DNA of 64,000 bases from Cyanophora paradoxa CCMP329. Its lineage: Eukaryota; Plantae; Glaucophyta. The DNA is taken from positions 62,001-126,000 of the forward strand of contig QPMI01000199.1 in NCBI GenBank assembly GCA_004431415.1, in the 5' to 3' direction. The translations under genes and the position numbers were made by a program. The notes beneath the pieces were generated by a model. The model ran no database searches and was not told the origin of the DNA. It saw only the letters and a program-made list of their open reading frames with translations. This document shows, in pieces, positions 1-64,000 of this stretch; position 1 is the stretch's first letter; every line of letters starts with the position of its first letter.

Positions 1-2
1 AC

Positions 3-209
3 GACTTTGTTTCAAGTGATTCTATCATGAAGAAGTATAGACAAGTGGATGATAAGGCGGAACCGACAAGCATCGGTAAACGGATGCGTGAGATATTTAA
101 TGTTAAGTCTGAGTCGAAACGCGAAAGGGGCGCGGTTATTCGTGGATACTACTGTATTAAAGCCATAATTCACCATAACGAATTTGTGGATGATGATGTA
201 GAAGCGTAA
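3..209 (+). CDS. C-terminal end of a probable primase-helicase (partial)
   Basis: Open frame from window start with acidic tail; followed by an iteron hairpin exactly as the primase-helicase of element B is. Mostly positional inference. Confidence 0.35.
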   Translation, partial: DFVSSDSIMKKYRQVDDKAEPTSIGKRMREIFNVKSESKRERGAVIRGYYCIKAIIHHNEFVDDDVEA

Positions 210-311
210 ATATAAATGAATTGAATGATTGCTTTCTTACTATTTTTTATAACCTTACTGTGTATGGTAAGAATTAACAATGTAACAGGTGGATTTTTGG
301 TTTTCAGTCTC

Positions 312-404
312 GTGTAACAGGTGTAACAGGTCTATCCCAAAGTTCTGACCTCTGACCCCCCTCCTAGGGGAAAGTTTGGGATGAACCTGTTACACCTGTT
401 ACAC
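312..404. repeat. Iteron hairpin, element A copy 1 (putative origin)
   Basis: Perfect 20-bp inverted arms GTGTAACAGGTGTAACAGGT / ACCTGTTACACCTGTTACAC plus inner CCCAAA/TTTGGG; near-identical copies at 17227 and 17458. Confidence 0.9.
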
Positions 405-499
405 ATACCATTCTCAGTAAGACCCCTTTATAAAAGTGAATTCTCAGTGTGAATATCCTTATTAATATAATTTGTAGTGTTTTATTACTATAATCTGTA

Positions 500-507
500 A
501 AAATTGA
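500..507 (+). promoter_or_regulatory. AAAATTGA motif (Mimivirus-type early promoter)
   Basis: Exact octamer 45 nt upstream of ATG 553. Confidence 0.5.
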
Positions 508-552
508 ACAAGATATTTAAGCATTTATTTGTTTGACTATACGAAGTTATCA

Positions 553-807
553 ATGGCTACCCGTAAATTTGCGTTCGAAATGACCGATGAAGAATTAGAC
601 CAAAACATAAAACAAGAAATTACCATGGAAGCAACAGCGGAATATTTAAAAAGGGTATTCGGTTCTAATCCGTTATTGGAAACAAAGAAACGCCGCACTC
701 ATGTTATTAAAGCGAATAACGTCCAACTTAACCTTATACTTCCTGAGGGCGTTAAAGTGCGCATTCGTGGAGTTACCGTTTATGATCCGAAATGTGTCCA
801 AAAGTGA
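553..807 (+). CDS. Hypothetical protein
   Basis: First ATG of the 529-807 ORF, preceded by AAAATTGA. Confidence 0.5.
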   Translation: MATRKFAFEMTDEELDQNIKQEITMEATAEYLKRVFGSNPLLETKKRRTHVIKANNVQLNLILPEGVKVRIRGVTVYDPKCVQK

Positions 808-864
808 AATAGAAATGCTCAAAAATCTATTAAACCACAAAATAAAAAAGATTTTATTAGTTTT

Positions 865-1749
865 TTAACCTTGCACAATGTAACGATCGCTGCATATTCT
901 AATTCGAATACTTGCCAATTTAAAATGTTTTTTTAACAATTCAACAACTTGTTCGATTGTATACGCCACTGAACATTTAGTATCACGATCCCATAAACAA
1001 TCTAATTGTTTCGGAATATCTCTACGTTCCCATGCGACTTTGAAATGTAAGCGAATTTCAATACGTGGACATTCCATGTATTCAGCGAGCCATTCAAGGA
1101 ATTGCTTCCTTTCAGCTCTGAATTTATCTATATCGTGTTTTCTCATTTTATCCATGTTTGGAACAAAGTTTTCACACCAAACTACAAACTTTCTCGCATT
1201 TGCCTGATTAATAAGCTGTTGTTGTTCCCATTCTTTCTGTCTCTGTTCCCATTCTTCCTGTCTTTGCTTTCTTTTTTGTTCTTCTTTTTGTCGTTTTTTT
1301 TCTTCTTCTCGCCGTCTGTTTTCTTCTTCTTGCCGTTTCTTCTCTTCTCTTTGCCTTTTCCTCTCTTCTTTTGCTTTTTGTTTTCTACAATGATTACAAA
1401 AATTTTCTTTACGGTTCCAATGCCGTTCCTCACATTCATAGCATAAGTCACCTCTGTGTTCTTCTGTCATGAACCGTTCTATACAATGATTTCCAACCAA
1501 AACGATAATTTTCTTTTCGACATGCAATATATAACATTGCTCTTCTATGTGATGAGAACAGGCACATTTATTATGTTTTGGAGGAAGGTTTTCAATGTCA
1601 AGATTATATTGTGCAAGTTTAGAGCGTAAACGAATCATATTATACTCACTTCCCAACTCAACCTAATCTAGGAAGTTATCAGAACCACATAGGTTACGTA
1701 AAGTCTCTTTTAACTGTTCGAGATAGCTATTTTTCTTTTCTGTTGTCAT
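865..1749 (-). pseudogene. Cys/His zinc-motif, coiled-coil and DUF5710-like protein with one internal stop
   Basis: CACSH...VGNHCI motif, CxxC pairs, E/K/R coil, C-terminal KVAWERRDIPKQLDCLWD; ATG at 1749 in frame across TAG at 1663-1665. Confidence 0.6.
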
Positions 1750-1794
1750 TTCTGTTTCTCTGTATGTGTTACACATAAAATGTTTTCTCATCTG

Positions 1795-1802
1795 TCAATT
1801 TT
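1795..1802 (-). promoter_or_regulatory. AAAATTGA motif (minus strand)
   Basis: TCAATTTT on plus strand, 45 nt upstream of the minus-strand ATG at 1749. Confidence 0.5.
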
Positions 1803-1879
1803 TGAGTTGTCTTTAAATACGTTTCTACATTTTTAAACGCGTTTCATTTCCGAAAAAATAATGTTCCTATAAAGCAAAG

Positions 1880-4800
1880 ATGCCCCGCCAAACTAATAGA
1901 CTTATCAAAGAAAAGAAAAATGAGATTATCGGACTGTTAGGAACCCTTTTAACTACCGGTGAAATCACAGAAGCGGAATATGATAGAGAAGCCGCCATTT
2001 TAGATCGGAAGCCGCGACTACAACAACTTACCGATATTGCTAATGACCTCTACGATCGCATGCAAAGAATGGAAGACTTTATGGACGAAGGACAACGCTT
2101 AGGAGCAATTGAACCCGAAGTAGAAGATGGAGAGGCAATGAATCAGGCTTACTCATGGCATTCTTACCGCGCAAGAAATCAAATAGTTGTGGATACTATC
2201 GATTATTTGGAACGCATCGCTACTAACCTTCCACAGTGAATTAGAACGAAGTTAGAACAATTAAGAGCCGTTAAAGTCCGCCTTACATTCGTTTGTCGGT
2301 TTGTAAAAGTAAGTAATGAACGCATTTTTATTACTAAATATATTTACAGTGACTACTTTGTTATCACACGATCCCGTAATATAAATACGGAATTGCGTAA
2401 AGCTCTACAAGAAATGCAAGAGCAAATGAAACAAGTAGATAGTTACCGTTTGGATCGCTTAGAGATCCTTAGGGTTGTTATCATGTCTTACGCACCAGTG
2501 GGTGGTTGCTATTTTGCTACTCCCGAATGGATCGCAAGAAAGAAAGCAACCGTTAACGTTAAGAATATCGACGGACAAGATTGTTTTAAATATGCTATTT
2601 TGGCTCGTCTACACCGAAAGGACATTAACCGCCATAAAAGCTATGATCCCATTCAATATCGCCGATGGCTTAATGAACTGAACTTTAATAATATCGAATT
2701 TCCGGTAGCATGTGATGCTGATGTTATCGATCGATTCGAAGAACAGAACCCTGACTTATCGGTTAATATCTACGGTGCTGATAACGAAAAGGAGTCGTTT
2801 TAACCGTTACATATGTCGAGCAATCCACGTAGAAAGAATAAGATTAACCTTTTACTCATTGAAAATACGGAGGAGAATAGAGGACATTATGTAGCTATTG
2901 TGTCTCTAAGTCGCCTCCTTAAAACCACGTTCGATAAAGCATGTGATGGACGCATTTATTACTGTGAAACCTGTCTATCACGTTTCCGATCTCAGGCGAA
3001 ATTAGACCTACACATAGAAGCTAATCGGTGCATCGATTGGAGGGAAAGTAAAGGAAAATGTCCGAAACCTGATACTTACATGGAATTTGGATTAAAACAC
3101 CTAAGAAAGACTGTATGGCTTCCTGTGATCTGTTACGTTAAAATCGAAGATCATTCGGTATCTGTGAGTGCAAACAAAACCAAACGTGAAATTAAAGCTG
3201 TGTCATTGAGAGTGGTAATAGGAGAAGAAGTGGTAGCTTTTCATTTTGAGGGAGCCGATCCTTTGGGTTCGCTGTTCGCAAAACTCATAGAAATAAGACC
3301 TCATGTAGTGCAAACCCTATTTAGAAATATTCCCATGCATCCCCTTACGGAAGATCAGAAGGCGGAATATAGAACCACAAAACATTGTTATATTTGCTTG
3401 CAACGATTCACAGCTGAAAACGTTTCGGTTCGCGATCACTGTCACCAAACGGGCGATTATATCGGGAAAGCATGCCGAAACTGTAACCTCCATAGGCGAA
3501 TTTCTAAACAAACAAAAGTAGCTATCGTGGTGGATCAAATGGACGAATGCGGACATGGGATATTCCGAAAGATTGCCCAACAAGACGACACACAACGTGT
3601 GGAAATTCTAAGTAAAAATTTCGATCAGTATCTATCGCTACAATGGGGCATGTGGAAATTCATCGATGCATCGCATTTTATGGATTTCCAAAGTGCAAAT
3701 GTCGATGATCTTATGTTTAAATTCGAAGAATTCCGTAAATTGGCGTTCTCTCAATATGGATTAGATCCATGTCATTACGTTAGCGCTCCCGGTCTATCAT
3801 GGGACGCTATGTTAAAACATACAAAGGCAAAGATTGCACTTATCGATGATGTAGACAAATACGAATTTATTGAAAGAGCTATTCGGGGTGGATTTGCTAC
3901 TATGCCCACACGATATGCAAAGGTAGAGAATCCCGACGATCATATAGTTTTATTGGACGCAAATAATTTATATGGTTTTGCACTCAGCCAACCTTTACCT
4001 ATTGGTGACTATCGATGGGAAGAAACCACAGAGGCACTTAAAGAAGTAGAAGGACGAAACGCATTTATTGAGGTCGATTTAGAATATCCTATTTCCCTCG
4101 AAGATCATTATGATTTTCCACTTATTGTGAATAAAGAAGTTATCACGACAGATATGTTAGGTGAATACCAACAAAACCTATTATATATGACAGGTGAAAA
4201 GTTAACCAAAGATCCACGACTTACAGCAACATTTACACCAAAGACTAACTATGTCATATCACAACCTCTACTTATCTATCTCGTTAAAAAGGGTGTAGTC
4301 ATAAAAGCGATTCATAAGGTGATCTCATTCGCTACGTCCCCTTTCATGAAATCTTACATAGCTCTAAATACAAGACTAAGACACGAGTCAGGGAATAGAT
4401 TCGAAAGCGACTTTTTTAAACTCATGAATAATGCGATATATGGAAAATGCTTAGAATCTTGTAGGGGTCGCTCTTCTGTAAAGATCGCCAATAGTGAGAA
4501 ACTATGTAAGAAATATGCCGCAAGTCCACTTATCAAAGCAACCAATGTATTAAACGAAAACGCCGTAGCGTTTGAAATGTATTCGAAACATGTAAACTTA
4601 GATAAACCCGTAGCTATTGGTGCTTTCGTTTTGGATTTCGCGAAGTTACATAATTATCAATTCTTTTATGATGTGGTAAAAAAGAAATGGGAAACGGCTA
4701 AGCTACTATTCCACGATACCGATTCGTTCTGTCTATTTCTGAAAACCGATAATCTAAATGCGGACATGAAAGCCATCGGTGAACACCTCGATAGGAGTAA

Positions 4801-5161
4801 TTATAATCGCGATCATCCATTATATAGTTTGTCGAATCGATTGACTCCGGGGAAGTATAAAAACGAATTCCCAAATGCAAAGATCTTAGAATATGTGGGT
4901 TTGAGATCGAAACTTTACGCTTTCAGAACTGAAACCTATGAAAAAATAAAAATGTCCGGGACAGCATCGAAAGAAGTCCATTTTGACGATTTTAAGAAAT
5001 GTCTATTCGAAGGCATCACCAAAACAGTAACAGTAAGAAACAAGCGACGACAAGACCACAGCCTATATGATTTGGAGAGCAGAAGGGTGGCGCTAAACCA
5101 AATCGATAGCAAAAGGAAGATATCAAACGACGGCATTCACAGTGTCCCATTTGGTGTCTGA
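1880..5161 (+). pseudogene. polB: Polinton-type family B DNA polymerase, interrupted by two stops
   Basis: ORFs 1880-2239, 2393-2803, 2813-5161 share one frame and are colinear with the intact 1081-aa PolB of B; stops TGA 2237 (Arg in B) and TAA 2801 (Tyr in B); motifs DANNLYG, KLMNNAIYGK, HDTDS, EndoVII-like RDHCH..CRNCN. Confidence 0.9.
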
Positions 5162-5476
5162 TACACTGTATCTATACTTCTCTTTTTTTTTTCGGTCTCC
5201 TAAAAGTAATATACCTCGGAGGAGTAATATTTTTGAAATGGATCCTTTGGGTCAATTTCATAGAAATTAGGTATGGGGTTCTTTTTCCATACTGGGTCGT
5301 CCATTATAAATATATCAGAGATTCAGTAGGATGCGCACCATCTTAGCGAAAGTATTCCCGTATGAGCTTGTCGATATCATAATGATCCATTACCATAAGA
5401 CGTGTCCTAATTGCTTTGATACTCGTATAATCACCAAAGGTAAATGTGGAAAGCTTCTTATTTGTTTGTCTAAAAT

Positions 5477-5749
5477 TTAATCAAAATACAACATAATGGG
5501 TTTCTCTTCTATGACTATTCCCCATGTTGTCCTTTTTCTGTATGCGTGAGAGTGTTTTTTAGAACACTGTCGGCAACCTGACCCCTTAATATGATTAAAT
5601 CCGTAGGTTTGGAACGTTTTATTACATTGTAGGCATCTAACAGATACCTTTTCTTGTGCTTTCTTATAAACAGTGTCGGTATAATCAAATTTATCCTTAC
5701 CATGGACTGACATAGCGGTATCTATAAACTTTCTTGTTTTTTCATCCAT
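5477..5749 (-). CDS. Small zinc-ribbon protein (DUF723-like repeat typical of viral homing nucleases)
   Basis: FI..A..VHG..FDY....Y.....V...C..C...F.....NH..G.GC..C pattern. Confidence 0.65.
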   Translation of the reverse strand: MDEKTRKFIDTAMSVHGKDKFDYTDTVYKKAQEKVSVRCLQCNKTFQTYGFNHIKGSGCRQCSKKHSHAYRKRTTWGIVIEEKPIMLYFD

Positions 5750-5769
5750 TCCCTATATATACCTTAGAT

Positions 5770-6615
5770 TTATGGTAGCGGATCGCTACCGCCGACGGGA
5801 TTGTATAGATTGGTATTTAGATATTGCCCGAATCGGTTAGCTGTCGCGATTGCATCGTTTCTTTCGGCATACATAATAACTCTGTAATTTCCGAGTTGTG
5901 TAGCTCTTATTATAAATTGGTTATCCTGTGTATCTAAAAGAGGTATTGAGTGGAACGCCTGACCGAAATTATCTATGGGGATAATATGTATCGTTAGGCG
6001 CGGTCTTGCTCCATCGGTTCTTCTACATAATGCGTAAATGTCCTCAGGTATCGTGTCTCTATATCTATAATGATTTCCTAACGGTTCTAAAACATCGGCT
6101 ACCGCTGTTTGTAAACTAATAATGATTGTATAAATCTTTATTAGGTAAGGCTCATTCATACCTGGGCAATACGTCCTAATTCGTGTGTTCTCATCATCGG
6201 GATTTGGTTGATCATTAACCAAAAGAGGCGCTCCAATGATACCACCCACTCGGAGACCATCACCAATGTAAGCGCCTCCCGATCTACATTTAATTGCTCC
6301 ATTTCTCGATTCATAAGCAAAGTTAGTAACCTTGTTATCATCGTTATAACTATCGGGATCTCCATAAAAAGCGTTAAAGTTTGCATTTGTAACAAGAAGT
6401 TTCGTAGTTTTCACAATTCCGTTATTTTTGTCACATCTTAACTCTTTCAGTCGCAATTTATGCGTATCACCAAAAGTATTAAGAGTAGGTGCAAGTTCCG
6501 TAGATTCGAGACCATCTACATTATCGATAACGGCATGTTGTAATACGTGATTTGCAGGCGCGGCTAATGAAAGTTGCGCTGTTAAGATACGCTCAGGTGG
6601 AGCGGGTGCCGCCAT
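5770..6615 (-). CDS. Fibre/spike family protein (shared N-terminal adaptor)
   Basis: KELRCDKNNGIVKTT..V.N...SGGAYIGDG block shared with four other cassette genes. Confidence 0.65.
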   Translation of the reverse strand: MAAPAPPERILTAQLSLAAPANHVLQHAVIDNVDGLESTELAPTLNTFGDTHKLRLKELRCDKNNGIVKTTKLLVTNANFNAFYGDPDSYNDDNKVTNFAYESRNGAIKCRSGGAYIGDGLRVGGIIGAPLLVNDQPNPDDENTRIRTYCPGMNEPYLIKIYTIIISLQTAVADVLEPLGNHYRYRDTIPEDIYALCRRTDGARPRLTIHIIPIDNFGQAFHSIPLLDTQDNQFIIRATQLGNYRVIMYAERNDAIATANRFGQYLNTNLYNPVGGSDPLP

Positions 6616-6634
6616 TTAATATATTAAAACATAA

Positions 6635-7477
6635 TTATGGTGTGGGATCACCTGGGAACGGATCATCGTAGAAGTTATTTAGGTTGTTATCGGGATTGAG
6701 ACCACGTGTAGCCACCACAGCCGCTGGATCTGTTCGCATTCCGAAAATGAGAATATCATAACCTCCTACTTCTGTTGTCCAAACATTAAACGTAGCGGGG
6801 TTCTGGTTGTCGAATTCCACCCAACCTCTACCGCGTCCGATTCCCTGAACAAAGAAAGTATAAGCTGGTCCGATAATACCATTTTGTGAGCGACATATGG
6901 AAGCAATAGATTTAGGAATAGCAATATTTGGTAATAACCAATTTCCCCTAATTCCATCGGGTTGTGTTGCATTTACGTTATCTACCCCAACTCTGACCAT
7001 TCCAAACACATACGGATAATCACCACATGGAGTATACATACGTATACGTTGCGGATTGTCCGCATGCTCAGGTAGAGTATCGGGAATATCGGTTACAGAA
7101 GCGGAGGATGCAAGCATACCCGACACACGACAACCGCCACCAATAACAGCGCCTCCTGATCGGACAACAGCGGCGGCACGTTCTCCGTCAAAATCTAACG
7201 TTCTAATATCCACACCCCATGCGTCAGGTTGCCCGATACCCGCGTGAAAATTCGCATTTGTTACAAGGAGCTGAGTAGTTTTAACCACTCCCGAATTCTT
7301 ATCGGCTCGGAGTTCTTTTACTCGTATCATACTGTTTTTATCGAATGCATTCGCGGAATTAGCCCGTTCCGTAGATTCCACACCACGGATTTCGTCGGCT
7401 ACCTCATGTTGTCGAAAGTGGACGGCGGGCGATCCCAAAGCCTAAACTGGTAATTGCACACGATTGTATTCGCCCAT
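6635..7477 (-). pseudogene. Fibre/spike family protein with early stop
   Basis: Same adaptor block; ATG 7477 in frame across TAG at 7442-7444. Confidence 0.6.
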
Positions 7478-7527
7478 TGCTTCTTTTACTAAGAAGGAAA
7501 GAAAAATAAACGACTTTCAAGAAGGAC

Positions 7528-7563
7528 ATGCAAGATACATGCCTTTCTTATGCATGATCTATG
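7528..7563. repeat. 36-bp non-coding hairpin identical to 47271-47306
   Basis: ATGCAAGATACATGCCTTTCTTATGCATGATCTATG in both; stem AGAT-A-CATGC/GCATG-ATCT. Confidence 0.9.
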
Positions 7564-7637
7564 AAAAATAACAATTAACCCAGTCGTCAGACAAGCTGCC
7601 TTGGCTGCGCCTCTCTCATTCTTCGAATTCGAATTCT

Positions 7638-7901
7638 TTACATAGGAGCACTCACAGGAATTTCGCTTGCCTTTCGAACAGTCCCCCTTGCAAACGCTTG
7701 CTCTACAATCGCTTCCTTTGTGAGTGGAATCGGAATTCCAGCGGCAATACACGATTTAACTTCTTTGTCCACAATCTCATCAATCGCGATTCTCGCCCGA
7801 TTATGAGCCGCATTATCGATCCAATCCTGAACAGAGTAGGCACAGTATTCCATTCCCAGTTTTTCAGTATCAGTTAGAACCACTTGATAGATGTTCGACA
7901 T
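7638..7901 (-). CDS. 87-aa phage-like fibre-associated protein (possible chaperone)
   Basis: SVQDWIDNAAHNRARIAIDEIV; close paralog at 47329-47592, both directly after a C1q-like gene. Confidence 0.7.
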   Translation of the reverse strand: MSNIYQVVLTDTEKLGMEYCAYSVQDWIDNAAHNRARIAIDEIVDKEVKSCIAAGIPIPLTKEAIVEQAFARGTVRKASEIPVSAPM

Positions 7902-7909
7902 TCTTTTAC

Positions 7910-8925
7910 TTACGAAGCAGAAATTAATTCACCCGACCATTGACAATTTGCTGTTCCAACAGCTCCCATAATTGTTCCTGCAACATATAACCTTCCTGTG
8001 TCACCAGCATACATTGCTACAATGACATTCAAGCATATAGTTCTATGATAGTTCGTTCCTAACGCTGATGTATAACCATCGAGATTTTTACCATTAGGAG
8101 GCCCATCATTGACTCTAAATGCTACATATGTATCAACATTATTTAGACTTGTTATGCCAGTGAACACGAATCTGTAATGACCTGACACAGGAGCTGTGAA
8201 GTAACCTGTGGAAACATTTACGTGATTTCCATGGTTTAGAAATGTATGCCCATAGGCTCCAATATAAGCCGCACCAGTTACAGTTCCAGAAACACCAACA
8301 CAAAACCGGGGATGATTAGGAAGTGCAAGATAGGAATTAGTCCCATTAATAGTGAGACCTTTCCAGCTATAAGTTCCTGCAACTGCCCCACCTGTTGCAT
8401 TAGTGTGTGATGCTGTGAAAGTAGAAGCGATATTCTCATTATTTCGCTTGATCACCAACTCTGTATTTGCCCCAGAATCAATAGTCGTCGTTTTAACTGT
8501 CCCAAATGATCCAGCTGTAAGGCTTCCAGTAACTGTTGCATTCCCGCTCACTGTTGCATTCCCATTCACTCCAAGTCCAGTCCCAATCCATGCCCCGCCA
8601 CTGTAAACTTGAAAAGCCGCCGAATTCCTGTCAGCCGGATTAAAAGCCGTTTTGGAATCCTGTTGACCTTCATATAGATTTTCTTTGGTGACCAGCCCCG
8701 AAGATATTGCGGGTCGATTCGATACGATCAGTTCAGTAGCTTTAACGATTCCACCAGCCTTGTCAGCTCTGAGTTCTTTGACTCTGAGAATGGAGGTCTC
8801 ATTGAAAGAATCGGTTTTCGCTGTCTCAGTCGAAGGAATGACTCACTTAGATCATATATAGTGTGTTGCACGTTGTGGACAGCACTGGCTGATAAGGAAA
8901 ACACAGGGGTAAACACAGTCGACAT
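7910..8925 (-). pseudogene. Fibre protein with C1q/TNF-like tip, frameshifted near 8842
   Basis: ORF 8728-8925 gives the N-terminus; shifted frame gives RVKELRADKAGGIVKAT and runs into ORF 7910-8569 with TGYFTAPVSGHYRF...WSGELI. Confidence 0.75.
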
Positions 8926-8980
8926 CTTTTGATTGTTCTTTATTATTACGTGAGAATATTATTATTATTACGTGAGAATA

Positions 8981-11900
8981 TTATGCTACCATCTTTCCTG
9001 TTGCTATATAACTCATTTGATAGTGGAAAAGTCCGATGCTTTCATTGAATTCATAATTTGCCGAAACTGTTACATTAACAGTAAAGGTTGTTGTTGAGGA
9101 ACTTGTGACACCATATACCAATACATATGAACCACCATTATACCCTTGTTTCAGATTGAGAACCACTTCTGGGGCTTGCGCAAATGCTTTTGGGAATGTG
9201 ACAACCTGTGAAAATCCCCAATGACCCGGACCTACGATTGTTAAAGAATTTGAAAAACTCCCTGTCTGTATATACTGGTCTTTATTGACCCGTTGTTCTG
9301 AAACAAGTTTTGCAATCTTTGTATTATCTGTTTCATCCATTGCATAATATGCTCTTGCGTAAGCATTTCCCCGACATAATAACGTTTTATCGTATATATT
9401 TGCGGAATTGTGGAAAAACCATTGTTCTAAATAAAGTGGTGCATCTGGTTGGTAAATTTGACCGGATCCCACATACATGGTATTATTTGCTGTGATCGTG
9501 TTCGCTACAAATGGGTCTAAGGTTGGGAAATCCGTGATTTCCGATTTTGTGTGAGTATGGGCGAAATCTGTTATATTTGCCTTTGTGTGACTATGTGCGA
9601 AATCTGTGATATCTGCTTTAAAATGAGAGTGAGGACCGACAGTCGTAGAAGCTGTTGGCTTCCCGTATATATTATTCCAATGGAGGAAACCACTGTGTGA
9701 CGATATAGCGGGGTTTTTGCTCCAACCAACAGTAATCGGACCTGGAAGATAAATTCTTCCTATTTGTCCTTGAACACCAACTTTAACAAGTCCTTCACAA
9801 TTTATTGCAGCAAACTGTTTGAAATCTCTTACAGGATTATATGCAGGAGCATAGGCATTTACTCGTAAACGAGTATAAGTATTGGTTGATGGTTCAATTC
9901 CAACAACATCAAAGTATCTACTGTCATACTGACACGTATAATAGATATAACATGATTTCATTCCTGTTGGAACATTCCAATACATCTTACAGCTACTACA
10001 ATCATCATCACCATCAATCCATGTGTTTGCCCAAGTGCTTGTGTCACCTACAAGTGGTTGCCCAACATAATCTCTCCAATCTCCTGTGCGGTCTGTGGAA
10101 ATACCACTTGTAGCGTCAAAATCAGTTGGTGAAGTGTATGTTGGTGTATTTATCAGATCATCATAGTTTCCAGTTGTTGCCACAGTCGCAAATGTCGGGA
10201 AGTCTGTAATTTGAGACTTTGTGTGGGTATGGGCAAAATCTGTTATTTCTGACTTTGTGTGAGTGTGTGAAAAATCTGTAATCTCTGACTTTGTGTGAGT
10301 GTGTAGATCAGGTGCGAAGGTTAATGGTCGAACATTGTGAACATTGGGTAATTCAATGCGACTAATTGGAGTGTTTGGATCTAATACATATTCAGCACCA
10401 AGGTGGACAACAGGAAATGTTTGATCATTCGGAGTAGTAACAAAGAAATTAGAAGCATGCACATCACCTGCAATTGTTCCACCTGTTAGTGGTAAATAAT
10501 CATGATCGTGTGAATCAGGTGGATAGGTCGATGGGGGATTGACAATATGCTCCCAAAAATGCCTGTGAACATTGGGTAATTCAAGACGACTAAATGGGGT
10601 GTTTGGATCTAATACATATTCAGCACCAAGGTGGACAACAGGGAATGACTGATCATTCGGAGTGTCCACAAAGAAATTCGGAGCATGCACATCACCTGTG
10701 AGAGTCCCGCCTGTAAGGGGTAAATAATCCCCAAGAGCCGACGTTAATTCGGTATCTGTTACATAATCTTCAAGAATTGCTGCAAGTTCTGTATCATCTA
10801 CATAGTTTTTGCTTTCGAGGTAATCATCTGTAACAACACCGGAAAGGGTGGTATTGTGTAAGTTTTTAGCTGCCATTCTCTGATTGACTTCTAAGGCGCC
10901 ACCTGTTGTCGTTTTTATCCATGCAATCTCGCATTTTCCGTGATCATCTGTGGGTTGTCCCACAACAGGAAGATAGTTTACAACTTTCTCCCTTGTGAAA
11001 ACTATCTTAGGTCTTGCTCCATCATATGCACTTTGATCTGTTACATTTACTTGTATTGCTGCTGAAAAATCCGCTTCTTGTCCTATTTCTCCTGGGTGAT
11101 AATTCGTAACATAGATACTGGGGAAAGTATCATTTACTCCTACATTGAAATCGCCACTATAAACTCCATTTACGATTGGATCCCGTGTAATCTTACAGCA
11201 AGAGTTCCCACCATCGGTGTGCCTGTTTCACCTGTGAATGTCCCATTGAGATTTACGTAATGATCATTCAAAAACAGCCTTTCAGGTGTATTAATCGATT
11301 GGTAAAGTGTGACCCCATTAAAAACATTTCCAATTGCATTCAATTGCGCAAAAACTGGCTGCTCATCTATTTCCTCCCATGGGTGCCTGTGGTTACTATT
11401 GGTAATCTCTGAATAATCATGAGTGTGTTTTCCCGGTGGGAAGGTCGATGGGGGATTTGTGATATCTTCCCATAAATGCTTATGGGCGAAATCTGTTATT
11501 TGATCTTTTGTGTGAGTATGGGCGAAATCTGTTATTTGATCTTTTGTGTGAGTGTGGGCGAAATCTGTAATATCTGCTTTTGTGTGTGTTTGTTTTGCTA
11601 ACCAATCTAAAACAACATTCGAAGTGGGATGATTTGGTAGGTTTGCTTCAATATTCACAGTTAAGTAGTCGACTATTAAATTACTTCCATAAATATTACT
11701 TGCCCATATATTACTTGCCCATAGATTACTGGTATATAAGTTACTTGCCCATATGTTACTTGCTGAAATGTTACTAGTATAAATGTTACTTGTGACTGTA
11801 AGGTTTGTGTCGTTTTTGATAACAAATAAAGAAAGTATATTAGTAAGTTCGCCTTCATCAATGTATCCTTGATGTTCTAAATAATCCTCTGTTACCACTC

Positions 11901-13848
11901 TCGATATATCTTCATTGTGTATGTTTTTGGCGCTTGCTCTTTGATTGATTTCTAATAAACCTTCACCAACTCCGCCATTATAATTTGTTTTTATCCATGC
12001 TACCTCACATCTTCTGTAATCATCTCGATCTCCTATAAAAGTATTAGGTAAAAGACGCTCCCGAGTAAATACTAATTTCGGTCTCGATTGGTCAAAATCA
12101 CTAACATCTGTTACATTAATTTGTATTGCTGCATCTTTGTTATCATAACTATTTGGATCTAATGGAAGTGACGGTATCGGAGGTAATACTTCTGTCATCG
12201 GGATGTCCTCAGGGTAGTAACTTGTTAGATAAATTCCGGGTTTTGTCTCATACAAACCAAAATTACCACTAACTTCTAAAATCCCATCTCTTCTGGGTGG
12301 TCTAATGAATAATTCGGCTTCCATTCCTGTGCCTGCTTCTATTCCCATGCGATTAAGGTAGTGGTCATTTAATTGTTATCTTTCTTCTATGTTAATATTT
12401 CTATAAAGACTTACACCATGTTGGAAATCTGTTAATACATTTCCTGCTGATGCGAAAGTAGGTTGCTCATCGATTTCGTCCCAATTATGCCTGTGGTCTG
12501 CTGGTGGAAATTCAGTAGGTATGTTATCTAAATCTTCCCAATCGTGCCTATGCTCTGTCGGTGGGAATCTTTCCGGTTTGTTTAGAATGTCATCCCATTC
12601 GTGATCGTGGGGATCTGGTGGGAATGTGTCAGGTTTATTAATAATATCCCTCCAATCTACGGTAAAATCGAAAAATCCCGGTTGTAATCCGTCTGGTAAT
12701 AACTCTTCATCTGGTATATGTGGTTGTTCGTAATCTATGTTAGGCGGATCTAATCCATGTGGTAAAAGTTGTTCGTCGTAAGGTTGATAACGATCATATA
12801 ACATATGGTTAGGATCAAATCCATCCGGCAATTCTTCCACGTCTTCACATTCTTTATGTTCGAGAGGTATAACATTAATGTCTGGTGCTAAGAGTTCCTC
12901 AGCGGGCGGTTTGTAATCTTTAAAAACTGGTTTATTATGGACTTTTTCCCAACTAACAAAATGTTGCCCAAACGCTACCGTCTCATCTGCTGTGTATTCT
13001 CTTCCTGGTTGTTTCTTTGGTGTAAGATCTGGTGGATCCCATGGAAGTGGAAACGGAACCGGAGTAGGTCCGTAATGCTCTATGATTTCTCTTATGGTCT
13101 TTTCACTAACGAGCCGCTCCCCATTTGCATAAACATTACTACCATGAATATTTCGCCATTGTCGGGTTCTAATACCAAGGTCTTTGGTGTTTGTTTTCAA
13201 AGGTAAAAGGTGGCGATCCATTTCGACAAGATCGGGATGTAAATGTATAGCTACTGGTTGACTGGGACTACTGTCGACTGTGATCGAATCCTTTTCTTTG
13301 GAAGTATCCGGTGGAAGAGTGAAACCAAACAGTGCATTAGTGTTTGAATTGTTGACAATGTCCTTTGGGTAAACATTGTTGGTGTGGCGAATCTGATTCT
13401 CTTCACCATGTGGGGCAACCTGTAATATCTGGGGAATTTGTGCTATCGAATTTGATCCTTCATTATAGATTCTCAAACCACTCCGATGAACTCCCTTTTC
13501 ATCCTGGACATTAAAAACCAAACGTCCGCTATCATAACGTGTGGGAATATCGGGATGCGTTCCACTTGCTTTAAGTTTCCGTGGTCTCCTTCTTGTTGCC
13601 TTGATCTCCGCAACCGCGTTTTTTTTTACATTCCCCAAACTGAAAGCTATACTTACATCTTCTTTCTCTGGGTCTGTTTGATTCAGCGATAAAGCATGAA
13701 TCCTGGGATGCGTCTTACTGGGTTTATCGGCGCTCTGATCAATAGAAGCCGATCCTTTGATGGTGATATTATCAAAGTTAACATGTTTAGTGTTTCCTTT
13801 ACCACTACCTGTTATGGTTTGTAAATTTGCTGGATAATTGAAACTCAT
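8981..13848 (-). pseudogene. Giant modular fibre protein (~1600 aa) split by a stop (12376-12378) and a frameshift (~11193)
   Basis: ORFs 490, 392 and 660 aa join: ER*QLNDHY matches internal repeat ERLFLNDHY; many HTHTKxxITDF and HxHxWxxI repeats; C-terminal TFPKAFAQAPEV...YIATG lectin-like tip. Confidence 0.7.
10335..10730 (-). repeat. Recent internal duplication (~168 bp x2) in fibre gene
   Basis: DYLPLTGGT..GDVHA.NFFV.TPNDQ.FPVVHLGAEYVLDPNTP.SR.ELPNVH occurs twice, nearly identical in DNA. Confidence 0.85.
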
Positions 13849-13897
13849 CCCTGATTACTCTAATAATAGAGATTTATTAAATTTCAATAAAGTAAAG

Positions 13898-15436
13898 ATG
13901 CCCTTACGCGTAGTTTTAGCTTTGTCTGGCGGCGGCGCACGTGGTATTATCATAACAAGGTTGTTAAAAGAAATAGAAACAAGAACAGGTAAACGCGTTA
14001 TTGATTTGGTCGATCTTGTAAGTGGAACGTCCACAGGCGGTATTATTGCTATTGGTCTCAATGTGAAAAATCCCGAATTTCCCGATGAACCTAAATTAAC
14101 AGCTACCGACCTTCACAATACTTACCTATATCATCTTCCTCTCATCTTTGCGAATCCGCGGAATATCATAGAGAATGCACTTTTCAATACTAAATATGAT
14201 GTATCACCATTAGAAACCGCTATTTTCTCTGTGACTGGGGAAGCTCTCATAAAAGATTCACTAAAAGATGTGGTTATTACGACGTTCGACACTGTAAGCA
14301 TGAAACCAATTTTCATAGCAAATGATAATGATTACAAGACTATACCAAGTAAAATAGCGGCACGTTCTACTTCCGCCGCTCCTACATATTTTGCTCCTGT
14401 CGATTACGAGGGGATGTGTTTAATAGATGGTGCGATATCAGGTAACAATAACCCAAGTGTTTGTGGTTACAGTCACGCAAAAAAGATATATGATAACGAT
14501 GACGATATTATAGTTATTAGCATATCATGTGGTGAGGTTAACGAAATCGACACCCCGAATGTGGGTTACTCTTACGAAAGTGTGAATACCTGGGGTATTC
14601 TATCATGGATTGCTTCCACCTCAGGAAGTCCATTAATCAATATGCTAATGGCTGCAAGTGAATTATCGGCTCTTGAAAAGATGCAAGAGTTTTTACCATA
14701 TAATGATGACCAAGGATATGCGCGATACTATCGTATCTCTGTGCCGCTTCCGAAAGATATCTTAAACTCCCTCGATGATACTTCTAAGATTCCGGACATG
14801 ATAGCGGCGACTGAAACGTATATAGAAGCAAACGACGCCATGATAAATCGACTCTGTGAGTTACTTGTAACAAACTATGAGATTAAGAACCCTGTCAGAT
14901 CATATGTATCATCCACTCTTAATAACATACCTCCCATTGACGCTAACTGGTATCTTCTATCGGATAATGCGTTTACCGCTTCTTCTGCCAAATTTGGAAA
15001 AGAGGCATTTAAAGCCCGCCCATCATTAACTGGATGGGAAGCGAATGCATCCGCAATTAACGGAATATGGGAAACGCCTACTGAATATTTGCAAATAGCC
15101 TTCCCATATACATTTGAGGTCGCTTCTATAATTGCTTATGGGTCAGGTATAACAACTGCCTTTATTAAAACTTTCAATGTTGCGACATCGCAAGATGGTA
15201 TAACATGGTCATTTATCAAATATGAGGGTGTAAATAGAATGTTTGTATGTGAGAATATAAATAATGCTAATAACTCTGGGGATGTATCATATGCTATGGG
15301 GTTCCCACTTTCGGTAAACGATGTATTTTATATAGGTTTTCCACTGAGAACACGATATATACGTATTTATCCTTTGGTATATATAAATGCCCCGACTATG
15401 AGAGTCGATGTAACGGGCGCATTTATTAGAAATTAA
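13898..15436 (+). CDS. Patatin-like phospholipase fused to F5/8 type C (discoidin) domain
   Basis: SGGGARG, GTSTG, SAAPTYF, IDGA; C-terminal EYLQIAF...TFNVATSQDGITW...RYIRIYP...MRV. Start set by alignment to B homolog. Confidence 0.9.
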   Translation: MPLRVVLALSGGGARGIIITRLLKEIETRTGKRVIDLVDLVSGTSTGGIIAIGLNVKNPEFPDEPKLTATDLHNTYLYHLPLIFANPRNIIENALFNTKYDVSPLETAIFSVTGEALIKDSLKDVVITTFDTVSMKPIFIANDNDYKTIPSKIAARSTSAAPTYFAPVDYEGMCLIDGAISGNNNPSVCGYSHAKKIYDNDDDIIVISISCGEVNEIDTPNVGYSYESVNTWGILSWIASTSGSPLINMLMAASELSALEKMQEFLPYNDDQGYARYYRISVPLPKDILNSLDDTSKIPDMIAATETYIEANDAMINRLCELLVTNYEIKNPVRSYVSSTLNNIPPIDANWYLLSDNAFTASSAKFGKEAFKARPSLTGWEANASAINGIWETPTEYLQIAFPYTFEVASIIAYGSGITTAFIKTFNVATSQDGITWSFIKYEGVNRMFVCENINNANNSGDVSYAMGFPLSVNDVFYIGFPLRTRYIRIYPLVYINAPTMRVDVTGAFIRN

Positions 15437-16731
15437 AGTTTTTCAGTTCCATTTATTGTAAGTTTCTTTAATTCTCTTGTAATTTTACTTTTTTTCTTTA
15501 ATCTGGCTTGTAAAAGCGGTTCTTCTGGGACATCATCCGCTTTTTCGATGCCTTCCTTACGTATCGCCGAATCTATCCGGGCTTCTTCTTTGGCTTGTTC
15601 TAATGCATCACCTGTGGGCGCCTCATGATACTCTACACCTTTGATAGGTAACAGTTCGTGGAAAGCAAACCTTCCATCGACGATTTCACCATTCGGATTT
15701 CGTAACCGAAACTTAAAACCCTCCCTACCCTCGACAGTATAAACGATCCGCGACCAATTGACACCCTGTTTAGCGAATGGGTTCTTTTCTATTCTCACCC
15801 GCACAAACATACCCTTTTGAATACCGTCTAAGTAAGCCATCGACTTCTTAAACTTCTCATCTTCTAAACCTATGATCTCTCTATAATGCTCATCTGTGGT
15901 TTCTGCGGGTTTCCTCTTAGTCGCTGAATGAACAGTATGGTTATAATTATACTCAATGTCACCCAATACATCAAAGAATCGCGCCGTGTTATTTGCTATG
16001 CAATAGTTCGTAATAAGCCGTTTGATCTGTTTGTTAAACGCTTCAATTCTACCCTGACTCCGATGATCTGCGACATCGCTAATCTGATGGTCGATGAACT
16101 TCTTAGCAAGATAGTTAGTAAACATAGTATTAGTAAATTCGCTACCGCTATCACTTTGGACGCGTGCAATAGGTCGTGGCACTCTCTTTTGTAGCTGTTC
16201 GAATGCGGCAAGAGTCGTAATAGCGCTCTTATCTCTCATCGGAATAATATAACCTGTTCTAAGCGTTGATTCCATAGCCGACATAAACGTATCATATCCG
16301 TCATTTTGCTTCTTATAAGCCGGGAAAAACAGAAGATCAATAACATAGGTATCGAGAGGCTGCCTAATTGGTATCATCGGGTCTCTCTTTCTGGAAAGAG
16401 TCGGCGCGTTAATCTGAACGACTTCCTGTTTATCATACCATTCCCTCATCTTCTTATAGTCTTCATCTGGTAACTCCTTCCTCATCGCTCCAAAACCCTT
16501 GTAACCGGTGCGCGGATCGTAAAACTTCTTAGCTATCTTAGATTCTTTTGTTACAGTCTCAGTAGGCAATGCCTCCGGGATCAGTTCTTTAACTATCTCA
16601 GACTTCTTTAAAATTCGTGTGTTCTTTTCCTCCACAGGAATGGTTATAGGTAGCATGTTACCCTGATCTTCTTTAAGGCTCTTCTTTACGATCTTTGGAA
16701 TGGGTCTTAATCCTATCTGTGCGGAAGGCAT
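15433..16731 (-). CDS. Retroviral-type (rve) integrase, Polinton-like
   Basis: DDE motifs VIDLLFF, VQSDSGSEF, GRIEAFN; YNHTVHSAT. Confidence 0.9.
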   Translation of the reverse strand: MPSAQIGLRPIPKIVKKSLKEDQGNMLPITIPVEEKNTRILKKSEIVKELIPEALPTETVTKESKIAKKFYDPRTGYKGFGAMRKELPDEDYKKMREWYDKQEVVQINAPTLSRKRDPMIPIRQPLDTYVIDLLFFPAYKKQNDGYDTFMSAMESTLRTGYIIPMRDKSAITTLAAFEQLQKRVPRPIARVQSDSGSEFTNTMFTNYLAKKFIDHQISDVADHRSQGRIEAFNKQIKRLITNYCIANNTARFFDVLGDIEYNYNHTVHSATKRKPAETTDEHYREIIGLEDEKFKKSMAYLDGIQKGMFVRVRIEKNPFAKQGVNWSRIVYTVEGREGFKFRLRNPNGEIVDGRFAFHELLPIKGVEYHEAPTGDALEQAKEEARIDSAIRKEGIEKADDVPEEPLLQARLKKKSKITRELKKLTINGTEKL

Positions 16732-16775
16732 CTTTACCTTATTTCCGTAATTTAATTTTTCTATATAATTCATAA

Positions 16776-17177
16776 ATGAACCATCGGGGCTTCCATGTAA
16801 TGTTAGATTACAAGTTTTCGAATCCACTAATTACGGGAGTGGACAACTTAGAGACCACAACGAAATGGTTAATGCACTTTTTACAAGATATTATACAAGA
16901 ACAAGGTATACGAGTAGTCCACAAGCATTACGAGATTTTCGATGGTGGTCTTTCACCTCCGGGTTTTACTTTGGTTCTTTTATTAGATGAAAGTCATTGC
17001 ACCGCTCATTGTTACTCAGACGAGGGCATGTTAGCAATCGATATATTCAGTTGCGGAAGGGAAGCGGAGCGAAAGACATGTAATATATCATGTTTAATAG
17101 AAGAGAGGATAATAGGTATCTTTGGTGGATCACCGCAAACGGAGAGACATAAGCTATCGAGATTTCCGACACGGTAA
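16776..17177 (+). CDS. speD: S-adenosylmethionine decarboxylase proenzyme, short prokaryotic type
   Basis: GFTLVLLLDESHCTAHCYSDEGMLAIDIFSCG with ES autocleavage site; 133 aa. Confidence 0.85.
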   Translation: MNHRGFHVMLDYKFSNPLITGVDNLETTTKWLMHFLQDIIQEQGIRVVHKHYEIFDGGLSPPGFTLVLLLDESHCTAHCYSDEGMLAIDIFSCGREAERKTCNISCLIEERIIGIFGGSPQTERHKLSRFPTR

Positions 17178-17194
17178 TAAGTGGTAAAAGAAGA

Positions 17195-17660
17195 TGTAAC
17201 AGGTTAATTTATAGTATTTCAGTGTGGTGTAACAGGTGTAACAGGTTCTCCCCAAAGTTCCAAGCCGCCGACCTCCTCCTAGGGGAAAGTTTGGGATGAA
17301 CCTGTTACACCTGTTACACATACCATTTTCAGTAAGAACCCATTAAAATAACATAATCTCAGTCTTAAAATAACATAATATACCATAAGTAATACTACGT
17401 TATCTTTATTGTATTATACGCTCCGCCTCCCACACAGCACATTGTAGTTGTTTACGTTGTAACGGGTGTAACAGGTCAATCCCAAAGTTCCAAACCGCCG
17501 ACCTCCTCCTAGGGGAAAGTTTGGGATGAACCTGTTACACCTGTTACACATAGAAAATACCATTATAATAACATAAGATCTATAAAGAATAATATGTTAT
17601 CCTTATTATATTACACGTCCCGCGCTCCATACAGCACCTTGTAGCTGTTTACATCGCGCC
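17195..17660. repeat. Subterminal iteron hairpins of A (17227-17319, 17458-17549) within ~200-bp direct repeats
   Basis: Same TGTAACAGG arms and CTCCTAGGGGAAAGTTTGGGATGAA core as 312-404. Confidence 0.9.
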
Positions 17661-17842
17661 ATATCCGCTCCATATACGCTACACATTTAATCGAAAAAGT
17701 ACATTTTATTATTTTTCGACAAAATTCCGTTAGAATTTCACACATATTTTATACATATTTCTTACGATCGTTAATACATATTTTTCATTAAATGCAAACA
17801 CATATTATTTCCATATCATTATACACGATAATGCGTAATATC

Positions 17843-18139
17843 ACACATAGAGAAAGCCCGCGTTTTATCATGAGGCGTGATATAATTTATCTAAGTTTAA
17901 ATTCCACCTCAAATACAAGTGATTACGAGAGATACAGGTAAAATACATCGGAGATACGAATAAAATAAATTTCAGTAAGAGAAACGTTAGTATTATATAT
18001 GAAATACGCACATAAAAGACAAGAATAAAGGATAAAATACACATAAATTATCGTAAAATATGCAAGAAATATAGGTAAAATATAAACAAAATATAATTAA
18101 ACTTAGCCGAGGGATAAAACGCGGACTTTCTCTATGTGT
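17843..18139. repeat. Long imperfect inverted repeat in A terminal region
   Basis: 27-bp arms 17843-17869 / 18113-18139 with one mismatch; inner CTAAGTTTAA / TTAAACTTAG pair. Confidence 0.8.
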
Positions 18140-18423
18140 CTCGAGGGAGTGCGACACGGAAATTATTTAGCAGGGGGGATCTCGAGTGGAAAAAAAGGTT
18201 AAAAAAGGAATTCCGCTCGTCGGTTTTTGGGTTTGAGAAAGAGGCTTCGCCTGATATTGTATCTTAATTGTAGTTAATCGGAATTATATCAATAACTTCG
18301 ATTGATCTTAAGTGAATCCTTAATGAATTTAATCGGAATTATATCAATAAATTCGATTAAATCATGTTCTTTTCCGATTAAATCAATTAAATATTTAACT
18401 TTGTTACCATAAGTGGTCTAAGT

Positions 18424-19381
18424 TGAAAAGGTGACTAGAACCTCTTCGGATCAAGGCTCCTGAACTATCCCGGGAATCCCACAATTAAGAACAAAAGACC
18501 AACCTCAGGCTTCCCAAGAGCGGCGAACTGCCCGTCCCAGTTATGGCCGTGCTTCCCAACCAAGCCAGGGAAGTCGGACGCAAAGGGCGGAGTCTTGTTA
18601 TTGACAGCAGATCCCTTGGAGTCTGACATTTTGGGTCTAGAACGCGGGTTTTGATCAGTGCAAAGCTTTACATGAATCAGGGGAAGGGGTCGTAAGAATC
18701 AGGTTCAGGCACCAGATGAACGTGAAGCGTGTCAGGTAGGAAGGCCGACGGCGCCTAGCTTCGCTGCGATGCTGCAGCGATTAGGCGAGCTTCAAGAATG
18801 CGCTTCCTGGCCGAATTACCGAGTTTTAGAGACTCGGATCGCAATCCAGACGGGTACCGCCTCCTTTTACCCGGCGCCGCCATACTACCAACCTTCCGAC
18901 CAATGGTTACCGGCCGTCGGTCAACCGGCGACGCGGTTCCACTCACGTGTCCTGGTACTAGGCTGGTAGTCAGCTAGGTCTGAGTCCGCGGCTATATCAC
19001 GTAGCATGCGCCAGACTGTAGCCGGCCCATGCCCGCTGTCAGTTGCTTAATTACTCGACCCGGAACCGACGCCAGGTCCGAGGGGCCCGAGCCGGCTTGA
19101 ACCACGAGCCGGCTCGAGCCCACTCGGCTCGTAATGATAAATACGTCTAGCCGTCTTGAGCTCGACCGCTTATAGATCCGTGCTCAAGCGCGCCCTACTG
19201 GCATGCCGCTGCAGCCGACCGACCAGACTCCGGTCCGACGCCGCACAGCTGCGACACTCAGGCCGTCCCGCCGGATGTCCGGGGACTACGGGGCCTGACA
19301 TTTACACGAGTGCGGCTAGAATGACTAAATTATAATATTCAGTCGAAAAAGCAAACCGGGTACGGCCATACGGCCTTAACA
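18424..19381 (-). repeat. 3' LTR (958 bp)
   Basis: Matches 27966-28924; only difference noticed is one C in a C-run (~19086 vs ~28628). Confidence 0.95.
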
Positions 19382-19436
19382 TGCCGGCCTCCACCAAGCG
19401 TCGACCTCGACGCTTAAAAAGCAAACCGGGTACGCC

Positions 19437-22400
19437 TCAAGGCAAAGACAAAAGGTTCTCGATCGGAAAGGGTCGCAACCGCGAGACATGGACCTCGATC
19501 AACTGCCCAGGTCGATGAAAAATTCGGGGATCATCCGGCACCGACCGGACTTTAACCCGAGACCCGCTCACTACCTCCTCGACAATATATGGTCCGGAAT
19601 ACCCAGAAGCGGCAGCCTGTCCAGGCTTTTTGGTTCTCTCCGGTGGCAGATATAAATCAACTGGATCGCCGACTTTGAAATTCCTTCGGCGCCCCTTGTC
19701 GATCCAACCGTGCTTAATTCTCAAGCTCTGTTTGAACAGATTCAGAAAGGCCATCCGCCAATCAGCAATTTGCTGATTTTTGTGGATTTTTAACCAAGCC
19801 GTGAGTACTTCATTAGAAGCGGGTAACTGGACTATCGACCTGTACATTGCCGACGTTGGCTGATCACTGCCAGTCGACCGCTGTTCAATATTAATTTCCG
19901 GTCCGTGTGCAGCGCTACTAGTAGTACCACTAGCAGCTGAAGAGTGCGCGGGCACCGCACTGCGCATGCCAACCCCGGGCCGCCAACGCCAAGGCTAGCG
20001 TTGTTATCAGTCCTAATACCAGCTTCAGCTTCAGCTGCAGCTGTGGCATTGCCGCTCGAGCTGGTCGAGTCCGCTATATGCATATGCCGCTCAGCTAACT
20101 GTGCATGTCTATGCATTTGACGCGTATACGTATGCATATCGCCTTCGATATCGGTGCCCATATCGGCCTCAGCGTGTTCAACGCCGCCCGCTGCAGTTGC
20201 CTGCGCGCCTCGCAGCTTAGGGGGTCGACGTGAAGACGGCTTCAGAAGCGCGGGGCCAGGGTTCGTGAAAGTGAGTTGCTTAGCTATACCAGCAATATAT
20301 ATCATAGCCGCCGCTGCTGCAGTTGCGTCCGAACGCCAGCGGCATCGCATATGTGTACGCATACGTCCCGCGCTGCTGTGCTTGTTGGCTGCTAAGCGCC
20401 AGCCATTCGTACAGGCGGAATCGCGGATCCAGACCGCATCTTCGTCCACTGCGTCGGCCGCTACCGTAGTCTTTGCGGGTCCAAACGCTGCTGTCTGCAC
20501 CTCGACTGCCGTGAGCCGCGGCGCGCCCTCTGCGAGCGTAGGCAGTGACGCATAGTGCAGATCGATCGGAAGATAGGGATCGTATCCGCGCATGAGCCGG
20601 AACGGCGTGAATCCCGTAGCTTGAGAAACCGTCGTGCGCATAGCTAGCAGTGCCTCACCGACCACACGTGTCCAGTGCGTTTTATGATCACTAGCTAAGC
20701 TGCGGATTTTGGCTTCTAGCGTCTGATGTCCGCGTTCCAGCACACCTTTCGCTTGCGGCGTATATGCTGGCATGATCCCAATTTAATTCCCATCAAGGTG
20801 AGAAACTCGCGCACTTCTTTCGACGTGAAAGCTGACCCTTGATCGCATTCAAGTTCGATCATCAAGCCGTGCTCGTAGATTACCGCCAAGATTGCTTGAA
20901 TAATGGTCTGCGCATTTACGCTTTCATGCGCCGACGCACACATCCATTTACTGAACGTGTCTTCAAAGGTGATCAATGCCTTTCCACCCTTGCCAGCGAA
21001 ATTGACTTCGTCCATCTGCCAGCGCTGCATAGGCCGAGACGAATATCGCGGCGTAGGCTCTTTGCTAGTCGGCCTATCAAATTTCTGGGTGCGGCAGTGC
21101 TCGCACAGAGATACATATTTGCGAACCGAGTCCCGCATCCGGGGCCAATAAAAACTTCGCTGAAGTCGATTATTCGTCGCATGATAACCGCCGTGTCCCG
21201 ATCCGAAGCCGCTATGCGCTTCCTTAATAATTTCCTTCCGCAGGGAAACTGGGATCACGATGCGCTCACGTGTCTCCCCGTGAGGATACGACAGATGAAG
21301 CAGCAGACCGCCAAGACCTAACGTATAATCCTGTGACTGTACAGCTAACGCCTCGCGTTCCTTGACTGTAAGCTTTTGTGCTGCTGCACCGCCTTCCATA
21401 TAAACAATTAATGCCCGCAAGGTCGGATCGTCGCGCTGTGCGTCACGCACACGAGGATCCGCTGTGGCCGCCGACTGCTGGGTCGTCGCCACGGCAGGTA
21501 ACTCCCCCCGCTGCTGCACTCGACGTTTGCGCTGACGTCGACTCCTGCACAGCGGACAGATATCGACTGCTGCGCGTACGATGCGAACCATCCAGCCCGG
21601 AATCGCTGCGCCTGCTATATTTGAGGCATCTTTTACTTTCTGCAGCGTTTTCCGGAATCCGAGGCAAGGTCCCCGCCGGTCTCGCCTGTCTTGCCCTGAC
21701 ATAATATGCAGACTGAGCACTGCCGCCTGACTCAAAGGAACTCTATCGATGTGCTGCTTCCAGCTGCGAGTACCCATGAGCTGCTCTGCTCTGGGGTTGT
21801 CCGCTGGTGCTAATGTGAAATGCACAATTCGTGGCGGCTGCACCGCTGGCTTATTCTTGAGCCGATGCGCTACCTCTCTTCTTTTTAGAAATTCCGTGAT
21901 TGCCAATCGATCGCCCTGACTAGCAAGTGTCGCTGTCAGGTTCAGCTTTGCCAGCTCGAATAGGGACGGGGGCCCGCTGCCCGCTTGAGCCGGTGTGAGC
22001 AGGTCCGTGAGCGACGCGGCGAGTGTAGCCGGGCTCTCTGTGCCCACGTTATCCTCGACCTCATTTCCCTCATTATTCGACGCAGAGACTGCATTTACGC
22101 CTAGGCTGGGGCTTGCGTCACTGTCCGTCTGCGTTGACACCTCCGAGGTAGTCACATCCCTCCGGGGTCTCACTTTACCATAATAGTCATATAAACGCGA
22201 GATCACGTCCGCATCGCTGTTGATTTTACCCTTCACGTGCTCGATCGTGAATGGCATAAATCTCTGCAATTTTACTGCCCATTTTGTAGCGCGATTTGCT
22301 GCCATCCCGCTTAAGGGATAATTTGGCTTGAAAATTGCCAGCAGCGCCTCATGGTCCGTACGCAGGGTGAAAGGTCCCAGTTCCAAGTACGGTCGGAACT

Positions 22401-24646
22401 GTTCCGTAATTGCCCAGACTGCTGCCGCACCCTCGAGGTCCGTCGGCCAGTAATTGCGTTCTGAATCAGTAGTCGTCCTGCTGGCGCATCCCACAATATA
22501 TTCCCGACCATGATCATCTTTTTGTTTGAGAATTGCGCTGAAGCCATCGATGCAGGCGTCGGTCTGTACAATGAAGGGTCGACCGAAGTCCGGATATTGC
22601 AGCACTGGTGCAGAGGTCAATCTTTTCTTTAGCTTTTCGAAAGCTTCTTGCTGCGCCTCTTTCCACATCCACGGTATCCGTGCCCGTAATAAGGACGTGA
22701 GAGGGCTGCTAGAACAGAAAATCCTTCAATAAATTTCCTGTAATAAGACGCGAAACCCAGAAATCCTCGCAGCTGACGGACTGTCTTAGGCTGCGGCCAG
22801 TCATGAAGAATCTGGACTTTCTTGGGTCCACACGTACCCCTGATGCATCGACCACATGGCCCAGTAGTTCGACTTCCGCCTTCGCGAACTTGCATTTTGT
22901 GGGCTTCAGACGTACGTTCGCCTCATCCAGTCGAGATAGCACCCTGTCTAGGTCTCTAGCATGCGTTTCAATCGACCGGCTGTAAACGACCAGGTCATCG
23001 AGGTAACACAGCGCGTGCGTCCATGCCAAGCCGGAAAGGATAATATTCATGGCGTTTTGGAAGCTCCGCGGCGCTCCCGAGAGGCCGAACGGTAATTGCG
23101 TGAATTCAAACTGTCCTTCACTCGTCCTGAAGGCTGTTTTCTCTTTGCTCTCCTCAGATAAGGGCAACTGCCAATACCCTGAGACCATATCGAGCGTAGA
23201 GAATATTACTGCGCCTTGTAGATTATTGAATATATCGTCGATGCGAGGAAGCGGGTAAGCATCCTGTTTTGTGATCGTATTCAACTGACGGTAATCTACG
23301 CAGAACCGCCAAGTACCATCCTTCTTTTTCGCCAGTACTACTGGAAATGCCCACGGTGATTTTGAAGGTACGATCACTCCAGCGTCTAACTGTTCCTGAA
23401 TAATTTTTCGAATTTCGGCCCTCCGAATAGGGTCCATTTGTCGCAGGGGAACACGAATTGGCCTGTGATCACCAGTGTCGATTACGTGCGCAAATTCTGC
23501 AGGCATCGTTTTGCCTGGCTCTACCTTATAGCTTAAGGTAAACATATGTCGTTTTGTATAAAGCACGTCGTACACTGCGTCGCGTATGCGACGGGGTAGC
23601 TCGTCGAAGCCGACGTCTAGTCTGGTTTTTAGCTCTTGCCAATCCTTGTCAGCTGCTTTAGCCTGACACTCTTTGCACTGTGCTTGCCCACACCAACAGG
23701 TGGTTGGCTCAAGCTGGCCGCGTGCTGCCTCGGCTACTGCTGCGACTGCTGTGCGTATCGCTGGTTCCTTACTGTTCACTGCGCCGTTTTCAAAAATGGT
23801 GCTAATATTTAATTGCGATGCTTCCGTCCAGTAGCCGACCGCCGTGCCTTTGCACAGGACGACGCCCTTGACACCGGGGTTCAGCACTCTCACTGTACAT
23901 GTGCCGCCGTCCCACTTAGTCACAGTGTCTGCAGGCATGAGGTCGTGCTGCACTGCAAATGCTCCGGACCGTTCCATCAAACCACAGGTCCCGTCCTTCG
24001 GCTGAGTGAGGGCGTCTCGCAGCACCAGTTGAATATTTTTCTCAGATGCCGGAGGGATACGCACGTCCTCGGGCAGAGTCATCGCTGGCGCCTTCTCGTC
24101 ATTCATCATTTTCACTTGTTCGTCCATTTTATCCTTATGGATAAGCAGCCCGTCCGCTAGGTCTATTAACCAGCGATTTGCTTTGACGAAGTCTGCGCCT
24201 AGAATGACGTTTGTTGGCAGCCGCTTCCACACGAAGAAAGGCTGCCGAGCATGCACCATGCTCCCTAGGGTGATATCAAGATAGATCAGCCCTACGCACT
24301 TAACCGGAGAGCCGTCCGCTGTTGCAAACGAGCATGTGAACGAGCGGTCGATATGCTGCTCCAAGCCAAAGTGTTTAATCACCGCCTCTGCGACGATTGA
24401 ATAAGCTGCACCGCTATCTATTAATGCATCGATAGCGCTGTTGCTATTGACTTTGATTTTTACATAGGCGTGGACGCCTCTCCGTCGCGTCGAGGTGGGT
24501 GCGAGCACCTCGGCCTCCGTTAATAATTCCGCAACTAGTGCGTCTACCTCATTCTGATCTGTGGGATTGTGTACAGATCTGCAAAATTGATGCTCATCTC
24601 CGCCGTGCTTGCTGCGGGCGCTGGAGCTGAGGTTTCCTTTACACAC
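19437..24646 (-). CDS. pol: Pol polyprotein (protease, RT, RNase H, integrase, GPY/F), split by frameshifts
   Basis: ALIDSGA; WRFCVDYR, LPFGL, YLDD; QTDA/TDH RNase H; HHCC, QMD/CDQG/LER integrase; YSGPY...VHVSRLRPF. Confidence 0.92.
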
Positions 24647-25409
24647 AGCCGCTTGCCAGCGCGCTGTAAGTCTCGCTCAACCAACTTGCGATTAGTTGGG
24701 ATAAAGAGCTTTCTTTCGACTCGTTTAGGTGCGACCGGACTAAGTCCGCCTTCGCTTGCGGCCTTTTGTTGGTCCGCTCCACGAGGGGTTGGCTCACCAT
24801 GATCAGGTACCGTCGCCGAGTCAGGAGACTGTGCAGCGCCGAGGCTGCTCGTCCCTCTTTCATCCCCATATCAGAAGTACGTCCAGACCGCACGGCTAAC
24901 TCAATACTCCCCACCTGAGCGTCCCCAGGCGAGGCGAGCCGAGCATGTGACGATCCAGCCGTCCTCTCTTGAGAGCTTTGCCCCTGGGCGCCCTTCGAGC
25001 GATGCTCTTTGAGGTACGCCGCCTTGGCCTTCGACCTTGCTGGTCTGGGCCGGGGTCGAGCTCCCGCATCCTGCACTGGCGCTGAGCCGGGGCCAGTCTT
25101 GCGCAGGCATAGGTGCCTTCGGTCACGCCGACGCTGTCCTGGGGCCCCAGGATGCCTTCGGTCATGCCGACGCTGCCCGCATCCTCCAAGTCGAGCGCGC
25201 GTTCTTCAGCTTGCAACGGGTATTCATCGTCCGTTTCGTATTTACGTTTATTTTGCTGCTCCGTTTCACACTTGGAAGGCGTCGAGCGCGCGTTCTCGAC
25301 TGTGAGCACTGCATACGGGTTCCTGTCCACGAAATCACGCGTATTTACAGGTGACTGTACAACCGAGCGACTCGGCTGAGCTCGCTCGCCACTGACTTTA
25401 CTTGCAGGT

Positions 25410-26872
25410 TTACGCCGAGGGCCTCCCGCCCTGGCTACGAAAGTTCAACTCTTGCAGCTGCTGCTGGAGAGCCGCGATCGCTGCGGTCTGCCTCTCCTTC
25501 TGCTGCTCTTCATCCTGCTTCTTCTTAAAGAAGCACTTGTCCGCAGTGTGATTGAACCGTCCACAGAAGTCACACTGGACGTTCGAGGCTGCGCCTTGCG
25601 ACTGGAAGGGGCGGCCCTGATAGCCTCCCTTTCCCTTGAACGGTTTCTTGCCCCGCCTTGCGAGAAATTCTCGTCCTGGCGCTGACGCTTGAACCCAGAG
25701 CCGAAGCTCTGCTGCTGCTGGGGCGGCTGCTGGCGCGGACCACGCGCAGCGGCAGTTCCCTCTTCCATCTTGCGGGTACGGCATTCAGCTATAATGTGCC
25801 CGCTCTTCCCACAATAATTGCAGATGATCCGGCCGTCAGCATCAAAGCCGGCGTTCGGTGGCGTTTGCGCTCCGGCCTCTGCTGCCGCTGATCGGACCGC
25901 GGGCGCTGATACCCCTGGCCTTGCTGCGGGTACCCCTGCTGCTGCCGCTGGTATCCTGCGGCACGGGCTCACTGTACCCTCCCGCAGTTTCAGGGCGCTG
26001 GCCAACGTGATCGCGGACTTCCACGATGTTGGCTCGCAGCGTCGCCAGCTCTCGAGTGAGTCCCACGTCGCGCTCGCGCAAGGCCTCGCTAATGACCTCC
26101 TTTAGAGCGGCGGGCGATGCGGCTGGAGGTGGCGGCGGGGCCATCCCCATGGGCTCTTGGACAGCGGCCACCTTTGCCGCCGCGGCCTGGATAGCGTAGG
26201 CGGCGTCGTCAGTGACGTACTCGACGAATAGCTTTCCCAGGTAGTCACGTTGCTATTTGCCGCCGTGAGCTTCCTGTAGGCTTTGTGCGCCAGCTTATGT
26301 AGTCGCTTATTTTCGCTCAAGGCCATTGCCATCGCGTTAATTAATGTCGAGTCGGTCCAGACGTTTTCCATATTCAGTAGGCGCCGATAGGAAACGCAGT
26401 CCTTTACGTACATGCCGGCCTCCAGCGAACCTGGTCGATCGATCTCGCAGAGAGACGAGGCGGCCTCTTGTATGTGCTGCCTTAGTACAGCCTCCGGGTT
26501 CTGAGCCTCCGTGTACTTGTTTATAATATATGTGCGCAAAGCCTCGTAGTCATTTCGATCGAGTGCGGCCTCCCGCTCGATGCAGCGCACTAGACTCGTG
26601 GCCGTGAGCTGATTCGACCGCCGTAGGCACTTCATAAGTGCGTTCGCGCGCGCCTTCGAAACCTCCGCGGGCGTGTCGCCCTCGATACTAGCGCTAAAGA
26701 GATCATACTCTTCAAGGAAGCGAAGTATCTTATTGCCTCGCAGTTCAGGCAGTGGAAGATCCTTTCTATCCGAGTCCACCTTAAACTGCTTGATAGCCTT
26801 AGCTACGGCTTCCGTCGCCGCTACTGCTGCGTTGGCAGCCTGCACAGCCATTGCTTCTTCGTTTGATTGCAA
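25410..26872 (-). CDS. gag: Gag with two CCHC zinc knuckles, frameshifted
   Basis: CNYCGKSGHIIAEC and CDFCGRFNHTADKC in successive frames downstream of a capsid-like helical ORF. Confidence 0.8.
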
Positions 26873-27965
26873 AATTATGCTACGAAGCAGCAGGCAGGGA
26901 GGGTTTTATTAAAGGGGAGGAAAAGGAGAATCGAAGTCACTGCGCGCGTTCCAAAAAGGAATACGTAAGGAACTGTTCACAGAGTTCGATAAATAAAGCC
27001 CGGGCGCACTGCTTCCGAGGCCGAAAACGACGATCAGAGGCACTGAGGACCGATACCGAAAAGTTGATCGTCAGTAAACGCACTGTCAACAGGCGGCGAG
27101 GCGTATACGCACTTCCGAATCCGCGCTTGTCGACCGTTTACTCACGCTTGACGCCGGAGGCGGAGCCGGACGGCGAGGACGGCGAGTAGCCGGCGTCTAC
27201 GATCCAGTGACCGTCGGCACAGCGCACAAGGAAACCTTTATCAGGGTGCGGGGTGCACGTGCCGGTCGAACCAGCTTCGCTGGGGGTGTCCGAACCGAAG
27301 AGCGTGCGCTCGAGCGGCACCACGGCCTTGACGAAGCCGGCGCCTCCCTTGAGCGGCGTGCCCACAGCTCCGGCACCAATCGCGGTCGTCGGCGCAGCGA
27401 ACACCTGCGGCTGCAGCAGATGCTGGCCGAACGACGGAACGAGGTAGGCGAGCGTCGGGTCCTGGTAGAGGATCTAATGTGACGAATCAGTGAGCGTCGG
27501 TTGCGTTGACGACACGGCTTTTAGGCGCGCACAATCTGCTGCAACGTGGGCGGCGAGCTCACCGGCAGCGGCGCTCCCGAAGCCACAGTCTGGCCGGGAC
27601 CGAAACCGCCGTACGTCGGGGCGACGTGAGCAGGGGCGGGCGCCGGGGCGGCCTTCGTCGGAAGCTCCGTGACAGACGAGTAGAACTGGGAGGTCTTCGT
27701 GGACTTGCGAGTGGACTCCTCTTGCTTGGGGCGGTACTCCTTGGAAACCGGGGACCGCTCAAAGGTAGTCACCGTCTTCGTCTCCTCAATGTGCTCGTGG
27801 AGACGCGACGCCGGGAGCGCGGCGGCCTGACCGGCAAGAATCTGTCCGGTGGGTCGGGTGTTTCAGTGACGAGCCTTGATAAAATTACGAATCCGTTAAC
27901 GTGGCTGTTGTCGTAGGAGCGTGGGTTCGACGGCCGTTAACGCAGCCGTTAGAGCAGCGCCTCCG

Positions 27966-28924
27966 TGAAAAGGTGACTAGAACCTCTTCGGATCAAGGCT
28001 CCTGAACTATCCCGGGAATCCCACAATTAAGAACAAAAGACCAACCTCAGGCTTCCCAAGAGCGGCGAACTGCCCGTCCCAGTTATGGCCGTGCTTCCCA
28101 ACCAAGCCAGGGAAGTCGGACGCAAAGGGCGGAGTCTTGTTATTGACAGCAGATCCCTTGGAGTCTGACATTTTGGGTCTAGAACGCGGGTTTTGATCAG
28201 TGCAAAGCTTTACATGAATCAGGGGAAGGGGTCGTAAGAATCAGGTTCAGGCACCAGATGAACGTGAAGCGTGTCAGGTAGGAAGGCCGACGGCGCCTAG
28301 CTTCGCTGCGATGCTGCAGCGATTAGGCGAGCTTCAAGAATGCGCTTCCTGGCCGAATTACCGAGTTTTAGAGACTCGGATCGCAATCCAGACGGGTACC
28401 GCCTCCTTTTACCCGGCGCCGCCATACTACCAACCTTCCGACCAATGGTTACCGGCCGTCGGTCAACCGGCGACGCGGTTCCACTCACGTGTCCTGGTAC
28501 TAGGCTGGTAGTCAGCTAGGTCTGAGTCCGCGGCTATATCACGTAGCATGCGCCAGACTGTAGCCGGCCCATGCCCGCTGTCAGTTGCTTAATTACTCGA
28601 CCCGGAACCGACGCCAGGTCCGAGGGGCCCCGAGCCGGCTTGAACCACGAGCCGGCTCGAGCCCACTCGGCTCGTAATGATAAATACGTCTAGCCGTCTT
28701 GAGCTCGACCGCTTATAGATCCGTGCTCAAGCGCGCCCTACTGGCATGCCGCTGCAGCCGACCGACCAGACTCCGGTCCGACGCCGCACAGCTGCGACAC
28801 TCAGGCCGTCCCGCCGGATGTCCGGGGACTACGGGGCCTGACATTTACACGAGTGCGGCTAGAATGACTAAATTATAATATTCAGTCGAAAAAGCAAACC
28901 GGGTACGGCCATACGGCCTTAACA
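27966..28924 (-). repeat. 5' LTR (959 bp)
   Basis: Direct repeat of 18424-19381. Confidence 0.95.
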
Positions 28925-29360
28925 AAGTTGACTCACTTTTCATAAACATTTTGAACTCTTAGTTTCCTTGAATTTCTTAAGATGACTCAACTTAGTCAAC
29001 TTAGTCAACTTAGTCAACTTTGTTACCATTATCAATCAGGGTGGACTCACTTTTAGATCAACTTTGAAATTTCAAGCAAAATCAACTTGGATTTCAAAAG
29101 TGGATCTTCTAAGTGGACTCAAAATGTTCACTTTGTGATACATGTTAGCTCAAATGCTTACTGTTTATGGTCAGGGTTGACTAAGTGGGGGGAGTTGACA
29201 CATTTTTTGAAATCCTTTTTAGAAAACTTTAGGCCCCAAATATTTCCTGTGAAATTTGAGTCAACTCAACCCACTTAGTCAACCCTTGCATTGAATTCGT
29301 AACAAAATCCATATACTTTTACTACTTTTACGATTAATATGAGTCAACCTTGAGTCCACT
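28925..29360. repeat. Element B subterminal iteron field and hairpin
   Basis: (TCAACTTAG) tandem 28987-29020; perfect 17-bp inverted arms 29173-29189 / 29270-29286; many AGTCAAC/GTGGACT words. Confidence 0.85.
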
Positions 29361-29973
29361 TTAATATAAATATTATATAATAGGGGGAATCTAGGGGAGA
29401 TGCTTACTAAATGCAGTGTTAGATTGATGGATTCATATATGTAATCACGTTAATCGAAGCTATATAATACAGTGGATTATTCGATATCATAAGTGGATCG
29501 AATTGATAAGTATATGGTTAAAAATCGCGATTTTTGAGTTATAATCGAATTTAATCGAATTATTTTGAATTTCAAAACTCGCTTTAATCGTAATAGCGAT
29601 GTATACACATCGAGATTCGTATATGTGATTGCAAGTTATTGTTATGTATGATCTATTTGATAATATTTCACCATCAGTGCATCGATTTGATAACGTCCTG
29701 GTGATCTATATTAAAAACTCACGTTTAATGCATTTTAATCGAATTTAAAATTAAAATTCAAAATCGGTTTCATCGCGATTTCGAGTCAGGGTTATCGAAA
29801 TGTCGATATTATGAAATGCTCGATTTTATGACGTTTTAAGCGCATCGATTTGAGCATGTGGTGCTGAGATATCGCAGCAAACGTGAATATTGATTTTCCA
29901 GACGGGTACAGCATTAATCTAGAAAAAACCGCGTTTTTTTTTTACTTTTCAAGTTTCACCGCGAACGAAGTAA

Positions 29974-30039
29974 AGGTTCCCGAGCGGATTTGAACTGCGA
30001 CTCAGATATCCAAGCGTCTTAACCGCTGAGCCAAAAACA
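29974..30039 (-). ncRNA. tRNA-like remnant / Pol III promoter (A and B boxes)
   Basis: Minus strand TGGCTCAGCGGTTAAGACGC...GTTCAAATCC...GGAACCT; anticodon arm too short for a normal tRNA. Confidence 0.4.
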
Positions 30040-30266
30040 GTTCTTAGTCAAGTCGATTCCTGGGCTAGTGTTTCACCAAGTCCACTATGGCAAGTGACTT
30101 TTGCATCTTCAAACTGTTATATCTCATCACCAGATCATCAAAACGCAACGTTCTGCATAGCGCTGTGAAGCGCTTGATATGCTCTACAAGACTATGTGTA
30201 TATCATATGCATATATGTATATCTGTCATACATATATTTGGAAAAAACGAGTTTTCGCCTAGCAAA

Positions 30267-31653
30267 CTAGCTAGTTTTGGTTCTTTCTCTTAGTGTTCTT
30301 TGAGGTTTAGGGGCTGTATATGACTCCTTAGTAGTCTGAAAGTCATTATACCATCTCTGGCTATTCACTTCTGAAAGTTTCTGTGTGCCTGCTATAGTGA
30401 GCTTTTTGAGTTCCCTGTTAACTTTCCCAGCCTTCTCCTTCCTAGCCTCTATCAAAGGCTTATCTGGGACTTCATTAGAAGCTTCTATGCCCTCTCTTCT
30501 TATAGCAGCATCAACCCTGGCTTCCTCTTTAGCTTGCTCTAAAGCATCTACTGTAGGGGTTTCCAGATACTCAATTGCATTCACAGGCAACAGCTCATGG
30601 AAAGCAAACCTGTTATCTATGATCTCTCCAGTGGGACTCTTTAGCTTAAACTTAAAGCCTTCCCTACTATCAACAGTGTAAACCATCCTAGACCAATTGT
30701 TACCCTGTTTAGCAAATGGGTTCTTCTCTACTTTCACTCTAACAAACATGCCAGGCTGCATGGTATCAAGATAAGCTATTGATTTCTTGAACCTTTCATC
30801 TTCTAATCCCACTATATACCTATAATGCTCCTCTGTAGTTTCAACTGGCTTCATCTTAGTAGCTGAGTGAACTGTATTATTGTAATTATACTCAATATCA
30901 CCTAACACATCAAAGAATCTAGCTGTATTATTGGCTATGCAGTAGTTTGTGATCAGTCTCTTAATCTGCTTGTTAAAGGCTTCAATTCGACCTTGGCTTC
31001 TGTGGTCTGCAGTTCCACTCACTTGGTGTTCTATGTATTTACTAGATAAAAAACTCCTGGAATATTCGATTTTGGAATTCACTCCCAGCATCTGATTGAA
31101 CCTTTACTATGGGTCTTGCTACTCTCATCTCAAGCTGTTTAAATGCAGCTAATGTAGTGAGAGCTGATTTATCTCTGATAGGTATAATATACCCAGTTCT
31201 CAGTGTTGATTCCATTGCAGTCATAAAAGTATCATAACCATTGTTTTGTTTCTTATAAGCTGGGAAAAAGAGCAAATCAATCACATAGGTATCAAGGGGT
31301 TGCCTTATTGGGACCATGGGATCTCTCTTTCTAGATATAGCAGGTGCATTGATCTGAACAACCTCTTGCTTTTTATAGAACTCTTGCAACTGCTTGTAGG
31401 ATTCATCTGGTAACTCAGCCCTCATAGCTTGAAGCCCTTTGTAACCAGTTCTCACATCATAGAATCTCTTGGCAATCTTGCTGGTTTCTTTCACTGCAAT
31501 AGCAACTGGGATCTCTACTGGGACAAGCTCTTTCATCTCAGACTTTTTGACAATTCGAGATTCCCCCTTTTCCTCCTTTGGAACTGTGATAGGCAGTAGG
31601 TTACCTTGCAGTTGCTCAGTGGTTCTCCTAACTATTCTTCCAGTTGCTGGCAT
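30267..31653 (-). CDS. rve integrase (frameshift in T6 run at 31048-31053)
   Basis: Colinear with A integrase; VIDLLFF, QSDAGSEF, GRIEAFN. Confidence 0.9.
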
Positions 31654-31656
31654 CTC

Positions 31657-34600
31657 TTAATTAAATGGAACAGAATTAATACCATCTGGTAAGATGTATC
31701 TCTTTGCATCAAAGCAATTTAGGGCAACCCTTCTACTCACAGTATCTATTATTGTGTGATCTGCCCTTCTTTTCTGCTTTGCAGTCACAGTCTTGCTGAT
31801 ACCTGCAAATAAACACTCCTTAAAATCATTGAATTGGAGTTCCTCAGTGGAAGTTCCAGATAGCTTACTTCTCTCAATCTCAGCTGTTCTGAAACTGTAA
31901 ACTTTGGCTCTCAGACCTACATACTCCAGGATTGCAGAACCTGGCATCTCATTTTTGTATTTACCTGGGGTCATTCTGGAATCACCTCCAAGGTCTAATG
32001 CATAGGATATATTCTCTATATCTGTTGCAAGGGTCTTAGATTCGATATATAGACAAAAGGAATCAGTATCATGGAATAGTAACTTTGCTTTTGACCACTG
32101 GGACCTTACAGTATCATAGAAGAACTTGTAGTTATGCAGTTTGGCTGCATCCAAAACATAAGCCCCAATTGCAACAGGCTTATCTAGCTTCACATGCTTT
32201 GTGTAAAACTCAAAGGCAACTGCTCTTTCACTTATGGGACTTGTTGATTTCACTAAAGGAGAGGCTGCATATTTCATAAATAGCTTCTCAGTGTTGGCAA
32301 TCTTAACCACAGATCGACCTCTACATGATTCAATGCATTTCCCATAGATTGAATTATTCATGAGCTTATAGAAATCAGCCTCGAATTTATTCACTGCTTT
32401 CCTTCTCATATCAGTGTTCAGCTCAATGTAGGGTTTCATTACAGGAGCCACAGTAAATGATAGGACCCTGTGAACCTTCTTTAGTTTCACACCTTTAGCT
32501 AACATGTATTGCAGAAGAGGCTCAGAAATCACATAGTTGGTCACAGAACCAAAGGTTGCAGTTAGCTTAGGGGTCTTATCAAGCTCTTCTCCTGAGAGAT
32601 CCAATAGGCTTTTTTGATATTGTGATAATTCTGCATATTCTACTATTTTCTTGTTAATAATTAGGGGGAAATCACTGTGATCTAGAAACAGCCTAATTGG
32701 GTAATCCAGATCAACTTCTAGGAAACTGGATCTGTTATCTTGTGGGTTGAATTCGGTCTCCCATCTAAAATCACCAACTGGGATTGGCTGACTCAAGCAG
32801 TAGCCATACAAGTTGTTAGCATCAAACAGCATAATATGGGAGTTCTCACCATCAGCCTCAGCATACCTACAGGGCATTGTTGCAAAGCCACCCCTGATTC
32901 CCCTCTCAACAAATTCGTATTGCTCTACATCACTAATAAGCTCTATTTTTGCCTTGGTGGTCCTTAACATAGCATCCCAAGATAACCCAGGGGCAGATAC
33001 ATAATGAACTGGGTCAAGTCCATATACTGAGTGTGAAAGCCTTCTAAAAGCCTGGAATTTGTTCATTAACTCAGTCACATCAGCAGCCCCAAAGTCCATA
33101 AAGTTACTTGCATCAATGAACTTGTAAAGACCCCATTGCAATGAAAGGTATTGATCAAAGTTTTTCGAAAGGATTTCGATTCGCTTTTTATCACCCATGC
33201 CTGCTATTTTTCTGAAAATGAATGTCCCACAGTCATCCATTTGGTCAACAACAACTGCAACTTTGGTTTGCTTTGAGATTCTCCTATGAAGATTGCAGTT
33301 TCTGCATGCAGGAGCAATATAATTACCTGTGTGATGATCATGATCCCTGCATTTAAAGTTCTCCTTGGTGAACCTCTCACTGCAAAGGTAACAGTGTTTG
33401 GTAGCCCTATATACAGCTTTCTGCTCATCTGTGAGTTCATTCATGGGAATATTGGTAAACAGAAAATCGATTAGTTCTCTTGCTTTGGATTCCAAGCATT
33501 CAAACAGACCTCCCATTGGATCCTGCCCCTCAAATCGAAAATTTTGAACATCTGCCCCAGTGACTACTCTGAGGTTGACTGCTGAGACTTCCCTCTTGGA
33601 TTTCGATGCATCTATGGGGATGCTTCTATGTTCAATCTTGCAGTATACCACAACAGGAAGCCACACAGTTTTCCTGAGGTTTTTCAGTCCAAACTCTATG
33701 GTGGTCTCAGGCTTAGGAGTGATTCCCTTTGAGAGTCTCCAATCAATGCATCTGTTTGAGTCCACATGAGCAGTGAGTTTAGCCTCAGACCTGAATCGAG
33801 ATAAGCATGTGTCACAGTAGTGTAACTTCTGATCATTGTATGTTTCATGGTTAACTTTCAATAGCCTTGAAAGGGACATGATTGTAATATAGTGACCATT
33901 CCCTTCATCATCAAATATCAGCATGAGATTAACCTTATGCTTTCTGCCTGGGTTACTTGATTGATGCAGGGGATAAATAACCTCTCCATCGATTCCAAAT
34001 ATATTAATGCTAATGCCTGCATTTTGAGCCTCGAATTTATCAATTATTTCAGCATCACAGGCAACAGGGAATGGGATATTGTCGAAATTGAGAGCCAGCG
34101 GATTATAAGCGATTGCTGAGTATTTCCATTTGCGATACTGTGAAAGCTCATTCCTCTTATGGGAGTTTATCGCTTTTCTGTGAATATATGCCAAAATTGC
34201 ATTTTCGAAGCAGGAATCATCAATATTTCGAATATTTACTGTGGCTCTCTTCCTAGCAATCCACTCTGGGGTTTGTAGAAAGCATCCACCTGTTGGAGCA
34301 TAACTCATAATAGCCACTCTGAGTATTTCTATTCTCTCTAAGCGATAGCTATCAACCACATTCATCTGCTCCTGACACATTTGGGCTGCTTTATTCAGCT
34401 CAGTTCGAATATTTCTCGATCTGGTTAGTACAAAATAATCGCTGTAAATATATTTCGATATCCAAACCTGTGAATTGCTCACTTTTACGAACTTGCAGAT
34501 AAAAGACAAGCGAACCTTGATTGCCCTGAATTGATCTAAACCCTGCTTTAATCGATTAGGAAGGGATGTAGCAATTCTGTCCAGGAATTCAATCACATCT

Positions 34601-34902
34601 ACAACAACTTCCCTTCTGGCTCTGTAAGTGAGCCAGCGATATAATTCATTCATGGCTGTTCCATCTTCTGCCTCAGGCTCTATTTGCCTTAGGCGATCCA
34701 GTTCATCCAAGGTTTCAATTTTATCATATAGGTTATTTGCTTTTCTGGTTAATCTGGCTAAAGTGGGTCTACCCTTTGCAATTAAATCTATTTCCCGGTC
34801 ATATTCAGCCTCTGTTATTTCATGGGCTGCATAAAGTGTTCCCAGCAATCCCATGAGTTCCCATTTCTTCTCCCTTATGAGTTTGTTGGTAATTCGGGGC
34901 AT
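31657..34902 (-). CDS. polB: Polinton-type family B DNA polymerase (intact, 1081 aa)
   Basis: DANNLYG, KLMNNSIYGK, HDTDS, KVY; N-terminal DSCF...GHY protease-like dyad; EndoVII-like RDHDH..CRNCN. Confidence 0.93.
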   Translation of the reverse strand: MPRITNKLIREKKWELMGLLGTLYAAHEITEAEYDREIDLIAKGRPTLARLTRKANNLYDKIETLDELDRLRQIEPEAEDGTAMNELYRWLTYRARREVVVDVIEFLDRIATSLPNRLKQGLDQFRAIKVRLSFICKFVKVSNSQVWISKYIYSDYFVLTRSRNIRTELNKAAQMCQEQMNVVDSYRLERIEILRVAIMSYAPTGGCFLQTPEWIARKRATVNIRNIDDSCFENAILAYIHRKAINSHKRNELSQYRKWKYSAIAYNPLALNFDNIPFPVACDAEIIDKFEAQNAGISINIFGIDGEVIYPLHQSSNPGRKHKVNLMLIFDDEGNGHYITIMSLSRLLKVNHETYNDQKLHYCDTCLSRFRSEAKLTAHVDSNRCIDWRLSKGITPKPETTIEFGLKNLRKTVWLPVVVYCKIEHRSIPIDASKSKREVSAVNLRVVTGADVQNFRFEGQDPMGGLFECLESKARELIDFLFTNIPMNELTDEQKAVYRATKHCYLCSERFTKENFKCRDHDHHTGNYIAPACRNCNLHRRISKQTKVAVVVDQMDDCGTFIFRKIAGMGDKKRIEILSKNFDQYLSLQWGLYKFIDASNFMDFGAADVTELMNKFQAFRRLSHSVYGLDPVHYVSAPGLSWDAMLRTTKAKIELISDVEQYEFVERGIRGGFATMPCRYAEADGENSHIMLFDANNLYGYCLSQPIPVGDFRWETEFNPQDNRSSFLEVDLDYPIRLFLDHSDFPLIINKKIVEYAELSQYQKSLLDLSGEELDKTPKLTATFGSVTNYVISEPLLQYMLAKGVKLKKVHRVLSFTVAPVMKPYIELNTDMRRKAVNKFEADFYKLMNNSIYGKCIESCRGRSVVKIANTEKLFMKYAASPLVKSTSPISERAVAFEFYTKHVKLDKPVAIGAYVLDAAKLHNYKFFYDTVRSQWSKAKLLFHDTDSFCLYIESKTLATDIENISYALDLGGDSRMTPGKYKNEMPGSAILEYVGLRAKVYSFRTAEIERSKLSGTSTEELQFNDFKECLFAGISKTVTAKQKRRADHTIIDTVSRRVALNCFDAKRYILPDGINSVPFN

Positions 34903-34963
34903 TATTCCTAACTTGTTCCTATTCTAAGGGGATATTTTATTTTAGGATGTTCTAAACGCATTT

Positions 34964-35314
34964 TTAAAAAGTTTTAATGGATCCATTGGCTTCCTCTGAA
35001 TGGAATCGCAAAAACCTGTTTATTCTAAATCTTGATTTCGGTTTTTGTAAATTTACTATCCAAGGTTCAAACAGATACATGTAATATGCTTCTCTGTTCA
35101 TTAGGTCTTCATGCCCACCCTTCTTACTTGAATATAAGACTGAGAACTTGACATCAGCAGCCTTACATAGGTCTGCTGTTGATGGCATTTGACCTGATTT
35201 GTGTTGTTTCCATCGGATTTGTACTTTTTGTGAGGTTCTCCCAATGTAAACTTTATTCAATTCTTCACTCTCAATCATATAGATTGATCCAGAATCATGA
35301 TCTGTTCCAGCCAT
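34964..35314 (-). CDS. GIY-YIG endonuclease
   Basis: SIYMI...VYIGRT...RWKQH...REAYY...VN. Confidence 0.85.
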   Translation of the reverse strand: MAGTDHDSGSIYMIESEELNKVYIGRTSQKVQIRWKQHKSGQMPSTADLCKAADVKFSVLYSSKKGGHEDLMNREAYYMYLFEPWIVNLQKPKSRFRINRFLRFHSEEANGSIKTF

Positions 35315-35440
35315 TTCTTACTTCTAACATATAAATATATTTTTCTATCTCTTAAATCATTTTATGGAAATGGCTTAAAGCGAATTTGAAAAAAGGATAT
35401 AGAGGAAAAATTTTTTCTTTTCTACTAGTAGAAAGGATCG

Positions 35441-35926
35441 ATGAATACCCAAGATATCATAGAAACTCTGAAATCTTTGACCTCAATACCTGTTGAGGAT
35501 GCCACAAGTATGTTTACTGATGCAACCAGAGATCTTTTAGATCGCTCATTGAATGAAGACAAAATTTATGTGATTTCGTATACTGAAAAGCATGTCAAAA
35601 TGTTTCATAACTTGAATTTGGTAAATGGATATTCTCCTGAGAGAAAGCAGCTTTGCTTTATTCTCTTCAAAGACAGTGGTTACTTAGTTCCTCAATCGAT
35701 TTCACAGAGTATACTGAAATCATTCTTACATGATGTCATCATATCTTTTGAGAGGGAAGAGGATAAAACATGTGTTATTTGTTTGGAAACTGATGAACCC
35801 CCAGGGACATGGAGTTGTTTCAAGTGTAATAGTCAAGTATGTGGTGACTGCACAGCAAAGCTGCCACCAAAAGATCAATTCAAATGTCCAGTATGTAGAA
35901 GTGATCTTAGTGTTAGGTTGACTTAG
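35441..35926 (+). CDS. RING-finger protein (putative E3 ligase)
   Basis: CVIC...CFKC...CGDC...CPVCR at C-terminus. Confidence 0.8.
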   Translation: MNTQDIIETLKSLTSIPVEDATSMFTDATRDLLDRSLNEDKIYVISYTEKHVKMFHNLNLVNGYSPERKQLCFILFKDSGYLVPQSISQSILKSFLHDVIISFEREEDKTCVICLETDEPPGTWSCFKCNSQVCGDCTAKLPPKDQFKCPVCRSDLSVRLT

Positions 35927-36100
35927 TGGGTGGAGTTGAGGCACTTTTTATTTCTTTTTAGGGCAGAGTCCTCTTTAAGAATCTGTGAAAAAATGAGTCA
36001 ACTCCCCCCACTTAGTCAACCTAATCGATAAATAAACCAGAAATAAAAGACTGTTTGTGTCTTTTATGATAAATTTGAGTCAACTATGAGTCCACTTTTG
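35915..36100. repeat. Element B internal iteron hairpin downstream of helicase
   Basis: AGGTTGACTTAGTGGG / CCCACTTAGTCAACCT arms (35915-36022); inverted near-copy of 29173-29286. Confidence 0.85.
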
Positions 36101-36107
36101 AATAAAC

Positions 36108-38701
36108 CTAAACTTCAACATCAGAATCATAATCTGATGCATCAGGATCAGCAGCAGGTAGGTCTTGTTTCATTCTTGGATTGGCTTCTTCCTCAATAGT
36201 CTCATCATCTACAAGCTTCATCTTTCTGAATTCCTCAAATACTTGTGGGAATAGGAAATGATAGTATTGTTTGCCATTTGTAGTTTTCACTTGAATATAT
36301 GTAACACTTCTCATTTCAGTATAATATCTGCGACTATTATAATCGTTTTTATATTTGTTGCTGGTAATGAACTCCTGGAACCACTTCCAGGTTTCCACAA
36401 GGCTACCAGACTTGCATTTATTCTCGGAAATTAAGCCTCGATCCACAAGCCACTTAGTGAACATAAGGATGATTGGAGCGCACACCTGTTGGGCTAAATA
36501 GTATTTATTTGTAAGGGGTCTATCAGCAATCCAGTTCACATCCTCACAGTCAACTTTGGTTCTCAAATAGTGGGCAATGTTTCGAATATTGCAGTGATCA
36601 TTTAGCCATTTAACAAGTGGAAGGAAGTATGACCTATCCTTTGCGAATTTCTTACTAACTTCAACAACCACAAATCGCCTATCTCCAGCTTCAATTTTCA
36701 CTGGAATATTGTTATTGCTGGTGAATATAATCCTGGCAAAGTTGCTTTTTGTGTATGAATCTATCCCTTTGTGTTCAATAACAATCTTATCAGAAGTAAT
36801 GAGATCTTTAAGCATATCATTGTTTTCGAATGTGTCCTTGCCTGAGGCTTCATTGACAACAATCAAGATCTTATCCTCTCTATTGTGGGCAAATCGACCA
36901 AACAGATCCTCTTTTGGCTTTCCAGTTGCATAACTCAGGGCATCTCCAAGTGTCTTCTTTTGGAAAGTATCGACCAACACATTCTTACCAGTTCCTTGTT
37001 CACCAATGAAGATTAAGGATACTCCATTGAGTTCCCCAGGCTTTTGCAGCATGTGGGCAAACCATTTCAACAGATATTCATAGGTATTTTGATCCTCACC
37101 AGACATTAAGAACAGGTGATCTAGGAAAGGCTTTATCATGTCAGCAGTAACATCTTCTGGAGCATTTTCGAATTGCTGGTGGTCAACCTTCATTCCTGGA
37201 TAGAGATTAAATACAGACTTGCATTTGGCACTGAGAGTAGCAGGAGGTGGGAGGAAATCCATGTAAGTTGATCTTGTGGCTGTTGGATCCACAATCCATT
37301 TCCTAAATGATTGCTCCCATTTCTCTTTCTCATTATCTGTCCCCTCATTCACAATCACCTTATGCATCAAGTGGGGGAAATGCTTTGTAGAGAGCTTCCC
37401 AATATCTTTTGGCATCCAGCAAAGTAGTTGTTCATCCCAGAGCATCACACAACCAACATTTTCAACATGATGCATTCGAGCATTGAAATACCTCTTATGC
37501 ACATTGTAATGTTCAGCCAAAGGAGGGATACTTGCAGTCTTGTAATCGATTTCATCTGTGTCCTCTGGTAGGAATGCATACTTTTGGGGAAGAGTTCCTT
37601 GAAAAGCTCATTGTTATCTTTGCTCAACCAATAAACCAAGGATTTGAAGGTCAACACTTTGCCAGGCTCAGCCTTCTTCTTGCTTCTGCGAAGCTGTGTA
37701 AACTTCTCCTGGCATTCATCATAATCATACTTGTCACTCTGTTCTGAGAATTGGTGGAAGAGTTCAGCTTGCATTTTAGGGGTGAATTTGTTGTCTTCCC
37801 CAACATTGATGATGACCAGTCCAACATCAATCCAAGTCTTATACTCATTAGCTCTCTCACCATTCAGACCCATTATAACACTTTGTAGCAGTTCGAAAGT
37901 AACAGGATTTTCGGGTTCAGTGTCTTTTTCAGCTTCTACCTTCTCAGTCTTCACTTTATCACTTTTTGGCTCCTTTTTAACTGGTTTTGGCTCAGGGCTA
38001 TAATTTGCGAATGCAGAAACATTCGATTCATCCACAAGTTTAGTAGTAGCTGAGAAGTAAGATACAAAGAAGTCCTCATTTCGCATTAACACTTTGTCAC
38101 AGTCAACGAATTTCTTAAAGCAAACGTTTTTATCAACATCTTTTTTCGATTTATTTTGAGCATCCAGAGTCTCACCTTTGCAGCAATTGAGGCAGATAAG
38201 GTTCTGTGTGGAGCTGTAAACTCCACTGTCATAATCCTCATTTTTCACCAATCCCATAGCTTTGAAAAGCTTGGGGATATCTTCATGTTTGCATGCAAGC
38301 GATTTAATGATAAAGTGGGCTGAGATCTTGAACTTGGTGACATCCTCCTTGATCAAATAAACCCTTCTATGGCGAACTGCAACAGCAATATCGTTAATCG
38401 AAGTGGTCCCAGATCGCTTCCATAGCTTATCTCTCATCTCTCTTACAACAGTTTCCGCCTCAGCATAGTTTTCAGCAATGTTCTCCTTCAAATCAGCGAA
38501 TTTATCCAGGTCCAGGTAAACTCTGGTGACTTGTTCAGGCTGAATGCATTCAGCCCAGGTCTTAACCTTGCTATTATCAATGGCTTCAAGGGCATCTTCG
38601 GCAGAATCAAATACATGGGTGACCTTGTTGCGATCACCAATGAGAGTACTAAGGAATGTAGCATTTTCAACAGGTGTGGCGAATTTCTCGATTTTGTTCA
38701 T
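36108..38701 (-). CDS. AEP primase-PriCT-2-SF3 (D5-like) helicase fusion (frameshift in A-run ~37583)
   Basis: VYLDLD, ISAHF, DSGVY; TWIDVG...SEQSDKY; Walker A GEQGTGKN, VVNE, FTSNN, GDRRF. Confidence 0.88.
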
Positions 38702-38919
38702 ATTCGATTTTGGGGGACTTCTACCTTTAACGAAGAAAATAATTTCGGAAGGAGGAATTGTCTTTTATATATATCCTATTATTTGCCAAGTCCTTAAGTA
38801 GTTTTGGGTCGGGATACTGTCTCGATAAATAGATACAGTTTTAAAAAAGAGGGAAGAAAGCTGTCATTTTTTTGCCTCCGATCAAATCGATTTCTACAAA
38901 ATTTGTTTCGATCGAGAAT

Positions 38920-39246
38920 TTATTCTTCGATATATTTCCGAGGTCTTCCAACCGGTTTATGCTCTTTGGGTGTCTTGGGTTGTTCATCGTTCTTCTTGTG
39001 GTAATATTCCAGCGCTTTTGCCTTTTTCTGTTCGCGATATTCTTCATTTTCCCTGTATTTCCTCTGGTGTCTGAGGGCAATCTTTTTCAGTTCTTCTGGT
39101 GTGTGAACTGTAGCGGCTCCTTGGGATAATCGTTCCTCCTTCTTTTTATGATAGGCTTCGCGTTTTCTTTGGGCATCTTGCTCCCTTTTCAGTCTCAGCT
39201 TCTCTGCTTTTTCATCATCTGTGAGTATCTTGCGGATATTCGGCAT
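38920..39246 (-). CDS. Basic coiled-coil protein with AT-hook-like GRPRK
   Basis: Homolog of 62087-62500 (TPEEL.KIA.R.Q..Y...EEYRE). Confidence 0.7.
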   Translation of the reverse strand: MPNIRKILTDDEKAEKLRLKREQDAQRKREAYHKKKEERLSQGAATVHTPEELKKIALRHQRKYRENEEYREQKKAKALEYYHKKNDEQPKTPKEHKPVGRPRKYIEE

Positions 39247-39398
39247 TTCTCTTTAATAGTAGATACGAAAATAATTTTTCCTCAATACAACCTATCTACT
39301 TTTTCCTTAAGTCATTTTTTGTTGCGAACACCAGTTCCTGTCTGTAAACTTTTATAGCTGCCTCAGTAGCATACTGAGACCGCTTTTTCTCAATTATC

Positions 39399-39644
39399 TT
39401 ATAGACCTGGGGGTCCATTGCTACTTTCAGTTGGCAAATAATATTTAATCGGTCTTCCTCTGGGTCTCTGCTCCTCTTTTTGGGCTTTTCTGCGATAATA
39501 GGATGCCAGGGCTTGCTGCTTTTTATACTCTCTATATTCTGGGTCCTCTCTATATCGTTTCTGCATTGCTAGTATGTGTCTAATGGAACCCTCAGTAACA
39601 GGTTCATCACTGGTAAACTCGATTAAACTAATAGTATCCTCCAT
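39399..39644 (-). CDS. Small basic paralog (RPRGRP)
   Basis: QKRYREDPEYREYKK similar to the neighbouring ORF. Confidence 0.6.
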   Translation of the reverse strand: MEDTISLIEFTSDEPVTEGSIRHILAMQKRYREDPEYREYKKQQALASYYRRKAQKEEQRPRGRPIKYYLPTESSNGPPGL

Positions 39645-39900
39645 TTATATTCCCAGAGAAAACGTTTTCTGCTGGCAGAGAACTTCTCCTTGGATACTCC
39701 TGTTGCTCATATGTATACTCTGTGGGGTCTGCTGGCATTGACTCCACAGAAACTGTAGACCTCCTTCTCTCTCTTGCTTCTGAGGCATTATCCTCATTAT
39801 CTGACATCTCAAACTCCACTGTTGTCTCACAACATCCACTGTGGCAATTGCTCACCACATGCAGACTGAACATCTCGAAGAACTTTCGTATTATGTCCAT
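39628..39900 (-). CDS. Small CxSxCC protein
   Basis: EMF.LHVVSNCHS.CC.TTVE conserved with 61581-61970. Confidence 0.7.
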   Translation of the reverse strand: MDIIRKFFEMFSLHVVSNCHSGCCETTVEFEMSDNEDNASEARERRRSTVSVESMPADPTEYTYEQQEYPRRSSLPAENVFSGNINGGYY

Positions 39901-39922
39901 ATCTCTAATAAAACAGAGATAA

Positions 39923-40657
39923 TTAAAGCCAAACTCGTCTTTTATATACTGCTGGGGCAACTCCCTTTTCTACCTCAGCTTTGGTGGCACCAGGTTCAAT
40001 GGTTCCCTTTTGGGTCTTTGTTTTCATTTCATCTACTGCCTGCTCATCGATTTGGTTCTCTTTCTTAGCAATAAACTGTTTATCTGGGACACCAGTAATG
40101 CCCATTTTATAAACTTCCTTTCGAAGCATCTCCTTGAACTTGGCTCTGTCTTTCTTCTCAGTAACATACTGCTCCAAGGCACTTGATTTGGCTTCCAGAT
40201 CTTTGAGTTTAGCAGTCATCTCATCCCATTGAGCCTTGGGAATTCGATGAACATTCTGAGTGGGAGCAGTCTTGTATGTGACTTCACCAGCCATAGACTG
40301 AATTACCTTGTCTGATTCCTTACTAAGACCTTCACCTTTGCGAGCCAGTGAAAGATCTTGCAAGCCTAGACCTTTATCATCAGCAGCCCCAATAATTCGC
40401 CTGGCACCCTCAGCAACAGCTTTCATTTTTGAGGCTTCTGGTGAAATGTTGAGTTGGTCACTGGTTGAAGCCTGTGGGGCTTTGTCATCGACTGATTCCT
40501 CATAGGCAGCATTAAGAGGGTCCTCTTCTTGCTGTGAGGGCTTCACCTCATTCATACCATTGAACTTCAGTGGTTCAGTGTTAATGGATCCATTGTTTCC
40601 ACCACCTGAATAGCCAACAGCCCCAGCTGGAATCCCTATCTTTCGTTTGGGAGGCAT
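39923..40657 (-). CDS. Conserved hypothetical protein (possible core protein)
   Basis: Syntenic homolog of 60693-61376 downstream of the ATPase. Confidence 0.7.
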   Translation of the reverse strand: MPPKRKIGIPAGAVGYSGGGNNGSINTEPLKFNGMNEVKPSQQEEDPLNAAYEESVDDKAPQASTSDQLNISPEASKMKAVAEGARRIIGAADDKGLGLQDLSLARKGEGLSKESDKVIQSMAGEVTYKTAPTQNVHRIPKAQWDEMTAKLKDLEAKSSALEQYVTEKKDRAKFKEMLRKEVYKMGITGVPDKQFIAKKENQIDEQAVDEMKTKTQKGTIEPGATKAEVEKGVAPAVYKRRVWL

Positions 40658-40685
40658 TGTATCTTTATTAGAATGAGAGATAATT

Positions 40686-41468
40686 TTATAAACCGCGTTT
40701 ATATCTCATCAATTTATTGCTATGGATTTGGCTTTTCACTTCTTTAGGGGCTTCCTCTTTCTCTGGTGGTTTCAGTTCATCTTCTTTCTTTTTTGGCTTT
40801 CTGTGGAAGCGAGGAAATGGGAAATCTTTCACAAGCTCAGCTTTATCTACATAGTATTTAACTGAGTAGTTTGCAGAGGACCAAATGATATACTGATAGG
40901 AGTGAACATACTCTTCAAACATCTTGTAGAAATCCTCTTTATTTCGCATTATATTGTATTCTTCCTCTATGGCTTCAAGTTCTTTGCGATTTGCAGCACT
41001 GAGAAACATAGCATAGTCCGAATTAACTCGAATAGTCGAAGAAACTTTTCTTAGCTTTTGTGTGATGCAGATAATGGATATTTTCGAATGGCGACCTCTG
41101 GAATACAGAGATCCGATTATTTTATCCCTTGTGAGATCGACTATCTCATTATCGATTAAATCATCTAAAACCACACACAATTGGTTAACAGGTTCACCCT
41201 TTTCTATTTTCTCTTGCCTCTCATCTAGCAATTTAGCAATGTAAGGGGCATCCCATTTTCCCAGTTGCAGTGTTGCAACCTTATCCCAAAAATGATTGAA
41301 GCTGGTTCCACTCACAACTAATACAACATCAATCTTTTTGGCATCATGTAATTGCTTTAACCAATACTTTACAGCTTCTGATTTACCAGTTGCTGATTTT
41401 CCTATTGCCAATACACGAAATGGTGGTTCTATCATTTCACCAGCCACAAATTCATCCAAATCAGTCAT
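40686..41468 (-). CDS. A32/FtsK-HerA genome packaging ATPase
   Basis: GKSATGKS, VVLDD, RGRH, ITQ, IRVN. Confidence 0.92.
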   Translation of the reverse strand: MTDLDEFVAGEMIEPPFRVLAIGKSATGKSEAVKYWLKQLHDAKKIDVVLVVSGTSFNHFWDKVATLQLGKWDAPYIAKLLDERQEKIEKGEPVNQLCVVLDDLIDNEIVDLTRDKIIGSLYSRGRHSKISIICITQKLRKVSSTIRVNSDYAMFLSAANRKELEAIEEEYNIMRNKEDFYKMFEEYVHSYQYIIWSSANYSVKYYVDKAELVKDFPFPRFHRKPKKKEDELKPPEKEEAPKEVKSQIHSNKLMRYKRGL

Positions 41469-41533
41469 TGTTGTATATCTTTCTTAATAAAGACATATAA
41501 AAATAATGCAGGGAGACTGAATATCGTCACAAT

Positions 41534-42901
41534 CTACAAATTTATACGACGAAGCCCATCTTTGTCCAAAATTATGAAACTATGCATGAGAGCGCGAACA
41601 TTAACATCGATTACCTTATCTGAAGGCATGTAGAGGGTGAGGAAGGAAGAAGAGGAATTTGTTAAATCAACATACCCAGACTGGGCAATATTTCGAATTG
41701 CCTTTTCTCCATCAAGGCAGAATGGGAGTCCTGAAAGGACATAGCGATCAGCAACCTTATCCATGTTAGAGCATTTGAAGGCATCAGCAATTAGCTCAGC
41801 ACCTTTGAGTAGGGAAATTGGCTCAGTGGCAAAAAGTCGCTGACCATTTATTTCAGTTGTGAATGTGATGTCTTTGGAGTTGGCATAGGTCTTAAGAACA
41901 CTGTGGGAGCCATTGGATTTGTCAACAGTTTCATGATCACGAACTGAAACAAGCAGAGCATATACAAGACCTGAGATTTGAGAGAGGTTAATTCGATTGG
42001 GTTGGGCATTGCCCTTGGCAGGGAAAGCACTAGCATCTACAAATCCAATATCAAGGGAGGGAATAGCCATGCCAGTAGTCTTTACTTTTTCAATTACAGT
42101 AGCGAAAAGCTCATCAGAAACATTAATAGCATGCATGTAAAGGCGAGGAGAAGTAATAGAAATAACAGGGGTTGTTGCACCAAGACTGAAAGTTGTGATA
42201 TTTTGACCAACATGGGCAAGGGTTCCATCTGTAAAGTTTCCAAGACCATCATCAGCAGTTGCATCAACAGTTCCAACAGCAGTTGTGAGTTCACGACCAC
42301 CATAGGAAGTTTCAACATAGCCTTTGCCAGCATCCTTAAACCAAACAGTAACAACCATTTCACCAGATAAAGCACCAAGGGGAAGATAGTGATTTAGCCA
42401 AGGCACTGGGATTTCAACGAAAAATGAGCCACCGAGTCGGTTGGTTCCATGAGCAGGGATACCATGAACCATGCCCATTGATCGCTTCTTTTTAGCTAGT
42501 TGATCCTCCGAATAATAGACCAGGGGGAAATGAGCAAGGAAATCAGAGGGGATATGGTAGGTGTAAGATCCATAGGTAATTTCAAGTCGCTGAACTAAAG
42601 CACCAACTGGGCGAGTGTATCCATTGCGAACAAGGTCCGTATCACCAGCAAAAGTGATGGCTGGAAGGTCGAAAGCAAGTTCGAGTTTTCCACAGAAATT
42701 GTAGCGAGGTAGCTTGAAGGAAATGCGATTTCCAACATTATTCTCAAAAGTATTGCTGGGATTCACAACTACTAGAACTGGCTTAGACTTGGATTCGAGA
42801 CCAAGCATAAGGGAGTTATCCAGGAAAAAGGCTTTCGCCTCCTCTGGGGTTGTAAGGGCTTCTTTCAGCGAAAGTCTTTGAAGAGTGGAAGTGATATCCA
42901 T
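41534..42901 (-). CDS. Major capsid protein (double jelly-roll, inferred)
   Basis: 455 aa, beta-rich, GNRISFKLPR...L.L..DLP...LVQRLEI N-terminal pattern; between ATPase and mCP; homolog in C. Confidence 0.8.
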   Translation of the reverse strand: MDITSTLQRLSLKEALTTPEEAKAFFLDNSLMLGLESKSKPVLVVVNPSNTFENNVGNRISFKLPRYNFCGKLELAFDLPAITFAGDTDLVRNGYTRPVGALVQRLEITYGSYTYHIPSDFLAHFPLVYYSEDQLAKKKRSMGMVHGIPAHGTNRLGGSFFVEIPVPWLNHYLPLGALSGEMVVTVWFKDAGKGYVETSYGGRELTTAVGTVDATADDGLGNFTDGTLAHVGQNITTFSLGATTPVISITSPRLYMHAINVSDELFATVIEKVKTTGMAIPSLDIGFVDASAFPAKGNAQPNRINLSQISGLVYALLVSVRDHETVDKSNGSHSVLKTYANSKDITFTTEINGQRLFATEPISLLKGAELIADAFKCSNMDKVADRYVLSGLPFCLDGEKAIRNIAQSGYVDLTNSSSSFLTLYMPSDKVIDVNVRALMHSFIILDKDGLRRINL

Positions 42902-42954
42902 TATATTCTCTTTTATTATACTGCAACATAAAAAATCTACCAATGATCCTTAAT

Positions 42955-43965
42955 TTATGCGAAGCTTGTAATAACTGGATAGGAAGGGTGAAGCTGTGAC
43001 ATTCGCATCTTAAAGTATTCATAAACTGGGTCCCCAGCTGGCTCATCACCATAGCGAATTTCAAAGGTAAGATGAACAGGTTGACCCTCAAAATCAATTG
43101 GTTCATTAATAGCATTTACAATATCAACCGAGAAAGTGGATAATCCAACCTTCTTATTATAGTATTTGTAAAGTGGATGAGCCTCTGTCGAATTGTAAAC
43201 TACATGCTCACCATAATCTTTATCAGGGACCACTATTTTATGGAAGTAACCAGTCAGAAGACCATCCCCACATTGCACCAGATCACCCAGCTCCTTTACT
43301 CTCACAAACAAAACACTGTCCCTGGTCTTCTCAGGCTCAAATGAAGATATAATACCGTTTACTCGAGTTCCAGTAAAGATACCATCAGTGAGAGCATCAT
43401 ACACTTGTGATTGGATTGAGGAATTGCCATATCTTCCAGGATCAAGACCAAGCAGTCTCCCTGAACTCAATAGCTTTTGAATTGTTTGCAGGTTTGGATT
43501 TACAGCAAGTGAGAAAGCCAGGTAAAAAGGTTTTTCGGAATGGAATACTATTCGTTTCAGTGACTCATCCCATTTGCAGCGAAGAGATGGTTTAGGATTT
43601 TTTAAATCGAACTTTTCATTAATAACATTCACCAGTTGTTGGTGGCTTTGAATGGGGGCTTTGCGACTTATAATGATTTGTTTCCACTGTTCAAAGTCCT
43701 CAGCTGGGCGAACTGTGGGGATACCATCAATTCCAGCTCCCGCATATTGTTCAGAATAGTAAATACTAAATGAATTGTCAATTGTTACATCTCCAACTTT
43801 GGTTTCACCACTCACCATAGGGATGCTGTTATAAAATTCGGCTGATACCAGTCTCACAGCCCTCACATTCTCATAAGAACTTGGGAGTCTAGCCACAAAG
43901 CTTGATGTGGGACCATCACCAGAGATTGTATTAAATGAGCTAACCTCGATGTAATCCACAGGCAT
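42955..43965 (-). CDS. Minor capsid (penton) protein 1
   Basis: YENVRAVRLVSAEF.NS ... VDIVN..NEPIDFEG..VHLTFEI. Confidence 0.75.
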   Translation of the reverse strand: MPVDYIEVSSFNTISGDGPTSSFVARLPSSYENVRAVRLVSAEFYNSIPMVSGETKVGDVTIDNSFSIYYSEQYAGAGIDGIPTVRPAEDFEQWKQIIISRKAPIQSHQQLVNVINEKFDLKNPKPSLRCKWDESLKRIVFHSEKPFYLAFSLAVNPNLQTIQKLLSSGRLLGLDPGRYGNSSIQSQVYDALTDGIFTGTRVNGIISSFEPEKTRDSVLFVRVKELGDLVQCGDGLLTGYFHKIVVPDKDYGEHVVYNSTEAHPLYKYYNKKVGLSTFSVDIVNAINEPIDFEGQPVHLTFEIRYGDEPAGDPVYEYFKMRMSQLHPSYPVITSFA

Positions 43966-43994
43966 TCTTCTTTTATCTATATTTATATATTAAA

Positions 43995-44927
43995 ATGAAT
44001 CGACTTGTTAATATTGATAGCAGGGATAGAAGCCAAGGGGAATCTGAAAACTCTTACAGGGTCACCCTCACAACTCCAGTAGAGAGACCAAGAGAATGCA
44101 GAGTTCTCTATGCAGAGATTCCAAACAGTATCTATAACAGTGTGGGAACTGATCATATAACAGTTGATTTTAACTACCAAGATGGTTCATACAATGAAAT
44201 CATCACACAGAAAGTGTATCCCCTTCCCAGTGGCTACATTAACCAGGGTCATTTTGGGGTCACACATCCCTATAATTATGGGCTGAACTATTCAAGCTTC
44301 AAAACCATTGCAGATAAAACTGTGTTTTTTGAGTTCAAGATATTCTACAATCCAACTACCTATAAAGTGGAGTTTTACAGTAACCATGAGTTCCGTTTTA
44401 TTGCAAGCAACAAGCGAATAGGGAAGCTTTTGGGTGTAAGTTCTACTGAATACACCAATGGTTATTATAGCACTCCTCCTGCTGGTGGATCTCCATATCG
44501 ACCTGAGAACCTTTTAAAGTATGATGGCAAACCTATTACACCTGATCACCCAGCTTGGGGAATCACCTTCTCAGGACCCAGACTCTCCTCAAAGCCCTTG
44601 CAGTATTATTTCACCAGTAATAAGATGTCTGATATGAATGCTGAGCAGTATCTGTACATGCATATTAAAGAGCTTGCCCCCTTTGCAAGTAGACACAATA
44701 TAATTCCGAAATCGCAACCACACAACCAAGGGGCTATCCTACGATTGCAATTGAGTAAAGATATAGGTGGCTATGTTTACCATAGTGGTGAGCATGCAGA
44801 ATTTATTCAAATCAATGACAGAAACCTGGTGATAAGGGAACTCACAGTTGAGTTTAAAGATTACTTTGGTGAACTGATTGATATGAATGGAATCGATAAT
44901 TCGTTTCAGTTGGAGTTTATCGAATAA
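43995..44927 (+). CDS. Minor capsid (penton) protein 2
   Basis: VNIDSRDR...AEIPNS ... LTVEFKDYFGELIDMNGIDNSFQLEF. Confidence 0.75.
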   Translation: MNRLVNIDSRDRSQGESENSYRVTLTTPVERPRECRVLYAEIPNSIYNSVGTDHITVDFNYQDGSYNEIITQKVYPLPSGYINQGHFGVTHPYNYGLNYSSFKTIADKTVFFEFKIFYNPTTYKVEFYSNHEFRFIASNKRIGKLLGVSSTEYTNGYYSTPPAGGSPYRPENLLKYDGKPITPDHPAWGITFSGPRLSSKPLQYYFTSNKMSDMNAEQYLYMHIKELAPFASRHNIIPKSQPHNQGAILRLQLSKDIGGYVYHSGEHAEFIQINDRNLVIRELTVEFKDYFGELIDMNGIDNSFQLEFIE

Positions 44928-46473
44928 AGGCACCTGTGAAATCAACTCTCATTGTGGGAGCATTCACATACACAAGGGGATAAATGCGAATATATTTGAT
45001 TCTGAGAGAATAACCTATGTAAAAAGCATCCTTGATGCTGAGAGGAAATCCACTCAATAGAGCCACATCACCAGAGTTGTGAGCATTGTTAATGTTCTCA
45101 CAGACATATATTTTGTTTTGCCCATCTGATCGAATAAAAGACCAGTTGATCCCATCAGTGGATGTTGCCACATTGAAAGTCTTAATAAAAGCATTGGTGT
45201 CCCCTGATCCATAGGCAATCACAGAAGAGAGTTCAAAAGTATATGGGAAAGCAACTTGAAGGTATTCAGTGGGGTTTTCCCATATCTGTTCAGGAGCATA
45301 GGCTCCAGCTTCCCAGCCAAATGCTGAAGGTCTTGCCATGAAAGGCTCTTTACCTGTCACAGAGGATGAGGCAGTAAAGGCATCATCTGCAAGCTGATAC
45401 CAATTGGCATCCAAAGGAGGTGATGTAGTGAGAGTGGATGAGATGTAAGCCTTTGTAGGGTTCTTTAGTTCATAGTTTGCTACTAGTAGGCTGCAAAGCT
45501 TATTGATCATATCATTGTTTGCTGCTATGTATGTTTCAGTGAATGCTAGCATATCTGGGATCTTAGATGTGTCATCCAGAGAGCTTACAATGTGATTTGG
45601 AAGAGGGACTGATAGCCTATAGTATCTCCCATAATCTTGATCATAGTTGTAGGGTAACAACTCCTCCATCTTATCAAGGGCAGAAAGCTCACTTGCAGCC
45701 ATGAGCATGTTAATCAATGGGCTTCCATCTGTTGAGGCAATCCATGAGAGAATACCCCAGCTGTTTACAGTCTCATAAGCATAACCCACATAATCAGACT
45801 CTAAATGTGGGTCCACCTCACCACAAGAGATACTTATTACTATGATATCATCATCATCACTGTAAATCTTCTTTGCATGGCTGTAACCACACACACTGGG
45901 ATTATTGTTTCCCGAAATGGCACCATCAATGAGACAGACAAATACTCCCCGATTGAAATCAACAATGCTTACAGGAGAGAAATATGTAGGAGCAGCAGAA
46001 GTAGCCCTAGCAGCAATCTTACAAGGCATAAAGTTGTAGTTGTTGTCATTTGTGATAAATATTGGTTTCATATTCTGAGTATCAAAGGATGTAATCACAA
46101 TGTCCTTTAGGGAATCCTGTATTAGTGATTCACCAGTAACTGAATTGATTGCAGTCTCCAAGGGTCCGACATCATACTTTGTGTTAAATAGGGCATTTTC
46201 GATTATATTTCGAGGATTTGCGAAAATCAAGGGCAGTTGAGTTAGGTAAATATTGTGTAAATCGTTTGCTGTGAGTTTAGGTTCACCTGGTTTATCAGGA
46301 TGCCTGATGTTTAACCCAATAGCAATGATCCCACCAGTGGAAGTTCCACTCACAACATCCACAAGATCGATTATTCTCCTGCCAGTTCGATTTTCGATTT
46401 CTTTTAGCAGCCTGGTTATGATAATGCCCCTTGCACCCCCGCCAGAAAGACTTAAAACGACCTTGAGAGGCAT
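44917..46473 (-). CDS. Patatin-like phospholipase-F5/8 fusion
   Basis: SGGGARG, GTSTG, IDGA, discoidin tail; highly similar to A copy. Confidence 0.9.
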   Translation of the reverse strand: MPLKVVLSLSGGGARGIIITRLLKEIENRTGRRIIDLVDVVSGTSTGGIIAIGLNIRHPDKPGEPKLTANDLHNIYLTQLPLIFANPRNIIENALFNTKYDVGPLETAINSVTGESLIQDSLKDIVITSFDTQNMKPIFITNDNNYNFMPCKIAARATSAAPTYFSPVSIVDFNRGVFVCLIDGAISGNNNPSVCGYSHAKKIYSDDDDIIVISISCGEVDPHLESDYVGYAYETVNSWGILSWIASTDGSPLINMLMAASELSALDKMEELLPYNYDQDYGRYYRLSVPLPNHIVSSLDDTSKIPDMLAFTETYIAANNDMINKLCSLLVANYELKNPTKAYISSTLTTSPPLDANWYQLADDAFTASSSVTGKEPFMARPSAFGWEAGAYAPEQIWENPTEYLQVAFPYTFELSSVIAYGSGDTNAFIKTFNVATSTDGINWSFIRSDGQNKIYVCENINNAHNSGDVALLSGFPLSIKDAFYIGYSLRIKYIRIYPLVYVNAPTMRVDFTGAFIR

Positions 46474-46516
46474 CTTTTACTTATCAGGAATTTTATAAAT
46501 CCATATAGTAAAAGCC

Positions 46517-46768
46517 ATGAGCTTCAATTACCCACCCAATCTAGAAACAATTCAAGATGATAATGCAAGCAGCACCAAGCATGTGAACTTTGATAATATT
46601 AAAGTAAAGGGTTCAGTTTCGATTGAACACAGTTCCGATAATTCATCCAAGACTCAATCAAGGGAGCATGCTTTATCTGTGAATCAAACTGATCCAAATA
46701 AAGAGGATGTCAGTGTTGCTTTTAGTTTGGGTAATGTGAAAGCAAACCAAGTGGCAGAGATCAAAGCC
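46517..46768 (+). pseudogene. 5' stub of giant fibre gene of B, truncated
   Basis: MSFNYP...KHVNFDNI...FSLGNVK...VAEIKA matches A gene at 13848; homology stops at 46768. Confidence 0.85.
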
Positions 46769-47270
46769 AGCTCGCATGCAGGTGAACCCCACTAATTCCC
46801 GCCGACCTATTTCAGTGAGCAAATATAAAACATCCTTTATTCTCAGTCACAAATTAATAAAATCGCTGTAATTCGCACTGAGCCACACTGTCTTTTATAA
46901 ACCTCTCATGCATCCTTACTGAAACCAATCACGAAAACCTAAATTTCATCTTCTCTCCGATCTCTTACCATTCTCAGTAAGCCCTAAACCCGTCCTCCGA
47001 TCTCTCAGTAAGGCACAGTAAGACCCCATTATTACGAAATGTTCCCGATCGTTGCCGGACTGTTTTCAGTAATCCAAAAAGAAAACACAGGTGAACCCCA
47101 CCGAGAGAGTACGATGATAAGTACGAGATCGATTGAGTTCGCAAGTTTGTGCTGCCGAAAATGCCCACCTGCACAAACTTGCGCACCCCATCGACAAAGT
47201 ACGATGATCGACGAAGTACGACGATAGACCACGATTAATTGCAACTGGAACCACTCGCGCCCCGCCCACT
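46769..47270. repeat. Probable left terminal repeat region of C
   Basis: CAGGTGAACCCCAC x2, TCTCAGTAAG words (also at 413), AGTACGA x4, 13-bp hairpin 47140-47183. Confidence 0.6.
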
Positions 47271-47306
47271 ATGCAAGATACATGCCTTTCTTATGCATGA
47301 TCTATG
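47271..47306. repeat. 36-bp hairpin identical to 7528-7563
   Basis: Exact match, downstream of the 87-aa gene. Confidence 0.9.
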
Positions 47307-47328
47307 TAAAAACAATTATTCCAATGCC

Positions 47329-47592
47329 TCATTCCTCTGCAACTGTATTATACTCGATTGCTCTTTTCACAGTTCCCCTTTGGAATGCCTGTAATACAAT
47401 CGCTTCTTTTGTGGTTGGTATCTGAACTCCACCTGAGATGCAAGATTGAATCTCTTTCTGAACAATCTCATCAATTGCAATTCTTGCTCTGTTGTGGGCA
47501 GCATTATCAATCCAGTCTTGAACAGATAAAGCGCAATATTCCATTCCCAATTTTTCAGTATCTGAGAGAATGACTTGGTAGATATTCGACAT
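47329..47592 (-). CDS. 87-aa phage-like fibre-associated protein
   Basis: Paralog of 7638-7901. Confidence 0.7.
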   Translation of the reverse strand: MSNIYQVILSDTEKLGMEYCALSVQDWIDNAAHNRARIAIDEIVQKEIQSCISGGVQIPTTKEAIVLQAFQRGTVKRAIEYNTVAEE

Positions 47593-47614
47593 TCCTTAAT
47601 CTACTGCAAGAAAA

Positions 47615-48634
47615 TTAAATGATGCTAATCAATTCACCCGAAAAACCTGTTATACTTGAATATGAACCAGAAGAGCTTGTGACAAGTGTAACATATTCAT
47701 TTTGAGCAAGATTTAGAATGCAAGAGAAACACAATGCTTTATTGGTGTGTGTGCTGCTGTGGATTTGGGAAATGCTTAAACCCCCAGGATCTGCATCATT
47801 CACTTTTATAAATAATTCGATAGTAGCTGATGTGGTCGAAAAAGAGAACACTGAAAATCGATAATGTCCTGCAACAGGTGCTGTAAATCTTCCTGTTGAT
47901 GTGCTAAATGCATTGGTATTGTTTACCCGAACTGTTGCCCAGTTTATCAGAGCAGCAGCAGAAGTAGCAGTGTGAGCATATCCAAGTTGAACTGAAAATC
48001 GTGGGTGTGATGTTTTGAGATAGCATCCTTCATTTACTGTCAAACTATTGGCTTCAAGAGTAGCAACAGTGTTACTATTGCGTTTTAACAAAAAATTGAC
48101 ATCGGCTCCTGTATCAATTTCAGGAGAGACAACCTTAGTAGATGCTGTGATTATTGATTGTGTGTAGTTAGGAATACTTATACCAGCATTTGCTGTAACC
48201 AAACCTGTAAATGTGCTTGTTCCTGTAATGTTTACTTGATTTGCTGTAAGCGTTCCATCAATCATTGCCCCATCTCCAATATAAGCGCCTCCACTTTTTA
48301 CTACAAGAGCCGAGTTATTGATGGTGTTGTCAAAAGTAACAATCTTTGGTGTGGTGAACCCTCCCACATCATCATAAATTGCTGAATCTGATACAATCTG
48401 ACCTGATTGAACTTGGTTCTTGTTTGAAACTTTTAAACCTGTGGTTCTCACCCTCCCTCCATTTCGATCGCATCGAATTTCTTTACATCTTATCACAGAA
48501 TTTTGAGAGAATGAATCGGCTCCTGTTGTTTCTGTGCAAATAAACCCGGGGGTTGCATCTGTAACAGCATGGTTAAGTTGATGTATTTTTGGGGCGGCAT
48601 AACAGAAAACAGGGACAGCTATTTGAGTGGTCAT
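47615..48634 (-). CDS. Fibre protein, adaptor plus C1q-like tip
   Basis: KEIRCDRNGG adaptor; TGRFTAPVAGHYRF...FSGELI. Confidence 0.8.
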   Translation of the reverse strand: MTTQIAVPVFCYAAPKIHQLNHAVTDATPGFICTETTGADSFSQNSVIRCKEIRCDRNGGRVRTTGLKVSNKNQVQSGQIVSDSAIYDDVGGFTTPKIVTFDNTINNSALVVKSGGAYIGDGAMIDGTLTANQVNITGTSTFTGLVTANAGISIPNYTQSIITASTKVVSPEIDTGADVNFLLKRNSNTVATLEANSLTVNEGCYLKTSHPRFSVQLGYAHTATSAAALINWATVRVNNTNAFSTSTGRFTAPVAGHYRFSVFSFSTTSATIELFIKVNDADPGGLSISQIHSSTHTNKALCFSCILNLAQNEYVTLVTSSSGSYSSITGFSGELISII

Positions 48635-48637
48635 ACT

Positions 48638-49726
48638 TTACATTATGTGGATAATATTATGATGAATGGACAAGGATACATCCAAAAAGTATCTGATATT
48701 GTAGTTTACACCAGCATCTCCTGAATTGACCAGCCTGATCGAATCATTAGCTACAAGGTTCACAATAATATCAAAACCAACAGTTGCATTTCCTGTTGCA
48801 TTTTGAGAGTTAGAATTAATTCCGAATGTTGTCCCATTTTTAAGCAAAGAGGTCAAATAAGTATTGCTTTTAGCACTATTGTAACCAGACGCATGGAAAA
48901 ATACGAGGTAGTTTCCAGAAACAGGTGCAGTAAAACTCCCTGTTGCAGGATCGAAATTATTTCCATGGTTGACTATGACTCCTGTTGATGAGAACAAAGT
49001 TGTTCCACTTGCAGCGAAGTTTGTATCTTTTGAAGTATTGGGTTCCTGTTTTGTTGCAAAGAAACGAGGATGACTACTTAATTTTAGATACTTGTCTGTC
49101 GGAAGTGTAAGGAGCTGAACAGTTGTATTATCTGTTTGAGTTGTCTTTCCAAGAGAAAACACTGTATTTCCATTTCGTTTGTAGTTCACATTTGCATCTG
49201 TCCCATTATCTGTCTCAGGTGTGTTTATTCTTGTATTAGCTGTGATAGTTTGATACTGAAAGTTGCCTGAGAGACCACCATTAAAGTTCATCAATCCTGT
49301 GAATACACTTGTCCCACTCACATTTAATTGGTTTGCTGTAACAGTTCCTGCTACATTGGCTCCATCTCCAATGTAGGAACCTCCACTTCTGACTACAAGA
49401 GCGGAACTAGTGCTTGTGTTACCAAAAGTAACTATCTGTGCTGTGGTAAATCCACCTACATTATCGTATATTGCTGAATCGGGGACTACTTGACCCGCTT
49501 GAACCTGATTTTTATTCGAGATAATAATACCTGTGGTTCTTATCTTGCCCCCATTTCGATCACATCGAATTTCTTTGACTCTGAGTATGTTGTTCTCTGT
49601 GAAAGAGGTATTGCTTGTGGTTTCAGTGCAAATAAAACCGGGTGTTGAATCAAAGACTTCATGAGAGGTGCTATGTAGTGATTTCGCGGCGAGTTCATAG
49701 TTTGGGATCTCTAAAAGAGAGGTCAT
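48638..49726 (-). CDS. Fibre protein, adaptor plus C1q-like tip
   Basis: KEIRCDRNGG adaptor; NFDPATGSFTAPVSGNY. Confidence 0.8.
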   Translation of the reverse strand: MTSLLEIPNYELAAKSLHSTSHEVFDSTPGFICTETTSNTSFTENNILRVKEIRCDRNGGKIRTTGIIISNKNQVQAGQVVPDSAIYDNVGGFTTAQIVTFGNTSTSSALVVRSGGSYIGDGANVAGTVTANQLNVSGTSVFTGLMNFNGGLSGNFQYQTITANTRINTPETDNGTDANVNYKRNGNTVFSLGKTTQTDNTTVQLLTLPTDKYLKLSSHPRFFATKQEPNTSKDTNFAASGTTLFSSTGVIVNHGNNFDPATGSFTAPVSGNYLVFFHASGYNSAKSNTYLTSLLKNGTTFGINSNSQNATGNATVGFDIIVNLVANDSIRLVNSGDAGVNYNIRYFLDVSLSIHHNIIHIM

Positions 49727-49745
49727 CTTTATAATTACGAAATAG

Positions 49746-51308
49746 TTAAATTGCGACAGCAATGTAATGGATTGTTACAGTTTTGGCTGTATTGTCCATT
49801 GCATATGGATCAGTGAAAAGTTCACATGTGAAATAGTCACTGTAAACATTCAACAGGTTCACAGTAAATATGACTGGTGTTGTAGCGTTTGCTTGTCCTT
49901 CATGCCTTACTGTTGCTGTTACAACAGGAGGAGAAGTGAATGCACTGCTAAAATAGATGGTTAGATTGAACACATATAAATTATTGTAATTCAATACAGG
50001 AGTGGTGTAAGTATATTTTCCTGCTTTTATTTTCCCATTAAAATATGCATTAAGTTGACTGGTAAGATCTGCTTCTGTAATACATCTACTTATAGTCGAG
50101 CTATCTGTGGGGTTCATAGCATAAAAATTTCTTGCATAAGCATTTCCACGAACAAGTAAAGTTTGATCAAAGTAATTCTGTGAATTGTGGAAAAACCATG
50201 TTTCATCAAACATAGGTCCTGCTGGTTCTACTATCTGACCCGATCCTACATACATTGTGTTGTTGGCTCTAATTGTGGTTGCTGTGAAGGGATCAAGAGT
50301 TGGTCTATTGGTCAAATCATTGTAGTTGCCCGAGAAAATCGCTGGTTTGTTATAAATATCTGTATTCCAATCATGAGTGTGTGCAAAATCTGTAATCTCT
50401 GCCTTTGTGTGATTGTGAGCAAAATCTGTAATCTCTGCCTTAGTGTGGGTATGACCAACATATGCAACATTTCCAAGATCGGTAATCTGTGACTTTGTAT
50501 GAGTGTGTGCAAAATCTGTAATCTCAGATTTAAAATGGGTATGAGCAAAATTTGTAATATCCGCTCTGGTGTGGGTGTGTGCAAAATCGGTTATCTGTGA
50601 TTTGGTGTGAGTGTGTGCAAAATCTGTGATTTCTGCCTTTGTGTGGGTATGCGCTCTATTATTCAGATCGAGAAAACTACCCGAAAATGCAACAGGGTGT
50701 AGATTTGCTGCGGTGGGTTTATTAATGAGATCGTTGTAGTCTCCTGTAAATGAAACAGTTTTCAGTTCCCCCCTTCCTACATAATCCGAAGGGAGATCAA
50801 TTTTAATGGGCATTATAGCTGGATCATCTGGGATCACATACTCTCCACCTGTGTGAACCACAGGGTATCTTCGAATATACATATTGGATGCACCCATAAG
50901 AGGTGCCACAATGGGCACATCGGAGTTAACGAGATTGCAAGTGATGGAAAAAATCGTTTTGGGGGCAAACAGATTGCAATCAAAGGTCACAGTGGCGGGA
51001 TCGATAGAAGGATCGACATTTGAACAGATCTGAAACATCCACCCACCCACACAGTTGCAATTTAGATTTCGAAAGGCTGTCCCTGCCATTGCATCCACAT
51101 AGCCAATCCCATTTGCTATGTCATAGATGTGACCAAACTCGTAACCAAAAATGTCATTCCACAGATTGGAAGCCATAGCTCCCGTCACATACCCTTTCAA
51201 ATTTACAAGTAGGTCATTGGATTCACTGGGTATATTGCTATGGGTTATGTAAAATTGATTATTCAACACAGCATTCCTAATTGTCGTCTCTACTATGGGC
51301 TCCGTCAT
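49746..51308 (-). CDS. Fibre protein with HTHTKxxITDF repeats and lectin-like tip
   Basis: About eight HxH repeats; constant block NNTMYVGSGQI...WFFHNS shared with A; FSSAFTSPPVV...YIAV tip. Confidence 0.8.
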   Translation of the reverse strand: MTEPIVETTIRNAVLNNQFYITHSNIPSESNDLLVNLKGYVTGAMASNLWNDIFGYEFGHIYDIANGIGYVDAMAGTAFRNLNCNCVGGWMFQICSNVDPSIDPATVTFDCNLFAPKTIFSITCNLVNSDVPIVAPLMGASNMYIRRYPVVHTGGEYVIPDDPAIMPIKIDLPSDYVGRGELKTVSFTGDYNDLINKPTAANLHPVAFSGSFLDLNNRAHTHTKAEITDFAHTHTKSQITDFAHTHTRADITNFAHTHFKSEITDFAHTHTKSQITDLGNVAYVGHTHTKAEITDFAHNHTKAEITDFAHTHDWNTDIYNKPAIFSGNYNDLTNRPTLDPFTATTIRANNTMYVGSGQIVEPAGPMFDETWFFHNSQNYFDQTLLVRGNAYARNFYAMNPTDSSTISRCITEADLTSQLNAYFNGKIKAGKYTYTTPVLNYNNLYVFNLTIYFSSAFTSPPVVTATVRHEGQANATTPVIFTVNLLNVYSDYFTCELFTDPYAMDNTAKTVTIHYIAVAI

Positions 51309-51346
51309 TATATATCTATTATTGCATACTACAAAAATTAAGGTTG

Positions 51347-54300
51347 TTACATTACATTTGGAATATGTTCATATATTCTCCCTTCTCGCTGTGCCATTTC
51401 CGCCATAAAGTCTCTGTCATTATTCATCGTTTGCTCTGCCAATTCTTGTGCTCGTGATTTTTTGGGTGCTGCCCTACTTGCTGGTGGTCGGTCAGTCCTT
51501 ACAACACTAAGAGCGTTTCCATCTGCCGATCTCACCTCTAACCCCACATCTCCTTCGGCTGTTTGGGTCACATTCAGTTCAGGCGTTGAGTATTTATTTC
51601 CTGCACCTGCAATGGTTCTATCTAAGCAAGCACAACAAAGAGCTCGAAATTTGTATGCAAGCACAAGCCCAAGAGCACCGAGAATCGGCAAGAGAATCAT
51701 AAGCACTAACGTTCCTGGATTAGTTCCCGGTGCCCCGACTGGATTTGTAGGATTCGTGGGATTATTAGGTGGTGTGTTTGGATCTGGATTAGTTGTAGGG
51801 GGATCTTGTGAATCGGGATCTGGGTTAGGCTGGTTCGGATTTGGATCATTTGGTGGCGGCTCTGTCGACCCTGCTAATGATGTTGGCGCTGTGTATGCAT
51901 TCGCAAACACGATGGGAGCCGTCGCTGGATTTCCTGTGGAGGATCCTGAGATTGCACCATAGGTATCTGCGAGATACTTGTATAATTCCTGTGTCACAGG
52001 TGGATTGCTCACAGATCGACACACCCAAATATTGCATGTGGTATCATAGACTGTGTCCCTAATAAAGGGAGGTAGAGCCGTCCCACTGAATGACTCAAAG
52101 AATCCATTTCGCGATAGCAATCGATGCCCTGCATCACAATTTCCACCCTCAAAGTACTTCGAAGCCGAAATCGCACCTTGCACATAAATATTGCATGTCG
52201 AGTGCAATCCAATGTTATTAAGGTTAGGAGTGTATCTGTCATCGAGCCGGACAGTGCAAACCCATGGGGAAGCGGTTTTTATATATTTCTTATCGCCTGC
52301 TGTGATCACATCAGTGTTTGGGTGGCTTTCGATTTGGGTAGCAATAGACTCATATTTGTAAGAGTAATAAACTAAGAGACCATCTGTGGAGGATGTAAAA
52401 TAAAAGAAGTCTCTCATGAAGTCTGTGGATCCAAAGAAGTCAGCATTGGTCGATGTTAGGGTGACTTTGGGATAGCTCATGCTGACAGTCTCAGAAGGAT
52501 ATGGAATATAAGAGGTGTAATAGCGATTTAACAGATAATAGTAAAATCCATCTGAGACATTCGAATGAGTGGGCAAGGTGACTGTTAAGGTCTTACTGCG
52601 ATCCTCAAACGTTTTATGTATGACAATGTTGCAAGTATTAATGTATCGAGAATCGAAAAAGTAATTATTTGTAACTCGATTATCGATCAGAGTAGCATTG
52701 GTTCCATTAAATACGAAGTTCTGCCCATTGATCCTCGTAGTATGAATGTCGGTAACATCGAGAGGATACCTTATTTTTAATCGGTCTTCGGGGTCAAATC
52801 GCGGAATAGTTCCTGTTGCCTTCCAACTCACAGTGAAGGGAGGAGAAAGGGAAACTGCTGGGATAACAGAGAGATTAAATTTCGCAAAATTAAACCCAAT
52901 AGGATACCCTGATAAAGCATATGTCACTGTTGCATTTCCCACGAGCGTAAAGCCGGTGGTTGTTATGTTAGTCGCAACAAACGGGGAGTAGCCAGCTGGT
53001 GCATTTTGAAGAGAGGTAGATGAGCCATCATTGACCACATACAGATTCGGGTCTGTAATTTCAATGGTAGGAGGAGAGACAAATGGAGACTCAAATGTGA
53101 AATTAAAACTCGCTGGAACCCCTGCAAGATATCTATATGAGACCGATCCTATTTCGGATGCCTGGAATACTTTGCTTCCACTCCGCACTACATTACTTGT
53201 GTCTTTCACATTGTGGTATGATATGCTGGGAGTCGGGGAGAGCACCAACGAAATAGCATCTGGTAAATCAGACTTTGTTATATACAGCTCTTTAAGATAC
53301 TCCTTTCTAAAAGGCGCGGTCAGATCTCCAATAGTAGCCGATGAACCCGCGACTACAATATTACAGGTGTTTGCACTCAAAGAATAAACTGTGTTCCACC
53401 TTAAAGAGTTCGCGCCAAGATCGAAATTCTGTGAGAAGGGCACGATATTGCTACCTTGTAAATCTCGGTAAACCTTTACTCTGGGTTCGCTATCGAATTC
53501 AGGGGTGATATAATTGATGGTAAGAGTGAAACTTATAGTAGCTTCGGAAGTCAATAAGTTGTTTCGGATGATAAGTAAATTGTATGTCTCGTTAATGACA
53601 AACGAAACCTGAAACCCTGTGGAGGTGACATTGTGAATAAATGCTTTATTCGATTCATTATTGTTAGTGATAGGATTATAATAAGTAGTGTGATCCACCA
53701 ATGAAACAGTGGGTATAGTCGTCTCGAAACCTGTGACACCCAACTGATCCCAAGTGAATGTATATGTAGGTTTGCCTACATAAGCGACAAAGACCCCATT
53801 CGCGATCTGCTGAGGGTATCCCTCGACAGTGTAGGTCTCAGTTCGCGAAACTGATCGGGAAAGGTTACTATTAAAGTCAGTGTAGCTGATTAGTGCATTA
53901 TCACTGGTGAGAATCTGATTGGGTCGGAGTGAGTGATTAAATGGAAGGATTAAATTGGAGGCAAACATGGAAACTCCATGCAACTCTGACCATCTCAGAT
54001 TCGATAAACCAACTCGGTATGTGTTGTCAGTCGCGGGGTAAATGTTCCTTTTCGATAGAATATGGGCTAAGGTAATTGCAAGCGCTCCATCTGCTGCAAA
54101 CAGAGCATTAATTTCGGATTGCAAAGCCGCGATTTCAGTAGTGTGGGTCGTGAGGGTTCCATCCTGGCTTGAATCTTTTGTGTTCTTGTTCCTCTCAAAC
54201 TCCAAAAACGCCTTTACGATGTCCTTGCCTAAAAGATCGTTTATATTGTCTCTGGTAATGTAAACATGGTCTGTTCTCAGTGCCTGTTTCTCTGTGGTAA

Positions 54301-55072
54301 AAGCCGGAATTTCCTCTGCAAATGATATAGTCGTTTTATCAAGTGCTAAGGATCTCACATTCGGAGCATTGGCGCCAATTATATCCACAACGTTCCCGTT
54401 TTCGACAATTTCTAAGGTCGGTTTCGCGGGGTCTAATGTGAAAACGCTCTCTGTTATCTGGGGAACCGATTCGCTCTTCTGAATCACAAAGGATTCGATG
54501 TGTAGGTTACAGGTTGCGACATTGGTGGCGAAGAAAGACTCTGAATTAAATGAGTTTACGTTTAGGGTATCCGTAGTGATGTTACTTGCTGTAATATTGC
54601 TCGTCGTTAGATTACCTGCTGAGAGATCATGGACGACCTCTACCTTTGTTTTCCGTGTGGATACTCCCGCTATAAGTGTGCTATTATCCACGATTCTCAT
54701 AGCTGCATTTTGGAAACCGCTCTCATCTTGAATGAAGAAGTTTAAGCGACCTCTATCGAATGCTTTTGGGATGTTCCTACGATTATATCGCACCGTTTTC
54801 GGTAGCTGGCGGGTTGCCTGAATGCTGGCGACTCTGTTTCGTTCGTTATCATCAAGTAAAAAGTCGATTCCAAGTTTATGATCCCCCTTCTCGACGTTCA
54901 TTAGCTGCAAAGCTGCGGGTCTGCTCGGTGTCCCACTGACTGGATCTTCGCGGTCTGCATTGTAGTTTATTCTCAGAGACCCGCGAATTTCAGTGTTTAC
55001 CTGATCAGTGTCCTCTATCTGAGTGGTCGAATTAATAACTCGTGCATCTGGTCGCGGATTCAGGAACGACAT
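51347..55072 (-). CDS. Giant fibre-like protein (1241 aa) with C-terminal transmembrane helix
   Basis: N-terminus homologous to A 13848 gene (ATR...GRL.F..QDE.G); DLG...RW fibre motifs; lectin-like repeats; Pro/Asn stalk then LVLMILLPILGALGLVLAY. Confidence 0.8.
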   Translation of the reverse strand: MSFLNPRPDARVINSTTQIEDTDQVNTEIRGSLRINYNADREDPVSGTPSRPAALQLMNVEKGDHKLGIDFLLDDNERNRVASIQATRQLPKTVRYNRRNIPKAFDRGRLNFFIQDESGFQNAAMRIVDNSTLIAGVSTRKTKVEVVHDLSAGNLTTSNITASNITTDTLNVNSFNSESFFATNVATCNLHIESFVIQKSESVPQITESVFTLDPAKPTLEIVENGNVVDIIGANAPNVRSLALDKTTISFAEEIPAFTTEKQALRTDHVYITRDNINDLLGKDIVKAFLEFERNKNTKDSSQDGTLTTHTTEIAALQSEINALFAADGALAITLAHILSKRNIYPATDNTYRVGLSNLRWSELHGVSMFASNLILPFNHSLRPNQILTSDNALISYTDFNSNLSRSVSRTETYTVEGYPQQIANGVFVAYVGKPTYTFTWDQLGVTGFETTIPTVSLVDHTTYYNPITNNNESNKAFIHNVTSTGFQVSFVINETYNLLIIRNNLLTSEATISFTLTINYITPEFDSEPRVKVYRDLQGSNIVPFSQNFDLGANSLRWNTVYSLSANTCNIVVAGSSATIGDLTAPFRKEYLKELYITKSDLPDAISLVLSPTPSISYHNVKDTSNVVRSGSKVFQASEIGSVSYRYLAGVPASFNFTFESPFVSPPTIEITDPNLYVVNDGSSTSLQNAPAGYSPFVATNITTTGFTLVGNATVTYALSGYPIGFNFAKFNLSVIPAVSLSPPFTVSWKATGTIPRFDPEDRLKIRYPLDVTDIHTTRINGQNFVFNGTNATLIDNRVTNNYFFDSRYINTCNIVIHKTFEDRSKTLTVTLPTHSNVSDGFYYYLLNRYYTSYIPYPSETVSMSYPKVTLTSTNADFFGSTDFMRDFFYFTSSTDGLLVYYSYKYESIATQIESHPNTDVITAGDKKYIKTASPWVCTVRLDDRYTPNLNNIGLHSTCNIYVQGAISASKYFEGGNCDAGHRLLSRNGFFESFSGTALPPFIRDTVYDTTCNIWVCRSVSNPPVTQELYKYLADTYGAISGSSTGNPATAPIVFANAYTAPTSLAGSTEPPPNDPNPNQPNPDPDSQDPPTTNPDPNTPPNNPTNPTNPVGAPGTNPGTLVLMILLPILGALGLVLAYKFRALCCACLDRTIAGAGNKYSTPELNVTQTAEGDVGLEVRSADGNALSVVRTDRPPASRAAPKKSRAQELAEQTMNNDRDFMAEMAQREGRIYEHIPNVM

Positions 55073-55115
55073 CCTCTTTATAAACAAAGAAGATATATAA
55101 GAAGTATATAAGATA

Positions 55116-56609
55116 ATGAAGACCTGCCTCGCTTTGAGTGGAGGGGGGTCGCGTGGAATAATCGAGGCTGCTATACTGGCACAGATTGAAGCCCAAACCG
55201 GTAAACGAATCCAACAGCTATTCGACTGCTTTGCGGGAACATCCACAGGTGGATTAATCGCGCTCCTATTGAATATCAAGGGAACCGATGGCGCCCCTAA
55301 ATATACTGCCACTGATATTCTTGCGCTCTACAAAGCGAAACTACCGCTGATTTTTGCGAATCCACGAGTGCTTACATCGATTGTGCAACGCCCCAAGTAT
55401 GAAGCAACGAATTTAGAAGCTGTGGCTCTGGAACTCTGCGGCTCAGCGACCATGGCGGATCTCTACAAACCCACCATAGTAACTGCGTTCGACACGGTTC
55501 AAATGTCCCCCGTTTTTATTTCAAGCAACGATGAAGATATTAATGGGATGCTTGTGCGCGATGCTGCAAGGGCTACCTCGGCTGCTCCGACCTATTTCGA
55601 GCCGAAACAAGTCACAGTCGCCGGAAGAACATATTGTTTAATCGATGGTTGCATGAGCGGAAATAATTCGCCCGGGGTTTGTGGCTACACATTCGCCCGC
55701 ACTTTATTCGGAAACTCTTGCGAGGAGGAGCTTATCGTGGTCTCGATTACGGCGGGTCACGTCCAAGACTCTGATAAGGCGACATCTGGATATTCGTATG
55801 ACACTATGAAAAATTGGGGGATCGTGCAATGGATGCTAAGCGCCACAGGATCGCCAATTCTCAGCATGTTCTTAGAGTCGAGCGATCTAAACGCCCACGT
55901 AAAGCTACTGGAACTTTTACCCAGAAACGATGATCAGAATTACGATCGCTACTATAAGCTGAGCGTTCCTTTACCGAAAGATAAAATGACCCTCGATACT
56001 ATCACAACGACGCACCTGCAATATTTGGAAACGGAAGCGCTCGCGTTTGTTTCCGCACAGCAAACGTATTTTAATGCGATGTATTCAGTGCTGACGATGA
56101 ATATCTCAGAGGGCGATGTTCCCATAATTAATCTGTCCGGGTGCACAGATGTAAGCGCACCCCCGGAGTCTAACTGGGTGCCGCTCGATAATAGCGCCTT
56201 TATTGCGGAATTTGGCACAGCTTCTGATGCCCGCTGGTCAAATGCTACGGGATGGGTGGGATTTACAAACCCGCCGCAAGGTAGTAGGTCGGGAGGCAAT
56301 TATTTACGCATTGATTTTCCGCGTCTGTTTATGCTTTCCTCTATAAAAATGAAGCCGGCTGCGAATGGAAACTACATTAAAACGTTTGAGATCGATTACC
56401 AATTAACTCCGGGAGTGTCGGCACTTGTCACATACACAGAAGCCGGCGCGACGAGAGTGTTTACAAATGCAAATCAAATAGCCGGAAGTGCTGATCCCGA
56501 CGAACATTTCTTAGCAAACCCGAGATCTGTGAGAACCCTCGTAATCTGGGTGCTCTCGACGAACGTAGCTTCGGCATGCCGAATAGATTTCGAGGGCTAC
56601 TACGTGTGA
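55116..56609 (+). CDS. Patatin-like phospholipase-F5/8 fusion
   Basis: SGGGSRG, GTSTG, SAAPTYF, IDGC; divergent discoidin tail. Confidence 0.88.
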   Translation: MKTCLALSGGGSRGIIEAAILAQIEAQTGKRIQQLFDCFAGTSTGGLIALLLNIKGTDGAPKYTATDILALYKAKLPLIFANPRVLTSIVQRPKYEATNLEAVALELCGSATMADLYKPTIVTAFDTVQMSPVFISSNDEDINGMLVRDAARATSAAPTYFEPKQVTVAGRTYCLIDGCMSGNNSPGVCGYTFARTLFGNSCEEELIVVSITAGHVQDSDKATSGYSYDTMKNWGIVQWMLSATGSPILSMFLESSDLNAHVKLLELLPRNDDQNYDRYYKLSVPLPKDKMTLDTITTTHLQYLETEALAFVSAQQTYFNAMYSVLTMNISEGDVPIINLSGCTDVSAPPESNWVPLDNSAFIAEFGTASDARWSNATGWVGFTNPPQGSRSGGNYLRIDFPRLFMLSSIKMKPAANGNYIKTFEIDYQLTPGVSALVTYTEAGATRVFTNANQIAGSADPDEHFLANPRSVRTLVIWVLSTNVASACRIDFEGYYV

Positions 56610-56616
56610 ACAGCGC

Positions 56617-57462
56617 TTAGTCGGTAATCACTTCCAGCTGGAACGAGAATGAGAGACCGTTTATATCCGCAACAGAGCCCCGCCATTTTCGAAGCGAAAT
56701 TGTGAGACGATCTAAATCGAGTTGCGATGTGACATTTACGAAAGGGATGCTTGCGCTCGGTTCGTGGTAAAAGGAATATCTACCAAAGTCCGAGTTCATC
56801 TGAATTCGCAATAGATAGGAGTCGTCGACATTGTTCAGTCTACCTGTAACCGCTGCGAATTTGGTAAAAGGGCGGAGCTCTTCGATATCAAGGTAAATAT
56901 ATGGAATTGCATTAAAGTCGACCATTTTCGGGCATATAATCGCGTAGCGACTGGGGTAATCTCTGAGTGGAACCGGCACTGGTTCTGGTGTGCTGGTGTA
57001 AACCACTCCGGGTTCTATGCCGAGACAATCACAGAACTCCTGGTCTGAGGACTCTAATGTAAACGGGCTATTCGGAGAAGAGAACACGAACCGGTTGGTA
57101 GACAGAGCGAGAGAATAGGAAACGGGGAAGAGACCGAGAGGATTAAAAGAACCGCCTGAAAAACCGAGTAAAGCATCACTGTTTAAAGCTCTCTCTTTCG
57201 GATATCGTTCGTTATCAGCATCGACGTAATAATAATCGTTTACGCTGGGAATCGGTGCTATCATTTTGGATGCGGGGATTACTGTGGGCTCTTCGTTCAA
57301 AAGCGTTATAGTTATTGTCTGATCGGGCGGAACAACATAAGAGCTATTGGGAATCTCAGCTGATAGCACACGAAATCGCCTTACATTATTAAGGCGCGTT
57401 TTCAAGTGCAGCACGCCGTTTTCAAGGTCTCTACTGTCGCAATTTATTGTTATTCTTTTCAT
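56617..57462 (-). CDS. Minor capsid protein 2
   Basis: INCDSRD...SAEIPNS...DINGLSFSFQLEV; homolog of 43995-44927. Confidence 0.75.
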   Translation of the reverse strand: MKRITINCDSRDLENGVLHLKTRLNNVRRFRVLSAEIPNSSYVVPPDQTITITLLNEEPTVIPASKMIAPIPSVNDYYYVDADNERYPKERALNSDALLGFSGGSFNPLGLFPVSYSLALSTNRFVFSSPNSPFTLESSDQEFCDCLGIEPGVVYTSTPEPVPVPLRDYPSRYAIICPKMVDFNAIPYIYLDIEELRPFTKFAAVTGRLNNVDDSYLLRIQMNSDFGRYSFYHEPSASIPFVNVTSQLDLDRLTISLRKWRGSVADINGLSFSFQLEVITD

Positions 57463-57478
57463 AATCTATTATAGTAAG

Positions 57479-58404
57479 ATGAAAGAATACCTGAGCTTTT
57501 CGAGCGATGATCGCGATGAGGAGTTTACTCAGCCAAACCAGTATGTAGTGACATTACCCCGTCGCTATGACAACGTAAAATCGGTGCGCCTGGTGCAGGC
57601 AACGGTTCCCAATGTTCTTTCGACCGTGACAAACGATATAGACGCCACTGGTGCAACCATCGAGCGCATGGAACTCTATTTCTCGGTCACAGCTTCGGAT
57701 TCCGGATTCGTGACCATCACAATCCCAAAGGATTTTACACCAAAGACGACCTTGCCGCAAAAGTCACAGAAAGACTCGAAGCAGCTCGCCTTTCAGATTT
57801 CGGTGGAAAATATATTAAATGCCGCTATAATACTACTTCAAAGATCTATGAGTTTTTCAGTGATAGTAACTTTTGGTTCAAGTTCTCCAAAGCTTCCCCT
57901 GAAACACTCAGAAAATCCAGTAATCGCAAAGCAATCGCTAAGAAACTCGCAATATTCGGTTTCAAAGATATTCAACTATATGTTTACGAGACATTTACCC
58001 CTCTTGCAAGCGATACATTCCTTGTGTTTAATCCTGGGACGGGAACTGTGACACTCAATCGACGCATTCGCGGCTATACTCGTGGAGATGAGACCCCGGC
58101 GGCGATGATCTGGCTATATATTGACGAATTTGCGCCGTTTATTCGCTCAGTCAACAAGCACGTCGATGGTTATTTCATGCGCATTCCAATCCCACAGGAA
58201 CTCGAACATGGTGATATCTACCACTTCGACACGTCCACTACGGTGCCTCTCATTCGTGAATTCCGCGAATTAAAATCGTTCGACCGCTTGACGATTAAAC
58301 TCATCGACCATGATGGCGCTCTCTTAGATTTCGGGGTTTGGGCGCATTATTTCACTTTTGAAATCGAAACCTACGACGCACCGCCCGAAATGAATTTCTA
58401 CTAA
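57479..58404 (+). CDS. Minor capsid protein 1 (frameshifted)
   Basis: YDNVKSVRLVQATVPN in first ORF; LIDHDGALLDFG...FTFEI in second; homolog of 42955-43965. Confidence 0.7.
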
Positions 58405-58451
58405 GCCCTTTAAATTATTTTCTGATCCCAAAGATAAGAGAAGAAACGCTC

Positions 58452-59765
58452 ATGGAGACTAACAGCCAATTCCAGCGCCCAACGCTGAAATCTATGCTCA
58501 CCACCGATGACTACAAGGATTATTTCCTAAACAAGTCGCTGGTCATTGGAACGTCCTCTGGCACTAAGCCACTTCGAGTTCTGGTCGCCCCCGATACCGA
58601 ACCAACCAATGCCCTCGGTAACCGAGTAGTTTTCAAGATCCCCCGCTACCATTTCCTGAATGGTCTCGCGCTGCAACTCGACCTTAACCCGATCACCCTC
58701 ACTGATCTCACGAATGGTGTCGCTGGAACTACTGGCTACCTTCGCGTTATTGGATCGTTAATTAAGCGCATTGAAATCTCTCACGCTTCATTCCGCTATG
58801 TTGTCCCGGAAGATTTCGTCACCCAGTATTTTCTACTGATGACTGAACAGGGCGAACTCGATAAGAAACTTCGCTATGTGGGTGGTCTTGTCGGAACCGC
58901 TGGTAACACTGTCGGTGGAACCTACGAAATCGATTTACCCTCTCCTTTCGAGAAGGCGATGTTCCCACTTTGCGCTCTGAACTCTGAGATCACAGTAGAA
59001 ATCGAATTCAAGGCGCAAGGGGATGGTATCATTGAGGATGTAAACAATGTTGCTAATATTGCGGTAACCAACAATGGCGCTTCCCTTCAAGTGCTGAAAC
59101 CCCGCGTTATTTGCAAGGTCGTAAATGCCGATGAGGCGGTTGTATCTGAGACCATTGCCCGTGTTAAATCGACTGGCATCGCGATCCCCTACAACGAAAT
59201 CGGTTTCCTACACACAGATTTCCAGCCGACCGCCTCCGGTTCGCGAGTCAATCTCTCGCAACTCACAGGTGCGGGTCTCATCCACACTCTCGTATTCTCT
59301 GTGCGCCAAAACGCGAAGACGAAGGTGAACAATGGAACTCTCTCGGTTCTGGCTCCTCGTGCGCTCAGAACCAACGCCGTAAGCTTCTATGTGGAACTCA
59401 ACAATAACCGCCTTTACTCGAATACTTCGCTTCCTCTCATGATTGCCGCGACCGAACTTCAAGATAAATATAATTCGGCGATCTTTACCGAGAGCACAAG
59501 CTACCCCGCTCTCACTGGCATTTACTTCGGTGCTGGAAACGGAAAGGCGTCGCTTCTCAACCAAGAGAACACGGGCTACATCGATGCCACAGGCACATCG
59601 GCGTTCGATCTGGTCTTCGAATTCAACGGTGTCACAACGGCAGCCGAAGGTTCATCAGAATGGTATGCGGGTGCCGCTTATCAGAAGATGCAAATTCAGT
59701 GCATTGCCCTTGCTCATAACATAATGATAATTGGTGCCGACGGAATCAGGCGTGTAAGTAGCTAA
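58452..59765 (+). CDS. Major capsid protein
   Basis: Full-length homolog of B MCP (GNRVVFKIPRY, VKSTGIAIP, RVNLSQ). Confidence 0.8.
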   Translation: METNSQFQRPTLKSMLTTDDYKDYFLNKSLVIGTSSGTKPLRVLVAPDTEPTNALGNRVVFKIPRYHFLNGLALQLDLNPITLTDLTNGVAGTTGYLRVIGSLIKRIEISHASFRYVVPEDFVTQYFLLMTEQGELDKKLRYVGGLVGTAGNTVGGTYEIDLPSPFEKAMFPLCALNSEITVEIEFKAQGDGIIEDVNNVANIAVTNNGASLQVLKPRVICKVVNADEAVVSETIARVKSTGIAIPYNEIGFLHTDFQPTASGSRVNLSQLTGAGLIHTLVFSVRQNAKTKVNNGTLSVLAPRALRTNAVSFYVELNNNRLYSNTSLPLMIAATELQDKYNSAIFTESTSYPALTGIYFGAGNGKASLLNQENTGYIDATGTSAFDLVFEFNGVTTAAEGSSEWYAGAAYQKMQIQCIALAHNIMIIGADGIRRVSS

Positions 59766-59823
59766 GGAATTCGTGCGATTACCACATTCAGTCTTATTTT
59801 TCTATTGTTTTTATAGTGAAAGA

Positions 59824-60690
59824 ATGCAAAAAGGGACGACGCCCATAGATCTTGAAGAATGGAACCCGAAACAGAGGGTGAAACTTCCCGCACGATTTCT
59901 CCTATTGGCGAAAACCAATTGTGGTAAATCGGTATTCTTAAAGTGGCTGATCAAAGAACTCGAAGACCAGATCTCATACGTTCTGGTCTTTTGTCCAACG
60001 AGTTTCAACGGTTTCTGGGGACAAATTACAGACGAAGTGCATGACACCTGGAAACCGGAATATGTAGAGTCGATCATAGAAGCCCGCAAAAAAGCCATCA
60101 TTGCGGGTAAGAAACCAAAGAATATTCTCATTGTGCTCGACGATTGTTTGGAGTCCGGAACGATCGATCTTTCGCGCGATCATTTGCTAAATAAATTGAT
60201 GGCGCAAGGTCGTCATACTTTTTGCAGCGTGGCTTTAATATCGCAGAAACTAACAAAGCTTTCAACGATCATTCGCAGCAATGCGGAGTATATCATATTC
60301 CTAAGCTGGTCAAACATGCGAGAGTTTGAAGCATATCACGAAGAGTTCGGGAACATGGATAAAGAGAGTTTTAAGCGCATGTTCCAAGAATTCTGTCATA
60401 GCTACCAAGCGATCATTCACGATAATACGGGGTATTCTGTGCGATGGTGGGTCGAAAAAGCCGATATGATCGATGACCATCCGTTTACTAAATTCCACAA
60501 GCGGGCGGCTTTTGAAGAAAAGAAGCGCAAACAGCAAGAGGAGCAAGCATCAAAACCGCCGCCTGTCAAAGATTCGACAACTGTATGCAAAACTTTATCC
60601 AAATTTGAGCGTGAGCTTGAAGGTATCCCCAAACTTTCGCAAATTTCGCCCAAGAAAAAGAAAATGTTAATCAAGTGTAAGAAAAGATAA
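59824..60690 (+). CDS. A32-like packaging ATPase
   Basis: AKTNCGKS, IVLDD, QGRH, ISQ, IRSN. Confidence 0.9.
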   Translation: MQKGTTPIDLEEWNPKQRVKLPARFLLLAKTNCGKSVFLKWLIKELEDQISYVLVFCPTSFNGFWGQITDEVHDTWKPEYVESIIEARKKAIIAGKKPKNILIVLDDCLESGTIDLSRDHLLNKLMAQGRHTFCSVALISQKLTKLSTIIRSNAEYIIFLSWSNMREFEAYHEEFGNMDKESFKRMFQEFCHSYQAIIHDNTGYSVRWWVEKADMIDDHPFTKFHKRAAFEEKKRKQQEEQASKPPPVKDSTTVCKTLSKFERELEGIPKLSQISPKKKKMLIKCKKR

Positions 60691-60692
60691 TC

Positions 60693-61376
60693 ATGGTCTA
60701 CCGAAAGAAGCCTCAAACCATTCAAACGGTCGCTTCTGGTAATCCTAATCGCGGACTTGAAGAGTCTGGATTAACGTCGGGCGGCGGTCTCGAAATGCCC
60801 GAATATCTTATAGACACTTCGCCAGAAGAGGTCGCCAAGCAAGAGGCGATTATTGCGAGTGCCACCGCGGACAAGGGAAACCAAGATAGCGGTAAACGCC
60901 AAATGGACGATTTAGCTACTGTAAAACCACAGATTGGAGGCGGCTCCATCGATGAAGCAACCGACAAAGTACTAAAAGCGCAAGTTGTCGCAAGCCAGCA
61001 CAAAACGCAAGACGTCCCAAAAGCCGCCGAAACTGAGCTTAAAAAGCGCGGATCCTATCAAAAACACACGGTTCCTGTCGACGTTGTCATGAGCTTTGAA
61101 GAGAAAGTGCGAGACCTTGAAATGAAAGTGTCAAACTACGAGAAATGGATGCAAGATTATAACGAACGCAAGAAATTAAAGGGGCTCGTGAAGAAAGAGA
61201 TCTCCAAACTCGGATTAAAGCAAAAGGTCGACGTAGAGGAGATTAAAAAGGAGGAAAAGACAGATGCGCAAGCCGTAACGCGTCAGCAATCGGTCGCCCC
61301 GCAATATGCACATATAGTGCCGACTGCACCAGCGAATTTCGCGGCAATGCTCGGTGGTAAACGCCATATCCGCTAA
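60693..61376 (+). CDS. Conserved hypothetical protein
   Basis: Homolog of 39923-40657. Confidence 0.7.
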   Translation: MVYRKKPQTIQTVASGNPNRGLEESGLTSGGGLEMPEYLIDTSPEEVAKQEAIIASATADKGNQDSGKRQMDDLATVKPQIGGGSIDEATDKVLKAQVVASQHKTQDVPKAAETELKKRGSYQKHTVPVDVVMSFEEKVRDLEMKVSNYEKWMQDYNERKKLKGLVKKEISKLGLKQKVDVEEIKKEEKTDAQAVTRQQSVAPQYAHIVPTAPANFAAMLGGKRHIR

Positions 61377-61525
61377 TGGCTGTGAATATCCGCAAGGCAA
61401 AGCTGAACCCGCCCGTATTTAGAGCGTGTCTTAATGTGAATGCCCTTGCAAAACGGGCACGTCGGCTCCATAAACAGCATTATAAGGTCGACCAACTCAT
61501 AAGGAAACACACGAGCAAGCAATAG
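61376..61525 (+). CDS. 49-aa basic peptide (below ORF-track cutoff)
   Basis: TAATG stop/start overlap; MAVNIRKAKLNPP...KRARRLHK. Confidence 0.35.
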   Translation: MAVNIRKAKLNPPVFRACLNVNALAKRARRLHKQHYKVDQLIRKHTSKQ

Positions 61526-61580
61526 CCTCATTCCCTTTTATTTTCTCACATATTTAATACGTTGTCCAATTGTAGGATTG

Positions 61581-61970
61581 ATGAATTTCATCACACAATG
61601 CATTGAGATGTTTCAGCTTCATGTCGTGTCTAATTGTCACAGTCCCTGCTGCGATACAACCGTGGAGGTTGACATATCTGATGGCGAAGAGAATGGAGAT
61701 AGGCGCCTTTCTGTTATTTCGACCACTCACACGAACACCCCCACAAGATCACGAAGAGGGTCACCTGCGCCACCTCACACTAACACCCCTCCAAAATCAC
61801 GAAGAGGGTCGCCTGCCCCGGTAGCTGCCCAAATAGAGGATGTGCATATAGAGTTTATAAGGAGGCGCTTATATCCTCACATAGTAAATGGTCATTTTCG
61901 CGCTGACTCGCCATTGCCAACATTGGAGCGAATGGCATCAGAAAGCGATGAAGAATGGAAAGGATATTAA
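61581..61970 (+). CDS. Small CxSxCC protein with duplicated HTNTP..SRRGSPAP
   Basis: Homolog of 39628-39900. Confidence 0.7.
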   Translation: MNFITQCIEMFQLHVVSNCHSPCCDTTVEVDISDGEENGDRRLSVISTTHTNTPTRSRRGSPAPPHTNTPPKSRRGSPAPVAAQIEDVHIEFIRRRLYPHIVNGHFRADSPLPTLERMASESDEEWKGY

Positions 61971-62001
61971 TTTTTGTGGTGCTGTTATCGCTCCGAGCGC
62001 A

Positions 62002-62009
62002 AAAATTGA
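62002..62009 (+). promoter_or_regulatory. AAAATTGA motif
   Basis: Intergenic, 77 nt upstream of ATG 62087. Confidence 0.45.
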
Positions 62010-62086
62010 AGGTTTCGGTAAAAGGTATATAAGGGCAAGGGAAATAATACAGAGTGACAAAAAACTATTTTCTCCGGTTATAGTAA

Positions 62087-62500
62087 ATGGCGAAACCCAA
62101 GATTTCAAACCAAGAGGCAATGGCGGCACAGCAGGAAAAGCGCAGACCCGGGCGACCGAAAAAGGTGATTTCAGAAGAGGAGAAGGCGGAGAGATTAAGA
62201 TTAAAACGCGAGAAAGATGCCGAGCGGCAGCGAAACAAGCATCAGAGACAGAAACAGGAGCGATTAGCCGCCGGAGAGGCTACGATATTCACCCCGGAGC
62301 AGCTACAAAAGATTGCAATTCGTAAACAGCAGCGATACCAAGACGATGAAGAGTATCGGGAGAAAATCCGAGAGAAGGCACGTGAATACCAACGCAGAAA
62401 GAGAGCGGAACGCAAGCTGAACCCACCCGCTAAACCTCAGCCGCAAAAGCCAGCTGGAAGACCCCGAAAGCATGTGGTCGAGAACGCGAAAAATTCGTAG
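62087..62500 (+). CDS. Basic protein with two AT-hook-like GRP motifs
   Basis: RRPGRPKK and AGRPRK; homolog of 38920-39246. Confidence 0.7.
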   Translation: MAKPKISNQEAMAAQQEKRRPGRPKKVISEEEKAERLRLKREKDAERQRNKHQRQKQERLAAGEATIFTPEQLQKIAIRKQQRYQDDEEYREKIREKAREYQRRKRAERKLNPPAKPQPQKPAGRPRKHVVENAKNS

Positions 62501-62669
62501 CGAAAAGTACCGTACGATGCAAAAAATGATTAATTTTTTTACCTCCCTTTTTATTCCCCGTATCGTTCAAAAAAGCACTTAAAGAATTGGCGACAAGGGT
62601 ATGAAAAGGAGAATTTGGTAGATTGCGCCGAAATTATTTTCTCCGGTTATTTTAAAAGAACTAATAGAG

Positions 62670-64000
62670 ATGCCGCGCGCAACCAACAGAATCGCTAACA
62701 ATGTTCGGGATGAAATTATCGGATACATTATGCAGGGATTGAGTCAGGATTTGCTAACCGAAGAACAGGCGCATTGGGCGATGCACAACACAATGAATCG
62801 GAAGCCCAAGCTCCAAACGCTGATCGACATTCGGGACACTCTGAAAGGCATCATTAATCCCCGCGTTTTCCGCAGGGCAGAGCGGAAAGAGAAGCGCGCC
62901 GCTCGCACCCAAGTTAATATAGAAAAGCAAAAGCAAAAAGAACAAGAGGCGAAGCGTTTACAGCGCTTCGATCGCAAACAAGAACAGAAACGGGCGAAAG
63001 AAGCGAAGCTCCAAGCGAAGCAATTCAAAGGACAGCTAAAAGCGGTAGAGGATGCGATTAAACGCACTATTCTCGATCCAATCGCCCAATATGATCCGGA
63101 AACTCTCGCAACAATTACGTTCAAGATGTGGGCACCTGGATCCGGTGCTCGGTCGTCGGAGGTAATTGTTATTCCCGGAATTCCCGGAACATATATAAAA
63201 GACAAAACCTTTGTCACCTACCAGAATATAAGAGAGACAGTTTCGGTGAGGGTGTTGCGAAACTTTGCTCTGGCAAAGATCGATAGAGTGTATGGAATTC
63301 TCACCGCTCAAAATCGTTATTATTCGGAAGAGAGAGATTCAATCTTCGATTTACTCGAAAACTACGATGAATTGAAGATTGGTCTGGGAACTTTCGGACA
63401 AGCATACGAGATGTTCTTCTTTAAGACACCACCAACCGAGGAACAGAAAAAACTACGCAAAGGTTTCGATGATTTTGGCGGCAGTGTCGATGATGCCTTT
63501 ATAACTGTTCATGAGGTCGTGATCTATGGGGACGAAGGTGTCGAAGATGACGGAGCCGGTGCTATACCTGGAAATCGCTATGCGTTTCTGGATGAGGAGC
63601 TAATGGACAGTATGCGATGCACCGCGATTATGAGCAAATTCACAGACTACACATTAAATCCAAACGCGTCTGAGTTCGAAGATGTTATTGAGCTTCCCAA
63701 ATCATCGACATCTAACGCTTGCGGCTACGATATGATCATCTCCACATGGGGAGCGTCCATTAAGAAGTGTCAGGAGGCGCCAAAACCGCGATATACTGAC
63801 TTAACTATGTCGTACGACGGTCTCTATAAATTCTTTCACGGTCGTGAACGCACACCTGACGACTCTCTGGCTCTCACCCTCCGCCATATCGAGAAATTCT
63901 GTAAGAGAATTCAGACAGGCTTCCGCGTCTTTGATGTCGACGGAAAGTTAATATACAAATTCGCGGCAGAATCAATTAACAAAAATATCAATCCCCGTAA
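62670..64000 (+). CDS. Large ORF running off the window, probable replication protein (absent from ORF track)
   Basis: MPRATNRIANNVRDEIIG...RKPKLQTLIDI resembles N-terminus of A/B PolB; no stop found to window end by manual translation. Confidence 0.65.
   Translation, partial: MPRATNRIANNVRDEIIGYIMQGLSQDLLTEEQAHWAMHNTMNRKPKLQTLIDIRDTLKGIINPRVFRRAERKEKRAARTQVNIEKQKQKEQEAKRLQRFDRKQEQKRAKEAKLQAKQFKGQLKAVEDAIKRTILDPIAQYDPETLATITFKMWAPGSGARSSEVIVIPGIPGTYIKDKTFVTYQNIRETVSVRVLRNFALAKIDRVYGILTAQNRYYSEERDSIFDLLENYDELKIGLGTFGQAYEMFFFKTPPTEEQKKLRKGFDDFGGSVDDAFITVHEVVIYGDEGVEDDGAGAIPGNRYAFLDEELMDSMRCTAIMSKFTDYTLNPNASEFEDVIELPKSSTSNACGYDMIISTWGASIKKCQEAPKPRYTDLTMSYDGLYKFFHGRERTPDDSLALTLRHIEKFCKRIQTGFRVFDVDGKLIYKFAAESINKNINPR

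Follow-up and report, generated by a model that had tools for sequence, protein, structure and literature searches.

The patatin lipase genes and the giant fibre genes that lie side by side in this Cyanophora paradoxa contig probably represent the attachment-and-entry part of a structural gene block, which belongs to one family of endogenous polinton-like viruses (PLVs). The pairing of the two genes is conserved by descent, and the fibre-patatin pair is likely not a separate two-gene system.

We examined a window of 64,000 nt, by which we mean the whole stretch of DNA that was analysed. Three low-GC elements were encountered in it, termed A (up to approximately 18400), B (approximately 28900-46800), and C (from approximately 46800 onward). 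An LTR retrotransposon separates A from B, and its LTRs (18424-19381 and 27966-28924) are 99.9% identical. At the join of B and C, approximately 500 bp of unrelated sequence with short repeats follows the fibre stump of B, after which the genes of C begin in the opposite direction; here C may have inserted as a nested element, sequence may have been lost by deletion, or the join may stem from the assembly. Clusters of hairpin repeats were noted near the A/B boundary as well as inside A and inside B. No matched pair of element ends, such as terminal inverted repeats or a target-site duplication, was found anywhere in the window.

We assessed the capsid genes of the three elements, which the original prediction had described as three viruses. 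This description stood for B and C, which are PLVs as judged from their predicted MCP and A32 packaging ATPase genes. In B, the A32 ATPase gene (40686-41468, minus strand; Pfam) is followed by a double-jelly-roll-like MCP gene (41534-42901, minus strand; Atlas) and by two putative minor capsid genes arranged head-to-head (42955-43965, minus strand; 43995-44927, plus strand), a putative label that follows from their position and a motif. In C, putative minor capsid genes were located at 56617-57462 (minus strand) and at 57479-58404 (plus strand), the latter in two frames, followed by an MCP gene (58452-59765, plus strand; 33% identical to that of B) and an A32 ATPase gene (59824-60690, plus strand; Pfam). 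The Pox_A32 family matched the B and C ATPases with E values of 6e-11 and 2e-10. The B MCP reached an Atlas feature score of 0.98 to clusters with Capsid_N in 12-18% of their members, at a recognition value below the mark of the tool, and neither the B nor the C MCP had a Pfam or PDB sequence match. The sole outside MCP relative found was P0121, a Cyanophora paradoxa EukProt protein with 59% identity. The putative minor capsid (penton) genes fit in position and size; their B and C orthologues are 26% identical, and no family scored above cut-off. A protein-primed polymerase and a primase-helicase were also identified in B by Pfam scan.

For A, the window did not show the capsid genes of a virus. 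A carries a split polymerase gene, 63% identical to that of B, and a weak rve match (Pfam), and the split integrase gene of B is 72-74% identical to that of A. The fibre-patatin block of A sits between the polymerase and the integrase, which adjoin each other in B. When the B and C capsid and ATPase proteins were used as tblastn queries, no capsid or ATPase gene was found in positions 1-18400, and A is thus not established as a capsid-encoding virus within this window. The capsid genes of A probably lie to the left of the window, since B possesses a similar repeat bracket with its capsid genes outside the bracket.

The lipase genes were then compared among the three elements. The patatin and F5/8 (discoidin) gene of A (13898..15436, plus strand) encodes 512 aa with the motifs GGGARG, GTSTG (Ser45), and DGA (Asp177). 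Its counterpart in B (44917..46473, minus strand) encodes 518 aa and is 76% identical to A, and that of C (55116..56609, plus strand) encodes 497 aa with a divergent F5/8-like part and is 39% identical to both A and B. Each of the three proteins matched the patatin family PF01734 (83, 75, and 78 bits compared to a gathering score of 27.7), and the catalytic motifs GGGxRG, GTSTG, and DG(A/C) are intact in all three. The claim of a patatin-F5/8 fusion in each element therefore held for the patatin part, while the F5/8 domain exceeded the Pfam cut-off of 28.2 bits in B alone (28.4 bits). The match in A fell below it (24.5 bits, E 3e-5), and the corresponding part of C had no Pfam match and was assigned from its alignment to B (27% identity over 154 codons). 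A joint profile recovered both domains, with patatin at an E value of 2.5e-27 and the factor VIII C2 discoidin domain at 2.2e-7, along with neuropilin domains. Between A and B, the patatin part showed a pN of 0.158 and a pS of 0.774, the latter saturated, and the F5/8 part showed a dN/dS of approximately 0.06, which together indicate that both domains were under purifying selection. From these features, the patatin is a candidate soluble entry lipase with an intact-looking active site and predicted acyl-hydrolase activity, and the discoidin domain is a putative membrane-targeting domain with a predicted lipid or glycan ligand.

Outside relatives of the lipase were sought among 270 fetched patatins, comprising the best 120 of 551 and the best 150 of 12382 matches. 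In a tree with the 244 of these that were long enough to align, the three patatins formed one clade with a support of 0.999 and a long stem. None of the 270 extended into the F5/8 region, no homologue of that region was present among 219 candidates, and the two top patatin representatives were double patatins. The AlphaFold model of the fusion was poor (pLDDT 44, and below 50 across the F5/8 domain), and its Foldseek matches added little beyond the sequence comparison.

The original prediction placed each lipase gene head-to-head with a giant fibre gene across an AT-rich spacer of 43-49 bp, and both the gene coordinates and the spacers were reproduced. The fibre genes start at 13848 in A, 46517 in B, and 55072 in C, and the spacers measure 49 bp in A (13849..13897, 78% AT), 43 bp in B (46474..46516), and 43 bp in C (55073..55115), with an AT content of 74-79% among the three. 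Such a spacer is ordinary for these genomes, in which short AT-rich gaps are found throughout. Among 38 listed genes, excluding broken pieces, 8 of the 37 adjacent pairs are head-to-head; the gaps of the five other head-to-head pairs are 2, 16, 29, 126, and 241 bp. Genes in tandem can lie 19-65 bp apart, with an AT content of 64-79% in those gaps. No shared promoter motif was apparent by eye in the 60-nt upstream sequences, and a sigma-70 promoter scan, a model not apt for a eukaryotic virus, was at chance level.

The pairing was further said to persist although other neighbours differ. This applies to A, but B and C share a longer structural block in which the order of fibre, patatin, two minor-capsid-like genes, MCP, ATPase, and two more genes is retained at 30-39% identity, so that in both elements the patatin lies between the fibre genes and the minor-capsid-like genes. 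The neighbours of the pair changed in A only, which amounts to one informative rearrangement, and its break lies on the tail-to-tail side, where gene pairs split most easily.

The fibre partners were found to be uneven in their preservation. In A, the giant fibre (13848 to 8981) is a frame of repeated modules in three pieces on the minus strand. Piece 1 (12376..13848, 490 aa) has an N-terminal domain that is predicted to be trimeric, followed by phage-tail-like repeats, and ends at an in-frame stop (12376-12378). Piece 2 (11170..12375) continues the frame of piece 1 past that stop with a repeated module, and piece 3 (8981..11227) lies in another frame after a frame change near 11185. Contigs from three DNA runs have one extra base at this frame change, which suggests that the site reads differently in other copies or in the true sequence. 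The pieces of the A fibre match phage tail families (PHROGs). In B, only an N-terminal stump of 92 codons remains (46517..46795, plus strand), with homology to A ending at approximately codon 85. The giant fibre-like gene of C (51347..55072, minus strand) is open over 1241 aa, with the same N-domain, a linker rich in Pro and Asn, and, at approximately aa 1121-1139, a predicted transmembrane segment; its hydrophobic 19-mer has a mean hydropathy of 2.64, the sole value above 1.7 among 15 proteins, and is absent from the protein of A. A giant fibre partner in all three elements was thus supported in that the three divergent genes have a common N-domain (A/B 69% over 85 aa; A/C 34% over 109 aa), but not in that B retains a stump and A is broken.

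Between A and B, the fibre N-domain showed a dN of 0.22 and a dS of 1.8. It had no PDB sequence match and, for the copy of C, no Pfam match at E values up to 1. With the same copy, Atlas returned unnamed clusters (0.91-0.93) and a T4 gp9/10-like cluster (0.90), the latter as a lead only, and the AlphaFold model of the domain was poor (pLDDT 33). A trimer prediction had been proposed as a check, and it agreed with the expectation: residues 1-150 of A scored 0.81 as a homotrimer compared to 0.00 for the best of three controls, with a contact agreement between runs of at least 58% and a pLDDT of at least 55. In calibration, the mark was attained by 21 of the 30 solved pairs, by none of the 23 single chains, and by 1 of 7 eukaryotic proteins without an older solved relative. 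The trimer job differed from this calibration by its three copies and unused alignment, and its pass may reflect memory of similar fibres. The first fibre gene is predicted from this modelling to encode a trimeric viral fibre held together through its N-domain.

The claim of four further genes in the same orientation downstream in A and C holds if the broken fibre of A is counted once. In A, all four are on the minus strand and comprise a gene with a shared N-domain and a C1q head (7913..8842, start region broken), an 87-aa protein (7638..7901; 80% identical to that of C, with no family above cut-off), a gene with the shared N-domain and a head of unknown type (6635..7441, start region broken or truncated), and a paralogue of the latter with the same architecture (5770..6615). 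In C, likewise on the minus strand, they comprise a 520-aa fibre gene with PTR repeats and a weak H-lectin match (49746..51308), two paralogous genes with the shared N-domain and a C1q head (48638-49726 and 47615-48634), and an 87-aa protein (47329..47592). The last piece of the A giant fibre and the second gene of C both possess PTR repeats followed by weak terminal H-lectin matches, those of A being weak for the PTR repeats as well. An N-domain of approximately 110 aa is common to five genes (three in A and two in C), of which three carry C1q heads and two the head of unknown type. As predicted from their domain content, these downstream genes are variants on one N-domain with exchangeable heads.

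Further copies of the junction were identified in public DNA runs of one organism label, which contained approximately 60% of the sampled window words in many variants. Among the matches listed (32 of approximately 1600), junction-spanning contigs cover the first 8-9 codons of the fibre gene, the spacer, and part of the patatin; they differ from A by 23 positions over 165-170 nt, 30 over 229 nt, and 19 over 161 nt. A 5036-nt contig, present in three runs, aligns over 75 nt of the fibre side (up to 13605) and over 194 nt of the patatin, the latter with 35 differences. Over the corresponding intervals, B differs from A at 42, 59, 38, and 55 positions, and the contigs therefore represent at least three further copies, distinct from both A and B, that keep the patatin-fibre junction; all of them come from the one organism label. 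A 528-nt contig that matches the patatin start and is then unlike A for approximately 350 nt may be an exception to the pairing. A joint of 7513 to 8982 was found in two runs, corresponding to copies without the C1q and 87-aa genes, which indicates that the fibre kit varies while the junction stays. One run that was guessed to be RNA contributed 8 contigs.

Scans of outside sequence collections used short exact patterns from 2-5 sequences, for which blanks do not show absence, and gave no relative among viral contigs by MCP, fibre N-domain, ATPase, or shared N-domain, nor among metagenome contigs by MCP or patatin. When viral contigs were scanned for the patatin, a single distant locus emerged, on a 171-kb contig and 26% identical over the patatin part only.

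The original prediction proposed a co-expressed attachment and membrane-breaching apparatus. The attachment and membrane-breaching role is likely the best reading, while co-expression of the fibre and the patatin was read solely from their geometry, which other gene pairs share. Trimeric fibres would dock on the capsid via their conserved N-domains, and the variable heads (lectin-like or C1q) would bind the cell. The patatin lipase, likely carried in the particle, would be drawn to the membrane by its discoidin domain and would cut it, letting the virus in. Packaging and entry are suggested here by analogy with PgVV and mavirus. We favour this role because the enzyme motifs are intact, because the gene was under purifying selection, and because of its position, with fibre genes on one side and minor-capsid-like genes on the other in B and C, and still next to the fibres in A. 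Shared upstream promoter DNA and late timing likely explain why the head-to-head pair has persisted, as would also hold for the two minor-capsid-like genes. It was also noted, on the other side, that the fibre of B is a stump, that the fibre of A is broken, and that one rearrangement tests the linkage.

An unlikely alternative is that the patatin is a non-virion late protein, which acts on host or giant-virus-factory membranes, remodelling or breaking them to allow assembly or exit, and shares the fibre promoter only as both are needed late. The patatin is without a strong hydrophobic segment, any physical link to the capsid or the fibre is putative, and the transmembrane segment predicted in the C fibre-like protein hints at membrane steps in assembly. 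Ascovirus patatins have likewise been proposed as membrane remodellers inside the infected cell, according to the accessible text of PMC12655742. However, discoidin domains mostly bind surface lipids or glycans, as noted from the Pfam and PDB matches, and unrelated putative lipases are present in PgVV and mavirus particles in the accounts available. It is distinctly unlikely that the pairing is inherited synteny without functional coupling, in which one ancestor gained a patatin beside a fibre gene and overlapping promoters make such divergent pairs difficult to separate. The single, long-stemmed patatin clade implies one such event, the entire block, with its second head-to-head pair, has been retained in B and C, and short AT-rich gaps are found throughout. 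Such inheritance would explain the geometry, but not why selection maintains, among structural genes, a lipase joined to a domain that binds membranes or glycans.

Two further proposals concern the nature of the lipase and of element A. A could be a capsid-less unit bracketed by hairpin repeats (approximately 280 to 17650), with only the polymerase, the integrase, and a fibre-plus-lipase cassette, which would lend interchangeable fibres and an entry enzyme to neighbouring PLV capsids as a mobile host-range module swapped among co-resident proviruses; we regard this as very doubtful. It is highly improbable that the patatin acts as a suicide effector of the CapV kind, killing the host cell during giant-virus infection so that the provirus serves as an antiviral defence. 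The proteins score 123-135 bits with the NCBIfam model CBASS_lipase (NF041079), and the nearest solved structures include CapV and CapE, but the scores lie under the curated cut-off of 200. A Pfam scan of 30 window proteins revealed no nucleotidyltransferase (cyclic-nucleotide synthase), and the CBASS-named match was no closer in the tree (2.79) than Wolbachia patatins (2.75 and 2.85). CapV, CapE, and the Rickettsia patatin Pat1 have the same catalytic fold as the three patatins, but they are bacterial, stand without F5/8 in every match examined, and occur in another genomic context, and the three patatins lie below the CBASS model cut-off. Pat1 is described in the accessible part of PMC12655742 as aiding vacuole escape.

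The attachment-and-entry role has precedents in the literature, and the suggestion of an undescribed system did not stand, as the domain fusion and the entry idea are found in PMC12220804, a proposal of lipase-aided entry for PLVs in PMC4642659, and a putative lipase and a fibre together in PgVV particles. In the portions of PMC12220804 available, discoidin domains are reported from PLVs of rhizarians (23) and glaucophytes (11), where they stand alone, paired, or fused to patatin, and a role in cell entry or endosomal escape is proposed; a PTR-PTR-H-lectin fibre from a C. paradoxa PLV is also described. The present genes show this domain fusion too, in elements of the same type and with an identical proposed role, and the three elements may belong to the family counted there. 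A lipase of any kind was reported in only 89 of 156 glaucophyte PLVs, which counts against the entry role. The head-to-head linkage, the fibre N-domain, the C1q heads, and the transmembrane fibre were encountered here and not in that description, as far as its accessible text extends.

Other small non-enveloped DNA viruses offer parallels of differing fold. PLV particles of PgVV (Gezel-14T; bioRxiv 10.1101/2022.07.28.501842) are reported to contain a putative lipase and a phage-like fibre; in the text available, that lipase is an alpha/beta hydrolase without discoidin, and that fibre has T4 gp36-like repeats. The MV13 hydrolase is reported in mavirus virions (PMC6048507), and virion-packed lipases have been proposed for PLV entry in PMC4642659, the accessible part of which cites an entry role as demonstrated for parvovirus PLA2 and as proposed for PLVs. 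MV13 and the polinton and parvovirus PLA2 enzymes are likewise lipolytic enzymes in, or proposed for, virions, with folds unrelated to patatin in these accounts. Two 2026 preprints, from the portions available, list lipases as common PLV genes, and one of them describes repeats that bracket replication modules apart from the structural module.

The lipase type and the entry role are thus already in print, while no description appears to exist for the fixed gene pairing or for the swappable fibre tips. Neither the head-to-head patatin-fibre linkage nor the C1q heads were described in the literature searched, which included few subscription journals, and the per-gene annotation of published elements may record both. 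The family adds new detail, namely the synteny, the C1q heads, an N-domain of no known family, and a fibre variant with a predicted membrane anchor; it does not amount to a new kind of system. Entry of PLVs into protist cells in this manner has been proposed rather than demonstrated, and this family lets that standing hypothesis be tested directly.

We found that a Ty3/gypsy-like element (window positions 18424-28924) with 99.9% identical LTRs and a duplicated 4-bp flank separates A from B, two of the three low-GC polinton-like virus (PLV) elements lying side by side in the window. Because it is located where one of these two ends and the other begins, A and B were probably directly adjacent prior to its insertion. 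It was noted that its gag-pol region is spread over several frames despite the near-identical LTRs, which makes assembly indels a possible cause and suggests that such indels may account for some broken viral genes as well. At the junction of B with the third element, C, an unassigned 500-bp stretch (46772-47270) contains AGTACGA four times, together with a 12-bp repeat at 46781 and 47090; this stretch may be the end of C, inserted into the B fibre gene.

In both A and B, the polymerase-to-integrase segment was flanked on both sides by element-specific hairpin repeats (280-456 and 17194-17652 in A; 28978-29370 and 35988-36106 in B), and the A bracket also takes in the block of patatin-F5/8 and fibre genes. 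An open frame (62670-64000, +) continues past the window end; its start, judged by eye, resembles those of the polymerase genes in A and B, and no Pfam match was found for it.

We also noted a 41-nt non-coding stretch with 98% identity between A (7528-7568) and C (47271-47311), located just downstream of the gene for an 87-aa protein; the synonymous sites of this gene are nearly saturated. The stretch may act as a terminator or as a site of recombination, and next to the A copy there is a read joint, at 7513.

The giant fibre-like protein of C lacks a hydrophobic N-terminus and ends (51347-51720, -) in a linker rich in Pro and Asn, followed by a predicted transmembrane segment and a ~100-aa charged tail; this make-up is unusual for a non-enveloped virus fibre. 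Head-to-head arrangement was also encountered for an S-adenosylmethionine decarboxylase gene (16776-17177, +), 2 bp from the integrase gene; this domain is listed for 66 of the 156 glaucophyte PLVs in a published table (PMC12220804). In both B (42955-44927) and C (56617-58404), a pair of putative minor capsid genes is arranged head-to-head, with a gap of 29 bp in B and 16 bp in C; this is a second divergent pair conserved in these two elements.
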